Positions 1 through 64,000 of a stretch of 64,000 nt of DNA are shown here, piece after piece. Within the stretch, counting starts at the first letter, position 1, and each line of letters starts with the position of its first letter. A program made the position numbers and the translations under genes. A model generated the notes under the pieces. It was not told the DNA's origin. It made no database searches and was given only the letters and a program-made list of their open reading frames with translations. The DNA is from Patellaria atrata CBS 101060 (lineage: Eukaryota). Location: the NCBI GenBank assembly GCA_010093705.1, contig MU006099.1, positions 434,001 through 498,000 on the forward strand, in the 5' to 3' direction.

Positions 1-340
1 CAACCCCAGTACCGGGAATGAGCTAATCCGACACAGGGTTCAAATTGACCTTGAAGAAGCCAGTAGTAAAGCAAGGTAATATGTACATCGTTGCTCACCG
101 TTTCTGTCCGGTGGCGCAACCCCATATTGGAACTGGACTATGGATGAGTTCCATCTGCAAGGTAAGGCTGGATCTTGAACGATCAATATTGGTGGCTATT
201 CAATAGTAAGCTTGTAATGTCTTAGTATAATCTCTACTTATATATCATGAACTCTTCGTATTTACTGCCTTATTTACTCCTTAGTAAACAATCATTTCCT
301 AGCGTGCTTGAACTATCATCATTCGTTTGAATGTTCAGCC

Positions 341-3300
341 ATGCGTTTCTCTCGTTCATCTCTAATTGCCGCTTCGGCTTTTATTTTATTACTCCCGGTG
401 GACGCCAGGATTGCGAATCCATTGAATTTGTTCCGCTCGAAACGAGGCCAGCCAGAACAGAACCATAAAAGGGTAGAAAGTGTCGTCTGCGTTGATCATG
501 ATATATACAGCGACTTTCTCAAAAATATTTCTGAGGCCAATCAATTCTGTGTTGCACATTTGAGAATACCCCCAGCAACAGTCGAGACAACCTACACTCC
601 AGTAATGTAAGCATTTCGGCCTTCACACAGCTCAGCGTAAACCTTAATGCTTCAGTGCTAATGAACATATAGCACGACCACCGTGGTCACTGCTTTTCGA
701 GTACGCACTGTAACTTCTAGAAGTCGTCAAACTGCTACAGTGACAGCAACGGCAACTTCAACGATATTCGCGGCGAGGAAGAAGCGAGCACCAGAGCCAA
801 CGCCAGCTGCTTCATTAGAAGAAGCCGCCTCCTTAGAGGATTTCTACTATGCAGTGCTTGAAAAACGAGATACCACGGGCGAAATTCCAGACGGTGGTGC
901 GAATTCTTTGGCTTTCTCATTTTCTAGTGCCTGTGAATGCTATGAGCCAACTCCAATTTTGACAAAGACGGTGACATATACAGCAGCTCCTACGGTAAAC
1001 ACTCTTTGTTTTTCTATTGTGAAGGACATTACCACTAATTTACATTGATAGTACTTCACCCAGTTTGGGCATGAGCTTTCCACTACTATTTTCGACACCA
1101 CAGAAGTTATAATCATAACTACAACGGTAACTTTGAATACCACCATCCGTGCAACGTCCACAGGATCTTCTCTTCCAGTGGCAGCTCAGACCATCATTTC
1201 ATCTGTCGTATCCTCATCGGTCCAAGTTTTTAATACTCCAAATGGTGTGACATCAATAAGTAACGCGGTTCCTAGCATTTCGGCAGCCAGCACGGCAGCA
1301 GCTAGTGGAACACCATCAACCCCTCCAGTGGAGGGCTTTCCCATCAACTGTCTAGCAGATAACAACAAGACTGAGAGTGTTATATATAACCAAGTACGCT
1401 ACGACTATCTGATCGTTTGCGGTGCAGAAGCTGCGAATAGCAGTGCGCTTGGAGCTATTCCTGCACGTTCTGCTGAAGAGTGTTTATCGGCCTGCACGAA
1501 AGCGAACAATGGGCTCTCAAACATAGAATGCCACGGAATAACATTCTATTTGGATCCTGTCGTCGGAGGCTCCTGTTACCTACTGACGGAAAATCGAAGC
1601 TACAACAACGCATCAAATGCAATTACTGCTGTGCTGACAGGGGTCTCTACCAATGGCAATTCATCCGTATACCACCTCGATTCGTCTGGTAACATTGTGA
1701 CGGGAACAAGAGCGGCTTCTGCAGCTACATCATCTGTAGTCTCTTCGATTGTTTCTGAGGGTTCCGCATTGATTACCCCTCCACCCAAAGTAACGTACAC
1801 CAATGGTTCATATGTTTGGTCAACAGTTATTTACGCCACATTCACTGCCTCCAACGGTCAGGTAGTTGTATATAGCTCATGGGGTTACGCTTCCGGCACT
1901 ACCTGGTATGCCGTATCAGGGTATACCTGGACAAGCATTTACAGCGCCGTAACCACGATATTCAGTGAATTTTTCGGCTCCGCGGCTGGCTCCGGTGGTG
2001 GCGCTAATGGAGGAGGAGACCGCAGTGGTAATCAGGTCACGGGCATAACAACTATAAGAGACGGAAGCACCATCGTCTACGGCAACGATACTGCTGTCTT
2101 GGTCAGTTCAGGGACTATTGCGAGCATTCCTCAACTTGTCTCGGCTGAAATTACATCCCTCAGCTCATGGAGAACGGTCGTCAGCGGCGCTACCGCACTT
2201 TCCACTGGGGGTGAAGGCATCATTTCTGGCGTCGTCCCTGATCAAACATTGCAACCTGTTCCAACTGTAATCTCAGAAGTTTCGGTTTTCAGTACAATAT
2301 ACAACGGCGCAACCAGGATCAGCATGGGTGGAGAAGGTGCTAGTACTCTCATCTCTACCGGTGGGGAAGGTTCTAGCAATATTACTGCGGCTTCTGGTTC
2401 TCAAGTTACAGTGATTTCCAATGGAACAGCTATAGCCGGGGTCTCCTCGCAGTTCACAAGTGGTTATACTGCTATCTCGACCGGAGGTTCTGGAAATGAA
2501 ACTGGACCAGCACCCTCGTCAGTTATCGTTGTGATCTCTGAAGCAACTACAATTATTCAGCAAACCGCAAATGTAACTGGTGGATCTGCAGTCATTAGCA
2601 CTGGGGGTGCAGGATCTACACTACTAAATGGTGTTGAAACTTCGTCTCTCCCCTCGCCTAATATTACAATCATCGAGAACGGGAGCACGATCATAAGCGT
2701 TTCTGGCTTCAGTACGGGTGGAGTTGTAGACGTTTCTACGGGTGGTATTAGCAGCAAAGGACTCGTTGTTTCGTCAGCTACTCCTACATCCGTTGTCTCT
2801 GCCGACACTAGAGTTTTCAGTAACGGAACTATCAGTACTGGGGCGACCGCTTTCAGCACTGGAGGTATAGCCAGTTTAGCTACTGGCTCTGAAGGAATTC
2901 GGAATATTTCGGTGACCGTGATATCTTACAGCACATCTATAGTAGGTGTACTATCCACCATTGAGACTGGAGTTGGCAGTGTGAGTGGTGAGGGAGAAGG
3001 GAACTTTACTATACTGGCAACGCCAGGTCCCGATGTCTCCGGGGGAATATCGTCTATTAGAGGGAACTTTTCTCTAAGTACAGGAGGTGAAGGCTCTTCT
3101 GGCTTCCCCATTCCTACCCTGACACCGGATGCAAATAGCTCATCGGCTCGCACTTTTACTACATCATCCGCTCCACGAACCGGCTTTCAAGAGGCATCGT
3201 CTACTGAAGGAGTTGCTTCCATGAACACAGGAGGGTCACACTTTACATCTTTCGGCGGGGATACTGCTAGTAGCATCACAGTGCCTACCGGATCAGTTAA

Positions 3301-5317
3301 CTACACCGTGCCACCGACTGGTGGTGTCATATCTGGTCCTCCAACCCCGGTCATCTCATATAGCAATGTCGGAGGTTTCAACTATACTTCTATAGGAAGT
3401 GAGGGAAGCAGTGTCATATTAGGTACGGGACCCATCACAATTCCACCTATGGCTTCATACAGTAGTTTAGGAGGATCAAACTACACATCATCTGGTAGTG
3501 AAGATGTTATCAGCTTTTCCCCGACGCCCTCAGAAAACGGGACAACAAGAAGTTTCCCGAGAGAGAGTGACTCCCGTGTAGGATCACAAATAACGGAAAT
3601 AGAATCAGACCTAGAGACCCTCACTTCGTCCTCCAACGTCGCTAGCTATGCTCCAACAGCACCTATCACTGACGCCCCGGTTGCCAGTAACAGCATCCCT
3701 CCCTCGTCCTTCAATATAACTAGCTGGGCTCCAACAGCTCCGATCACTGACATTCCTGACGCTAGCAGTGGCATACCTTTGCCGTGGAGCAATTTTACCC
3801 AACCATTACTATCTTCAAGTGGACCACCTTTCCCCCCATTTTCCTATCCCTTCACACTGCCACCCTCTCTAACTCCAACCCCATGGCCTAAATCCAACCA
3901 ATCCTCGATCGGTACAGGTATCCATTCTTCCTCTACTACTCGAAGATTCACGAGTGGTGATCGAGAAGGTTTCCAAACTGAAAGTGCCATATCAACTATG
4001 AATATATCAAGTATTGGTACCGGTACTGCATGGAGCACTGGAACAGCGAATTACACGATGCCGGTCGTGACAGGTAATACCCCCTCAATCACCATACCCA
4101 CAACTTCAAATTCTACTATCTTCGCGCCAACTGGCGATTCAACTTATTCAGGGCCTTCCATGTCTATTCCCTTCGAGTCATCTAATTCGACATTCCCTGC
4201 ACCTACAGGAGAAATAGCCTCATCTACAATTCCAACAGCTTCTTATAATATCGCCATCCCTCCCACCGGAGGTATTCCTTCATTAACTCTAGTACCACCA
4301 ACATATAATATTTCATTTTCAGCACCTACTAGGGAGACACGCTCGTTAACAATTCCGACACCCTCTTCAAATATCACTTTCCCAGCTCCGACAGGGGAAA
4401 CACCTTTGACATTCGTCACACCGTCATACAACATTACCTTACCGGGACCAACAGGTGAAACACCTTCCTTGACAATTCCAATTCCTTCTTACAACGAGAC
4501 ATTCCCAGTCCCAACTGGAGAGACGCCTTCTCTCACAATTTCAACACCCTCATCCAACATCACACTTCCAGCTCCTACGGGTTCGCCCAGCGGAAGTCTC
4601 TGCCCTTGTATCCTCTCTACCCCAACCGTCACCGTTACAGCCATTCAAACGATCTATGCCCCCTGTCCCTCCTGTATCTCGCCCGACTTGCCAGCACCAG
4701 AATCGGGCCTCACGACAGGGGCCGTCCCTCCTCAAATCACCTCCTCTCCGCTCCCGCCGGCCATCTCTCCAATAGCAGTCCCCACTGAGCGCCGCCGCTC
4801 CGGCGAACCCGCAACCCCAGCACAAATTGCAGCCGCATGCACCAACCGCACCACCAACGCCGTCTGGAACGGTGGCTTCGAGATCGTAAACGCGGACGGC
4901 GATCCCGTCGGTTGGACCGCCAGCACAACATCCTCTGCCATATTCTTCACCACATTGCGAACCGGCCCCTACGCAGGCGTCTTCGCCGGGCGCGTTGTCT
5001 CCACGCTTCCTGGGGCTACCATCACGGTTATCCAGGCTCTGACGCTGTGCCCCGGGACGGGGTATGTTTTGAGCGCTGTTGCGAGGCAGGAGAGAGTGTT
5101 GAGTGAGTGTACAGTGGACTTTGCGGTGGGTGGCAGAGGGGTCATGAGTGTGCAGCCAACTACCGGGTGGGGTGCTAGGAGCGAGGGGTTTACGGTGGGG
5201 ACGGATGATCCCGTGACGGTGGATATTGAGGCTGTTGTTAGTTGTGTGGGAAGGCCTGCTGCTGGAGGGACGTTGGTTGTTGATTTTGATGAGATTATGG
5301 TTGTTGCTACCACATAA
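341..5317 (+). CDS. Large secreted Ser/Thr/Pro-rich (mucin/adhesin-like) protein, about 1617 aa, with a PAN/apple-like Cys module and a C-terminal CBM4/9-like carbohydrate-binding domain. Exons 341-606, 673-994, 1052-5317
   Basis: ATG at 341 starts a signal peptide (MRFSRSSLIAASAFILLLPVDA). GT-AG introns 607-672 and 995-1051 have branch sites and join ORFs 308, 683 and 1133 in frame (4854 nt). KR dibasic sites; SAEECLSACTK..CHGITF..CYL motif; C-terminal NGGFE..GW..GPYAG..LCPGTGY domain. Confidence 0.85.
4060..4590 (+). repeat. Intragenic imperfect ~22-aa (~66-bp) tandem repeats (PAPTGETPSLTIPxxSxNITF), about 8 copies
   Basis: Recurring PTG(E)TPSLTI..NITF/L units in the translation, most with an N-x-S/T sequon. 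Confidence 0.8.
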
Positions 5318-8300
5318 GAGGGTGGGGCAAGTGGTATCTTATTGTTTCACAAGTAGTATTGTTTCAAGCGGAGGAGAGGAAGAGGCCTTGAGTTCGACGG
5401 GTTATTATGTTTGAGGATTTTTTTTTAGATTTCTTCCATGATTCTTTCCTATCTAGTTCCTCCTGTGGATCTTGTAGCGTTCTTTAGCCCTTGAACGTTT
5501 TATCCTTCATAGCATCGTTAGTCACTAGTTATATTTATCGAGTCTAGGTCTGATCTGTTGCAGAAATAAAGGCAGATAGCTCATAGTGGTAACATCTCGG
5601 TGAGAGTAATGAAAATTATGGTTTACGTTGAGATGTCGCTTAGTGAATTTGCAATTTTTTATAGAACATGTAGTTTATTTCGGCACTGAGATCTAACTGG
5701 GATCCTATAGTCTACTAGAACAAGTAGAATGAGTGATGAGCCCCAGGTTTTGTGTGCATGATCTCTTCTGTCCCTATTTTACGCTTGCTGGAAAAAGTGC
5801 TTCGCTCCGCTGTACATCATCTACCCGTCTGTACTAAACATCACTAACAGTACCAACACATTGATTGTACACGTCCCGTGAGGTAGAATTAGAGGTTAAG
5901 TGTCCGCCAAGACGTGTATCACTTCCCTTATGATAGTATTTCTCGCGTGCTGCACTTTCATACTCAGAAATGATTGATTGAACACAAAATTTAAACCTTT
6001 CTCGTAACCGTCTACCTCATAATCTACTCATCCTCTCGTTTGGATTCAATAGTAGAGGGACATTGTCAAAGTAGCAAGTTTTTGTCTTGGGCCTTGCTGT
6101 TCCCGCGGAAGTTTAAAGGTTTAGACCCCAATTGATAACCTGACATAATTTGCTTGACCCCTTCAATTTTGGATATAGGGTTCGTTTTGTGGCTTCTTTG
6201 AGCATTCAACCCTTTCTTTTAATTCCGATGTTTAGGTTTGTGGTGCATGGTGGTTAGCGTGAAGTGATCGGTTCGTAGATTTTACTGTACAGTAAAGTCG
6301 GAATAGTACGGATGACTCTAACCGTACCTAGAGTCGACCAGGCAAATGTCTGACGGGTTCTAAGATTCAGAATTTAACGCCTTGCTGCATATATTCCACA
6401 ACTGTGAAGAAATTAATGGTACCAACCGACCGCGTAAGGGAAGAACATAGTGAGTGTTAAGCGAGATGATCTAACATAGCAAAGAAAGAGTCCTTGAGTA
6501 GTCAAATAGTGAAATAGTCTATTGATTTTGAACGATCATTAACTGCTGCAGTTGAATTTGTAAGCGATCATTGGCAAAGCACCCTTGGCACTCCCTATAA
6601 CTCCCGTCTACGTACCGAAACGGTACGACGGTAACCAAAGAGACGAAAACCCGCAGATACGGACACCCCACCATCATAGTATTTCTTGCATAATGAGATG
6701 AACTGTCAAATTGACTTGGCACAACGTGGCCCTCAAACTTCGGAAATAACGAGACTATTAAAGGAGAAAGTTCTATTCGAAACGCAATGTGAGTCGAATC
6801 CAATTCGATAGCGCCACGACCTAGCAAAGTGACAAGGGAGAAAAGCAAATACTCATAATGAATAACGTCTAATGGTACTTGAACGGTTTTCCTGCATGCA
6901 AGATTGTTCTAGAGATCCTGGCGCTCGTGTGACAAAACGAAAGATTCAGAAATAGAATCCAAATGCCTCTCAATCTCCTGTTTGAGTGGAGGAAAGACCG
7001 TTGATCCAAGGCTGTGATAGCAAGTCACAGGATCACGAGTGGATGTCAGTACGTAAACAGAGATATCTCCAGACGCTGACCAATATGTTTCTATTTCCGT
7101 CTCATGCATGAAATAATTGAGCACCCAAGATTATGTGGAACATTGGATCTTGCAGATACCTGAGAATGATGTATGATCGCCGCAGGAGAGACCTTCATGG
7201 CGTCAAGATAATGAACTCCAACGAACGAAATGCCTCCGCAATTGAGCCGCCATCAGCTTTCTGACCTTTGGAACATGCAACTGGAACTTCAGAATGTAGT
7301 GCGAGAGGCTTTCCGAATTGCACAATATCCAATTGACCCGTAATTAATGGTTACACGAGCGACAAATGGCCGTCAAGGTCCTGTAATAGGTTCTTAAGTG
7401 GGCCGGAGTGGTTTTGTGGAACGAAGTGACACGATTACAGTACTATTATCGTGCATCTGAGGCGCTGCTGGCGGTATTTATCCTGCAGAAATGGTAACAT
7501 GACTATCCTTCGCAGGTCCAAACAGCTCAGAAAGATGTCAAGATCATTTCAATCTGCAAGCACAACCACGCCTTAGATGTTTTTTAATCCGCTTATTGAA
7601 TCAAATCATGGCCATGGATAGTTGAAGGCATGGGTGACAAATTCTCCGATTAGCGGACGCCTAAGCGCTAGGAAGTTGAACAAATAAAAGTTCTGCCGGA
7701 TCCAGTGTCTTGCATGTGAGTATCATTGTCTGAGGGGAGCGATGGGAGGTTCCTCCCGAAGCCTTGGGAGCATGTTGTGGATGAAGAAGGACCGTCTAGC
7801 AGCACGCTGCGGATGCACGCGCGGTTTAAAATCTTTAATTAAAGGCGAACCCCCAGGTTTGCAGGTTCACAAGTTTGCACTCGTGGTGTCAGCTTCGGGG
7901 CAGATCAACAATAGTGGCAAGCCAGTCACAGGCTGCCACGTAGGCTTTCCTCATCTTTTCAAGAATTCTTCGATCGAATGCTAAAACTTTATCAAGACTT
8001 ATTTCTGGAAATCCTGATAACTCCATGAGACTTGTTCAGGACTCGCAATGAAAGAACTTTTGACTTGACATCGAACAAAATGGACACCGAGAGGTCGCAA
8101 GAGCAGTGTATGATCCAGAGAAGTCACCCGCACTCGCGCATCTGAAGCTAACGAAATGATAGGCTCAAAGAGAATTCATAATACGACTTGAAATTACCGT
8201 GTGAGACTCTCACCTACCTCTAGGGACGTTTTCCACCGCGATATCCACCTCACGGGTGCTGAATGCAGCAAGTGGAATATCATAAAGGGTCAGGAACAAG

Positions 8301-9072
8301 GACGTCTTAGGCGCGCCACATGTTGAAGATGCAGGACAGACATAATGTGGGAACAAGCCATCTCTCATTACAAGGGCGTTGAGCGACAAAGCAATGCATG
8401 TGGTTGGAGGTGGAGTGGAAGGGAGATGAGAACTTCGCTCACGGCGGCGGCTGTTTTTTGGCCGGGGTTGCACAAGAGCACGTGATGCTTTGGATGAAAA
8501 GGTCGTAGCGTATCCACGTGATGACGCTAAGAAAACCCCACCTCGAGACAACACTTCATCGTACTTCCATCTCTTTTCTTCTTCTTCTCTCAACAACGGG
8601 CAACAGCGCAAGAAATAATACCATCTACCGCAAAGAGGCTTCATGATCATGTTGTTAACGCTTAGAATCGCTGGCCAAGAGCGTCGCCGCCGGCTCTTCC
8701 GATGACATTCATGGGGCCACGATCGACTGGCTTCTATTTTGAATTACGCGACCAGGGGATGTTCCTAGCCCCATCAAGACTTCAGCGGCTACACTTCACT
8801 CATCACTGGAAGGACATCCCATTGAAACAAGTAAATTCGTGTCATCATTTTAAAAAGTAGTGAAGTAAGAAAGAGAAGGAGCGCGAATGTCTGAGGTACC
8901 CGCCCATTCTTTCCTTAGTTTCCTCCTGTTTTCCTTATTCCATTTCTCCTTTGCATCAAAAGTCTTCAAAATGGCCGAAATGAGTGGACTCCAATTCCCA
9001 AAAATAAGAAAGAAAAGAATGGTTGTACAAGAAGAGAGTTACCGCCACCATCAGAGCTCCGAGGATCCATCC

Positions 9073-9420
9073 CTAATGAGATCCGCTTCCTATTCCTTGC
9101 AGCCTCCTGTTCTTCTCGCATTGGAGTTCGTAGATCTCCGCATCAAGGGCTCTGATTTGATCCATTGACTTGTCAATGGACGCTCGGAATTTGCTTCCTT
9201 CGCGCTGCCACCTGTTGACTCGCTCAACTTCGGCAGTTCTGCGTCGCAACTTGGTGTCGATCTTCTCGCAGAGCTTGCACTTCTGGCCTACCGGGACCGT
9301 TGTCATGATCAATTTCATGCCACAAGTTTCACCGATGCGGTATTCCCGGTTGCAATGTTGTCTGAAGTGGCCCCATTTCCAGTCTCCGCAAACGAAACGG
9401 TGTTGATCAAAGAAGCACAT
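9073..9420 (-). CDS. Small conserved fungal Cys-rich protein of unknown function (115 aa), with a probable 5'-UTR intron at 9441-9496
   Basis: MCFFDQHRFVCGDWKWGHFRQHC..CGMKL..CKLCEKI pattern followed by a coiled-coil tail; ACAATG start context; upstream gtaaga..ctaac..cag intron on the minus strand. Confidence 0.8.
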   Translation of the reverse strand: MCFFDQHRFVCGDWKWGHFRQHCNREYRIGETCGMKLIMTTVPVGQKCKLCEKIDTKLRRRTAEVERVNRWQREGSKFRASIDKSMDQIRALDAEIYELQCEKNRRLQGIGSGSH

Positions 9421-12400
9421 TGTCTCAAACTTTATTGGCCCTGTCTTGTGTTAGTTCATTTTTATCCGGTATGCGTTCATAGCCTATCAATCTTACCGTT
9501 GACGTCAAAAAGTTTTGATATGGATTTAAAGATTGGATAGGAAGCTCCAATTCTGGATATAATCAGTCGTTTTCCCAGAGAGGCTATACGTCTACGAAGA
9601 CTTACACAAAGTTCGGATACCTTTTACAAAAAGAGTTGGGTATCGCTTGTGAAGCTGGACTGGAATGAGAAACAATTGAGGTTTTATGAGAGCTCGATGT
9701 GCCCGTTTGGGATCGTTCTGGTTGGGAGAAGAGAAGGAATTGAGCTGATGGTGAACAAGATGAGTTTCAAGACGTCTTCAAGGCCACTATTTATGTTTCG
9801 AACAGCGGTCAAGTCCTTCCTTGTTGCCGTCCTTCTTCAACCACGGATAGCCAAACATCTTTGCCGTCAACCACCCTTCATGCTGGCTTATCGAACCCCA
9901 CTCCATAGCATCCAACGATATTGCTCATTGACACGGATCACCTCATTATTCCGTTAGATTGATCCCGGGAACGAGCTACGACATCACCCTAGGCCGTGCC
10001 CGATGCTCGAGATATGCAAAAGGGTATCACATTTGCTAAGGATCACCGGCGTCGTGGCTTTTAGACCGCGTATTTTCTCCTCCCGTGGTGTTAAATCGCT
10101 CATAGCCCTGGTTACGCTGACTCAATTGGATTCGAAGAAATGGTCTGGATGTTGTTTTCTATGCTTTCTCTAACATTCATCCCTGAGGAACTATGAAGCC
10201 GTTGTAGCGAGGTGTGCGATATCGATCACGTGAGGCGCCTCGGCTGTAGGTGGGCTAAACCTATTTTTCGATTTGATGTTCTGTGTCCCTAGACGATTGG
10301 CCATCAGAGCTCCTACTTCAGTCCACTTGTCAATTCGGAACACGGGGAAAGAATGAAAAATTGATGAGATATGTCACTTACCAGTAATGGCTGGCCGAAA
10401 GCTACCCGGACAATTTGTCCAAAGCATTGGTCAAAAGTATCTTTACTTTCTTCTAATTGTTCTTGGCTTCTCAAAAGTACTACCAAGTTACGTTAGGTTG
10501 GTTCAATTGTTTTTCTCTCCCTCATATTATTCCTGAAATTGTCCAATGGTGGAACACTCACTGAACTGAGCCCTAGCCAGTCGTATCGAATCTTGAGCTG
10601 ACGTACAAACTCAGGCTCACCGTTCAGCTGTGGCAAGTCTAGTCGGTGTTTGCCTTGTTTCTTGTCATGCCGGATTTGCCCTCTGTCAAAAGGGTTTGAA
10701 CTCTACCGTCCTCCCCTCCCTGGCTTCCGGCATCACTGGCCAGTCAAATGATCCGTCCCTCCTGCAAGAGCCATGTATGGACCTCAAGTCCCCTCATCTA
10801 AAAGTCCACAAACAAGACGCACTAGCACTGTACCATGCTTGTTGCATCAGACTGTCACCATGATTAAGAACTCAGCTGATCAAACTTCCCGTTCACCGGC
10901 GTCCTCTTCCCGCAGGCCCACCTATTGTTGTGGAGCAATTTAGTGCGTGCATTGCTGACAGGCATCAAGGTGTAGAACTCATGTTGGCGCGAACTTAATG
11001 CAGAGACTTGGGCCGCATTTGCATATCGAAGCAATCATATGAATTTCGGGGGCACGCTAGGTTCGACCGAGTCTACCCCATCGGAGATCTCTGACGTGGC
11101 GGACTGGTATTTGCTGAGTTTTGCCAGTGTCTTTCTTCCGAGATCATCGCCGCTCATATACGCAATACCCTTATCAAAGTTTGCCCCGGCTGGACTCCGC
11201 TTTCAACCCGTCCAAACGAGCAATGCTGTGCCCCGTTGAAGCGGAGTATGGTACTGGAATCCTCTCTGCTTTTCCGTCAATTGCTTGGACAGAGCATCTT
11301 CCAACCGATGCTCCCCTCCCAAAAGCATGTCTTATGTGGCCAATTTACGTCTGTTTCATGGCGTTGACGTCGTAGTGGCAAGATCTTCTGCAATACAACT
11401 CCGGATGTCACGGTCTTAGACACCTCTTCCTAGTAATCAGAAGCCAGAGATAGCACGCCTCACTCTATATTGAAAGGCGAGATGTTTTGCTTTCAGCTGC
11501 TACTGCTGCTCATTGTTCCTAAATAGGAGGCTGGAAGTGCAAGGTTGGTCTGTTATGCGCTCGTTACTCGCTTCTTTTTCTTTGCTTCCTTTCAACACAG
11601 TGCCCAGGCAGGGATCGTGCACGGCCCCCATGAAAGCTTTCATAAACAACAACAACAAAACAGGACGGGGCCAATTAAACAAAGCTAAGCCTATTCCTCG
11701 AACTAACGACAGAACAAAATTCTTCACCCATGACTTATTTACACTTTAGAGAAGGATATGTGAATATTACCGCCACTCCACGCCCGGCTCACAGTTGGTC
11801 CGACGTTGAATTTTACTACATGCAATGCTTGTGCGTTCTGGCGCTCTATCTCGTCATGTGAATGGTATCAAATGCTGGGTGTCCCGCGCGATTTCCATGC
11901 GTAGGGAACCAGAGCGCTTCGATCGATTTGGAGATGTGCAGCAGTAGCAAATGAGGAGACCAGGTAGGCCACTGTGAAAATTTAAGTTAAGTGAGCAAAG
12001 AGGGGGCAGAGCTTCCTAGCTTACTCATTGGATAGAGTGTGTGGGTATCTAAACAGCCAATTGTATACTGATTGTAAGAGAAGGGGCCTCGTGGTTGGTT
12101 CGATAAATACCAGTCTTATGCAATGCAATGCAGTGTTACCATGACTGGGATTGGCTCTCTCGAGGGACTTGTGTTTGTAGCTAGGTCCGCAAACCTCTTG
12201 AGAAGAAGATGCCAGTCTCAGTCACAACAGTACTGCGTGATTCTACCACTGCAGTTAGACCATTTTCGCACCTTTTTGCAGGCATTTCAGTTTCGTTAGC
12301 TCTGTTAATCATTATCTAGACGGCCAGCTCCTACCTAGAGTATATTACTAAACTCGGAATTGGACATCCTTGGTCGTCTGCAAGCGCATTCTAGAAAGGA

Positions 12401-14731
12401 ATCCCACAGACCTAATCCATCCTTCATGTGGGATCATGTGCGTTGTACGCGGTTTCAGTATGTAGCCTTCAGGATTTGTAGAGATTCTGCAAATTCACAA
12501 TAATATTTGAGCAATAAGACATTGTGGACATATATCGTTTATCAGTTATAGTCGACTTGCCCAAAATGGTGTGCCCTACTACTTGAAGCCGGACTCATAT
12601 CGTTGCGGATCTAGACCAGCCCCTACTACACCGCATGAAACTTGACTCCAAAAACGGTGAAGTGTACACAATACCCCGCCATCATTTTCCTACAGTCCAC
12701 ATCCTCAACAATTAAAGGAGAGTCCACCGTGAGCTGAATGAAAATCTTATGGATGTCGTTACTTATCCGCGGATTGGGGTCCAAGCAGAGGATTCCGCAA
12801 CCGATGGACTTCCGATCTTTCGGGTCCTAACACGTGGATGTTTTGTTTCAGAAGGCAAATGCAGTCAGATACCACGGACGTTGATGGATTACATTCAGGA
12901 CAAAGAGTACAGATATGCGGCAGGAGTGAGCGTTGCGGATTGAAGCATAGGTAGCGCGAGTATATGCAGTTAATATAGTGCATTAGGGCTTTGATGATAC
13001 TGGACTATACTAAACATACAGCGACACGGAAGAAAGGCACCTTGTTCTAGAGAGATGTGGTTTTTGTTTCGGAGTAGTGCGGTCGCGGAATCGATTGGCT
13101 GGTGTTTCAAGATATCAGATATGCGGTAAGACATGGGGATTTGGGGGCACTGAGGTAAGATGTGCAAGGAAGACTTGACGTTGACATGTACAGATGCGAG
13201 ATACGTCATTTTTAGATAGCTGTCGGTTGAGGGCCGGAACTGTCCCGAGCTCCTCGTATAATGTACCTATAATACTTTTCCGCTTTCTTGTTCTGGCGAA
13301 TATTTGAGGGTGTGGGATAGAAAATCCACAGATTCAGGTAGCTCGGTCCTCTCACCGCATTACAGTCTATCCCAATAATGAAGAGCCCAATTGCTCGGTC
13401 CTTACGGACATGATCTACTCTCCTACCTTTTCCTGCTTTCTCCTTTCTCCTGCTTTCTGCATTCTGCGGTTCTGCGCGCTGCATTCTGTCTCACCTGTAC
13501 GCTCCTCTTCATGGATCCTTCTGTCTATCTGTGACAGGATGTGCAATTCCAATAACGGGATGCAGGTCGAAGTCCGTCGAGGTTCCCAGAGCTGCAGCTG
13601 TTGTATGGCTGCTCCGCGGTAGTGTTGGTATTACATGAGATAGACAAAGGAGGTTGAAGATCACGCCAGGTGAGAGGGACGATCTCCCGTCCCCACGAGT
13701 TGAACACCATGAGTTGTACAAGCTCTGAACTGGGTAGTTACGGGAATTTAATATTGAATTGGAAGGATTTAAATGATTTATATTTATAGGAAAACCGATT
13801 ATCATACTATGTTATACCTGACTTTCTTAATGAATATTTGTTATACTTTAATGAATACGCTTGGCAGTTGGCAAAGCGTGCAGTATACCAATATTTTCCT
13901 TCTTCAAATGTTAACGAAATTTAGACCAGGAAGGTTTGCTGGGTAACTTGTACGACACGAGGTTGATGTAAACAATCTTTTACCAACTCAGGTTTAGATT
14001 TTGTCTTGATCGAAGGGATCCTGTTGATCGCGGAATTGTGAGATGCGGAATCAACTGTTCCTAGGGCCAGAGCATTTCCATGACAAATTGTACCATTATC
14101 AGAGTGTACCCTACCACAAATATCCTACGTGAGGGGACCATGTCGAGCGACCGAAAGTTTCCGTGCTCGAATGAATTACCGACTCCCATTCCTGATTTTG
14201 TTATCGTTAGGAGGACGAAACGTATTTGACGGAAGGTGTAGAGATTTACGTCCCCAAGAACAATCGTTGTCATTATGAGCGGTGAAGGAAGTCGGGATGA
14301 AAGCGATCTTTCAGCTTTCAGATCAGCCGCTCGATTATATTGAGATGGTAGTTCTAACGTTACGGAAAGCCATAGAGGGCCAAGGAAGATGATACATAGT
14401 GTTGAGTGTGAGACCGGTGTTGCCGGAGCAGGCTTCGCAACTATGATTAATAGAAATAGGACAAGAACCTTAACGTACCTTACAGGCAAAGTGAACTACA
14501 TATTTTTGTCTAAGGATGAGACTGGGGAGGTGTTGTACCGGTTCCTTTGGCGGTGAAGTACGGCAGAAACATCAACGACGTGGTTTTTTGTTTTCCCGGC
14601 TTCCGCGACGCGACTTGACTTTCCATCTCAATTTCAACCACCTTTATTCATTTGTTGTTCATTTGATCACCATATCACGGTATTCATTTGGGAGGATTGT
14701 CATATTAAGTTTCTTTCAAATTTATACATAT

Positions 14732-14945
14732 CGTCTCACCATAATTTAGGTTTCCTTCCATCACAATTTAGATTTCGTCTCACCACAATTTAGATTTACC
14801 ACCGTTAAATACCTCATCCTCAAATAGCTCCATATGATCCTCAACAACACAATTAGGGTTATCTCCCATATGACTTTTAAATACCTCCATACGATCTTCA
14901 AATACCTTCTAATATATCTTAATTCTTCCATAAAATCTTCAAAAT
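14732..14945. repeat. AT-rich degenerate ~20-22 bp tandem repeats
   Basis: cgtctcaccataatttaggtttc / cttccatcacaatttagatttc / gtctcaccacaatttagattt, then several aatacctccatacgatcttca-like units. Confidence 0.55.
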
Positions 14946-15066
14946 ATAATACAACGGAAAGAAGTTACAGTGCTAAGGGTAATTAATCTTGAAAATAACC
15001 ACTATCGTTGCTCTTTGTGTAATCCGGTTCACTCCTTGGGGAATTTCGTTCATTGCTTGCGCAGTA

Positions 15067-15253
15067 CCGGTGACGGCTTGAGCATATCCGTTGACGGCTT
15101 AAGCACTTCCGTTGGCGGCCTAAGCCTTTCCGTTGATGATTGAGTCCTTCCGTGGACGGCTTGAGTCTTCCGATTAGCGGCTTGAGACTTCCAGTTGATG
15201 GCTCGGGTCTTCCAGTCGATTACTCGAATTTTCCAGTTGAAGATTCAACTCCA
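15067..15253. repeat. Nine-copy 20-21 bp minisatellite (ccgttgacggcttgagnnntt), reading as a heptad repeat on the minus strand
   Basis: Units ccggtgacggcttgagcatat, ccgttgacggcttaagcactt, ccgttggcggcctaagccttt through ccagttgaagattcaactcca; minus-strand reading LENSSNR-LEDPSHQ-LEVSSR*. Confidence 0.85.
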
Positions 15254-15800
15254 CCTGAGTTTGGATGTAGTTCCAATCAGGCCGTTGATCCTCTAGAGTA
15301 TTTGCCTCGAGGTCAACCTTCATGGAACTCTATCTGTCAATAAGCTTACGCTCGGGTTGTTCGTTCGCGAAACGGTGACTACGAGAGTTCGAGATGGCGA
15401 CTGACTTGATTGACTTCGCTTCCCATTTATCAGATGGTTCGTGGGCAGCTTCGTCGGTTTCATCTCGTTTGCGCTTCAATGATGCCTAATGAACTTCTTC
15501 TTGCCATTATTTGACTCGATTCTTATCAAGACTGTCGACGAGCACTTGGACTACACTTTCTCTATAATTTGTGTCCGGTTGAGCGCTGATAAAGCCCACG
15601 TCTTTCATCTCGATGAAAGGTATATACAACTCCCTAGCACCAGAGATTTGCGTTCTTAAATCTCTCCTCAGCCTAGATAAGAGTTCAGGCTATCTCTCTG
15701 TCCCTCTTAGGGCAGAAAAGTTCAAACTCTCCCCGTGTCGCTGTGGTTTCGATTCCAGCCGCTATATAGTTTGATTGTATTTCGAAAGTTCGGCTCCGCT
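15067..15800 (-). pseudogene. Disrupted paralog of the coiled-coil orphan at 37072-38499, with RIP-like stops and a frameshift
   Basis: Minus-strand translation SDKWEAKSIKSVAISNSRSH..ERKLIDR*SSMK..QRPDWNYIQ matches SDSWEAKSVAISDAISAH..ERRCIDRWMAVK..QMPDWEYLK. In another frame TRGEFELFCPKRDREIA*TLI*AEE matches SREDFDIFFLQRNMEITRLLVKAEK. Confidence 0.8.
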
Positions 15801-18374
15801 TCTAAGTGCTCCTAGAACAACCCATTCTCAACAACCTCTGGGTCTGCTCTTCGTCTCGAAACCCTGGAACTAGCATCTCCACGATAGTATGGCCCACTTG
15901 GATCAAGTGATATGGGCGTGACTTCCAGTACTTTAAACCCTGTATCAAGCGTACTAAGCAACGGTTAACCTTTTGAATGCTCGGACCTAACATGTGGAGC
16001 CCCATTCAAGTACTGTTCCTTGGTTGTTCCACTTCCGGATATCCTTCACTATATATTTCGAGGGAAGTAATTTGGGCTATTCCTGGTAGAGTATCTAGCT
16101 AAATATATACTACGGACCTAACGAACTTCTCTCCTTCCTCCACTCCCCTTATTTTGTGTGCGTGCTACACTCTTCCGTCTTGTCTACTACGTGCCTGCGA
16201 ATCTACTATATTGAGTGGCTGTAGGATATCCTCTTGAGGTCCGTACTAGCAGGTCGCATTCAAGGCGTAGCCGTATGGTGCTCTGGTATCTGTAAATGTG
16301 ATATAAACGTGTGTGACGTATCTATATATAACGAGCTCTCAAGACGCTAGGGGACGCAAGCAGTGCAATCCAGAGGTATCATTGAGGAGTATCATCAGTA
16401 TTATTATAATCAAGGGAGGAAGGCTATTGATCTTTAGTATTATTTATCGTTTCGTACGAGCCGTAGTTGTGTTACCTTCTGAAATGTTTTTTTCATCATC
16501 ACAACCACGACACAACGCAAGCGCTGCGTCTCTGCGTCAGCTCTGAGGGGTCCAGGACACGCTCCAGATACTGGAACATCTGTAGCCTTCAGGTTCCTAG
16601 ACATCACCGCGAAGAGGTACAGAGGCCGGTTTCGATGCCTTCTTTGAAGTATTCACTTAATCGCCTCTTAGGTTACGAGTGGTTGTACAGTACCGTGCAG
16701 CCACGCTCCAGTTGGATACTATCGGCACATCTTGAGAATTTATATAAAATATCTATCTTTAAGGGTGTGGCTTCGACAATAAGAGGTACTGCTTGGTAGT
16801 TAAATCGGTTCTTAAAACTGATTGTTCAAGCAACGTTTGCCCTCTACGTGTGTTTGTCTGACGTCCCACTTCTTTTTTTCAAGGGACGGTTGTTAAACAA
16901 TACATATTTATTATCTGTTGTTGCTAACTATATTTACAGAAAGGTCAGTCTAGTTAGTACTGTACAAAAGTACAGAATAGAAGGTCTGCCTCGTCCGCCC
17001 GGCCATCAGAAGCCCCTTTAAATCTCGCACCTCATCATGTCAAAGGTCGAATAAGTCTCACTATGAGCATCAATCCAGAAGTGAAAACCGTCATATTTTC
17101 TATTAATTGATATTTCAAGGTTCTTTCAGGTTTGTTCTAGAGCGAGCCCTCGCACTCTTTCATCTCAGGAAATACAATCCCTCATATTCCTGTCCCCTCA
17201 TTCTGTGGTCGAGCATTTCTATTGGGTCCGTCGCAGCATTCAGGGGCAAACAACGCAATCAACACGTAGAAGCATAGTCTAACCAATATCTTTGCTCGCA
17301 GGAGCAAAGGTTCGGTTATTTCCTTCAACACGTCTGCAGAATTCTCCCTTAGTTCTAATGGGTAGCTCATATAATTTGTCCAAATGTCTGTATAAACACG
17401 TTCCACCGCAACTTCGGCACACGTCAGTTTGATCACTCAAAAAATCGAACTCTGAGTATGGGCATGATAGAAATCAGGTAAATCCTTTGTATCTTCCTGG
17501 GCGTCAACCTTCATGTGGATCAATCATCTCTTGAAGATTTCTGTTTCCCCTCTCAAATAGATACTATAGTACTCCCGCAACATCCCTCACAACTATTGCG
17601 TCTATACCCTTTAAGCACGAGCTCAAAATAGAAGCGTAAAACAGAAATAAAAACAAAAACGAAGACCAGTCAATCTTTTTTTCTCCCTTTTTTTTTTTAA
17701 AGAAAAAGTGGGGCTTGAAATTGAACGGAAGAAAGAATGGATGGTAAAAATGAAACAAAACGAAACAAAACACCTCACGCGCAGAAGGCCTGAAGGGCTA
17801 CGTCTACTGTCTATATCAGACCTAGCGTCGAGGCCACGGTATCGGGCTGGGGGAGGATACGCAATTACTGGACTATTGCACGAGTTCAGACAGGGTAGTT
17901 TGTGGAGTCTGGTGGTTGAGTTTGGCTGTGTATGTGGGCGATGTGAAGTACGGGGGGTAAGGGAAGGTGTGAGCGGGATTGATTTGATCTTTTCTGATTC
18001 TGACATACAGTTGGGTTTTTTTGCTGGGGTTGATTTGTACTGCACCTCCCATTTTCTTAGACCTTCCCCTTCACGTTCACATGGACATCGCCTTCTTCTC
18101 CACGCCCATTTCCATGCGGGGATGCGAGTTTAAGCTGTTGGTAGGTACGGTACAGTACAAAACGTACTATCATCAAACATAAAGGCAACAACCAAATGAC
18201 CGGGAATAATGTCCGTATTATCTCTTCTCTAATGATTGATATATAGATCCATCTACCCCATACACACCCCATACACACCCCCTATCTTCCCCTTCCCCCC
18301 ATCACCACTCCACGCTACTCACCACATCCCTAACGTCTATTTCGAATTCTAATCCCCCTTATGGAGAGGCTCCT

Positions 18375-19873
18375 CTAACTCTTCCTCGGCCCGCGCCCCC
18401 CAAAACCCCACCGAATCTGACTCGGTAAATTAACCTCGACCCCCAACTCCTCCGCCCAGCTCCACACCAAAAACGGATTCTTCAAAAACGCCCTCCCGAC
18501 AACCACAACATCCAACCCCGTACCCTCACTCTCCCGCTCATCCTCTCCGCCCACTTCCCCCCCGACCCCCTTCCCCTCCGCCACACCCCCGGTCCCCGTC
18601 AGTATAGCCTCGGCCTGCGCGCCCGACGTGATGGCCCCGACGGACGCGACGAACATGGTCTTCTCCGAGGGGGAGGAGGCCAGAGCTTTCGCGATGGTGC
18701 GCGCGGGCGGGACTTGGTACCCCGGGCGCGAGTGGACGTGCGCGAGGGGGTGATTACCCCCGGACGAGCAATCCAGCACATCGACGCCCAGGTCCCTGAC
18801 ACGCTGCGCGAGCTCAACGCTCTGAGCGACAGTCCAGCTGTCATTCTTCAGTTCCGACTCCTCGAGCCAGTCCGTGCTGCTGATGCGGAGGAAGAGAGGA
18901 TACGTGTCCGGGACCGAGGACCTCGTTTCCTGAATCAGCTCGCAGAGGAGACGAACGCGGTTGTCGAAACTTCCGCCGTATTGGTCTTGCCGCTTGTTGG
19001 TGGCCGGCGAGAGGAAGGAGTGGAGTAGGTAGCCGTGCGCGGCGTGGATCTCTATGACGTCGAACCCGATATCCAGCGCTCGTTTCACGGCGTCATTGAA
19101 CGCGGTTTTGAACTCGCTTATCTCGTCCGCGCTCATCGCCCGCGGTTGAGCGTGTTTGTCGTTATACGGGACCGCGGAGGGCGCGACGACGTCGTCGGGC
19201 CAGCCGTTTAGCTCTACCCCCGCGACGTCGCCGGAACTGAGCCAGGGCGCGACGGTACTGGCTTTGCGCCCGGCGTGGCCGAGCTGGATGCCGATGTTTT
19301 GGTTTTGGCTGTGCGCGAATTCGACGATGCGTTTGAGGGGCGCCTTTTGGCTGTCTTTCCAGAGGCCGGAGTCTTCAGGGGTGATGCGGCCGCGGGCTTG
19401 GACTGCGGTCGCTTCGACCATCGTGAGGCCGGGTCCGCGCTGGAGGATGCCGCCGAGGTGGGCGAAGTGCCAGGAGGTGTGGTGGCCGTCTTCGGCGGAG
19501 TATTGGCAGAGCGGGGAGAGCTGGGTGAGGGTTAGTTATCTGGATGGGGAGGTATGGATATATATAGGGGTGGGACGGTGAAAGGGGAATGTACCATGAT
19601 GCGGTTTTGCATCGTCATGCCTCTGATCTTGAGCGGCTGGAAGAGTTTGGGGATCTGTTTGTCGTCTTTTCCGGGCTCGAATGCTTTGCCGGCGGGCATC
19701 TCTTGATAGGGGGTAAAGAATGAGACCTAATGCAAGCGATTAGCGGTTTCTTTGAGGATGGTCTTGGTATGTTCTGTACATACTCCTGGAGCGGCTCTAT
19801 TGATGAGCTGATTGTCCGGTTGGGTATCACATTCAAGTGCGTGGTGAGGATGTTCATCTTTTTGGGGAGCCAT
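18375..19873 (-). CDS. NADH:flavin oxidoreductase / Old Yellow Enzyme family (YqjM-like), two introns near the 5' end
   Basis: Spliced N-terminus MAPQKDEH..NRAAPG|VSFFTP..PKLFQPLKIRGMTMQNRIM|LSPLCQYSAEDGH; IQLGHAGRKAS, EIHAAHGYLLHSFLSP, NKRQDQYGGSFDNR and VGRAFL motifs. Confidence 0.95.
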
Positions 19874-20944
19874 TGTGATGCTATGGTGTTGGTATTGCGG
19901 TTGATAATTTCTGATATGATAATTCAGGGATCAAGTAGCGAGAGACTCGCTCGACTTTACAATTGTAGAGAGACCTTATACAACTAAGGTAACCTAAGAG
20001 CGGTAGAGAAAAGGTTTTCAATGAAACGATACCATCAACGGGGATACGTGGCAGTTTATATAGCAGCTCCCTGGAGCTCAATGCTCGGAGCACATTTACT
20101 GAAGGTGTTATCTAGACGTCATGACTGTCGGCTCCTCTCTAAGGTAACCTGGAAGGGTTCAAGATGACAGATCCGTAAAACCTATCTGCAGGCAAAATAC
20201 CTACTCAGACCTGTCAAGTCGTCAAACTAGAAGTACAACGCAGTACCGTAGTCCCATCCGCAAACAAATTCTTCTCCGCCATCCCCATCCGCATATATCT
20301 CGGCATAGTCTCCACGGCCATCATTCCCATTACGGTATATGCCGGTTATCAAACATCAAATGAGGCTGCTGGCATGTTTAGTCACCCCATCTGACTGCTG
20401 ACAAAACGCATCGAACGAGCTGTCAATTGTCATAGTGCGCCATCGCAGTAAGTCAATCCGCTTATTACACCTTCTGGATAACGGTTTGATTTCCTGCATC
20501 TTGATTACAATGCAGAAGTTATCGTATATCCAGAACTTCCAACCCCACCATGCTATATCGCCCCTCAGAATTACCCCACCATGACCCCTTCTCGTTGACC
20601 TGGTCCTTGTTGTAAGTAACTCTCTTTTGAATTCAATTGTCACATCGCACCATGGGACTGAGTTGAACCTGAACTTTTAAACGTCTTCAATTGACCGACC
20701 TATCTTAGAAAGCGAATGTAACGGCATAAAAAGGCCGCCAAATGGGTATCCCGGGTACTCCCACAATAGATCCCTAGAATGAATATCAGAAGCCCTAAAT
20801 CCCCAAGTCCTTTCAAACATAATAGCTCCTCAGAAGAGTGATTCCTCAAGCCATGCCGATGCTACAGCATCAACCCTAAATCGTAGTCATAATCCGTAGC
20901 AAAAGGTCCTGCCCGCATTATCGCCGTCTTACTATCCCATGTAT

Positions 20945-23020
20945 CTACCAATCCCGTTCTTGCGGTCGCGCACTCTCCGATCTATGCCCGCCGTTTGGAT
21001 ATGCCATGTCCTGTGGAGGAGGTGCCGTGAAGCTCCTCTGCGGCATGGTAACAGCCTCCATTGGATGCCCTGGCAGTGGCGCCGAGACGTCTCTTCTCTG
21101 CCCTGCGGTCACTGGGTTGAAAGCAACATAACCTCCATTCTGAGGGCCCGGCGTATAGTTACGCTGCGGTTGTTGCACCGGTGTCGCGCTCCTGAATGGA
21201 TCGTAGTCGTCGGTGCTTTGGTTGGCGTTGTATGATTGAGAGAGCGGGGATGGGTCGACCGGGCTCATCTTGTATGCAGGGCCGGGAGTTCGCGCTTGAG
21301 ATCGGTAGTCGAATGACGAGGGAGGACTTGTGCTTAGTGGAGAAATACCGGGAGTTTGACCACGGGATAGATTACTAAAGCCGGTGTTGGACCTTGAAGG
21401 AGGACCGTATGGACCAGACATCCCACTCGGTGCGGGAGACCCTCGTCCCTGAGTGCTGAGAGGTGTAGGTCCCCTCTGTGGGAAGTATCCATTATTGAGT
21501 CGTGGTCCTGATGGACCCATAGAGCCCATTGACGGCGCTGGTGAGTTGCGACCAGGTACTGTAGTTCCTGGTCGTGACATTGGAGAATACGGACGTTGTG
21601 GGCCAATGCTGCTGTTGCTAGTCATTGCTCGCGCCATTGGAGCGGGAGCAAAGCTGTCATTGCTATCCGATGAAGGAAGAACAGGGGCTGGGGATGCAGT
21701 GCGATTAGGGTTGCCGTAACCCATATTTCCAGCTTGTGAAAGTAGTGGAGCATTGGAGCCATAGGTCATTGTTGTAGACTGTGTGAGAGACCTGGTAGGC
21801 GGCATCGGTCTAACGTCTGATCCAATGGAGGAATTCGTATCTTGGCGCTGATGCGAACTGCTTGTACCTGGTCTTGAAGCATACGGTGGAAGGGTTGCGA
21901 AGGAATCTTGCCTCGAGAGGGAAAATTGGGAATTGCCATCATCCTCCATAAAAGCAGGAAGTGTTGGTTTCCGGTTGAGCTCGGTAGGCTGTTTACCCCT
22001 CTTAATCGCCCTCTGTTCGTCTCTCACACGTTTGGCTTCCTCTTTATCTAGTGCCTTCCTCATCTTTTTACTAACAATCCTCTCAACTCGAGAGTCGATC
22101 TTTCGTCGGCAGTAAGCTGAGAGTCGACCATCTGAGCTAGGGATGTAATGCCAGAGGAAGAGGATATAAAGAATGCAGGCAATTATAAGACATAATGCCA
22201 ATATAACCCAGATGACGAGAGTGAACAACATGGATGACAAAATCACCGCTTGGGTCTTATTTTCATTATATAGGACTTCAACGTTGAACCAGAACTGGTC
22301 AAATGAATTTCGTCCTTTGTCAGGTTCGGCATGTTCACCCTTTGGCATGAGCTGAGCTTGCATTACAGACCATAATGTCACAGCATTAATGACCATTCTA
22401 GGACCTTCTGCGAAGATGATTCGAAGGGCACCTGTGGATGTTAGTTATTTAGTACAGCTAAATTGAAACGCAATAGTCTTACCCTGAAACTGGAAGTAAA
22501 CAAAAAGAGCAATGTAGTCGACACCCGATTTACTCTTGGTAAGTTCCGTGAAAACGAGAAATCGTCTCCAACCCTGACCTTTTCCCATTCTGATACTCTG
22601 TAGGATGACGGCCAGTTCGTTCAGATAGCTCTCAGCAATACCTCCTCTCTTGATAATTCGAATTGCTCGAAACCAATCGTAACCAGCAAGGATGAAGGAA
22701 AGAATGATGCATCCAGAGAAGATCCACTTAGAAATCTCGAACTTGATGGCCGGATCGACCTGACTTGACCAACGATCAAATGCGAGAAGGTTGATCGCAG
22801 TAAAGGTGTCTGCACCGTAGACCGCAAGTGTTACGATGACGATTCCCCATAACCAGATGTATGAAAAGACTGTAAGGCAGGAAGAGCTTCTAAAATCCGA
22901 AAGGTTCTATTACCATATTAGAAATACGTCTCATTGCGTCAATTGCGAACAGCGTACAATGTAATCCCATTTCGCCTCGTGAGCGACTGCACCCTTTTCT
23001 CTATCTCCAAAGCAACCCAT
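20945..23020 (-). CDS. KCH1: Kch1/Prm6-family potassium transporter / pheromone-regulated membrane protein with a Pro/Ser-rich C-terminal tail; two introns
   Basis: MGCFGDREKG..KWDYI|NLSDF..ADTFTAINLLAFDRWS..KWIFSGCI..GWRRFLVFTELTKS..ALFVYFQF|..FAEGPRMVINAVTLWSV, typical of the fungal KCH family; multiple transmembrane segments. Confidence 0.85.
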
Positions 23021-24581
23021 TATATTTGACAATTACGAATGTAAGGGTATAAAGATCGTGGGGGACCAGCCCAGCTGGCTCGTTTCGACGGAATTTCGGG
23101 GGCCGTTTCCAGGTGAGGGTAAGGAAGTATTCTACGGTATCCGTCTACTGGCAAGAGTCTTCGTCTTTACTGCCAGCAGTGATGAATACCGCCAGCGGTT
23201 GTGAAGGAGTGTGGAGAAAGAAATGGGTATCCTCGAAAGGTAAGGAACGTGAGTTGGAACGCGAAAAGGAGCGTATTGCGGTCCGGACACACAAAGACCC
23301 TACCACGGAATGCACATATCGGGAAAGTCGTTTGCAAGACGTTTTCGACCGCAGGGAGGATGTTGCACAGAGCGTATAACGCGATCAAGACAGTGGAGGT
23401 TCTATTCTTGCCGTCTCCTGTTTCGCAATCGGTGTGTTGGCCCTTGGAGGTCTCGTGCCAGTTCTACCAGTCGAACAATAGACGTCCTGTCGAATCACTG
23501 GTCGCTCGAGCGCGCAGACAATAACAGAGTAAATGAGCGACAATAGCAGATAAAGCTATCAACAAAACAAAAGTAAATTGACCCTCTACACTTGTGTAGA
23601 GGTTTGACTTGTAGAAAGAAAGACAAGAGATTAGGAGGTAGACGGGAATCCAACAAGTGAACTTGAATGGGGAAGGCCTTGCAGTCTTGGGGCTACGGAA
23701 GGAGGGGAACAAGGAAAGAGCGATGGGCGGCACTAGGCGCCTCCGTAGGCGTTGATCAAACAACACAAAATGGCCAATTAGCGCTCAATCGTACCTAGAT
23801 GAGTTCAAAGCACGGACATCCAATTTAGCGGGCATTATCAGACTAGCCGGTTAATTTTCGAGCCGTTCAATGCAGCCACTTAAAGCCACGATCTACCGTT
23901 GTCTCAAGTTCTTTCAAACCCTTAAAAACTCCGCGCTTCCGTTGATGCTGTACGCTTTCTGCAACAGGCGAACAGCGACTGTACCCTATCAGATCATTTT
24001 TGTAACAGTTCTCGAAGGCGAAGACGCGGGTGCGACTGATCATGTAACGTGCCCTACCAGATAACTTTACCCTCACACCATTTGTTGCGAACAAAAAAAC
24101 TTCATCATGCTGTTATAACTAATAAACATGCCTAGTAAAGAACCTGAACCATCTTCGTGATTGGGTGATTGTTTGTTGTCCTTTGACGGTATCTGCTATT
24201 CTCATACATGATCAATATCAGACGGAAAGTAGCTCTTACAGTTTGGTCCTACAAAACAGAGATTTCGAATGGGAGTCTTGTTCACGTACTGAGTCTAATA
24301 CCTGTTAAGAGCTAGGGAAATTATCAATAATTAAAGGGAAATAAGTGTTATAAGGGGTTTGTAGGGCTTATTCCACCTGAGCATACGCTCTCCACAGTCC
24401 TAGTCTTATATACAGCTAAGTCACAGTATCTCCCATCGCTGCTCGTACTGCAGAGCCTGCAATGAATAATGAAAGGGAACTGCTTCTCCTAAGTGCTCCG
24501 TAGTCTGGATGAGAATGAACGAGGCACTGGAGAAGAGGGCTTGTCTACCAAGAAGGACAAGGGGACTCGATGTGGAATCCT

Positions 24582-25253
24582 TCACCTTATGTCCATGATG
24601 CTCTCAGTTTTCTCTAAGGATTGCCTCGCCGACTTTTTCCTTATTCTTAAACTCCCAGACCGTCTCTCAGATCTACTGAGACCAATGCATAGCTGTGGGG
24701 AGCACATATAAGACAGCAAAATATGAAAGCAACGTACTAAAAGGGAACCATTGCTTGAGGGGTTTCCGAGCCCAAAAATGATACGCAAGATATTTGAGAA
24801 GCGACGTCTAGCCTTCGAATATGTTTCCCCTACTCTTGTTCTGAATAGGTTGGTGCAGTTGAACAGATGAAGAGAGGATGTCGAGGATAACTAACAAATT
24901 CCCATCTAATTTGGGTTGGGTTAGCGTAAGCACTCTGACTCAGCGCAAACTGAAGTCTTGCTGTCCGCGTCGACTGTACCTCTCATCCGATCTCTTTCAT
25001 CCAAATACTCACTACTTTCATTAAACACATCTCTAACTATACTAACAATAGCAGGTGAGTCTGTCACTAGCGTACTTACCGTACGGAACGATGCGAACAT
25101 GGCGATCCCTCCAGACTTGGAATGGAGAGTACACCGCAGGTGTATCACAAGCATATGAGCAACCTGGCAGCGAATCGAAATAAAGTTCATGAGCATCAGT
25201 GCATCAAGAATGAGGCTCTCACAATTAACGCGGCTGTTCAAGACGTCAGACAT
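24582..25253 (-). CDS. Possible small multi-exon orphan ORF (~165 aa)
   Basis: Three GT-AG intron-like intervals (24906-24979, 24841-24895, 24693-24737) whose removal keeps one open frame; no recognisable domain. Confidence 0.25.
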
Positions 25254-25364
25254 GGTCCAAAATCGTTGCACTATTCAACACATGAATCAACGTGGAATAA
25301 GCAGTTTTCAATTACATTCGAACAATCATCTAGCGTATAGATTCATAACAGACACAGATATAGC

Positions 25365-26886
25365 TCAATATGTGCAGTGGCCGCAGTAACCGCATTCTTC
25401 GACCGAGCATGCTGTGAAGTCCTTCTCGAATTCATCGTCCTCTTCCCACTCGCGCTCATCATCATCCTCCCGCTCGCGCTCGGTTCCGGCGTTGAAATCA
25501 TCAAGGTATCTTTCGTACTCAAACTTATCGTTACCGGCAATTTCAAGGACATCACGAACGTCGATCCATCGAGCTCTAACGGAAGGAGAGAGTACATCAT
25601 TGGATGTTCCCCCTTGCTCTCTCAACTCCAATAAGCCTCCTTCTCCTTTCACGATTTCCAATTTCCCGTCTTTTCGTTCGCGCACCGCTGCAATGATTTT
25701 TTTTAGAAGCTCCTTGAGGCGTCTTAAGTGTATCTGATTGTCTTCCTCCCATTGCTCTATCTTGTCACGGACATCGATCTTCTGGATGTCGTTGAAAACA
25801 CCATGAGCATGATAAGCAAGCAAGAAGTTTTGGATCTGTCTAATCCAGAGACGAGGAAGCTCAGGTGAGATGTTATCGTCATTTGCTCTGCGTATAGAAC
25901 GAGTCTTGAGATCGAAAACTGCAGAGTGAGGGATTTGGTGTCCTCCAGCCCTGACTTGAAGAGCATTGCTTTGACTGCTAGACGCCGAATTCTCCGTACG
26001 GGTATTCAATGAGGACTGAAATAGATCTTCGAGCGGAACGTCAGTTCCTGGACTGGACCCTGGCGCACTTGTTGAAAGGTTTTTGGCGTCGGAAACCATA
26101 TCCTTGTAATATCCATCACCTTCAAGCCTTACGATACAACTCAATCCTGAGAAATCATATTGGACAATGCGTTGATGAGAGTCCGATCCTTTGACATCTG
26201 GATCCCACGTTGTGTAAGCTTCAGGAAATGAGTGTCCAAATCCAACAACACCCTGTATCAACTCTTTCGGCGAGTTCTCTCTACGTATGAAGAAAACTGT
26301 GTTTCCTACAGCTTCTACAAGGATTCGGAAAGATTTTTCGGATGTTCCGCTCGCAAAACGAAGGAGATTACCCAGGGTGCTACCGCATGCGAACACGTCT
26401 ACTGAGGCAATGGGAAATTTTGGCTCTGATATAAGGATAGCTTCGACCGCCGGTTCCATTGGGTGTTTGGGATAGCGAGCTGCATTCAGGTCACGGAAAT
26501 AATTCCCAGAGTCTTGCATCAACTTTCTTGACCATCGCAAAGGGGTCCAAAGTGGTGGTTTTCCTAGCAATCCATTAGCATTGTTATCACTCGCGCTAAA
26601 ATAGTCGTATATCTAGGATCGGGAACAACACACCGGGGACGATTATCGAAGCATCGTCTTCATTCATCCAATTGAACGACGCAATATCTCTTGTGCCGGT
26701 GATTTTAGCGTCCTTCGAGAGTTCGTCCGACGTGCCATCTAGGTCAATAGTCCGCAGTGAGCTTATCAATGTACCTAGTGGAGGAGCAGGTGTAGTATTG
26801 ATGTTGGTATTCATATTTGAAGAAACTCTAGAAGAGCGGAACCAAGACTTTTTGTTCGGTCTAAACGCATTGTTGCAGTTGTACAT
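25365..26886 (-). CDS. DXO/Rai1-like PD-(D/E)xK-fold putative nuclease with acidic tail and C-terminal CxxxxCGYCGHC motif. Exons 26634-26886 and 25365-26563
   Basis: Intron 26564-26633 joins SFNW..IIVPG|KPPLW in frame. Ordered motifs VDVFACGSTLGNLL, FGHSFPEAYT, IVRLEGDGY, VFDLKTRS and LPRLWIRQIQNFLLAYH parallel DXO/Rai1 (DxxTWRG..L, GYKFE, GEVDC, ELKT, W.QSFL.G...VVAGFR). The gene model is solid; the fold is inferred. Confidence 0.8.
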
Positions 26887-27670
26887 GGTGAGGATTCCTA
26901 AGCTGATAACTTCTGATCAGTAGGTTATGTCAATTGTATTGAAACCTAGATTTTGCAGGCTCTTAAAGCTATCACCGGTGGCCGATCGATCATCTCACTA
27001 GCAAATGACTGGACAAAATCAACTCCTGTAAGTTTGCGGCTGCCAGCAGAGTTTCTTGGATTGTTCAATGCAGCTGTCTCCAAGGGACATGAATGCAAAC
27101 ATTACTGTCCAATGCGGATTGTTCATTGCCTTTCTCCGAAACCTCGCGCGTACTCCCACGTCTCTCCAGCAATCTACTTCTCTAAACAATAACTGTGGCA
27201 TGGGAAGTTGCAGCCTAACGATGATGAGGTTGTTGTACTACGCCACTATCCGCATCAATTGATTGGATTACAGCTCACCCTCAAAAGCGCACCCTCAACT
27301 CTACAGAATCATTCAGAAAACTCTCACACAATATCATAGATATCATTGCGGCACGGCACATTAAACCACTGAAGCGGCGTTATCGGTGTATAGCTGCCTA
27401 GTATCCTGTGAAACCTTGTCATCCACGACAAGGCTGCGTAAGAGAACTACCTTGTCCTTTATACGGTTAAGTACTCGTTAAGAGTCCCAAACCAAACAAC
27501 AAGACCATAAGCTTTCAAAAATTACCTGCTACTGCTGAGAAAATCACACGCAAACTTCTTCTCGTTCACTGGAAAGACCGTCGTTCGCACCTGCTTCCAG
27601 ATTTCCACGACACATCCCGCACAACACACTTCGAGCAGACCACGTATATCAGTCTAAACAACCAAACACG
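26887..27670. promoter_or_regulatory. Divergent (likely bidirectional) promoter between the DXO-like and helicase-AAA genes
   Basis: Head-to-head starts separated by 784 bp with no credible ORF between. Confidence 0.55.
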
Positions 27671-30600
27671 ATGGCATCTGTCCCCTCACAGTCCGAAAGG
27701 TCGGGGAAATTGGCTAAATTTTTCAATCAAATTTTGCAGGGCCAGCGTACCGTTAAGACTTCCCGGGAGTCTAAGCAATTCTTCGAAGCAATATGTGATC
27801 AAAATGATCCTTCAAAGTGCTGTGAAAGGCTCTTTGCAAGTGTCCAAGCTCTGGAATCTCTCCGGGCAGCATTGAGATCGGACACGTCGTCAACCTTCAT
27901 CAATGAATCGATATCAGGTTTCATCCACTACATTTCCGATCCTGCTGTAAAGCAACTCTGCAGTGGCCAGGTATTACAGCGGCTACTACAAGTTCTTTTG
28001 GATCCACCAACCCTATGGATAGCTCTAGTGCAATCTTATACCAACCGGACAATGACGGACAGAACTATGCAGGGATTTTCCTGGATCCTTCTGGAAATTC
28101 TCTTATCTCCAGGACATTTTGATATCGATATTTTAGATATTGCAAAGCGTGTAGTAACAGTCGAACTTGTTCAACCATCGACCACAGAGCTTCGAACTGT
28201 GTTATACAAATTACAACATGTACTTTCATTACAGTCTGTCGCCACTACGGTTAAACTTGAGAATGGCCCTGGTGGTCGTCACGACAATGATTTTGAGGAT
28301 TTCAGGCGAATTGCTATCTATCCAACAGCAGACGAATTCCGTTCCACTGAAACGCCGTTTTATCGCTCTGCCGATATGGTCCAAGAAACCAGTGAAGATG
28401 AACGCGCAGCAGTACATATTGACAACCAATTTCGATTACTAAGAGAGGATATGCTCGCGGAGCTCCGAGATGACCACCAACGAGCTTTGAAGAGCAAGGG
28501 TGCGAGAAGATCAGCCTTCTTCATCCCGAACTTAGCAGGAGCACATTTAATTTATGGAGATCCGAAGCAACAACGTCAAGCAGCAATATCATTTTACTGT
28601 ACAACCGGCCTGGAACAGTTCAAAGGGCTTGACCAGAGTCGTAGGAAATCTTTCCTTACTGAGAATCGGAATTTTCTAAAACACCAGTCATTTGGATGTC
28701 TAATCCAAGGAAGTGACATCATATCTTTCGCCACGGTTGAACGCGATATTGACTCTCTTCTGAAAGACCCTCCAATGATCGTATTACAGGTCTGTGGAGA
28801 CAAGGCGTTCGAGAAGACTTTATCAGCCCTAAAATCTGGCGGATCTCTAAGTTTCCTATCGGTGGATACCCCTTTCTTCGCATATGAACCGGTTTTGAAA
28901 TGCTTGCAGACCAAGCCTACACTGGCTTTGGCCGACGAGTTGATCAATTATAATGCAGAAGCGCCCGTTCACCATAGTAGACTAATCGACAATATCTTCG
29001 TTCAAAAAGTAGGAGAGAGTGTGGGTCGAGATCTTAAACCTTTGCTACAAACTGCAAAGTCCATCAAGCTTGACGAGTCACAAACCGAATCTCTCAAAGC
29101 GGGCCTCAGCCTTCCAGTGAGCCTAATACAAGGGCCGCCAGGTAAGCTATTTCTATCAATCGATAATTGAAAAGGAATTTACTATTCATAGGGACGGGGA
29201 AATCCTTTATCGGGGCATTGCTGGCAAAATCTTTCTATGACCTGACAAAAGAAATTATTCTAGTCGTTTGCTACACTAATCATGCCCTCGACCAATTCCT
29301 AGAGGACTTTTTAGATATTGGGGTACCGGAACATGCAATCGTACGTCTGGGCTCGAAGTCTACACCGAAGACCGCCAATTTGAATTTATTTGGGCAGAAA
29401 AGTACCTATAAACATGGTCGAGCTGATTGGGCGGCCATTGATCAATTGAGAGCTGAAGCTAACGAGCTACGAGTACAGCTAGACAATAAGTTTAATGATT
29501 ACTTGAGACTCCGTTTCGATCATAAAACTCTGATGGATCTATTAGAGTTTTCTGAACATGATGATGTATTTATGGATGCATTGACTACACCAGTTTCTGC
29601 AGATGGAATGGTAAAAGTTGGGCGTAAGGGAAAGACTGTGGGACCAGACTATTTGTTCAACCAATGGTCGAATGGACATGGTCCTGGTGTCTTCGTTAAT
29701 TCTATTTCCCCTACTCATCGAGATGTATGGACTATGACCCCGGAAGCACGAGCAGCAAAAATCAGCAGCTGGAAAGCAAGTCTTGTACAAGAGCGCATAG
29801 ACGTCATTGCATCGCTTTATCGTCGGTACAACACGGTTCAGGCCAAAGCAAGTGAGATATGGAACCAACGCAATGTAGAGATCCTGAAAACGAAACGGAT
29901 TATCGGTTGTACTACAACTGCGGCAGCGAAGTATGCTGAAGACATTCAACATGCATCTCCGGGGATCGTTTTGGTGGAAGAAGCTGGAGAGATTTTGGAG
30001 TCCCACATTTTGACTGCTTTGTCGTCAAAGACAAAGCAGCTGGTATTAATCGGAGATCATAAACAACTGCGCCCGAAAATCAACAATTATGCTCTTACGG
30101 TCGAAAAAGGAGACGGCTTTGATCTTAACCGCTCATTATTTGAAAGGTTGATATTGGCTGGATACCCCCACACAACACTCATGAAGCAACATCGCATGTC
30201 TCCTGAAATTTCATCTCTGATACGACATTTGACATATCCCGATCTTAAAGATGCACCAACGACAATGAATCGGCCTCCGGTGCGTGGTCTCCAGGACAGA
30301 GTTGTCTTTTTCAACCACAATCATCCAGAGGACAATATGGCAAACCTTAACGACCGTCGAGATGAGGGAGCAAAAGTTAGCAAACGAAACCATTTCGAAG
30401 GAAACATGGTTCTCAAGTGCGTACGATACTTAGCACAACAAGGTTATGGGACTGATAAATTGGTCGTTCTGACACCGTATTTGGGACAACTACATCTCTT
30501 GCGTGATTTACTCAGCAAAGAGAATGATCCCGTCCTTAACGATCTCGACTCACATGACTTGATTAAGGCGGGTCTCCTTTCCCAGTCTAGTGCTTATTTG

Positions 30601-33600
30601 ACGAAACGTCCGATAAAAATCTCGACCATAGGTAATTTTGATGCTAAAGGATACAAACAAGTATGCTAACTATTATAGACAATTATCAGGGCGAGGAGAG
30701 TGATATAGTGTTAGTATCACTTACACGTTGTAACGAATCGGGCGATATTGGCTTTATGAAAGCACCAGAAAGACTGAATGTTCTTTTATCCCGCGCACGT
30801 AACGGAATGATACTTCTAGGTAGTGCAGATACATTCATGAAAGCCCATAAAGGCCGAACCCCTTGGGTCTCATTCATACAGTTTATGCGGGAGCACAAGC
30901 ATATGTACGACGGATTACCAGTATTATGCATGCAACATCCGGATAGAAAGTCCATCATTCAATCTACGGAGGACTTTGACCAGAAATGTCCCGACGGCGG
31001 TTGCTTTGAACCATGGTATGTTGTTCTTAAACCTCATTGCTGCTCAATACTGATGTATTTCCTCAAGTGGAACAAAACTCAATTGTGGTCTCCACGACTG
31101 TCCTTCCAAGTGCCATCAACTTGCAGATCATTCAAAAATGAACTGCGAATTCATCGTGGAAACGACTTGCCCGAAGAAACATCGCATTCGCGTCAGATGC
31201 CACATTAAGGATCGGACGTGTCGAAAGTGTGAGCATGAAGAAAGACAAAAAGAGCGTAAAAAACAACGAGACCTTAAACTAGACATGGAACGAGACGCGA
31301 AGCAAGCTGCATACATGCAAAAACTCGCCGAAGTGCAAGACGAAATCGATTTTGAAAGACGTAAGCTGCAAAATAAATCCGAAGAGGAGCAGCGTCAACA
31401 AGCTCTTCATCAGCGCCAAAGAGACCTCGCGGACATAAAGGCTATAACAAAGGACATTGGAGAGATCAAACTGAGTGATGGGTGTCAATTTCCCCAAATG
31501 CCAGATTTACGGGACCCCGTTGAAAATTCCGGAAACTCATCTCAACCTGACCAGCAAACAGCAGACACGAGCTCTGTAGTACAGCCATCATCTTCAACCG
31601 CGTCTAAAGAGTGGCTGTACCAGAAAGAGTTTGAAGGAGCAAGCAATGAGGCTCTGGATGATCTCATGAAAATGATCGGACTGGAAGATGTCAAAGAGAA
31701 GTTCCTATCCATCAAATCCAAGGTTGACACTGCTCTCAGGCAGAACATCAACCTCAAAGATGAACGCTTCGGCGCTGCATTGTTGGGTAACCCAGGGACA
31801 GGTATGCAGAATCAGTCATTCTACTCTCAACCTCTATTAAATTTGTATACTAACATGATAATAGGGAAAACCACTGTTGCACGTTTATATGCAAGGTTCC
31901 TTACCAGTGTGGGTGCTTTGCCAGGAAATTTCTTCGTAGAAACGTCAGGTTCAAAACTTGCGAATGAGGGCGTGTCAGGATGTAAAAAGCACCTTGAAGA
32001 TATTCTGAATAATGGCGGAGGTGCGCTTTTCATAGATGAGGCATATCAACTAGCATCTGGAACAAATTACGGTGGCGCCTCCGTGCTTGATTTTCTCCTG
32101 ACTGAGGTCGAAAATACAACAGGGAAGGTTGTTTTCATTCTCGCTGGCTACAACAAGAATATGGAAGCCTTTTTCGCACACAATCCCGGAATACCCAGCC
32201 GATTTCCGCATGAGCTACAATTCAAGGACTACGAGGATGATGAACTACTACGCATCCTTGCTCATAGCATTGATAAGAAGTATAGTAGCCGGATGAAAAT
32301 CGAAGACGGTATGGGTGGACTATACTCACGTATCGTTGCTCGGCGTATCGGTCGCGGCCATGGGAAAGAAGGTTTCGGTAACGCTCGCGCCGTAGAGAAC
32401 GCTCGTGCGCAGATCGCCGGAAGGCAAGCAAAGAGGCTCCAAGAACAACGTAGAGCGAAAATGCAGGTTGACGACATGTTACTTACCAAAGAAGACCTAC
32501 TTGGGCCTGAGCCCGCTGCAGCGCTCAAGAACTGCCGTGCTTGGAATCAACTCCAACAGCTTATTGGTTTGAAAGCGGTAAAACAGTCTGTACAGGCTTT
32601 ATTCGACAGCATACAATATAACTACTGTCGAGAACTCGAGGAGAAGCCTCTTGTCGAATACTCTCTTAACCGCGTCTTTCTCGGTTCTCCGGGTACCGGC
32701 AAAACCTCCGTTGCGAAGCTGTATGGTCAGATACTAGCTGACATTGGACTTCTCTCGAAAGGTGAGGTTGTAGTCAAGAACCCATCAGACTTTGTTGGCA
32801 GTGTCCTTGGGGAATCGGAGAAAAATACCAAGGGCATTCTAGCTTCCACAATCGGCAAAGTTTTGGTCATAGACGAGGCCTATGGCCTATTCAGCGCACA
32901 GGGCGAGGGCAGAAGTCAACAAGATCCATACAAGACCGCCGTAATTGACACAATTGTCGCTGAGGTCCAGAGCACTCCTGGTGATGATAGATGTGTTCTA
33001 CTGCTTGGTTACAAGGATCAAATGGAGGAGATGTTCCAGAAGGTAAATCCAGGCCTCACCAGACGGTTCCCTCTTGATGCTGCATTCGTCTTTGAAGATT
33101 TCTCAGATGAAGAACTTCGCAAAATCTTCGATCTCAAAATCAAGGGTCAAGGATTCGATGCAACCGATCAAGGGAAAAAGGTCGCCATGGAGATGCTCAA
33201 GCGCGCTCACAACCGACCGCACTTTGGGAATGCGGGTGAGGTTGACATACTGTTGAACGCGGCAAAATCACGCCATCAGCAACGACTATCCACCGGAAAG
33301 ACAAAAAAACAAGCAACATTAGAAGCCCATGATTTTGATGAAGACTTTGATCGCGGACAACGTGCAGAGACTAATATCAAGCTCCTTTTCGAAGGCGTTG
33401 TGGGCTGTGAGGACATTATCGCTCAGCTAGAACGGTATCAACAAACGGGAAAGAATTTGAAGCTGTTAGACATAGATCCACGGGAACAAATCCCCTTCAA
33501 CTTCCTCTTCCGCGGCCCTCCTGGTAAGCCCGTCATCTTCTCTTTGGATAAGGTGTGTGCATACTAAAAACTTCGGTAGGAACGGGTAAAACAACCACTG

Positions 33601-34931
33601 CAAAGAAAATGGGCAAAATTTACTACGACATGGGATTCCTTGCAACTGCAGAAGTCATCGAATGCTCTGCCACAGAACTTGTGGGCCAATATGTGGGATC
33701 AACAGGCCCAAAAACTCAAAAGTTACTCGAAAAGGCTCTTGGAAAAGTTCTCTTCGTGGACGAAGCCTACCGCCTTGCTGAAGGTCAATTTGCGAAAGAA
33801 GCCATGGATGAGATTGTCGACTGTCTCACCAAGCCCAAATTCGCACAGAAGTTGGTCATGATTCTCGCGGGCTATGATGCACAGATCAACCACCTCATGA
33901 CCATAAATCCGGGTCTGACGAGTAGATTTCCTGAGGCAGTGGTGTTCAGACCTTTGCAGCCAGACGAGTGCATTACCTTGCTGGTCGGATTGCTTCGGAA
34001 ACGCAAAACGCACCTGGAGAAAAGTGGAAAGTGTTTGGATATGTCTGTGCTGGAGAAACCAACCGGGTCCTTCAGAAACGACCTACACGCTCATTTTCAG
34101 GCCTTGACTGCGCTGCAGGACTGGGCCAATGCTCGAGACGTACAGACAATCTATAAATCGATATTTAACAAACTCGTGAACAGCGCTACAAGGGTGAAAG
34201 GGGTTCCGACGTTGGCCCTCACAAGCTCCACCGTACTCACCGAAGTCTCTTCCATCCTTTCAGAACGCAGTCACAGGGGCAATAACGCGTCATCCTTTCC
34301 TCCCCCCAATAATTTCAGTCCGCAAGCACAAACAGCTACTCGGACCCTAGACCCTCAACCACTCCCTCCATCGAGCCACGCAACGAGCTTCACCCTGCAA
34401 AACCAACGCAACGACCCTCCCCCGCCACAAGAAACTCCTCAGCAGAACCAACAACCGGAACCCCAGGACCCCCGTGACCACAGCGTCTCAGACGCCAAAT
34501 GGGCACAACTGCAACAAGACAAAGCCGCCGCCTCAGCCCGCGAGCACGACTTCGCCGACCTTCTCGCCAAGGAACGCGACGTCCTCTCCTTCAAAGCTAA
34601 AATCGACGCAGAAGAAGCAGCGGCAGAAGCCGCCGCACAAACGGCCCTCAAACGCGCTTTCGACGAGCGAGCCATCGACGAGGCGAAACGGCGGCATGAG
34701 CAGGAACGTCTCAAATGGCTGAAGATAAGGGAGGTGTATGAGGCGGAGGTCGAGGAGCTGAAGAGGAGGAAGGAGGAGGAGATGCGCAGGAGGGAGAGGG
34801 AGGAGAGAGCCCAGAGACGGTTGAGGGATTTGGGGATTTGTCCGGCGGGGTTTAGGTGGGTTAAGCAGGCGGGGGGGTATAGGTGTTCGGCTGGGGGGCA
34901 TTTTGTTGATGATGCCGCTTTGGGGTTGTAG
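27671..34931 (+). CDS. ZNFX1/Hrr1/SAD-3-like SF1 (Upf1-type) helicase + NF-X1-type Zn finger + coiled coil + three CbbX/SpoVK-type AAA+ modules + C-terminal CPxG..CxxGGH Zn-ribbon-like motif; 2330 aa. Exons 27671-29141, 29192-30631, 30679-31015, 31068-31801, 31865-33523, 33580-34931
   Basis: Five GT-AG introns join five ORFs into 6993 nt in frame. Helicase motifs GGRHDND, IQGPPGTGKS, CYTNHALDQF, VEEAGE, LIGDHKQLRP, SLFERL, QHRM, LTPYLGQ, DNYQGEESD, RLNVLLSRAR. AAA motifs GNPGTGKT/FIDEAY/SRF/GNAR, GSPGTGKT/IDEAY/RRF/GNAG, GPPGTGKT/FVDEAY/SRF/ANAR. Confidence 0.93.
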
Positions 34932-35802
34932 GGTGTTGTGATGTCGGGGAAAGAAGGGGTCTGTTAAGGTGGTAACTGTACTGTTATACTTTGTATTTGT
35001 TGTTGATATCTTGTGATACAAATATAATACGATTTATATCCCCCTTGCTATTATATGCTTTCTGATAGTGTAGATATTTTGTATAGGAGGTTGAGGTTTG
35101 CTATTGTCAAGGTTGATACTGGGTATAAGTGGGTTTTGCAGTGAATTTGTACAAGGATAAATAGATGGTTGGAGGTAAGGGGGGTAGAGTGAAGAATAGG
35201 GATAGCTTGGCCTTGGACATGAAGAGGCAAGTTGTGTTTGCTGGATTTTAAGATTGGAGATTCTCGAAGGCTTATATACCTCGCTTTTGTTTCTTTCCTT
35301 CTTAGTTGGCGGCTTAGATGGGAGTTCAACCTGTTGTATCCAAGTCTAATAGCTCCGGACTCCTGTTGAAGCAGTTGGATTATGACCAAATTAAAGATTT
35401 AGTACTATTTCCTCAACACGGTTAAAGGTAGTATGCACTATGCCGGATAATACTTCATTACTAATGTGATTTGTGATAGGCAAGCCGCTTTATGCTGCGT
35501 AAAGAAAGATATCTGGACACTGATATTAATAAAAGTCCCTATATAGGCATAATCTTCGCATTAACGGCACTGAAGTGGTCTAGAGCAATGGTAAGCGCTG
35601 GTTACAGTGAATGTACGTAATCACGGGGAGGAAAGAGAACAGTGTAACTCATGAGTGGTGAAAATATATTCAGTTAGGTAACATGATGTGTTATTGGGAA
35701 GTCTTCGAAAAGTGGATAGACAGATATTCTTATTCACCTCCTTAACTCTAATCCAAATCAAAGAGTGTTTGGTAAGCTTTTCAGTTCAGCGCCCGGAAAG
35801 TA

Positions 35803-36600
35803 CTACTGTGGCTTGACATAGTCAATACCTTCAATACCACGATATGCAGATTTTGTTAACTGGTCATGGATCTCCTGAGCGTAGGCGATGCTTTCCGTAG
35901 TGACTTTGCCTATGAGTTCTAGCTCGCCACCGTAGAATACGTGAACAGATCCGGTCATATGTATTGCAGATGACTCAAAGTTAATCGCCTTCTGAGAGTT
36001 TAACAAGTCATACTCCAGTGCACGGTAATTCGAGATGTTCTTGAAGTCTTTGTTATCAGCCTTCTTGAGCTGCATATATTCGTGCCTGACTTGTTCAGGC
36101 TTGACGTTGAGCCCCCTGTTTGTGAAACTGTAGAAGGGAACGCAGGCCATATGATCAGCAAATTTGGCAATGACCAACATATACCTATATTTGACACAGA
36201 GTGCACCCAAATCGCAGTCTAGCAGCTCCTCATCATCATTCAAGAATGTAGGATCCTGAAGGTTCTTGCAATCAACGGATGGTATTGCGTGTGCAGTGTT
36301 GATGATCATGCCTAACTTGATATTCTCATATCTATAGCCGGATGGCTTTGACCTAGCCACGTAGTAAGATGGTCGACCATTCAGCTCTCTAACACTGGTC
36401 TTAGTTGTGAATACGGATTTACGATCCCGAATATCCAACTTACTTAATGCTTGAGACACATCCTGCGTCTGCACAGTGTCAGGTTTCCTCCAGTTGTTAC
36501 TTGTGCGCATAGCCGCCTGTTTTCTGCTATCCACGTTATTTGGGGGAACCTTCTGCCATGTTGACCTCCCTCCTAGGGTGCTGTATTTAGATTGACTCAT
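35803..36600 (-). CDS. DUF6590-like protein (265 aa) with MazF/PemK-like motifs and a low-complexity N-terminus
   Basis: GMIINTAH..KYRYMLVIAKFADHMACVPFYSFTNRGL..EYMQL..SAIHMT..IGKVTTESI pattern; single-exon ATG ORF. Confidence 0.75.
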   Translation of the reverse strand: MSQSKYSTLGGRSTWQKVPPNNVDSRKQAAMRTSNNWRKPDTVQTQDVSQALSKLDIRDRKSVFTTKTSVRELNGRPSYYVARSKPSGYRYENIKLGMIINTAHAIPSVDCKNLQDPTFLNDDEELLDCDLGALCVKYRYMLVIAKFADHMACVPFYSFTNRGLNVKPEQVRHEYMQLKKADNKDFKNISNYRALEYDLLNSQKAINFESSAIHMTGSVHVFYGGELELIGKVTTESIAYAQEIHDQLTKSAYRGIEGIDYVKPQ

Positions 36601-37071
36601 TCTCCAAGATCGTGGATGGTAGGTGTAAGGTACGTGTTGTGTTTGTGTTGTCGGATTAAGGTAGTGTCCAATATAGAGTTCTAAATCTCAGAATGTACTC
36701 TATGCAGCGTTTGTGGATGAACTGTCTTGGTGTATCTATGGCGCAGGACTGGACAATTATATATTTCTTCTATGTCCATGGAAACCAACTGCATAGTTAA
36801 GCAACAATTCGCAAAATTTGGTCTAGAATAGTAAGTATTGTGCGCCATATAGTCGATATTGGATGTGGTCACGTCACAACGTCTGGCTTTATGGGATCTG
36901 TTACAATGTCGAAACAATGGGAGAACCCTTCTACTGGCTCCAAACGGACTAACAAGCTTTGTTAAAACGAGACGAGAGCATTGTGTTTGACTGGTAAAAC
37001 GGTATTTAAGTTAAGGAATACTTGAAATAAGGAAGGAAAACTTGATACATATAGCTCAACAAAAACTCAAA

Positions 37072-38499
37072 ATGAATCCAACACTCGCAACACTCACAAC
37101 AATGTCGAATATTTTCACTTGGTTTCTGCCACAATGCGTACTCATACGGCATAAAACCAATGGTCATATTCATATTGGCGGAACAGACGATGCGGAAGGG
37201 GACAAGGATAGCGTGCAATTGGGTTGCACCAACGGCGAAACTAGAGTTGTAGCCGTTAAAGATGGATTGAAAGGTTGCGCCGCAGTCTTGATTTCTGTCT
37301 CTTTATCCGAAAAGATTGGGTTAGTGGCACAGTATGATCGGACAGTAGCAAAGTTAAAGGCCAAGATCGAAAAGCTAGATGAACGCCGTACAAAAGTTTC
37401 AAACGAGATCGACGAATATGAACTTCGTAGGATGGAGTTGGTCGTCAAACTCTATCAGGAATTTGATGCTGACCTGAAATGGGAACTCGATGCTATAGAC
37501 CATGATCTAAGGCCCCGGATGCGTTCACATCACGCAATAACCGTAAAGAAAGAAGAATGCACCACGGAGATAGAGAAGATCCAACAAGTACAAGGTGAGC
37601 TTCGGACAGAGATTACAGATATCCTCGGGAAGGTTATGGTCAATCGTCAAGTAATGAAGCCACTTCAACCTGCCTCCTCTGTTGGATCATTAGATCTGGC
37701 CTCGATATGCAGCTCTGAGCGAAGTTCAATCATCTTTAGCCCCGAAGAATCGAATAACCGCGGCGAAGCATCAGAGTCTCCTCAAGATAGGGATGACGAG
37801 AAACTCTCGCCTGAACAAATCGAGAGTGAACAAGCTTCAAAACAGTTCCAAATCGAGACGCTACGCGATCTTAACGAAGCTCGTCACGACACTATCGAAC
37901 TGAGAAAAGCTTTCGAGGAAAAGGAAGAGGAATACAATTCGGAACTTGCGGTTTATGAGAACATGTTAGCTCAAGGAGAAGACGTGCCATCTCGCGAAGA
38001 TTTCGATATATTCTTTTTGCAGAGAAATATGGAGATCACGAGATTGCTAGTGAAAGCAGAAAAAGACCTCGAGGCTGCGAAAGAACGTTATGAAGAAGCA
38101 TGGGGATTTCATCCGGACGCTCGTTACCATCCCAACAATCAGGACGATGGGTGGGACTATCCATTGAGCTTGGAGGAAATAGCAGAGACTATTGTAGACA
38201 GAGCTTCTATCAAGGCTTGGTTGAGCGGCCTGCCTGATATCGAGGTGACCCAAATGGAAGATGCAGACAAGGAGGAAGAAAGCAAATTCGATCAATCTTC
38301 CGACTCATGGGAAGCAAAGAGTGTAGCAATAAGCGATGCTATTAGTGCCCATGCATATGATGAATTCGAACGTAGATGCATTGATCGTTGGATGGCTGTC
38401 AAGACAGCTCAGTTGGAAAAAGCTCCAACTAAGCAGATGCCGGATTGGGAGTATCTCAAGGCAAGGGCGACCGAAGACCTTGAAGTACTTTTCGCATAG
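37072..38499 (+). CDS. Acidic coiled-coil protein of unknown function (~475 aa)
   Basis: Long intact ORF (first ATG at 37072; the track's 37042 start is TTG). Heptad-rich E/K segments; C-terminal WEAKSVAISD..IDRW..PDW motif shared with the pseudogene at 15.1-15.8 kb. Confidence 0.8.
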   Translation: MNPTLATLTTMSNIFTWFLPQCVLIRHKTNGHIHIGGTDDAEGDKDSVQLGCTNGETRVVAVKDGLKGCAAVLISVSLSEKIGLVAQYDRTVAKLKAKIEKLDERRTKVSNEIDEYELRRMELVVKLYQEFDADLKWELDAIDHDLRPRMRSHHAITVKKEECTTEIEKIQQVQGELRTEITDILGKVMVNRQVMKPLQPASSVGSLDLASICSSERSSIIFSPEESNNRGEASESPQDRDDEKLSPEQIESEQASKQFQIETLRDLNEARHDTIELRKAFEEKEEEYNSELAVYENMLAQGEDVPSREDFDIFFLQRNMEITRLLVKAEKDLEAAKERYEEAWGFHPDARYHPNNQDDGWDYPLSLEEIAETIVDRASIKAWLSGLPDIEVTQMEDADKEEESKFDQSSDSWEAKSVAISDAISAHAYDEFERRCIDRWMAVKTAQLEKAPTKQMPDWEYLKARATEDLEVLFA

Positions 38500-39133
38500 G
38501 ACTAATCCTCTTCGAATTTCAGTAGTAATAGCGCCCCGTATTATTAAATTTTTCCTTTCCGAATATCGTATCCGCTGATGAAATTTGCCGTTGTTGAGAA
38601 ATAACGTGAAACTGCGATAATGTGATGGCCTGGAATCGAGTTATCCCATCCTTCACCCAAAGGAATAATTGCGTTGGGTTTGACCTTTCAGTTCACAACA
38701 AATGCAATACAATGTAGCAGGTGGGACTAAAGACAAGTTAGTCAATAATTAGACTCTTTGAGCGAGTAGTACCGTGAGTAGTACCCAACATCGAGCCATA
38801 ATTGATGCAAAGTATATTATGGTCAGGAAAGACTCATACCAGTCATCGAGAATGACTTTGCGAAGAGCATCGTGATTTATCTCGTCATAACGATCAGAAG
38901 GACTGTGAGAGCAAGATCTACCACCAGAATACGGTCATAGACTGAGAAGGGTCTCCCATATAGGGACCGTAAAGACTCCTTCAACACTCTACTTACCTGC
39001 TTCACAAAGCGAACCAACCAACAACCACAATTTCCTCAAAGTATTCCTTTAAACCCGCTTTAGTAACGTAACTCAAAAACTCATAACCCACCATTACATC
39101 TCTCCTCATTGTTCAAGAACCTCATCGCTCGAA

Positions 39134-39408
39134 ATGGGACGCGGAGGGCCGCATCGTCTACCGGATTGCGATGAGGACAACGTGATCAAAAAAGCAAAAT
39201 GGTAACGCAGACACCTCGACACGCTCCCTGAGAGTGACTAGCACTAATTCTTCTAACCAGCGATCTAACCTACCAGGAGGAACAAGCGCGGAAAGATAAT
39301 GTCAAAACTGCAAATGGAGCTCATCCGATAGGAAGCAAAAAGGCTAAAGGCGTCGATTTGCGTTTACCAGAGGATGTAAAGGACCGCCGGTATAGCGGGT
39401 CAAAGTAA
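39134..39408 (+). CDS. Candidate 71-aa spliced microprotein (MGRGGPHRLPDCDEDNVIKKAKCDLTYQEEQARK...). Exons 39134-39201 and 39261-39408
   Basis: GAAATGG start context; intron gtaacg..ctaat/ctaac..cag (39202-39260) keeps the frame open to TAA; C/A-rich leader upstream. Confidence 0.5.
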
Positions 39409-40210
39409 CCGCTATTATAATATGTATATGGTGAGGGGAAGAATATCAATACCATCGACATCTGAAATGAGTTATCCTTCTCAAACCAATGTATTATACA
39501 CTAAAAAATGAGATGTAGACATATTCGGAACCTCCAGAGAATTGGAGATGATGTTTCGACTTACAGCGCTGGTCCTTTGTTGTCATTGCTCGAGAGTGAA
39601 AGAGTTTGGCTTTCTCGTCTTTGTCCTCGTTCTTGCTAGGTGACATTCCTTATACATCCCTAATGGAGCCTAGGGTCAAGACGTCCAATATGTACGTGTG
39701 AGAAGGTGGTAGCATTTTGTTACTGTTATCTACGGTGGGTTCCACGGAAAGTCGTCGTTCGAGATTGTCTCCCAAGGCTTTCACTACTATACTGTCGTAA
39801 GATGAGAAGTCGATTCAGATGTTAGTTGCAAACAAAGATGATAGAATGCTAAGAGCAATGATCAACCTCATTGCTCTTCTTCCGGCATGGTGGAGGAAAA
39901 TGAAGGCTAAGATTATCACATACACACTACACAATCGAACTAAAAGCATGTTAGAACCCCAGTTGCATTTTCCCTAGCATCCAAGTTCGGAATAGAAGTT
40001 TTGCTATGCAGCGTCAGGTCTGCATAACTATGTAGAAAAGTTGTTTCGCTAATAAATCAGACATAGGGAGTACTGTTACTGAGGACCGTGTGGTGAGCTA
40101 CCATGGACTACATAGGTCTTACGATGAACCTGTGTAACAAGGTGCATCCCCTGAACGGAAGTTTCATCAACAGGCGAGTCTCGGAGGGGCGAGTTCTGAA
40201 CGGTAATCAG

Positions 40211-41202
40211 CTATTCTCCAGCATCGCCGTTGGTGTTTGACTCAATTAGTGCGGACTTGTTTAGTGCTATGGGGTCCCTCGGTTCGATTGGATCTGTCGT
40301 CTTGAAAACGCTGTTCTCTTAGTATGTCCAAGGAGCCTCGCAGTGAGACGGTACCACTTACAGATGTTGCTCGTAGTACTGAAGCATCTTTTGAGGACAC
40401 TTCTGATTGATAGTAGCGAGTCGGTGCACGCTCTTGTTTCCGTTATTCCACACAATATACGCGTGACGTGTCTTCTCACCCGTAGTTGGGTCAGGTTTCT
40501 CCTCAACCGTATCGATGGCCATCACCTCGTTCTCCCAGCTCCCCTTCGGTGGCTGCCATTCTCGTTTGAACTTTGGTGGTGCTTCTGAGGTTGCTGAACC
40601 CGACGATTCCCGCTTCATCTTTTTCCTTCCCCGGCCTCCTTTCTCCTTTTCAATTGGAGTCGCCGCTGCGCTTGTGGAGATCTTCCGTTTGGCCTCCTTC
40701 TTTGGCAGTACGGGTCTACCACCGATTTTCTTAAAGTATGCTGCAAGGGCTTCGGGTGCGGTTTCCAGATTTTCCTCCGGCTCCCATGTCATATCATCCT
40801 TACTGTTGTATCCTTGCCATTTGACTTGGTAGTAGAGCTCCTACTATCTGGTTAACGTTTCTATTGCGAGAGACATGGTGTCAGTCGTAGCTCACTTTGC
40901 CGGCGAACTTGTGTCCCATGATCTTTTCTACGACATATCTGAAGTAGTGAGTTAGCCTCGCCTCTTGATTGTCAAGTTGATCGTATACTCCTCTGTATCG
41001 CCCTCTTCCTCATCCTCCTCTGCAATATCGTCCTCGTCCTCTGACTCAGCCTTCGCCGTCACTTTCTTTGCAGGAATAGCGTCACTACTTCCTGACTGTG
41101 AAGCTTCATCATCGCTTATGGCAGCTATTTAGATCGAAGTCAGTCTGGATACATTACAAAGGCGCGGTGGGTGCAACTGATGTGAGGGGGCGTACGAGGC
41201 AT
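40211..41202 (-). CDS. HP1: Heterochromatin protein 1 (HP1/Swi6/hpo): chromodomain + chromoshadow domain. Exons 41196-41202, 40989-41124, 40896-40938, 40362-40840, 40211-40310
   Basis: Acidic N-terminus, EEYVVEKIMGHK..YYQVKWQGY..DMTWEPEENL chromodomain, basic hinge, SWENEVMAIDTV..YIVWNNG..INQKCPQKMLQYYEQHLVF chromoshadow domain. Confidence 0.93.
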
Positions 41203-41609
41203 TTCGTCAATTGGCCGCGCGAGTTGACGTGACGGTATCTATACAACCAGTGGTTGAAGGATCTAAACGCGGTCGCAAACTGATACCTTGAGTGATATCT
41301 TTGAAATTGAGTATGCTATGTTCTCAGGTGAAATGGTAGCTTTGAAAGATGCGACGAACCAGGAAGCTTGTTGATGAGCTTGGAAGGTGGATTTGTCGCG
41401 TAACGGTCGGAACTAGAGCTTCGCGAGGGTCTTCAAAATCACGTGCAGGGATTTTCGATATCGCCGCAACTTTTTTGACATCAACAGCTCCGCGAACCCC
41501 ACATAACGTCGAACACGTCCTTTTCCTACTCCGCTGGTGCGAAATAATCGCACACTGTATATTCTTTTGAACACGCCTAGGAATTTCTAATATCTAGCAA
41601 ACCAACAGT
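41203..41609. promoter_or_regulatory. Short bidirectional promoter between HP1 and CCT5
   Basis: Divergent ATGs separated by 407 bp; contains CGCG-type motifs (acgcg, tcgcgt, tcgcga). Confidence 0.55.
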
Positions 41610-44600
41610 ATGGCAATGCGTAAGTAATTCCAATATGCATTTTCTAAGCTTGAAATCTGTAAAGCTATATCTAGAGCATATGTCCTTTTCTTCTCAAGCA
41701 AAATGCTAATGTTTACGGTTCACAGAAATTGATATGTCGCAAGGTATGCCTCAAACGCTCCGTTATATCCCATGTTCTCCCCGTTACCCCGTCCCAGGCA
41801 GCTAATATTGGTTCGTACAGCCCAAGTGATGAAGGATGAGTCGGGCAGGCCTTTTATAATAGTTAGAGAGTACGTCTTATATTCAGGGAGCTAGTAACAG
41901 GGCGTTGTATGGGTTAAAAATGTGTGTTGACTATCGGTAGCCAAGGGAAAAAGAAGAGACAGCACGGCAATGAAGCTGTAAAGTCACATATACTGGCAGC
42001 CCGAACAGTCGCAAATATTGTCAAGACGTCGCTTGTAGGAGATTGTATATCAACATGTACGAGCCATATCTGACGGGATTTCTATAGGGACCTAGAGGGC
42101 TTGATAAGATTCTGATTTCGCCCGACGGAGATATCACAGTGACGAACGATGGCGCAACGATCCTTTCACAAGTACGTAAAATGGCGCACTTTGAAGAGAA
42201 TGTTATGCTGATGTTATGAGATAGATGGAAATTTCTAATAACGTTGCGCGACTCCTGGTAGAACTATCCAAATCGCAAGATGAGGAAATAGGGGATGGTA
42301 CAACTGGCGTGGTTGTTCTCGCAGGAGCTCTATTAGAACAAGCTGCAGACCTCATCGACAAGGGTATTCACCCTATCCGTATAGCCGACGGCTATGACCA
42401 AGCATGCGAGGTAGCAGTGGCAGAGTTGGATAAGATTTGTGACACTATCGACTTTTCCAAGGAGCAAACCTCAAACTTGTTCAAAGTCGCAAAGACAAGT
42501 TTAGGAAGCAAAATTGTTTCCAAAGCACATGACCAGTTTGCACAGATTGCTGTAGACGCCGTATTATCCGTCGCTGATCTGGAACGAAAAGATGTGGATT
42601 TCGAACTTATTAAGGTGGACGGCAAGGTTGGTGGATCTCTAGAAGATACCATACTTGTTAAGGGAGTAGTAGTGGATAAGGACTTTTCACATCCTCAGAT
42701 GCCATCAGAGGTTCGGGACGCCAAACTAGCCATTCTCACCTGCGCTTTCGAACCTCCTAAACCAAAGACGAAGCACAAGCTGGACATATCATCCGTAGAG
42801 GAGTATAAGCGGTTACAGAAATACGAGTCCACGAAGTTTACAGAAATGATACAACAAATAAAGGATACGGGTGCTAATGTGGTAATATGCCAATGGGGTT
42901 TCGACGACGAAGCCAATCACCTACTCTTGACAAACGAACTTCCCGCTGTACGTTGGGTAGGTGGCCCGGAGATCGAGCTCATTGCCATTGCCACGAATGG
43001 AAGGATAGTACCCAGGTTTGAAGATCTGAGCGCGGAAAAACTGGGTAAAGCAGGCATTGTCCGAGAGATGTCGTTTGGCACAACGAGAGATAAGATGCTA
43101 GTGATTGAAGAATGCGCAAATACTCGAGCCGTCACAGTCTTTGTCCGCGGAAGCAATAAGATGGTAGGTCGAGATACGAGCTATTGTTTATGCTATCAAT
43201 TGTACCTGAAAAGGAAGAGGCTGACTAACGAAAAACGTGCTAACTCCCACTGTAGATTATCGACGAAGCAAAGCGCTCGCTTCACGACGCACTCTGTGTC
43301 GTTCGAAATCTAGTTCGCGATAATCGGATAGTCTACGGTGGTGGAGCCGCAGAAATAGCTTGCTCATTAGCCGTGGAGGATGCTGCGGTCAAGGCAAGTT
43401 TCCTCTATATCCAGGATCTACATCAACGTGATTATCAGGAGAAAGTTATTTAACATCACGCGTTGAATAGAGCCCAGGTCTCGAACAGTACGCGATGCGT
43501 GCTTTCGCGGACGCACTCGACAGCGTACCCATGGCTTTGGCCGAGAATTCTGGCTTGAGCCCCATCGAAACGCTAGCGTCGATTAAATCTAAGCAAGTCA
43601 AGGAAAAGAATACTAGACTTGGGGTGGATTGTATGCAGACTGGCAGTAATGGTAAGTCGTTAGCTCCTATTTGCTTATTGGTACAAAAGGTAGCGCTGAG
43701 TGATCACTCTGCGTGCTACATCTCTCTAATTCGTCTGCGCTGCCTATTTTCACCTATTTCAATGAATTTTCTATTCCTCCGCCAACACCGCCCTCAGCGC
43801 TGTACCCGCGCTTGCCTTGATTATTTTTTGAGTTTCCTATTCAGCTTTCTTACATGTCTCTTTTTCTTTGTGATGGTTCAGGTGATGCGTTCCTGAGACT
43901 GTAACATATCCCCATTGGCGTCTCATTAGCACACCGCCATCCGCGTGGGAGACATAACCCCCACGCAGCATACGGACATTTTTTCTTTTGTTCATCCCGC
44001 ACCAGTAGGACACCAGTGGCTGCAGTTATGCGAATTCCCCAACTCTATCATTATTCGCTTCTCGTTCCGTTTTGCGATCTTGGAAGATGCACTCCGCATC
44101 AAGCAGAACACATGAACAACTGCGCAGAATACGGCCGCTGATTCGATCGCCCATCACAGATATGCGCGAACATTTCGTCATCGATCCCTTAATCTCTAAA
44201 CGGCAGCAGCTTCTACTAGCAACTCAGTTGTGCCGAATGGTTCTAAAGGTACGTTTGCTTTTCCATTATAGCTCACTATCTCTCCTCCTCCCAACAACCG
44301 TCAAATCTCCGTTCAACGCCTTCCCGTTTCTGTTCCGTTCCCTCTACCCTTTCTCGAGTCAGTAGTATTCCTACACCCGTCTCTCACAGCCGGTTTCTTC
44401 TACCCACCCGGTGGCGTCCAGCCTCGCATGCTCCACAGCACTCGCACCCTCCCTATCCAGATCTTTTTCGTCCCAACTCCCACGTCCTCGCCAGTGGTCA
44501 CACGAAGCACCGTGCCTCGGACCCCTCTTTTCCCGCTTCTCTGGCAATTTTCCCCCCGCGAAACCCCTCACACCTGGTGGTTGGGTCACGTGGGGCCCAA

Positions 44601-45148
44601 ATAGCTACGAAGTTGCAAAAGTCGGGAAGCTCGTGATGGGCGGAATTGGGGCGCACGGCCCGCCGGTCGTGCCCTTCCCTCATCCGCGATGCCGCGACAA
44701 GCAGGCAGCGCGAAGTGAAGCGAAGGATTTCGTGTCACGCCGGGCGGGAAGGAGCGGGAAGGGAAGGCGGGAGACATCTCTGTGTCACCTTCATCTCTGA
44801 CCACCACTCCGATCCTTCAAAGAGATTACGGTCCTCTCCGTGCCCGTTTCGTGGGCACGATTTCTATATTTTCTATTCCCGTGCCTCTTATAGGTCGGAT
44901 TTATCCTGTCCTTATCGCGGTGCGGTAGCGAGACGTGCCGTTGGAAGGAAGCACCACTGTCCCGAGGGTGCGGGTGGGATCGGCTTCCTTGTCTGGTCTC
45001 CTCATGCTCTCTCAACATCTCTGTTTTTCGTACCTACCTACCTTTTTGCTACTTACTCTTGGTTTCTTTTGTGTGAATGAGAGGGATGTACTGACAGTAT
45101 CAGATTAACAACGTCATCATCGCCGGCAGCGACGAGAACGATTTCTAA
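41610..45148 (+). CDS. CCT5: T-complex protein 1 subunit epsilon (CCT/TRiC chaperonin), multi-exon; last two introns 43652-44159 and 44249-45103
   Basis: [78 protein letters not shown] motifs; terminal exons [47 protein letters not shown]. Confidence 0.97.
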
Positions 45149-46321
45149 CCAACCCTCCCCCGTCCCTTCCTCCCCTCTTTCCCCCATAAAGAAACACAGT
45201 CATCCTGCACAGCTCAGCATCTCTTGATACCTTACCCATTGTAACGTTCACCCAGCAATCGGTCCGACTCCACTTTCCCGCCGACGACGGATCTGTGGCG
45301 TTCGCCATCTTTTAACGATTTCTTTAAAAAAAAAATTTCTCTTCTAGCCAAAACGTCTGCATGAGGGGTACGGGCACTACGATTATCCTGAATTGCCGGC
45401 CTGGCTGGGGTGGGCAACGGAGAAAATGAAGGATCGGGAGGATTTTGGAGTGGTGTGCATGTGGCTGAGAACGCCTGTTTGTTGGTGAACTTGGGGAACT
45501 ACCGGGATGGGGAGGGGTGCATTTGTGGCGTTTCTCTTGTGTCTATAGAAAACTACAAAGTATGAAGTTGGGAAGATAGAAAAAGGTCATGCGAATTATG
45601 AGGTGATAGATGTCTTTTGTGGTACTCATATCGTGATCATGTGCCATGAATCCACTATACATCCTCCCCAAACCGTCGCTGATACCCCTCGCTTTCCGTC
45701 ATCGGGAACTTCCCAACGTAAGAAGAGGCTGGATCTGCGGTAGACGTACGGATAGGGATAAGTATAGGAACTACAGTACGAACGGATAGACAACCGATCC
45801 TTCCATTTACGAACCTACGGACCTACGCACCTTACGAACTGAGACTGGGGTTGTTACTTGTACAGTACCTTAGGTATGATGAGGTGCGATACAAGCATTC
45901 CCCAGCTTCCCTAGAATCCTGCTGTATGTTTAAAATTCCACGTATGTACTGTACGTATGGACGAGGATCAGGTGTTCCAGACTTTCTGATAGTTTGATAT
46001 ATGGTTATGGATGCTGGTATGGATATCTGGCAGCTTCTACCGTAATGCAGGAACGGGTGTAGTTCTTGGAAGTTGTAGAATTGGGATTGGGATTCGGTCT
46101 ATGGAGAATCTCGAAGGTTGAGTTGAGAAGGTAAGTTTGACTCAAACTCAAAATGGGATTTAATCACGAGAAACGGGACGAGAGGGAGTAAGTTATCGTT
46201 GCGACGTTCTTGATACCTGTATCGAAGACGATAGAACTGGTATAAGGACCTTCCCGACGTCTCTGATATTCCAGAACATGTGCATACAGGGAAGTCTCTA
46301 CTCGAGGTACTGTACGCATCC

Positions 46322-46325
<4 letters not shown>

Positions 46326-46386
<61 letters not shown>
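46326..46386. repeat. Perfect (TG)30 microsatellite
   Basis: Uninterrupted TG dinucleotide run between two convergent genes. Confidence 0.98.
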
Positions 46387-46389
<3 letters not shown>

Positions 46390-46603
46390 ATACCGTACAG
46401 TACCTCCATGCCCCCTACCAACCTCAATTCCCAAACCCGACTCCGCAAACCCCCTAGCAGCAGACTCACCTCTTTCACCCTCCCAACCCGCGCGAGGTGT
46501 CCACATAGCACCGAAAGCGCCGGAAGATGGTGAGACTTTGAGTACCGACACGTGGGATCACCGGGATGTCCAGTGGACGCTGCGAATGCACGCATGCGGC
46601 ATG

Positions 46604-49600
46604 CTATGCCTTCGGTTTCGTGCCCGGTCGGCGCTTGTATTTGCGTGGGTCTGTAAAGTATCAGTATCCATCGATGTGCCTGAATGGTTAAAAATGGCTG
46701 GGTAAGGGGTTGGGTTGAAAGGGTATGAAAGATGTGATGGGGTTTGCTACTGTATCGCTGGACGCCGTTGGAGACCAGACGGGAAGGGAAGGGGTCGGGA
46801 CTAGGTCTATGGATAGAAGGAGCGGCAAATGTACTGTAGCAACGTTACACCGCAGGAGATGGTGTTGAGGAGAGGTGGGATTCGAGATTTTCTGGAAGGA
46901 CGCTAGAACGGAGTGGATACTGGGATGGAAGGATGGGAAGATGATATGGTAAGGTAGTAGATGCGGTACGTACCTTTTCTCGACATGCGAGCTTTATCCC
47001 GTGTGCCTGCATTTTGAAAACATCAAATGTTAGCTACTGTGAGTGAAGATTGCACGAAAAGTCCTTCTTTTGTGGATACTGTATCCGGTTCGTCACCCAT
47101 AATTGTGGGTTGCGGGCGTTACTGTAAGTTTGTTCTTCATTTCCATCGGGAAACTTCCAGTTCGAGATGCCAGGACCGATAGTCCTAGTATACTCCCACA
47201 GCCATGATGCCAAAGAGGGATCCAAGACTCCAATGCAGCTGAGACCAAGGCTCTTGAAATGCAAATGTGAGATATCCTCTTCCCCTCCGCGATCTCGAAA
47301 AGCTGAGTCCCTTCATCAACGGACTTCCATAAAACTAAGTGCTTCCTTAGGCATCTGCAAGCTGCAGCCCTACCCCAAACACCCCCGTGCACCCCCAAAG
47401 ACCACTACCAGATCCGGAAATATTCCAGCAACAAGCGTCGGACTCGATATTGGTTCATGACTCTCCAATTGCAGGTAGTAGGCCCGATAGCTTTTGCGCT
47501 TGCAACGAACGGATCGCGCACTAAAGACGTTGGTGTGGGTGGGGGTAACCCCCGTAACCCCCATCATGCCCGGTTGCGCTGCATTGACGTATCTTGACCC
47601 AAATGGGAAGGTCCCGGAAGGATAGTTGCGCACGTGGGAGCAAGGAAGGAGGGAAGCGTAGAATGGTTCTTGATGCCTCTAGATAGGCAGTCGAGCGTTC
47701 TGAACGATTATTGCTGGTGGTGCTGTTTTCGAGTCTGATGATCGTTTCGGGGTTCGCTTGCTGGATCTCGATCGACTCTCTCGTGGGGTGGGAAAACCGA
47801 GGTCCAGGACGATGGTTTGGGAGAGCTCTCCCAGCTGCTGCAACCAGTTTCGGTTCACGGCGAAGATGAAGTAGAGCTTCCAGCGAGTTTTTCCACGTGA
47901 ATCCGAATTTTGAATCAAATGAAATCATTTTTGCTTACCTTTTCCACCTTCCCAAAAACCGGTGCTTTTCTTACCGGTCAACGCCGAGTGGCATATCCCG
48001 CAGTCTTCTGGACGGTAGTTTTGTTCCCTTGAACCTAGATAGAGGAAGTTCCTTGTTAGCGTTTTGGATAGTTCGATGGTCGTTTTCAGGTACGGTAGTC
48101 ATGTAACTGGCGGAGAAAGCACCGCGAATGTATGTGATAGGGAGATGAAGACGAATGTATCCTTACAGAGGCCACTGTATATACCGTATTTGTTAGTAAA
48201 TGTTACATGATAACATAAGAGAGAAAACGATCCGACTAGAGATCAAGACGTAGAATATAGAAAGGGTAGGTAAACGTCAATAGCCAAGTGCCATGACATT
48301 ATTTAAGGTGATGTGGGGTGAAAACGTCTCAGTGGAGCAAAGGTATCTGTACGCGTACAGGTACTGTACAGCTGTACAGTACGCTGCATAACATAGCATC
48401 TTGATAGAGAATACTAATGTATCTCCAAGATATTGATGCCGTGTAATACAAATTATCCCGAGTCACAAACGGAAAAATTATAACATAAAGTTGCACTCAC
48501 CAAATCATTCTATTCGCATGTTCATTTGGATGATCGCTAGCCTCATCATGGCATCTGTGAAAGATTGATGAGTTGTCAGTCACCCGCTCAACTACTGCGG
48601 TCGTTCATATGCCACAAGTCCGTAGCGCTCCCGCTCGCGCGTCACAGATTTTAACAGCCGCAAAGGACGGGGGGGAAATGACCAACCTGTCGCACGGGAA
48701 CACTTTCTGGCAGCAAGAAAACCTACAGAAAGATCATCTTGTCAGCTGCGGATTTCGCTGATGATGCAGGAGAGCGATCAATATACCTAAACCATCGATA
48801 TGACTTCGCATAGTGTCTACAACGGCCCCGTTTAGGCAATTCCTCGCCCGCCGTAATTCCAAGCTTTTCCTTGACCTGTAGGGAGACATGAATCAGGTTA
48901 TTTCCCTCATGACTCTATTCTGACGGAAGGAAGTCTGTCCCTGCAGACTGTAAACGTGCGCGCGGCGGGCATCGAAACATTTCTCCTGAGAATATGAAGG
49001 AAATCACCCACCTTCTTTCGAAGAACGGTGTTGATAGCGCGAACTATTACGACTCAGAATGCTGACCCACAATCGGCTTGGCCGATGTTGGTCGAAAAGC
49101 TTCACGCTGTTGACTACCGAGGTAGCTACTGTATGTGTGCCGTGTACTAGACGACCAACGATCTGTCGGGATGATGTAACTTACCAGTCGCGGTGTTCAC
49201 ACGTAGAAACTTCACCTCTGGAATGCGGAACGCTATAGTAGAAAGTTATTAGGACTGTAACCTCATCGTGTCCTGATCGCAGCTTGATTATCATACTCAT
49301 CTTGCGGTGACACTCTCGGCATATTGCTATAGCAGACTCCCCTCTCACTGAGACAACTCCTGGATCGGAATAAGGGGTTGAACATTCGGAACATGTCGGC
49401 GTGAAAGTGCTAGTACGCTCGGTCAATGCTATGTATACACTCTCTCGGCGAGAATGATAATACCTTGGTAGGAGATCGACCACGGTACAACCATCGAGGT
49501 CAAGATATCCTGCTCGTGCGGAATTGGCATGCATCATGTCCATTCGATAGCCTCAAATCAGCAAGTCAGTACAGTTTCATAACCCCCTTTAGAGATTCAA

Positions 49601-51690
49601 AGTCACCTATTCCTAGAGGATTGGTACATTTCTTGCACGTCTGCTCTCGTATGCCTGAATGATCGCCTTTGATATTGTTTCGAATGTTAGATACATCCAT
49701 TATGTCCTTGCAACGATCGCACTTGATCGTGATGCTAAGAGAGCGCAACTCGAGAAGTTCAATGCCGTGAAGTTCAAGGTGAGGAAAGGAAATTGCTACG
49801 CCTCGCTCTAACGCCGCCGCTCCCTGTTGCTCTGATGATTCTACCGTCTCTTCCTCCCCTTCAGTATCGTCGCCAGTCTCTTCATCGGAGTCGTAGCTAG
49901 AATACTCGTCGGAATCATTTTCTTCATCATCCTTACCTACCGTCCACTCCGGGGGCCTAGGGATAGTGATTACATGGCTACGATTCTCTGATTCTTCGAG
50001 AGCGTTGTTTGTTGGTAAGTTCGGCTCTTTGCGTTCCTCAATAGTAAATTGTGACATATCGGTGACTATGTTTTGCTCGGGAACAGCCGTCCGAACGCTC
50101 ATTACGTGCATATTTTGTGACAAGTAATTGATATGTGCCATCAAAGACATGTCAGAGTATTGCTGCGCACGTTCTTTAAATGCCGTCTCTACTGGCTCAG
50201 CGGCCTCTCGTGAAACACCCAGTACTTCGATAGTACATGGTTCCAAGTTATAGTCAAAAGGAACGGTAATTTTAATAATCTTTACAGCTTGAAGAGGAAT
50301 TGTGAGGTCCTGTCTCTTTCTTGGCTCGACCGGAATAGTATAATCCATACCACTTGACGATTTGAAGAAATTAGGGAGCCTCCCTAGCCGCGCTTCTAGC
50401 TGCCGCGTCTCTAAGATCCGCTTTTTCTCTGCTAAAGCTCTCTGCTCTGTTGTGTAAGATGGTAAGGACTTTGAAGGATTCACCGTTACGTGAACGGTAA
50501 GATCTTTCTTCTGCGTATGTTTAATCTCACTCACCGTTACGTTACTAGCAGATGCAGGAGCTTTGGACTCCTTGTTAGTATGCTTGACAAGCTTGATAGT
50601 ATCGGCTTTTTGCGCTGACAGTATCCCTTCAAGCTGCTTATCCAGGGTATTAAGCATCTGTAAGAGCGTAGCTCCAGGCGACGATGCAGCAATGGCATCA
50701 AAGCCCCTTTCGACATTGATCTGAAAGCCCCGCTCTAATTCCTTGTTGGTTACGCGGAGGCTAGGAAACTCGTCCTTGGGGTAATTTCGTGGCACGGTGA
50801 GGACGCATTGCAGAGCCTGAATATCATATGGGAAGTCCGGATCGGACGGGATCAACCTAAAGGCAAAGACCGTCCCGTCATCCTTTGGAGAGTATCTCCG
50901 ACGGATCTGGGATATCTGGAATTCCCATGGGTCCTCAACCTGGCCCCGTGGGACAGGACGTTGCACAATACGAGAGCTGTCGACGGGCGGTGCGACATAT
51001 TGGCGGGCTGAACCGGGAGCTACCCGTGACGATCTTGGATTTCGTTCCTGATCCGTGACCGAACTACCATGCCCGCGATCAGACGATTCGGGTTGATGCT
51101 TTCGTGACTTGCTTTGAGACTGCTCGGTTTGCGGCGGATTCGCGGCCTGCAATCTTGAAGCATCGTGGAGGTATGGACAAGCGTCGCCAGCCCTGCAGCC
51201 TAACATTAAATCATGTCAAATCAGTACCAAGCCAGGAAAAGCACTTCTTGACACAAGGAGGAGGTGAGGTTGCTGATTTGATATCCCCCCACGAGACGGG
51301 AGGACGAACCCCCACGGATATAGAACACAAAAAAGGGACATCAACAATGATGTGAAATGCTAATAGACGAAGCTCTAAAGAAACTAACGTAATGATTACC
51401 TGACCTGGTCGCGAAGAAACGACACAGCTGATTTCTCTTTCGGCGTGGCGCAGAAGCCTGAGGGTGATGGCCGTGAGGCTGAGATGATGCCACATCAGAG
51501 GTTGCAGGGCCTGGAATTATTATTGAACATCAGTACAGCAGCAGATGACCAGAGGTGCAGCGGCGGCTAGACAACGCATCAAGGGCCGTCAGGAGCCGTT
51601 TAGGGGACGTCACGTACCGGATTGTCCACCGTGATTGGGGTCAATGGGCGGGGCGGCATCGCAGTTGCCTGATGGGATTTCCGATTGCAT
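46604..51690 (-). CDS. CCCH zinc finger + RWD/UBC-like segments + C-terminal CHY-type zinc-finger protein, about 14 exons including an 8-nt microexon
   Basis: Spliced LCRFFATRSG|CRAGDACPYLH; PSDPDFPYDI..VPRNYP; C-terminal GRCRHYAKSYRWFR|FSCCQKVFPCDR|CHDEASDHPNEHANRMIC|GLC|SREQNYRPEDCGICHS..GFWEGGKG|TRDKARMSRK|DPRKYKRRPGTKPKA*. Confidence 0.88.
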
Positions 51691-54242
51691 GGTTGATAGG
51701 ACGTTGTTTTTAGAATTTGTTGATTGATGATACGGCGCTGGAAGTAAAGATTGGCGCTGATGTTGAACTATGATACTATCGGACGTGGAGACAGGGAAAC
51801 CTGGGGAGGATAAGGCGATCCTGGGGTAGTTGTTGTCTAGTTGAGCTCTGAGCCTATGGCTACGTACCGACTATTAACGCCTCAACGCGAAAATATGGTC
51901 AGCTGCTCACAAAGGACGACGGATTGGCAATAACAATGAGACGGGTACTTGATCACTTTGTACTCGTGTCCTTCGTCAGACGGGAGCGCCGACCTATGCT
52001 TTTCTACCCTCATCTTGTCGGAAGGGTCCAACTATCGGATGCAACGTAAACCCACGTACGATTTGATATCGTACACTGAATGACTGTTTTGCTTCCAGTC
52101 ATTTGTTTTGACGACAACTATAGAGCATGAAGAGATGGATGAGTGTTACAGGCGCTGGGTAGATCTTGAGTCATAAGGCTGCATTTAGGCTTGGACCGAT
52201 CTTCACGATGCATCGTCGTGAAGGTTAGGTATGTTCTGGCTTGACAGGTCACTTCTCCTAACCGCTGTGGTGGCATATTGTGCCTATGTAATGTTAGGCA
52301 TTTAGGTGTCTCTGCTTGAGGGCACAGAAGAGCGCTTCTTGATACTACTACCAGCTGCCAAAGTACAGGTAGAACATACTGTATGCTCAGGTACATGTAG
52401 TTCTACTGTACCTGTATTTGTACACCATATAGAAGATAGGAGATATAGGTCGCTTGGGTAGATACTTTTTCGGTACTTCACTCATGAATACCTTGGATCT
52501 ACATTCTCCCTTGAGGCAGAAACTCGTAGAACTCTTCCTGACCTAATCATGATGACTCCTTCTCGTGTTGCAGATGTTGCCATGATGGCGAAACGGCCGT
52601 GAGAAGAATTGGAGTTCGGCATTCCTTTTCGCATCTCTCTTCTAAGTGTTTACGTCTTGGGCAATTGCCCCCTTCTAGACCTCTTTGTTGACTGATGTCC
52701 TTCGGTCCGATGGAGGATGACTATGAACCTTCATCAAAGAACCCAGTCGCATCTTCTACAGAGAGTTCTTTGTCTGGTGTTGTCCGCCTTGCACAGCAGT
52801 CAAAGCGTTAATCCGAGTTTAATGTCCAGTAGTACTTTGTAGATGAGGCATCAAAACATCCCTTCGTCCTGTTACTCACAGACCAGATTTCCAAGGCAGC
52901 TGAGATGTTTCCTCAATATGATTCATAGACCTAGTGAAATCCTCAGTTCCCCGCCAGCCGAGTTACCAAATCCAAAAGGTATTCCACCAACGACATATGC
53001 TCAAACTAGGTACTCGTAGCGTTTCTCTAAATCATTCTTTCTCCTCGTTTTTTTTGGCGAAGTTGAACCCGCAGGGATATTGCAGCGCGGCAGGCGGGCC
53101 TCTTCCCATCTGAAAGAGAAGAAATAAAAAAAAAAAATCCCCGCGGCCGCCGAAGTGCTCTTTCGGCAAAGCAGAGAATGGTAGAATGCAACCTTCTCGT
53201 GAGCCACAAGATGCACAACGAAGCACAAACATGGATAGTTCCCTACGCCAATGCATAAGCGCTTCCGCTTTCAAACATACAAAGATGATTCAGAAGAGGC
53301 GGTAAGAGAGTGCGTTGACGAGATCTGAATTCTGAGTCGTCCAAATCGCTTCTCACATGTTTTCTCCCGTCGGTTGGCATGCTGCGATTCAATGCGCGAT
53401 AATTATTGTTGGGCTGGGTGAGGAACATGGACGAAGTGGAGGAGGGAGGGGGAGGAAAGGGAGAGCACCTCACATACGGGTTGGCCAAGGTAACAAGGGG
53501 ATGAAGATAAAAGAAAATTCAACTTCAAGTTCCCTGAAGAGTTGCACACATCAGTATTACCTCAACTATTGAATTAAGTACCTAAGCTGTTTGCCATCTA
53601 CTTTGCTCTCTGAAGATATGGCTAAGTGATGGAACAATTCGAAAACACTATGTGGGCATTCATTTGCTACCCATCCTCAGTCCTTCTTGCCTGAGCAACC
53701 CGAAGAATTATCGGCCCAAGCCTTCTCGGGGCTGAGTTCCATAAAAGTACAGTGAGTAATAGTACAAGTCCAGACGACGGAAATATGACCGGTAAAACAT
53801 GTGATACCCTTTCCCCATCATGCGTGAGCTACCAGTAATATATGCCCCAAGCCAGTGCTATCCGCCGTCCATTACGAAGTAAAAGTATAAAGTATGCAGA
53901 AAAATCATGGTCTCGTATGCAGTGAGACATCAAAGCATGACCTGGTATCAAGAATAAATAATTTTTTTTTTTGAAAGCAGAAAAAAAGTAAAAAGAACAG
54001 CCAAGGCTAGTTAGAGTCCACTGTTAAAGGCATGGACCGAAGAATATGAAAGCTGTTCGCAATGCCGGACGCCGTAAGATGATTTGCTAGTCTGAAAGAA
54101 ACGCCGTTACGCTATGTGTCATTAGACAAAGTGGATAAATGCATCTGGAACCTCCCTGAAGCAAATATGGCCGTAAAATGTGGTTGAGAATTCGGGGATT
54201 AAGGCGTATGGTAAGGGGTAGAAATTTTGGAATCCGACTCTT

Positions 54243-56110
54243 CTACCACCCCCTCTCGTGATATTCTTGCAGTCCATTGTCGAAATACGCATTGAATGAA
54301 TTAGTGGGTTTTGTTTCCTTTAGAGTGACCATGTGATGACTCTCGCCGGGGTAATTCCTAAGGTTTTTGACATCGTTTGATGTATGCCTACGCTTCAGAA
54401 CGGCACTTGAAGTAGCATTTTTCTGTTGACGTTCCCAAAGGAGGTGCTTCCTTAAAGATTCGGTAAGCTCTGTTGAAAGCATATTTCGTCGGGTGGTGCG
54501 TGGGGAAAGAGCTGGTTGATGAGTATTCGAAGTGGTGATGATGATGGGTCGTGACTGAGAGCGAGGAATATCAGGTTCTTGTTGCGGGTCATGAAATTGC
54601 ACGCTAGGTTCTGCTTTAGGAGATGTAGCGATAGATGGGCCGTTGGGGGAGGAAGTCCGTGAACGCCGCAGTCCATGAGGCTGGCGGGTAGCAGCTTGCT
54701 GGAGCGCTGCGGCACGATCTCCTTCGTGCATCAAGGTCGTTAGGAGGGAGCGTCGTGATGTCAAGTTTGGTCGTGAATCGACTCTTTTAAACATGTTCTT
54801 CTCTTCTAGACTAGAAGGTCCACTCTCCATATCTGAGTCTTCCCAATCATTCTCATCCTCATCGTCTTCAATGGCGCTTTCCGACATCGACTCTTCGTCT
54901 TCGTCGTCAGATTCTAGAGCGCTATCGCTATTGTTCTTATTTTGATTATAGATAGCCCGCGTGACAATTTCGTCTCTGAAAGAGGTCTGCTTGCGGTTAA
55001 AAGTTGGACGTTTGAGGCCTTCAGCAAGGGAGCTACGGTTTGCTAGAGACATATGCGTTTCTAACGAGCTTTCGCCACCTTCGTCTGAGGATGCACCAAT
55101 GATAAAGCCAGGCTTCTTCTTGAATTGTTCGCCCTCTGCTTTGTAGTTATCAGTGTTTTTTAAAATAGTCTTGGGAAGCGCCTGCGTGCCCGAACGGTAT
55201 GACGAGACCGCCTGACCCGGAGAAAATCCAATTGTTACGCTGTGATCAGTCATCTCAGTGGTAGAACTACTGTCCGATGGCACCGGCGGGCTTAAATTCG
55301 ATCCGTCGGTGTATGCTTCGGTGGCAACTGTAGATGTAGATGAATCCGGAGGTAAATTAGAAGGCATCTGATCACGTTGAGTCGTTGATTCTGCAATGGA
55401 TTGCATGGTTTGTCGGGACGGCTGTGACGGTTTCACGGCTGGTTTCTGCATTGTAGCGATTGAGCAAGAACGAGGTAATGGAAGAGGCGACAACGGCTCC
55501 AACTCTTTCTTTTCCTTTATCGAAGTAACAATCTTTTCTAAGTCTACGGGTGTAATGTGTTTCTCGAATCCTCTACTGCGGCTTTCTGAAGAGTCAAGTC
55601 GTCGCAATTCAGGTCTAATGGGGGATGAGAGCGCCTGCGGTGTTTGGGCAGGTGCGTCCGAGTCAAGAGATTCCACGCTTGAGGATAATTCTGGTGCTTC
55701 CTCGGAGGAGCGCGATTGATTTAATGATGACGGTCCGTGAAGGCGTTTTGAGGAAGATGAGGAGGAAGGTAAGCTTCGGTTTAAGGACCATCGCTCTTTG
55801 AAGTTCGGCTTTTGATCAGGCGCACAACAAAATGTCTCACGGTTCCAAAGCCGCCAAGAGAAATTCTCTAGTCTTTTGCCGTCTTCCATCGTAGTTGAGC
55901 ACTTGGAGAATACTGTAGTTAAAAATGAAAGGATTAGCTGAAAGGCTAATTGCACGAGGTTTTTTTTTGGCCCTCAGATGCTATCATCCAGCGACCAAAA
56001 TTCGACTTACCAGACCAGAGCATGAATAGATTCACGACGTTCGTTGTGTCAATCGTGTGCATCGATGCGGGCTCCACCCTCACGATAGGTCTTTCCGAAC
56101 CGAAAGGCAT
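54243..56110 (-). CDS. DUF1752 (AreA N-terminal-like) / DUF3295 domain regulator. Exons 56011-56110 and 54243-55912
   Basis: NLFMLWS|VFSKC..DGKRLENFSWRLWNRE (DUF1752 signature); ESAIEDD..WED, SRRSLLT, SPRTTRRNMLSTELTESLRKHLLWER and terminal YHERGW (DUF3295). Confidence 0.9.
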
Positions 56111-59100
56111 TTTTGCGATGTTGCGCCCGAGAAGAGGAGTTTGGGTGCTGTTGAGTTTATGTGTCGGTTGTTCAGGTAGTAAGGTAGTGGCTGTTTGCGT
56201 CGCGAAGAGTGAGAGTGAGTGATTGCGTCAAAGATCGGCAGGCCCGTAGCGAGGTACTGCGGCGGATTGGCGTCACAGCGAGGGCGGCAAAAGGCAACAG
56301 ATGGATAAAGCTAGATAAGATGGCATGCCCGCCGAATGAATAATGGAAGTTCTTCTAGAGTAGATGCACACACTTCAAAGGTTGTTGGGAACGAATGTGC
56401 TGGGTGTGTAAAAAGGTTTTTGTGGGTGGTGTTTAGGGAAGAGAGTTCCTTTGTTGTCGGGATGGGGAAAAACTGGGGGGTGGGCAATGCTACATAAAAA
56501 GCCGCCGGGTGTGGGAGAAAGAAGGAACAAGACTGGAACGGGGAACGATGGCCAGGCTGCTTCGCTGCTTTTTGTCTGACTGCTGCTCTAAGGGCCGCAA
56601 CCTCGTCAAGCCAGTTACCAAACCTGTGGGACGAGAGGCGTTCAACGTGCATGGGGGTCGATGTGGACAGTCAGGGAGGAAGGAGGAAGGGGGTGGATAA
56701 GGGCATGAAAGCACTTTTACCGGGGTTAGAAGCGTGTGATGAGGGAACCTGAAAGGGAACAGGCCCTGACCAGGGGATCACGGGGAAAGAGGAAAGACCA
56801 AATCAACCAAAAGTGACCGTTTTAGAGGCTTGACTAAGACTTGACTTGGCTTGTGCTGGATTTGGGGGGATTGGAGGAATCTTTTGAGAGCCTTCAGGCT
56901 TTTTGGGGGTTTTTGCGAGGTAAACTTAGCGTGCGACGTACTTTGGGCGTGCTCAACTGCCAACTGGTGCTTTTTCGGGGGCGCTATAAACAACTTTTAC
57001 AAGGTATCACACGTATCAATACCTTTCGTAACAAGTGCCTAAACCCCGTGTCAAATACTCTCATCAAATCATCAGTATCACATTTCAAGGCTGTTACTCT
57101 CGCCGCGGCGGGAAGGACAGCCTGTAAACTTAACCTTTAACTGACGGGTTTGACGGGTCGTTATTTGATGATGATAGATCATTTGTTACTTTGTTGTTGT
57201 CAAATCGCCTAATAGCAAAAGCCTGGCAGCCGCTCGCCCTTCTGTTTTGCTGCCAATACCCTTCCACGTCACATTCCATTCACGCGTCGTAGAGCAATGC
57301 TTTCTGTTTTATTCGTTTCTTTGCCCTTTCAATCACAAAGTCTACAAACGGTCACGGTTTACATGAGTAGTTACCTTTTAGAGGAAGTTTCATCAGTTTC
57401 TCGTCCCTACATCTTGGCAGCTCTGTAGACTGTGGGGACACCTGAGAGATGTCAATCTGCCTGCTGCTAAGTCAACAAGCGCGACACTTCCGATTGTTCC
57501 CCTACGATAGCGCCTACTTAGTGACTATTTAGACTCCCTATTTCTCTCCTTTTAACATATCTCTTTTTGCGAGCAAATAACAATTCCAACACGTGCTCCC
57601 CTGATACGGACTCGCGAAAATCCATATCGAGATATGTCAAGGCAACGACATTGACCAAGCAGGTACTTCGAAAAGCCTAGGCGTGGGGATCAGCAGTATC
57701 ACGAGACTGCCAGTACACAAGAGATACTCGTCAGCAGACTCTCAAAAGGCGAGAAACAGCGCTGCAACGGACACGGCGAGAATCCTTCGCAAGGAAGGAG
57801 AATTATGGACTTGCCTTGTCTTCCAGAAGCCCCGACGAAGCCGCTAACTTTACTACAAAGACCGTCAAGACTGAACCGCTCACGGTTCTACTTCATGCAC
57901 CAGACCGCAGCTGACTCGACAAGTCGTGACATGGACCAAGGTCCAAGCTAGCGTTTTGCCATCAGAAATTGAAGGCTCGTGAGTTCGAGTGATATATTCT
58001 ACCAACAGCCGTGCTCCTGATCGAGCAATTCCATCCCGTACTTTGCGACGTTATCGCGGGACTTTTAAGATACTGCTTGCCCTTTCCATCCGTCTCAAAA
58101 CTCCGGAAGGTATGGTGTACTGTAGGTACAGTACATCGTTGATGTGCAAGATCAAAGAGCAGCAACCCGCAATGTACCCTCGAGGTACCATTTTGGTTTC
58201 ATAGCGTGGGATGACCACTGCTTTTCAATAATACATATCGCCCACGTGTGATACGAAAAAGATTACAGCTCTGTTTGCGGGGGATCTGTGTGAAGCACAT
58301 TTACCGAGCATTTATCCAGATCTGCTGCGGCGATTTAGTCTGTGCCTGGGGCTTCCAATTCCGGCGCCTCAGCAGCATCGTTAATCCCAAAGCGCTGCAG
58401 GATGGAATTCCATAACACCAAACTACATACCTTTACAGAAACTCTGGAACTCCATTATTCAGAGCTTTACCAAAAGACATCATTCAACTGAAAAAAATTC
58501 TTCCGTATACCTTTCTACAGAGTCGAGTATTCGGGACGGATCCCGAGACAGTAGTATGGCGATGCTGCCCGACTATCTGCTAATTCACATTTTCACCAGC
58601 ACGTTATTGTTCGCTATTAAGTCTGAAACGCGACGGCCTATGACAAGAGCTATCACATGCTCTGATAGCTTTTTGCACTGAGGCTGGAAACACCAATGAA
58701 CGAGCTCAGAGTTGATGGTACTTCTTAACCTGACCTCTTTGCTTTTATAAAATAATTCCTCCGTCGGCGGGCTATCTTTCTATTTCATCAATACAGATAG
58801 AAGAACTGGAAGAGCGGACGTCTCAACCCGTTAGGAACCTTTTGAATATCAACGGGTATCAAGAACTTTTTGCGATCAACTCTTCAATCTATCTCAAGTC
58901 TCGGTGAGAGATGATCTTGAGGGGCTGAAGTAGTAGGAGACATTCAGCAGCTCGTTGGATAGGTTTGTCCGATACAGAATAATACGGCATCTCAATTCTC
59001 GAGATCTGTCCTCGTGTTGTGGGGTACTTTTGCCTGTATTTTGAGACATTCCATGGGGGAGAGTTTGGGGCTCTCTCGCATCATTGGAGCACGCAAGGAG

Positions 59101-62100
59101 TTTTATCGGAGCTGCCTATCGTGTACATTTATTTACCTCGCGGTTATTCGCCTTAGTCAACGAAAAAGAAGTCGATTCGAAGGTTACAGGTGTAGAGGTA
59201 CAAATTCTGCCATAATGCAACGTTGAGCTCGTCCCAAAATGTCTTCGTAGGTCATTCGGTCAAGATGGTCGAATCATAGTTCACCGGCACGATCATGTGT
59301 ACAGCGACAACAAGCAGCTTACAGCCGGTTTCATGCGCTGTACAAAATCGCGACAGCGAACAAAATCATCCACAAAATACCTTGCACAACAATGTCATCT
59401 TGTCGATCTCGTTCGTTCTCCAGAAGAAAACAGGCAAAAAGCATATTTACCAACCCCCGGGTTTGATTCTACCTTTGGCAATTCGAATCAACGGGAGAAG
59501 CAGATGACCTTCTACAGGTTCTCACATAAAGCAGGCGCAGGTAGATCAACATAGCTACAGGATCTCTTCACCGCATCTCGCCGCTGGACTGTTACTTGAC
59601 CTTGGACCCTTTCCAGTCTTTGGGTGGCCACAACATGGCCAGGCCTCACGGTCCGCCTAGCCGAACGGGAGGACTTTCAAGCTCTTTACCCCACAAAACG
59701 ACCTTGGACTTCCACTTGCCTTTCTACCGTCTCTCTAAACTTAATCAAATTACCAAAAACGTTGGACTACGCCTCAGTCTCATGATTTATCAAAAAGACT
59801 GTATGCAAAATAGCCATCAACTCCTTTAATACGGTTGAGAAGCACGACGGCGATTCAGCTTTATATGGAACTTGGCTATTTCAGCCCATCCAGGACCGCT
59901 TCGAGTCATATCTTCTTCTATTAGCCTTTCACCTGAGTAATGATGGAGGAAAAGGGTTTCCTATCTACTTATTCTTTTCAGTAACGACCGCTTGCATAGC
60001 GAAAGTGATATATTACGATATTCCACGGTGCTCAGTCTGGTCTCTCCTTCAAAGTCTAGAATCACACGGGGCCCTGAGTCTTCCTTACACTTGGAATTCC
60101 CCAAATTGCTTCTTGAGAGCACCGTTCCACTTCATCGGAACACTAACTCCACATGTTCCGAAGCGTCAGTTACCTCAACTATTTCGCTCACAGGCTTCAA
60201 ATCGACTGGGACATTAAAACAGTCTGTTAATAACGTAATGGTGTGGTGCACCCACGACTCTACAGTCTGTACACCATATGATTTGATCTTTATAGCTCCC
60301 AAACCGCAGTGTTGCGCGCGCTCTATGTGTCCTCCACCACTATATTTGGACTGTACACGTTAGATAAGGTCGACCTCGCATGCAAAGGCTGCAAAGTTCT
60401 TCTTCTCCTTGCTATGGTCTATGGAAAAGAGGTACATCTTAATGTAGCATTATAGGCAGGGATCGGCCCGGGGATGTAGGGTCTATCGCTCTCCGGCTTA
60501 CCTGAGAGGCGATGTCTCACTCAGTCAGAGTCCCTATTGATCTGATCCTAGCATCATCTTGCCCTTTCAGTACTCCCGCATGTTGTTTGACAAAAACGAA
60601 GACTTGAAAGTCACCAAAGTACGTCCTGAAGGAGCATGAGGAGCTACGGAAATGTGAACATCGGAGAATACGTTCTTCCTCATCTTTTGGCCAGACGCGA
60701 CCATCATGCCCTGGGCCGCAGGCGATCTTGTCCTATCATATCTGCAACGTGGATCAGGTAGTGCCGGTATGTTGGCCCAGACACTGTTTTGCAAGTTTAT
60801 AACTTTTAAGGGTCGAATCTGCAGGTTTCTTTCGGTACCTGGGAAATAGAATGAATCTCCACCCGTTATTTGGACATGTTACAAGTACCTTAACCTGTGA
60901 GTTTAAGGCTTTCAAGCAGGTGTGGGTGCAGGAGCCCATTTCCCGGGGCGATGGGACGAAAGCCACAGCTGCGACCCGACGACCTGGGAATGGCTGTCCA
61001 ACTTAACCTGAACGAGACCGGGACAAGGCGGGCAAGGATTCAATACCGTTTAGCACACTCGGAAGTAGACAAGTTCACAACGGAAGTACTGTTAGTCTGC
61101 ACTCGCTTACACTTCCGCCGCGAAAATCCATGCTGCCAGCTGCCACCTCATGCTTCCTGAGGTGCCGGCTATCGTTGTATTACCCGCCCCATACGGTACA
61201 CCCACGCTTCCCCGTCACCTACTTTTTGCCGATAGCTCAACACCCGTCATCCATCTCTGTCGGATCTCAGTAGTGAGAACAACGTTTCCCGGCTAAAATT
61301 CCAGGGTAGGTGGCCTTAATGCGTACTTAGGATGAAGTTGGTAAGTACATAATGATTTCTCAACCCTCTTACGTACAACTTTACTGGTATGTATTGCTTG
61401 CACTGTCCTTGACGGTCCGATGAAAAGAAAAGCACGACATTTTCTCTCTTAAACATGACCTCTGATATCGTTCCTTGGCATCATCTCTTCAATCTCCGTT
61501 TTCAGTGTGACGGTTTCACAGGTCCGCGATTCAGGTCAGCTCAAAATATTCCGCCGCTTCATCATCTCGCATTCCGAGCAATCAAGCTCTCCTCGAACAG
61601 GCGTTCTCCAGAGTTTCGACAGACGCCAATCCCAGGCAAGATCTCGTGGAGGGCATTCTTCCAAACTTCCATACCTTATCTCCACCAATTTTCCCAACTG
61701 CCTCGTTGGGGCCAGGATGTTCCGGGGTCGGAGAAGATGCAACAAGCGAAGTCTCCAGTGAGAGTTTTACCGCATCGGGATAGGCCGATGGCTCGTGTAG
61801 TCGATAGCGTACGGGGGGAAAGCGGGATAGGACCAGGTGGAAACCCTTGAGCCCTTACAAGTTACGACCCTTCTTTGGGGATCTCCTGCTTCATGCAACA
61901 GCTCCCTACATCATGTTGTGGGTACTGACATCGTCGACTCGTGTGTAAAAGCGCCATGGAATCCCATCACGAAGGAAGTATCAGGGGAATTGGCGCCTGT
62001 GTCAGTTCTTTTGGGAGTTGCGAGGACCCGACGCCAGGGTAAAGCAAAGAAACGCTTCCAGCACGACTCTCACGAGGGCAAGAGAAACCAAAACCTTCGA

Positions 62101-63716
62101 TAGCGGTGTCCGTCGTTGGGGATCCTGATTCACATTAATCGCCTAATTCGATTCTATCATTATGTGCTCATAATCTACAGAAGCGAATGCCGGAGATGAA
62201 AAGGGATCCTTGGATTTGGGATGATAACGGGCTGCTTGTTCATCCCAAAAGTTGACACAAGTACTCAACTGCCAGTTTGGCATGGAGGTGCGGAGATTGT
62301 ACCTCGTGATATCTGCTTGACGCGCTGGAGATCACGTTGGTAGGATTCCTTTGCCCTTTGGGCAGCAAACCAACGTATATTATGGATTATGATTCTACCT
62401 GTACCATTATAACAGCAGTCAGCAAACAGGTAAGCTCTTTCACTTGCTATTCCGCAACACTTAAGCTTTATTATTGTACTGTATGGTACTTCTACTTTAA
62501 CGGAGTACTTGTATAAGCACAAAATGCTTTTGTCGGACTGTCCCCCACGCGCATGCTCAGTCATCTCTGCTCACACCCACACTGTTGATGCGTTTAAAAC
62601 GCGTGCGTGCGGTCAGCACAGTTATGTCACAGCGCCATACCATCGGACACCACATCATGCCGGTTGGCTGGTGTGAGGGGACATCGAATGAAATTTTGTG
62701 CTCTGTGCTCACGCTTCGGCATCTCACATCTCATCTGATAAGTCGAAGCGGAGCGCTGCGGGGGGATTGCGGGCGGGCAGGCAAGGCGAAGGGAAAGGGA
62801 GGGAAGGATTCAAAGGCGAAGGGTCGGAACGAGAAATCGCTGACCACCTCCAAAATCCTTCTCGGAACCAGCCAGATGAACAAACGGCATCCTTCTTAAC
62901 ACGAGAGAAGTTCTGTTTACCGTTGTTACCATCTACCGGCCAGGCTGTTATAGTTACAACGTCGCACGTCCTGTTTTTCGGGGTTCCTAGCCAATCGTTG
63001 TGCTATATTCGCTTCCAAATCAGCCATAATGAACATTCAGGCTCATGTCCTGGCCAATGCAGGGTTTCCTATTTCTGTAAGTTTTGATCGAAGATTTCAT
63101 CTCAAACTCGCAAGTTCGCAACAAGTACCTGGATACGGAGTACAGGCTGCAGTTATTCTTAATTACAGTACGAGGTACAACGTACCAAAGCCATGTGTTT
63201 CTCGTCGATCTTTCATACTCCATGTAATAATCGTCGTACAGTTAATCAAAATGTCTTTCATTCATCTGACTGACATCACGTATCCTTTGCCATTGCAGTT
63301 CATCACCAGCATCGACCGTTCAGCAGCTGTGAACATCAACAACAAAATCTAGGAAGAACAGGACTCAAATCTGACAAGCACCCCTAGTGAAGTACATCAT
63401 AACCCTAAGCACCTCTTACGAGTGTTCCCTTTCCCCATATTCCACAGTAGATCCGATGCGATCACTACCTTACTTCTTCCTCCAAAACAGCCTGTGTCCC
63501 CCGTTTTCTGCACGAAAGCTTACCTCTTGTCATCCGCCATACTTGGTGCGACCACACCTCACAGCATGCGCGCCGCTTTTCTACCCCTCAGCCCTCTCCT
63601 ATTCTCGTCATCATCCAAATTTCAATCTATCCTCATACCCGTAACCACGTCGTCGGGTCTCCGTCTCGCACCGCCCGCATTCTCTCCATGAGTATGTTCG
63701 GCTGACAGCGCGCACC

Positions 63717-64000
63717 ATGCTTCTCTACCATGAGTGCCCTCCCCTCCCTGTCGTCGTCGCATCCAGCTCAACGCAAAACCCTTTTTCGAGCGTTTTAGGA
63801 CAAATGTGGCAAACTGGCCGGAGGAGGGCCAGGGCAGCTCTGTACGGTGCTGCTTTGGCCCTGGAGACCCCACACCAACCAACGTTACAGCAGCAGTCTC
63901 CCTTCCAAACATATGTAGCGGATGATCTCCAACCACCTGGGGCCCTACAATGGGTTCGTACCTTCCACCCTTTCGCGCGAGCACAGCTTGTAGGCGGTCA
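63717..64000 (+). CDS. Possible 5' end of a gene running off the window (94 open codons, MLLYHECPPLPVVV...)
   Basis: CACCATG context, pyrimidine-rich leader, short upstream ORF at 63688 (ATG AGT ATG TTC GGC TGA), no stop before the window end; no domain recognised. Confidence 0.3.
   Translation, partial: MLLYHECPPLPVVVASSSTQNPFSSVLGQMWQTGRRRARAALYGAALALETPHQPTLQQQSPFQTYVADDLQPPGALQWVRTFHPFARAQLVGG

Follow-up and report, generated by a model that had tools for sequence, protein, structure and literature searches.

In many filamentous ascomycetes, two adjacent genes, which we call A and B, form a conserved two-gene unit whose surrounding gene order is scrambled, as judged from sequence comparisons. 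Gene A encodes a protein with a predicted DXO/Rai1 fold, and gene B encodes a helicase of the ZNFX1 family to which three AAA+ modules are fused. The conserved pair points to a two-gene unit for RNA surveillance, of which our literature searches turned up no account. The more specific proposal, that A and B are a co-regulated pair for RNA 5'-end surveillance and that the unit has two genes rather than being a four-gene island, has in our judgement an even chance of being correct.

We examined the locus in Patellaria atrata (the window is the whole stretch of 64,000 nucleotides that was analysed). The initial annotation had described four genes in two back-to-back divergent pairs, flanked by KCH and HP1 genes. 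The open reading frames and splice sites confirm genes A to D in this arrangement (Table 1), and both flanking genes are as described. Open reading frames of such length are far beyond chance at ~44% GC. The public sequencing runs that contain this locus' DNA are DNA runs only.

Table 1. Features of the locus, with positions in the window.
Feature	Position	Strand	Basis or remark
KCH potassium-channel gene (flank)	20945-22906	-	
Gene A, DXO/Rai1-fold protein (predicted)	25365-26885	-	ORF and splice sites; 100% identity to P. atrata protein P0001
Gene A exon 2 (including stop)	25365-26563	-	
Gene A conserved C-terminal tail	25368-25421	-	Nearly invariant columns; window translation
Gene A candidate PD-(D/E)XK-type active-site stretch	25905-26117	-	E206-x-D208-G-Y to D276-L-K278-T-R280 (P0001 numbering)
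Gene A intron, 73 nt	26564-26636	-	
Gene A exon 1	26637-26814, or to upstream in-frame ATG at 26885	-	
A-B divergent promoter region, common to both	26886-27670	.	Start codons
Palindrome CCTTGTC-N6-GACAAGG	27414-27436	.	Holds recurrent ACAAGGCTG element
Gene B, ZNFX1-family helicase with three AAA+ modules, 2330 aa	27671-34931	+	Six exons
Gene B exons	27671-29141, 29192-30631, 30679-31015, ~31070-31801, 31865-33523, 33580-34931	+	tblastn of P0121; splice junctions
Gene B N-terminal region, aa 1-465	27671-29065	+	Conserved columns
Gene B UPF1-like SF1 helicase core, aa 466-1020	29066-30828	+	AAA_11, AAA_12; invariant columns
Gene B Cys/His-rich region, aa 1054-1137	30928-31230	+	Aligned to first NFX1-type finger region of ZNFX1
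Gene B three tandem CbbX/SpoVK/EccA-type AAA+ modules	31627-34236	+	Pfam AAA x3, AAA_lid_6; NCBIfam
Gene B C-terminal motif C-P-x-G-F-x-W-x-K-Q-x-GGYRC-x-GG-x-H	34839-34901	+	Conserved columns C2301 to H2321
Gene C, DUF6590 protein, 265 aa, pI 9.0	35803-36600	-	
Gene C MazF/Kid-fold domain (predicted), aa 90-257	35830-36333	-	Model, core pLDDT above 90
Gene D, acidic ORF, 475 aa, pI 4.7	37072-38499	+	Divergent from gene C
HP1-like gene, chromo and chromo-shadow domains (flank)	40358-40840	-	

Gene A had no family match in the copy of Pfam that we searched and no sequence match among solved chains. (The Atlas places it in PF29557, a Pfam 38.1 family absent from that copy; in annotations, the family carries the wrong name "geranylgeranyl pyrophosphate synthetase.") Also, at E <= 10, Pfam's RAI1 model matched 0 of 40 members of the family. 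Nevertheless, the predicted model of gene A (pLDDT 88.7, pTM 0.86) matches Rai1/DXO in Foldseek (E 1e-14), and in VIA-align the whole chain aligns with Rai1, DXO, and DXO1 (Z 24-26, rmsd 3.3-3.7, ~300 residues aligned), while the best unrelated fold reaches a Z of only 5. Going by this model, gene A has the DXO/Rai1 fold, so the label "DXO-like," which had been guessed from sequence, holds at the level of the fold.

We then looked for functional residues in gene A. The motif columns at both ends of the candidate active-site stretch are invariant or at least 90% conserved in 40 sequences, and E154, D208, D276-x-K278, and Q301 are conserved across the family. In the model, each of the two motifs sits on a predicted beta strand (199-206 and 274-281), and a disordered insert (222-256) falls within the stretch. 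From motif order and predicted strands, rather than a superposition, we infer that these motifs correspond to the catalytic motifs of DXO. The conserved tail consists of an acidic run followed by DFTACS-x3-CGYCGHC-x-Y (C-x4-C-x2-C-x2-C). The public gene model, P0001, is partial and stops before the tail. Relatives of gene A are 43-54% identical.

Gene B corresponds to P. atrata protein P0121 and is 51-61% identical to its relatives over ~2300 residues. Its best solved relative is human ZNFX1 (9q9z_A; E 6e-88; UPF1 scores ~1e-28), and its Pfam matches are AAA_11 and AAA_12 (SF1 helicase), AAA in three stretches, and AAA_lid_6. These results bear out the earlier description of gene B as a ZNFX1-like helicase with three AAA modules. 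The N-terminal region matches no Pfam family, but residues 205-465 align with the pre-helicase part of human ZNFX1 (HMMER aligns 205-550 with ZNFX1 414-774). The helicase core has the Walker A motif GPPGTGKS and VEEAGE as motif II. In the Cys/His-rich region, the Cys and His columns are nearly invariant and the ZNFX1 alignment reaches residue 1134, although Pfam's zf-NF-X1 gives E 0.16 at best. The AAA+ modules (aa 1270-1521, 1555-1820, and 1841-2100) all have intact Walker A (G-x-PGTGKT) and Walker B (DEAY) motifs in invariant columns; they match CbbX (E 7e-33) and the NCBIfam models SpoVK, EccA, and CbbX. The C-terminal motif has no Pfam match and is preceded by low-complexity and charged helical stretches.

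The initial annotation had said that linkage confined to this species would count against its proposal, and for A and B the linkage is not so confined. First, in all 22 annotated species that are present in both lists of the best 120 relatives, A and B are on contigs of equal size, and of the 8 species whose locus tags are sequential, from at least six ascomycete classes, all 8 have adjacent tags. (For annotated genomes, adjacency was taken from locus tags and contig sizes, not from DNA.) Linked pairs were found in Sareomycetes, Lecanoromycetes, Geoglossomycetes, Sordariomycetes, and Dothideomycetes, as well as in Aspergillus species. Second, among metagenome contigs with at least 2 kb upstream, which we considered informative, 38 of 45 have A and B head to head (30 of 36 if counted by lineage), with 385-1067 bp (median 599) between the first aligned residues. 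The helicase is missing from the other 7 of the 45, and the unlinked cases are dispersed over the gene A tree (6 changes for 6 rows). Among the 38 linked loci, two depart from the usual form: in L053, gene B has its N-terminus and AAA modules but the helicase core is missing, and L017 shows the first ~514 residues only. Besides A and B, no flanking gene family was found in more than 5 of ~60 lineages. Taken alone, the linkage is no proof of joint function.

The region between A and B also contains a recurrent element. In P. atrata, ACAAGGCTG lies in a palindrome 236 bp upstream of the helicase ATG. Of 35 non-redundant intergenic regions between A and B, 23 contain the 7-mer CAAGGCT, at 0.88 per kb versus 0.24 per kb elsewhere in the same loci, and 14 of 25 copies are 200-360 bp from the helicase start; these copies are not independent because one clade has a longer motif in common.

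How might the pair work? We propose that gene A and gene B, a 5'-3' SF1 RNA helicase by its family, are transcribed divergently from a common promoter of ~0.4-1 kb and that their products share their RNA substrates. The DXO-like enzyme would target improperly capped 5' ends (triphosphate, incomplete, or metabolite caps) or would perform 5'-3' trimming (for the activities of DXO and Rai1, see PMC6943137, PMC7293010, and PMC9014881). The helicase would load on RNA and unwind or strip it in the same 5'-3' direction; bioRxiv 10.1101/2025.10.14.682297 describes ZNFX1 as a 5'-3' helicase. The triple AAA+ part might oligomerise and remodel a protein or RNP substrate, and one speculative candidate for that substrate is the conserved tail of gene A's product, which is acidic and has cysteines at its tip. 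As targets, aberrant RNAs (viral ones among them) and an endogenous class of RNA are both conceivable.

A special case of 5'-end surveillance would be an antiviral or non-self RNA immune module, in which gene B's product would detect RNA that is viral or double-stranded and the DXO-like effector would destroy uncapped or triphosphate viral RNA. Such a module would correspond in fungi to the ZNFX1 immunity of metazoans, and like bacterial Mokosh it would combine a helicase with a nuclease. Pairs of a helicase and a nuclease are a common defence design, and gene B's helicase core matches PADLOC's models of the Mokosh defence helicase MkoA (E 9e-68 and 4e-46). A caveat is that this match is not specific, because a match to MkoA is probably to be expected of any UPF1-like helicase. 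Also, gene B's closest solved relative, ZNFX1, is antiviral (PMC13710534). On the other hand, A and B are strongly conserved and occur once per species among the matches listed, and the A proteins of two Pyrenophora teres strains are identical but for one gene-model difference, which is unlike the fast-evolving non-self genes of fungi. We consider an immune role unlikely. The same observations (apparent single copies among the matches listed, strong conservation of both proteins, and the near-identity in P. teres) argue against the earlier suggestion that A and B are possibly allorecognition-type genes.

The ZNFX1 relatives Schizosaccharomyces pombe Hrr1, Neurospora SAD-3, and C. elegans ZNFX-1 have roles with RNA-dependent RNA polymerase or silencing complexes. 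By analogy, gene B might serve such complexes, with the DXO-like enzyme processing the 5' ends of template or product. Gene B's membership in the ZNFX1 family fits this, as does a nematode cluster in the Atlas (215 members, 49% with RAI1) that resembles gene A (TM 0.80). But Hrr1 and SAD-3 are not known to have AAA+ modules, and no RNAi gene adjoins the A-B pair in the loci examined. Overall, an accessory role in silencing seems improbable, even though Hrr1 and C. elegans ZNFX1 are tied to RNAi (bioRxiv 10.1101/2025.10.14.682297).

Alternatively, the pair might have no defence role and might instead perform housekeeping RNP biogenesis or quality control, such as rRNA 5'-end maturation by a Dxo1-like enzyme with an AAA+ remodeller. 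Ribosome assembly commonly involves AAA+ remodellers, and A and B are highly conserved and apparently single-copy. There is also a precedent, as yeast Dxo1 matures 25S rRNA (PMC9014881 and PMC11571810). However, at least 6 lineages lost the linkage yet kept gene A, and the portions of the literature at hand describe no role in ribosome biogenesis for the ZNFX1 family, so we view this as quite improbable. It is more doubtful still that A and B are kept together solely by an indivisible bidirectional promoter and have no joint function. In its favour, the intergenic region is short and has a recurrent element, but A and B stayed together in six classes or more, where all their other neighbours were replaced, and both genes are from RNA-acting families.

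Finally, we considered genes C and D. Gene C's match to DUF6590 is weak (E 0.003; 18 bits versus a gathering score of 27) and we found no close relative, but all 50 of the relatives that HMMER aligned match DUF6590 at E <= 0.01. In Foldseek, nearly all matches to its model are MazF/PemK-type toxins (E 5e-3 to 0.1), and in VIA-align, MazF, Kid, CcdB, and a type III toxin have Z of 8.3-10.6, with unrelated rows below 5. We take gene C to be a divergent member of DUF6590 that, by this model, has a MazF/Kid fold. Gene D is 21% Asp+Glu, belongs to no family in Pfam, PADLOC, or NCBIfam, and has only feature-level likeness to unnamed Ascomycota clusters. A defence island of all four genes (helicase, DXO-like nuclease, MazF-like toxin, and acidic inhibitor) is extremely improbable: the four are adjacent in P. 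atrata, and C is basic and divergent from the acidic D, but close relatives of C are lacking, the edges of the block show neither repeats nor traces of mobile elements, and the reading is unsupported because relatives of C and D (by tblastn for D) and DUF6590 genes adjoin 0 of 80 loci around gene A relatives, where 24 of 30 loci with full-length helicases extend at least 1.7 kb past the helicase's 3' end. By sequence, C and D are probably lineage-specific neighbours outside the conserved unit. The initial annotation was thus right about the domains (including "MazF-like" for C, at the level of the fold, and an acidic D) and about A and B as a linked unit, but not about the island.

We then compared these proteins to known systems. 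Gene C resembles MazF/Kid/PemK and CcdB (rmsd 2.3-3.5, with 89-110 residues aligned to chains of 94-155), and it has a conserved G...K-x-R stretch (G132, K137, and R139) that we take, in an approximate mapping, to be in the place of MazF's basic catalytic loop. Unlike those toxins, it is eukaryotic, has a disordered N-terminus of ~90 residues, and has no match to Pfam's PemK. As in Mokosh, the gene of a UPF1-like helicase is linked to that of a nuclease (a predicted one in the case of gene A), but the nuclease folds differ, as Mokosh uses a PLD nuclease, A-B is a eukaryotic divergent pair rather than an operon, and the match to MkoA covers the generic helicase core only. Each AAA+ module of gene B resembles CbbX (the red-type Rubisco activase), SpoVK, and EccA, including AAA_lid_6, but with three modules per chain, fused to a helicase. 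Gene B and ZNFX1 (PDB 9q9z) align across the pre-helicase, helicase, and Cys/His regions (query 205-550 and 667-1134), and gene B's motif II is of the EEAxE type. In contrast to metazoan ZNFX1, which has an E3-ligase end, gene B has no RZ or other E3 domain in Pfam; it has instead the AAA+ modules, a charged tail, the final C...C...H motif, and a conserved partner gene. The unaligned stretch is also shorter, at ~117 residues versus ~233 in ZNFX1 (for insertion 1C of ZNFX1, see bioRxiv 10.1101/2025.10.14.682297). Gene A shares its whole-chain fold with DXO, Rai1, and Dxo1, and as in PD-(D/E)XK enzymes, its acidic and Lys residues are on neighbouring strands; it differs in sequence, in its acidic four-Cys tail, and in its disordered insert. 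Since eukaryotes typically have one member of the DXO family (according to PMC11571810), gene A would be a further, divergent member in these fungi. Like Rai1, gene A apparently accompanies a larger enzyme that acts 5'-3' on RNA, but by linkage its partner is a helicase, not Rat1/Xrn2.

The initial annotation had proposed that four genes of the window, here genes A to D, form an RNA-surveillance or defence island. Stop-to-stop ORFs and Pfam scans confirmed the four genes and their places. A search of public runs for this DNA listed no RNA data set; its two matches are DNA contigs from one sample and show no joints. The block is flanked by a KCH potassium-channel gene and an HP1-like chromo/chromo-shadow gene. 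We found no Rfam families or tRNAs, and no repeats at 22900-40400 of the window, so the block has no mobile-element borders.

Positions of the genes and smaller features, in window coordinates
Feature	Position	Strand	Remarks
Region beside the block	22907-25364		about 2.4 kb; no long ORF, no Pfam match
Small reading frames (several)	23464-25274	-	80-117 codons each; could form a small multi-exon gene
Gene A	25365-26885	-	two exons, 73-nt intron
C-terminal part of gene A beyond the end of P0001	25368-25565		acidic stretch, then the four-Cys C-terminus
Palindrome	27414-27436		7-N6-7; holds the window's copy of CAAGGCT
Gene B	27671-34931	+	six exons
Gene B intron, helicase	29142-29191		splits P-loop codons, GPPG^TGK
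Gene B intron, AAA module 1	31802-31864		splits P-loop codons, GTG^K; 63 nt
Gene B intron, AAA module 3	33524-33579		splits P-loop codons, GPPG^TGK
C-terminal motif of gene B	34839-34901		no Pfam match
Gene C	35803-36600	-	265 aa, pI 9.0
Gene D	37072-38499	+	acidic, pI 4.7
Region beside the block	38500-40357		about 1.9 kb; no long ORF, no Pfam match

Our main result is that genes A and B have been kept together across at least six classes of ascomycetes, so the pairing seen in P. atrata recurs well beyond this species. We have two pieces of evidence for this.

First, we compared the top 120 relatives of gene A with the top 120 relatives of gene B. Twenty-two species were common to both lists, and in all 22 the two proteins are encoded on contigs of equal size. 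Where the locus tags are sequential (8 species), the tags for A and B are adjacent in every case. These species are Sarea resinae, Psora testacea, Trypethelium eluteriae, T. subeluteriae, Trichoglossum hirsutum, Neocucurbitaria cava, Pyrenophora teres, and Anthostomella pinea, and they represent the Sareomycetes, Lecanoromycetes, Geoglossomycetes, Sordariomycetes, and Dothideomycetes. Several Aspergillus species add the Eurotiomycetes.

Second, as an independent test, we searched 80 metagenome loci around relatives of gene A (grouped into 60 clusters by nucleotide identity of 95% or above) with the P. atrata gene B protein (P0121), using tblastn. In 38 of the 45 loci that extend 2 kb or more upstream of gene A, the helicase lies on the opposite strand, head-to-head with gene A. 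Between the first aligned residues of the two proteins lie 385-1067 bp (median 599).

On a quick tree of gene A with 49 lineages and the window (lineages whose gene-A ORF is under 750 nt were left out), the pair is linked in 30 metagenome lineages and unlinked in 6, and another 13 give no information. The 6 without linkage do not group together on the tree (6 rows need 6 changes), so an ancestral linkage seems to have been lost repeatedly. At the seven unlinked loci, gene A has neighbors other than the helicase. In one of these (L080), a Ty3/gypsy-type retroelement with RVT_1, rve, and chromo domains lies upstream of the gene-A relative (2128-4853), and its insertion may have split the pair. 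Two of the linked loci have atypical forms of gene B. In L053 (5331-9010), the AAA part, starting at residue 1172, follows directly on the first 73 or so helicase residues and the helicase core is absent; in L017, just the first 514 or so residues of gene B are visible. Among the other flanking ORFs, no family turns up in more than 5 of the roughly 60 lineages, and none is in common with the flanks of the window. Together with the recurrence of A and B, this indicates that the pair is kept while its surroundings change.

Genes C and D do not share in this conservation. None of the 80 loci around gene-A relatives contains a DUF6590 gene or a relative of C or D. A full-length helicase is present in 30 of these loci, and in 24 of the 30 the sequence continues for 1.7 kb or more beyond the helicase 3' end, so the position that gene C has in the window was covered. 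We conclude that C and D are local neighbors of the A-B pair. The proposal of a four-gene island is not supported by this comparison; the pair alone recurs.

For gene C, a word-based search for homologs returned only the protein itself, and a full HMMER search returned 108 distant relatives. Gene C scores below the gathering cut-off for DUF6590 (PF20233; 18 bits vs. 27), and the 49 HMMER relatives that we aligned all match this family at E ≤ 0.01 (best E = 2e-15; 50/50 with gene C). The structural model of gene C is confident in its core, residues 90-257. In a wide search with VIA, this core matched 12 chains at Z of 8.3-10.6, namely MazF-type toxins, Kid, CcdB, and the type III toxin CptN, while unrelated rows had Z below 5. 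Foldseek matches were weak (E = 5e-3 to 0.1), and almost all of those listed were toxins of the MazF/PemK type. The initial description of gene C as MazF-like is thus borne out for the fold, and on this model DUF6590 is a fungal family whose predicted fold is that of the bacterial MazF/Kid toxins. G132, K137, and R139 are invariant across the 50 aligned proteins. The acidic gene D divergently adjoins gene C and is a candidate for its antitoxin. It belongs to no family in Pfam, PADLOC, or NCBIfam, and in the ESM Atlas it falls only in unnamed Ascomycota clusters with low recognition.

The region between A and B may contain a shared regulatory element. The 7-mer CAAGGCT (consensus ACAAGGCTG), which was chosen from part of the data that it was counted in, is present in 23 of the 35 non-redundant intergenic regions between A and B. 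Its density is 0.88 per kb in the intergenic regions versus 0.24 per kb elsewhere in the same loci (3.6-fold), and 14 of its 25 copies fall within a zone 200-360 bp upstream of the helicase start. Because of how the k-mer was picked, and because a longer version is common to one clade, we view this candidate promoter element as a lead and not as a proven element.

We then examined gene A. Its product is 100% identical to P0001, a hypothetical protein of P. atrata CBS 101060 (a Dothideomycete), whose numbering we use for residues. (P0001 is marked as partial: it ends about 66 residues early, without the acidic stretch and the four-cysteine C-terminus, both of which are encoded in the window.) The family is large in ascomycetes, with 1128 matches at E ≤ 0.001. 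Many of these relatives carry the name "geranylgeranyl pyrophosphate synthetase," a misnomer that the DXO/Rai1 assignment corrects.

That assignment comes from structure. The AlphaFold2 model of gene A (pLDDT 88.7, pTM 0.86) was compared with the PDB by Foldseek, and Rai1, DXO, and plant DXO1 rank first (E = 1e-14 to 1e-8, probability 1.0), followed by the cap-binding domain of eIF3d. VIA alignments gave a similar order: Rai1 and DXO align at Z of 24-26 over 284-308 residues (rmsd 3.3-3.7), eIF3d at Z of about 16, and the next unrelated fold at Z of 5. In both comparisons the DXO/Rai1 fold spans the whole domain. By sequence, we found no credible match to solved chains (a profile search gave 0 matches) and no match in PADLOC or NCBIfam. 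The exon-2 ORF has no Pfam match at E ≤ 0.01; raising the threshold to E ≤ 10 adds nothing credible, and none of 40 family members matches Pfam RAI1 (PF08652) at E ≤ 10. The kinship with DXO is therefore visible in structure only: the earlier label "DXO-like" fits the fold but not the Pfam sequence signature. The ESM Atlas, which includes the gene A protein, lists clusters with RAI1 among its structural neighbors, and it places the family in PF29557 (Pfam 38.1), which is absent from the Pfam release that we searched. A nematode cluster in the Atlas (215 members, 49% with Pfam RAI1) has a TM score of 0.80 to the gene A family and is also assigned to PF29557, so PF29557 may not be restricted to fungi. 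Overall, the structural model uncovers what appears to be a second, sequence-hidden branch of DXO/Rai1 proteins.

The catalytic motifs of DXO/Rai1 enzymes are an arginine, G-h-x-h-E, E-h-D, and E-h-K. We looked for conserved residues in an alignment of 40 members of the gene A family (43-54% identical to the window protein). E154, D208 (in E206-x-D208-G-Y), D276-L-K278-T-R, and Q301 are invariant or at least 90% conserved, as are R82 and R138, either of which could be the catalytic arginine. Unlike the other candidate catalytic residues, E206 is just the majority residue. The E206/D208 and D276/K278 motifs map to predicted strands 199-206 and 274-281 of the AlphaFold2 model. Judging from conservation and these predicted strands, the residues fit a putative site of the PD-(D/E)XK type. 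The C-terminal tail is also nearly invariant in this alignment, with an acidic run and then C-x4-C-x2-C-x2-C-x-Y.

Gene B encodes a protein of 2330 residues (P0121). It has the core of a UPF1-like SF1 helicase (Pfam AAA_11, E = 2e-25; AAA_12, E = 2e-38), and among solved structures its closest match in sequence is to human ZNFX1 (9q9z_A, E = 6e-88), far ahead of UPF1/NAM7 (about 1e-28) or aquarius (4e-27). The alignment to ZNFX1 runs beyond the helicase core, covering residues 205-550, which include the pre-helicase region, and 667-1134, which include a Cys/His region. This agrees with the initial annotation of a ZNFX1-like helicase followed by three AAA+ modules. The Cys/His region is nearly invariant and aligns to ZNFX1; its Pfam zf-NF-X1 score is 12 bits (E = 0.16) versus a cut-off of 22.7. 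The helicase core also matches MkoA, the Mokosh helicase in PADLOC (E = 9e-68), which probably reflects the generic UPF1-like core.

In the rest of gene B, Pfam AAA matches three stretches and AAA_lid_6 matches two, and the modules match CbbX at E = 7e-33. The NCBIfam models for SpoVK, EccA, and CbbX all match (SpoVK at 414 bits, summed over the three modules, vs. a cut-off of 423), and the features of this AAA+ clade are present: the AAA+ core, AAA_lid_6, and Walker A and B. Across 32 orthologs (51-61% identical to the window protein), the helicase motifs GPPGTGKS and VEEAGE, all four Walker A motifs, and the Walker B/motif II residues are invariant. Three of the five introns split P-loop codons, and the one in AAA module 1 is in frame and stop-free, so the raw ORF reads through it. 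The family ends in an invariant C-P-x-G-F-x-W-x-K-Q-x-GGYRC-x-GG-x-H. Neither the conserved tails of A and B nor the N-terminus of B matches Pfam. The C-terminal motif of B, together with the four-cysteine tail of gene A, might be a metal-binding or docking element.

What might the pair do? A recent preprint describes ZNFX1 as a 5'-3' RNA helicase (bioRxiv 10.1101/2025.10.14.682297). From this activity and those of DXO/Rai1 enzymes, as given in three papers (PMC6943137, PMC7293010, PMC9014881), we infer a possible mechanism. The A and B proteins would share RNA targets, and abnormal RNA 5' ends would be the substrate of gene A's DXO-fold enzyme. The gene B helicase would travel 5'-3', and its AAA+ part may be an oligomerising remodeller. 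We compared within-species diversity in two pairs. (We left out the pair from Trichoglossum hirsutum, at 77% identity, as these are possibly different taxa.) The A proteins of two P. teres strains are identical apart from one difference between gene models. An immune role is possible, and the strong conservation and identical P. teres alleles are at least equally consistent with a core pathway.

In the literature that we searched (supplements were outside the search), we found no description of the A-B pair, the fungal helicase-AAA fusion, or DUF6590. Judged by title or abstract, none of the papers that combine ZNFX1, fungi, and AAA is about fungal homologs, nothing relevant turned up for ZNFX1 in Neurospora, and ZNFX1 alongside DXO/Rai1 is absent among the literature matches listed. 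Searches for a CbxX-helicase link in fungi, for NFX1-type zinc fingers with mycoviruses, and for Aspergillus AN7245, AN7246, or AN7247 also found no literature. In humans, ZNFX1 is an antiviral and disease gene, and how it acts is only beginning to be worked out (PMC13710534; bioRxiv 10.1101/2025.10.14.682297); its AAA+-bearing fungal relatives are unstudied in the literature searched. That a partner gene has stayed beside the helicase in at least six classes of ascomycetes gives a strong and cheap-to-test hint at the helicase's targets: RNA 5' ends. The pair can be tested in tractable fungi such as Aspergillus nidulans, whose ortholog of the gene B helicase is AN7246.

Human ZNFX1 has a C-terminal E3 module (RZ or Miz finger), whereas gene B has three AAA+ modules in its C-terminal half, and the best 25 of the 26 Pfam families that match gene B at E ≤ 0.1 include no E3 domain. 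C. elegans ZNFX1 likewise has no RZ domain, according to the preprint (bioRxiv 10.1101/2025.10.14.682297). A bolder reading, which we hold to be rather unlikely, is that filamentous ascomycetes have an ancient, ZNFX1-centered unit of innate RNA immunity, with a divergent DXO-family 5'-end nuclease as the built-in effector and with a triple CbbX-type AAA+ motor in place of the metazoan ubiquitin-ligase module. If there is such an RNA-immunity unit, then gene A would give ZNFX1-family helicases their first dedicated enzymatic partner, and the pair would link the ZNFX1 immunity of animals, antiviral defence in fungi, and bacterial helicase-nuclease systems such as Mokosh.

Follow-up and report, generated by a model that had tools for sequence, protein, structure and literature searches.

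The window, by which we mean the whole stretch of 64,000 nucleotides analysed here (contig MU006099.1 of Patellaria atrata CBS 101060, positions 434,001 to 498,000), contains a forward-strand gene that joins a helicase to three AAA modules and a Cys/His tail, and a partner gene that lies head-to-head with it. Of the splice combinations allowed by candidate donor and acceptor sites around the five frame breaks, exactly one gives an open frame between positions 27671 and 34931, and the spliced product of 2330 aa is, letter for letter, the NCBI protein of this strain (P0001). The helicase/AAA gene is real and had already been annotated in the database. Two sequencing runs (X1 and X2) retained every intron of the gene and are probably of DNA. 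The genes and features are as follows.

27671..34931, forward strand: whole gene, six coding exons, 2330 aa, identical to the NCBI protein of Patellaria atrata CBS 101060
27671-29141, 29192-30631, 30679-31015, 31068-31801, 31865-33523 and 33580-34931, forward strand: coding exons
29142-29191, 30632-30678, 31016-31067, 31802-31864 and 33524-33579, forward strand: introns, GT-AG, 47-63 nt
27671..28255, forward strand: N-terminal domain, aa 1-195, its position matching the ZNFX1 armadillo domain; 35% mean family identity
28256..29050, forward strand: aa 196-460, with the PGGRHDNDF / LLREDM region and a 1B-type insertion; aligns to human ZNFX1
29066..30857, forward strand: SF1 helicase core (Upf1-like, assigned to the ZNFX1 clade) with 1C-type insertion, aa 466-1030; Pfam AAA_11/AAA_12; ZNFX1 E 6e-88
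30927..31230, forward strand: short NFX1-type zinc-finger stalk, aa 1054-1137; 17 conserved Cys/His
31231..31584, forward strand: charged helical segment (probable coiled coil, from the sequence) and low-complexity linker, aa 1138-1255
31621..32502, forward strand: AAA1, aa 1268-1540; Walker A/B, sensor-1 GY, Arg finger, sensor-2 Arg; aromatic pore loop absent
32518..33336, forward strand: AAA2, aa 1546-1818; Walker A/B, GY, double Arg (RR); Gly in place of sensor-2 Arg; aliphatic pore loop
33349..34274, forward strand: AAA3, aa 1823-2112; full motif set with the CbbX-like aromatic pore loop QYVG
34275..34463, forward strand: Pro/Gln-rich disordered linker, aa 2113-2175; 16% family identity, low pLDDT in a homologue model
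34473..34832, forward strand: conserved RDxGVxDxxWxxL motif (aa 2179-2191) and a long coiled region of two helices that probably pair as an antiparallel hairpin
34833..34928, forward strand: terminal Cys/Cys/His domain that probably binds zinc but is no RZ finger, aa 2299-2330; three short strands and a helix
25365..26886, reverse strand: head-to-head partner gene, 483 aa, exons 26886-26634 and 26563-25365

An earlier note on this DNA had described a fusion of four NTPase modules with intact Walker motifs, and all of these were located in the spliced product, with Walker A at aa 488, 1323, 1601 and 1878 (that of the helicase, GPPGTGKS, is interrupted by intron 1) and Walker B at aa 753 (EEAGE) and aa 1385, 1664 and 1941 (DEAY). 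The fusion of helicase and AAA modules in one predicted protein is general, the two sharing a record in 108 of the 120 top homologues, and all parts are present in 100 of the 120. The terminal motif, represented here by C2301, W2307, C2316 and H2321, is highly conserved across 340 aligned tails; in the proposed form ‘CPxG', however, it is the Cys that holds and not the Pro, which is found in 257 of the 340 tails only.

By its sequence, the front half of the protein is a ZNFX1-clade SF1 helicase. The best PDB match of the window protein is human ZNFX1 (E 6e-88, compared with 3.5e-29 for Upf1 and 3.5e-27 for Aquarius), as is that of a chytrid homologue (E 9e-48), while the helicase motifs are near-invariant across the family alignment and the 17 conserved Cys/His of the stalk align to ZNFX1. 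Human ZNFX1 (PDB 9q9z) corresponds to the window protein from the region preceding the helicase core, through the core itself, to the beginning of the zinc-finger stalk, and it likewise has a small C-terminal Cys/His module. In contrast with the human protein, the stalk here extends for only ~85 aa and the ZNFX1-type C-terminal E3 module (Miz plus RZ) is missing, its place after the stalk being taken by the three AAA+ modules, followed by a coiled-coil arm and a tail of another kind. A Miz/RING-like Cys-His pattern was absent from the segment spanning aa 1138-1255, and the RZ pattern, which was used without a positive control, was absent from the proteins P0001-P0357. The N-terminal aa 1-210 gave zero PDB sequence matches. 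A conserved acidic stretch (aa 606-620) may correspond to the acidic plug helix that ZNFX1 has in its insertion 1C (828-836).

The proposal that the AAA modules are of the CbbX/SpoVK/EccA type was borne out by NCBIfam scores and by structure comparison, in which the AAA fold of a homologue model matched CbbX with Z 24.7. The fold, the GY sensor-1, the NxGxx(S/R)R finger and, in AAA3, a CbbX-like pore loop are shared with the SpoVK-EccA-CbbX clade (CbbX, 3syk; EccA1, 9lur; SpoVK). Each of the three modules keeps its Walker A Lys, Walker B DE and Arg finger without exception in the 87-88 rows aligned, as it does the sensor-1 GY (100%). The NxGxx(S/R)R motif is in CbbX register; by our count the invariant Arg is six residues from the conserved Asn, a distance given as four residues for the clade in PMC11513918. 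The protein differs from its relatives in carrying three specialised tandem modules per chain: the sensor-2 Arg is present in AAA1 and AAA3 but is Gly in AAA2, the aromatic pore loop is confined to AAA3, and this module-specific pattern is seen again from fungi to oomycetes and Hydra. Scores for exon 5 also fall below the NCBIfam equivalog cut-offs for CbbX (228 versus 459 bits), SpoVK (252 versus 423) and EccA (216 versus 467), and in a quick, unrooted tree the modules of this family branch apart from CbbX and EccA, the eukaryotic AAA1 and AAA2 clades each having SH-aLRT 99 and AAA3 93, with fourth and fifth modules being mostly lineage-specific AAA3 duplicates. The same quick, unrooted tree gave no support for plastid CbbX as donor of the modules, and no donor is claimed here.

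The earlier view that such AAAs are mostly bacterial or plastid-associated did not hold, as a broad eukaryotic branch of the clade exists. Eukaryotic members with an SF1 helicase N-terminus had already been noted in PMC11513918, which mentions the architecture in passing, describes the characterised members of the clade as dedicated chaperones, and in Fig. 3A may depict the same architecture including the zinc domain. Tandem CbbX-like modules are also common to bacterial SpoVK-like proteins, which have one to four of them across 80 loci (L001-L080); a few long proteins that group with the bacterial rows have six to nine, and the nearest bacterial branch in the tree is a Myxococcales protein (L015). 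These bacterial relatives differ in their N-termini, which include assorted Hsp70, trypsin or beta-helix fusions, and neither a ZNFX1-type helicase nor the C/C/H tail was found in the 80 loci.

The AAA modules and tail form a cassette of three to five modules that is pan-eukaryotic (fungi, oomycetes, algae, protists and cnidarians) and that also terminates RNF213-like and ankyrin proteins, the N-termini and module number differing among its carriers. The tail was present in 12 of 19 cassette proteins without a detected helicase, and the existence of such proteins implies that RNA is not the sole input. The earlier description of the protein as a ZNFX1/RNF213 hybrid is supported in its ZNFX1 link and, unexpectedly, by the presence of the cassette on several RNF213-like proteins. 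Although both are giant multi-ATPase proteins, the window protein has, in place of the dynein-like six-module core of RNF213, three CbbX-clade modules, and it lacks RZ; such a core is found only in other carriers of the cassette, and RNF213 was absent among the best 60 of 70 PDB matches. General replacement of RZ by the cassette on RNF213-like proteins was rejected, as, of 55 representatives with 3000 aa or more, a single one has the cassette and none matched the RZ pattern, which indicates that the cassette is one output among many. Viral contigs searched with single-protein patterns yielded no relative.

The ATG of the partner gene, which the earlier note had passed over, lies 785 bp upstream of that of the helicase gene. 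The partner is head-to-head in 47 of 80 related loci (partly duplicates), whereas four further neighbours in the window scored 0 of 80; of the 57 loci that extend 2.5 kb or more upstream, 18 lack it. Its product gave no Pfam and no PDB match by sequence or profile search; its invariant motifs (GxGHxF, RxExDG, DLKTR and WxxQ) resemble the DXO/Rai1 nuclease motifs GxxFE, ExD, (E/D)xK and WxxQ. Enzymes of the DXO type take part in the quality control of mRNA caps. At least 5 of the 80 related loci contain Piwi domains, in one case tail-to-tail; no Dicer motif was found, and a single RdRP-like match is unconfirmed. Two PIWI/RdRP motif matches, at L121 and L156, had stop codons within the tested span and are likewise unconfirmed. 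The Pfam scan of flanking genes covered the flanks of 3 loci. The genes that adjoin the helicase gene suggest that it functions in RNA surveillance or silencing.

We favour, at slightly less than an even chance, the view that the protein acts in fungal RNA surveillance as a remodelling motor of stacked rings that engages RNA, with an AAA+ cassette in place of the E3 module of ZNFX1; the setting is likely to be RNA silencing or antiviral RNA surveillance. The helicase would bind single-stranded RNA and move along it, like ZNFX1, while six chains would assemble into a ring of three tiers in the style of p97/NSF, one tier being built of AAA1, one of AAA2 and one of AAA3. AAA3, with the sole aromatic pore loop, would grip polypeptide and strip or remodel proteins on the RNA, the tiers of AAA1 and AAA2 would act in assembly and regulation, the zinc tail, carried by its coiled-coil arm, would be a non-catalytic docking module for a client or partner, and the co-located DXO-like protein would process the ends of the RNA exposed. 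Animal ZNFX1 and RNF213 work through ubiquitin; the family would retain the ZNFX1 sensor and adopt a multi-tier AAA+ motor as output, with the same swap on RNF213-like proteins. The proposal bears on the role of ZNFX1-type helicases outside animals, on the existence of a motor of more than two tiers and on the role of an undescribed zinc module, and the family, whose partner gene is tightly linked, occurs in fungi open to experiment such as Neurospora and Aspergillus. We found no functional study of the helicase-AAA family in the literature, and no activity, expression or phenotype for any member; the family goes unmentioned in the relevant passages of two mycovirus transcriptome papers. Neurospora crassa NCU04472, a virus-induced helicase according to PMC7648066, was considered as a member but could not be linked to the family, no primer for it being found in 26 of the 38 qPCR passages. 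A broader claim, which we consider possible but doubtful, is that the triple-AAA and zinc-tail cassette is an ancient, portable eukaryotic effector that replaces the ubiquitin-ligase module on ZNFX1-type and RNF213-type sensors, providing a ubiquitin-independent arm of cell-autonomous defence with a three- to five-tier AAA+ motor that, in fungi, would counter viral or selfish RNA in concert with Argonaute and a DXO-like nuclease.

It could be argued that the protein is a sensor-executor of cell-autonomous immunity outside RNAi, in which foreign RNA (or other cues, on the RNF213-like and ankyrin versions) triggers assembly of the cassette, which then either depletes ATP or unfolds a target that the compartment needs, so that the compartment is arrested or dies. 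Such a role would fit a cassette that lies downstream of sensors of two types, each an immune protein in animals, that varies in N-terminus and module number, and that has bacterial tandem relatives with diverse Hsp70, trypsin and beta-helix fusions; the helicase also matches the anti-phage MkoA profile (E 9e-68). The MkoA match may, however, be general Upf1-like similarity, no known toxic domain was detected, and Argonaute and DXO-like neighbours indicate RNA processing. The family is, moreover, strongly conserved across filamentous ascomycetes (AAA identity 60-72%), unlike a fast-evolving immune receptor, a point that also weighs against the reading we favour; we regard an executor as rather unlikely.

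The same conservation, together with an Upf1/Aquarius-like helicase and p97-like geometry, could be taken to reflect housekeeping quality control of ribonucleoproteins (for example stalled ribosomes, or aberrant or uncapped transcripts) and not defence, as could the cap quality control function of DXO enzymes. RNA processing has also been guessed in print (PMC11513918). It should be emphasized, however, that Argonaute neighbours and a variable architecture and module number argue against a housekeeping role, as does the finding that ZNFX1 orthologues function in immunity (bioRxiv 10.1101/2025.10.14.682297), making it unlikely.

The motor that we favour would share its stacked arrangement with p97/Cdc48, NSF and NVL, while differing from them in AAA clade, in having three to five tiers and in the covalently attached helicase. 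The modules of the window protein are spaced at 277-278 aa. In the homologue model, adjacent modules can be superposed on the two tiers of p97/Cdc48/NSF/NVL along 416-476 residues, at an RMSD of 7.5-14.6 A in a model of pTM 0.54 and among chains of up to 3000 residues, and the top Foldseek matches of the model are two-tier AAA proteins. The modules might instead lie side by side, two chains of three making up one six-membered ring like half of RNF213 or dynein, an arrangement in keeping with three being the commonest module number in the family and with the specialisation of the three modules. Among 64 distant-helicase proteins, however, there are 19 four-module and 5 five-module forms, which misfit one six-membered ring and fit stacked tiers, thus supporting stacking; this and the resemblance of the model to two-tier proteins render the single ring decidedly unlikely.

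The tail, which the earlier note had likened to the RZ ubiquitin-ligase finger, is a probable zinc site whose sequence is not that of an RZ finger. The latter needs C-x3-H-x6-C(catalytic)-x8-C-x2-C-x8-H (residue numbers from bioRxiv 10.1101/2025.10.14.682297), whereas the 340 aligned tails follow C-x3-[FY]-x-W-x8-C-x4-[H/C], with Phe (187), Tyr (152) or Cys (1) and never His at the zinc-His position, and with no CxxC. Relative to the first Cys, the catalytic Cys and His of RZ are at +11 and +32 and the second Cys and His of the tail at +15 and +20, giving Cys-His spacings of 21 and 5, respectively. The tail His is replaced by Cys in 3 of the 340, in two separate lineages (P0018; P0302/P0367), a swap that suits a metal ligand and not a general base. 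The modelled tail (pLDDT 85) comprises a helix, three short strands and a helix. Fold searches with it returned nothing significant (best Z 4.4, best E 5.6), though zinc-ribbon-type proteins are among the weak Foldseek rows; there were 0 matches to PDB sequences, no ESM Atlas match for the tail (P0009 gave AAA clusters only) and no match to Pfam RZ-type for 14 tails. That the tail is a reduced RZ-type transthiolating E3, switched on by RNA and ATP and using the second Cys and the His as catalytic pair, is highly improbable, for although it is terminal like the RZ of ZNFX1, follows a helix, has an invariant Cys and near-invariant His and is also found on RNF213-like proteins, 339 of 340 tails have Phe/Tyr where RZ has its zinc His, and the missing CxxC, the short spacing, the His to Cys swaps, the lack of a Miz/RING partner and the Pfam result all tell against it. 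The RDxGV motif accompanies the tail in 285 of 321 tails; its aspartate was rejected as a universal fourth zinc ligand, the motif being missing in RNF213-like carriers and several others, and a complex prediction of RDxGV helix, tail and zinc, run without alignments, scored 0.01. In a myxobacterial relative the C-terminus carries another Cys motif, common to the cassette proteins P0273 and P0341, which suggests that the need is for a small zinc module.

The stretch from 27671 to 34931 is a single gene of six exons encoding a 2330-aa protein with four Walker A motifs, and all the motifs quoted in the earlier note were found at their places in this product. Just one way of combining the candidate splice sites around the five frame breaks keeps the frame open throughout, and its translation is identical to P0001, a Patellaria atrata protein named P-loop NTPase by NCBI. 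A search in which 8000 candidates were scored returned 6289 relatives; in the 120 matches listed, helicase and AAA modules lie within one record in 108, and all parts of the protein in 100. Because the gene is annotated and conserved as one record, we infer a single transcript. Three of the five introns interrupt a Walker A motif (29142-29191 in the helicase, 31802-31864 in AAA1 and 33524-33579 in AAA3). Of 119 short database matches, 80 appear to be pieces extending from AAA3 to the end, which suggests that the position of the last intron is widely kept.

The helicase half, whose motifs are near-invariant across 79-82 aligned rows, has human ZNFX1 as its closest solved structure (E 6e-88), with Upf1 and Aquarius far behind, and the match also takes in the stretch preceding the helicase as well as the first zinc fingers. 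The zinc-finger stalk comprises 84 residues with 17 conserved Cys/His; a charged helical segment and then a linker come after it. Helicase kind and stalk start are shared with ZNFX1, but the Miz and RZ domains that ZNFX1 carries after the stalk, according to passages of a preprint (bioRxiv 10.1101/2025.10.14.682297), are absent there. The protein is a variant of the ZNFX1 kind, previously annotated and briefly mentioned in print (PMC11513918).

All three AAA modules belong to the SpoVK-EccA-CbbX clade, yet score under the cut-off of each of these families. The AAA half of the homologue P0009, modelled from a 38-row alignment, matches CbbX with Z 24.7. The Walker A Lys, Walker B DE, sensor-1 GY and Arg finger are invariant across the modules, the sensor-2 Arg is missing in AAA2, and AAA3 alone has a CbbX-type aromatic pore loop, a module-specific pattern repeated in most eukaryotic rows examined. 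A quick, unrooted tree was built from 162 modules chosen by motif, a selection that missed some modules. In it the eukaryotic AAA1 modules form one clade and the AAA2 modules another (support 99 for both), and AAA3 (93) includes one myxobacterial row. Most of the additional modules are lineage-specific duplicates of AAA3; the closest rows from bacteria belong to a Myxococcales locus, and CbbX and EccA are placed elsewhere. The existence of forms with four or five modules favours a stack of tiers over a single ring. The P0009 model can also be superposed loosely on the two tiers of p97, Cdc48, NSF and NVL (RMSD 7.5-14.6 A, pTM 0.54, chains of up to 3000 residues compared), which is weak evidence for stacking.

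Tandem AAA proteins of the 80 prokaryote-collection loci contain neither the ZNFX1-type helicase nor the Cys/Cys/His tail. A CxxCGxxxC C-terminus occurs in two of these loci (L015 and L003) and in the proteins P0273 and P0341. The Myxococcales protein L015:2062-6231 opens with what resembles a signal peptide and has three CbbX-like modules, a further P-loop and the CxxCGxxxC tail; L077:2898-7859 and L002:1851-6809 fuse a bacterial Hsp70 to three CbbX-like AAA modules. Tandem SpoVK ATPases are described, in parts of PMC11090510, as adjoining bacterial CoCoNuT systems.

The C-terminal tail is conserved among homologues, a profile search recovering it 340 times in 367 proteins with its first Cys (339), Trp (338), second Cys (334) and His (331) near-invariant; Cys replaces the His in three tails from two lineages. 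The earlier note placed this motif where ZNFX1 and RNF213 carry their RZ finger, whose Cys/His dyad is confirmed in sections of PMC12075652. The position of the RZ zinc-His, however, is Phe or Tyr in 339 of the 340 tails and His in none, and CxxC is absent from all of them. The note's observations stand, and its interpretation does in part: the single fused protein and the ZNFX1 link are supported, the RZ reading is not. In the predicted model of the tail, three short strands lie between two helices (pLDDT 85), and structural searches with this model gave no significant match. We read it as a putative zinc module, with the two Cys and the His as three of its four ligands. A conserved RDxGV..W motif lies 42-167 residues ahead in 285 of 321 tails. 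Where the helix is evidently broken (66 cases), the break sits at 0.42 of the spacer, as expected for a hairpin.

Other genes noted in the window are as follows.

1052-5317, long PAN-domain ORF
18375-19535, flavin oxidoreductase
20945-22444, fungal potassium channel
25365-26886 (-), partner gene, 483 aa
35803-36687 (-), downstream ORF with a weak DUF6590 match, beside homologues in 0/80 loci
37015-38499 (+), downstream ORF for a coiled-coil protein, beside homologues in 0/80 loci
42225-43313, TCP-1 chaperonin
54243-55973, DUF3295 protein

The partner is head-to-head with the helicase gene, their ATG codons 785 bp apart. Among 80 metagenome loci, some of them duplicates, 47 keep a homologue of the partner in this arrangement (39 of the 57 loci with at least 2.5 kb upstream), the matches lying 421-1232 nt apart; four other window neighbours are kept beside homologues in 0/80 loci. 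The invariant residues of the partner resemble DXO/Rai1 motifs, but Pfam and PDB searches with it were blank. Its C-terminus (25365-25420) carries a CxxxxCGYCGHC motif behind an acidic stretch. A PIWI motif was found in 6 of 167 loci, all within the 80 fungal loci; Pfam confirms five, two of them near-identical, and one confirmed locus encodes a full Argonaute tail-to-tail with the helicase-AAA gene. Against a rough expectation of a few Argonautes per 35 Mb, with about 1 Mb examined, PIWI genes appear enriched. No Dicer motif was found.

The data show anatomy, conservation and linkage; for the mechanism we favour, tentatively, an RNA-engaged remodelling motor in silencing or antiviral surveillance. 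The helicase would load onto RNA, six chains would stack to give three AAA tiers, and AAA3 would thread a bound protein. Docking of a client or partner would fall to the zinc tail, and trimming of the RNA to the DXO-like protein. That the protein is instead an immune executor seems unlikely, and a part in housekeeping RNP control more doubtful still; an RZ-like ligase is highly improbable given the residues of the tail. The literature searched, with most subscription papers outside its reach, held no functional study of the family, and no link to it appears in the text passages and supplement of PMC7648066 or in portions of PMC12511879, PMC7379330 and PMC6315951.

The tandem AAA modules and tail form a cassette that extends beyond this architecture. 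Searching with a divergent homologue added 117 long proteins, of which 34 have a close ZNFX1-type helicase (32 with the tail), 64 a more distant helicase (53 with the tail) and 19 no detected helicase (12 with the tail). Named sources include oomycetes, chytrids and basidiomycetes, together with a dinoflagellate, Chromera, a diatom, plasmodiophorids, Bigelowiella, Diplonema, Hydra and Clytia. In P0286 (E 4e-54) and P0299 (E 5e-50), to which P0360 and P0458 are related, an RNF213-like core precedes the same cassette; P0281 has ankyrins. Among 150 RNF213-like representatives, just one of the 55 long proteins carries the cassette. Proteins P0456-P0605 form an extensive group of RNF213-like giants; several have VWA domains, their C-termini are highly diverse, and the RZ pattern matched none of them. 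Six to nine tandem CbbX-like modules, without the tail, occur in P0254, P0263, P0267 and P0321. Of the records P0183 and P0121, one lacks most of the AAA cassette, so that its helicase motifs run into the tail region, and the other has two tails within 173 aa; each of them may result from faulty assembly. The five-module member P0245 carries an annotation to the beetle Zophobas morio, and JGI records contain fragments that match it; it may be a host gene or derive from a co-sequenced protist.
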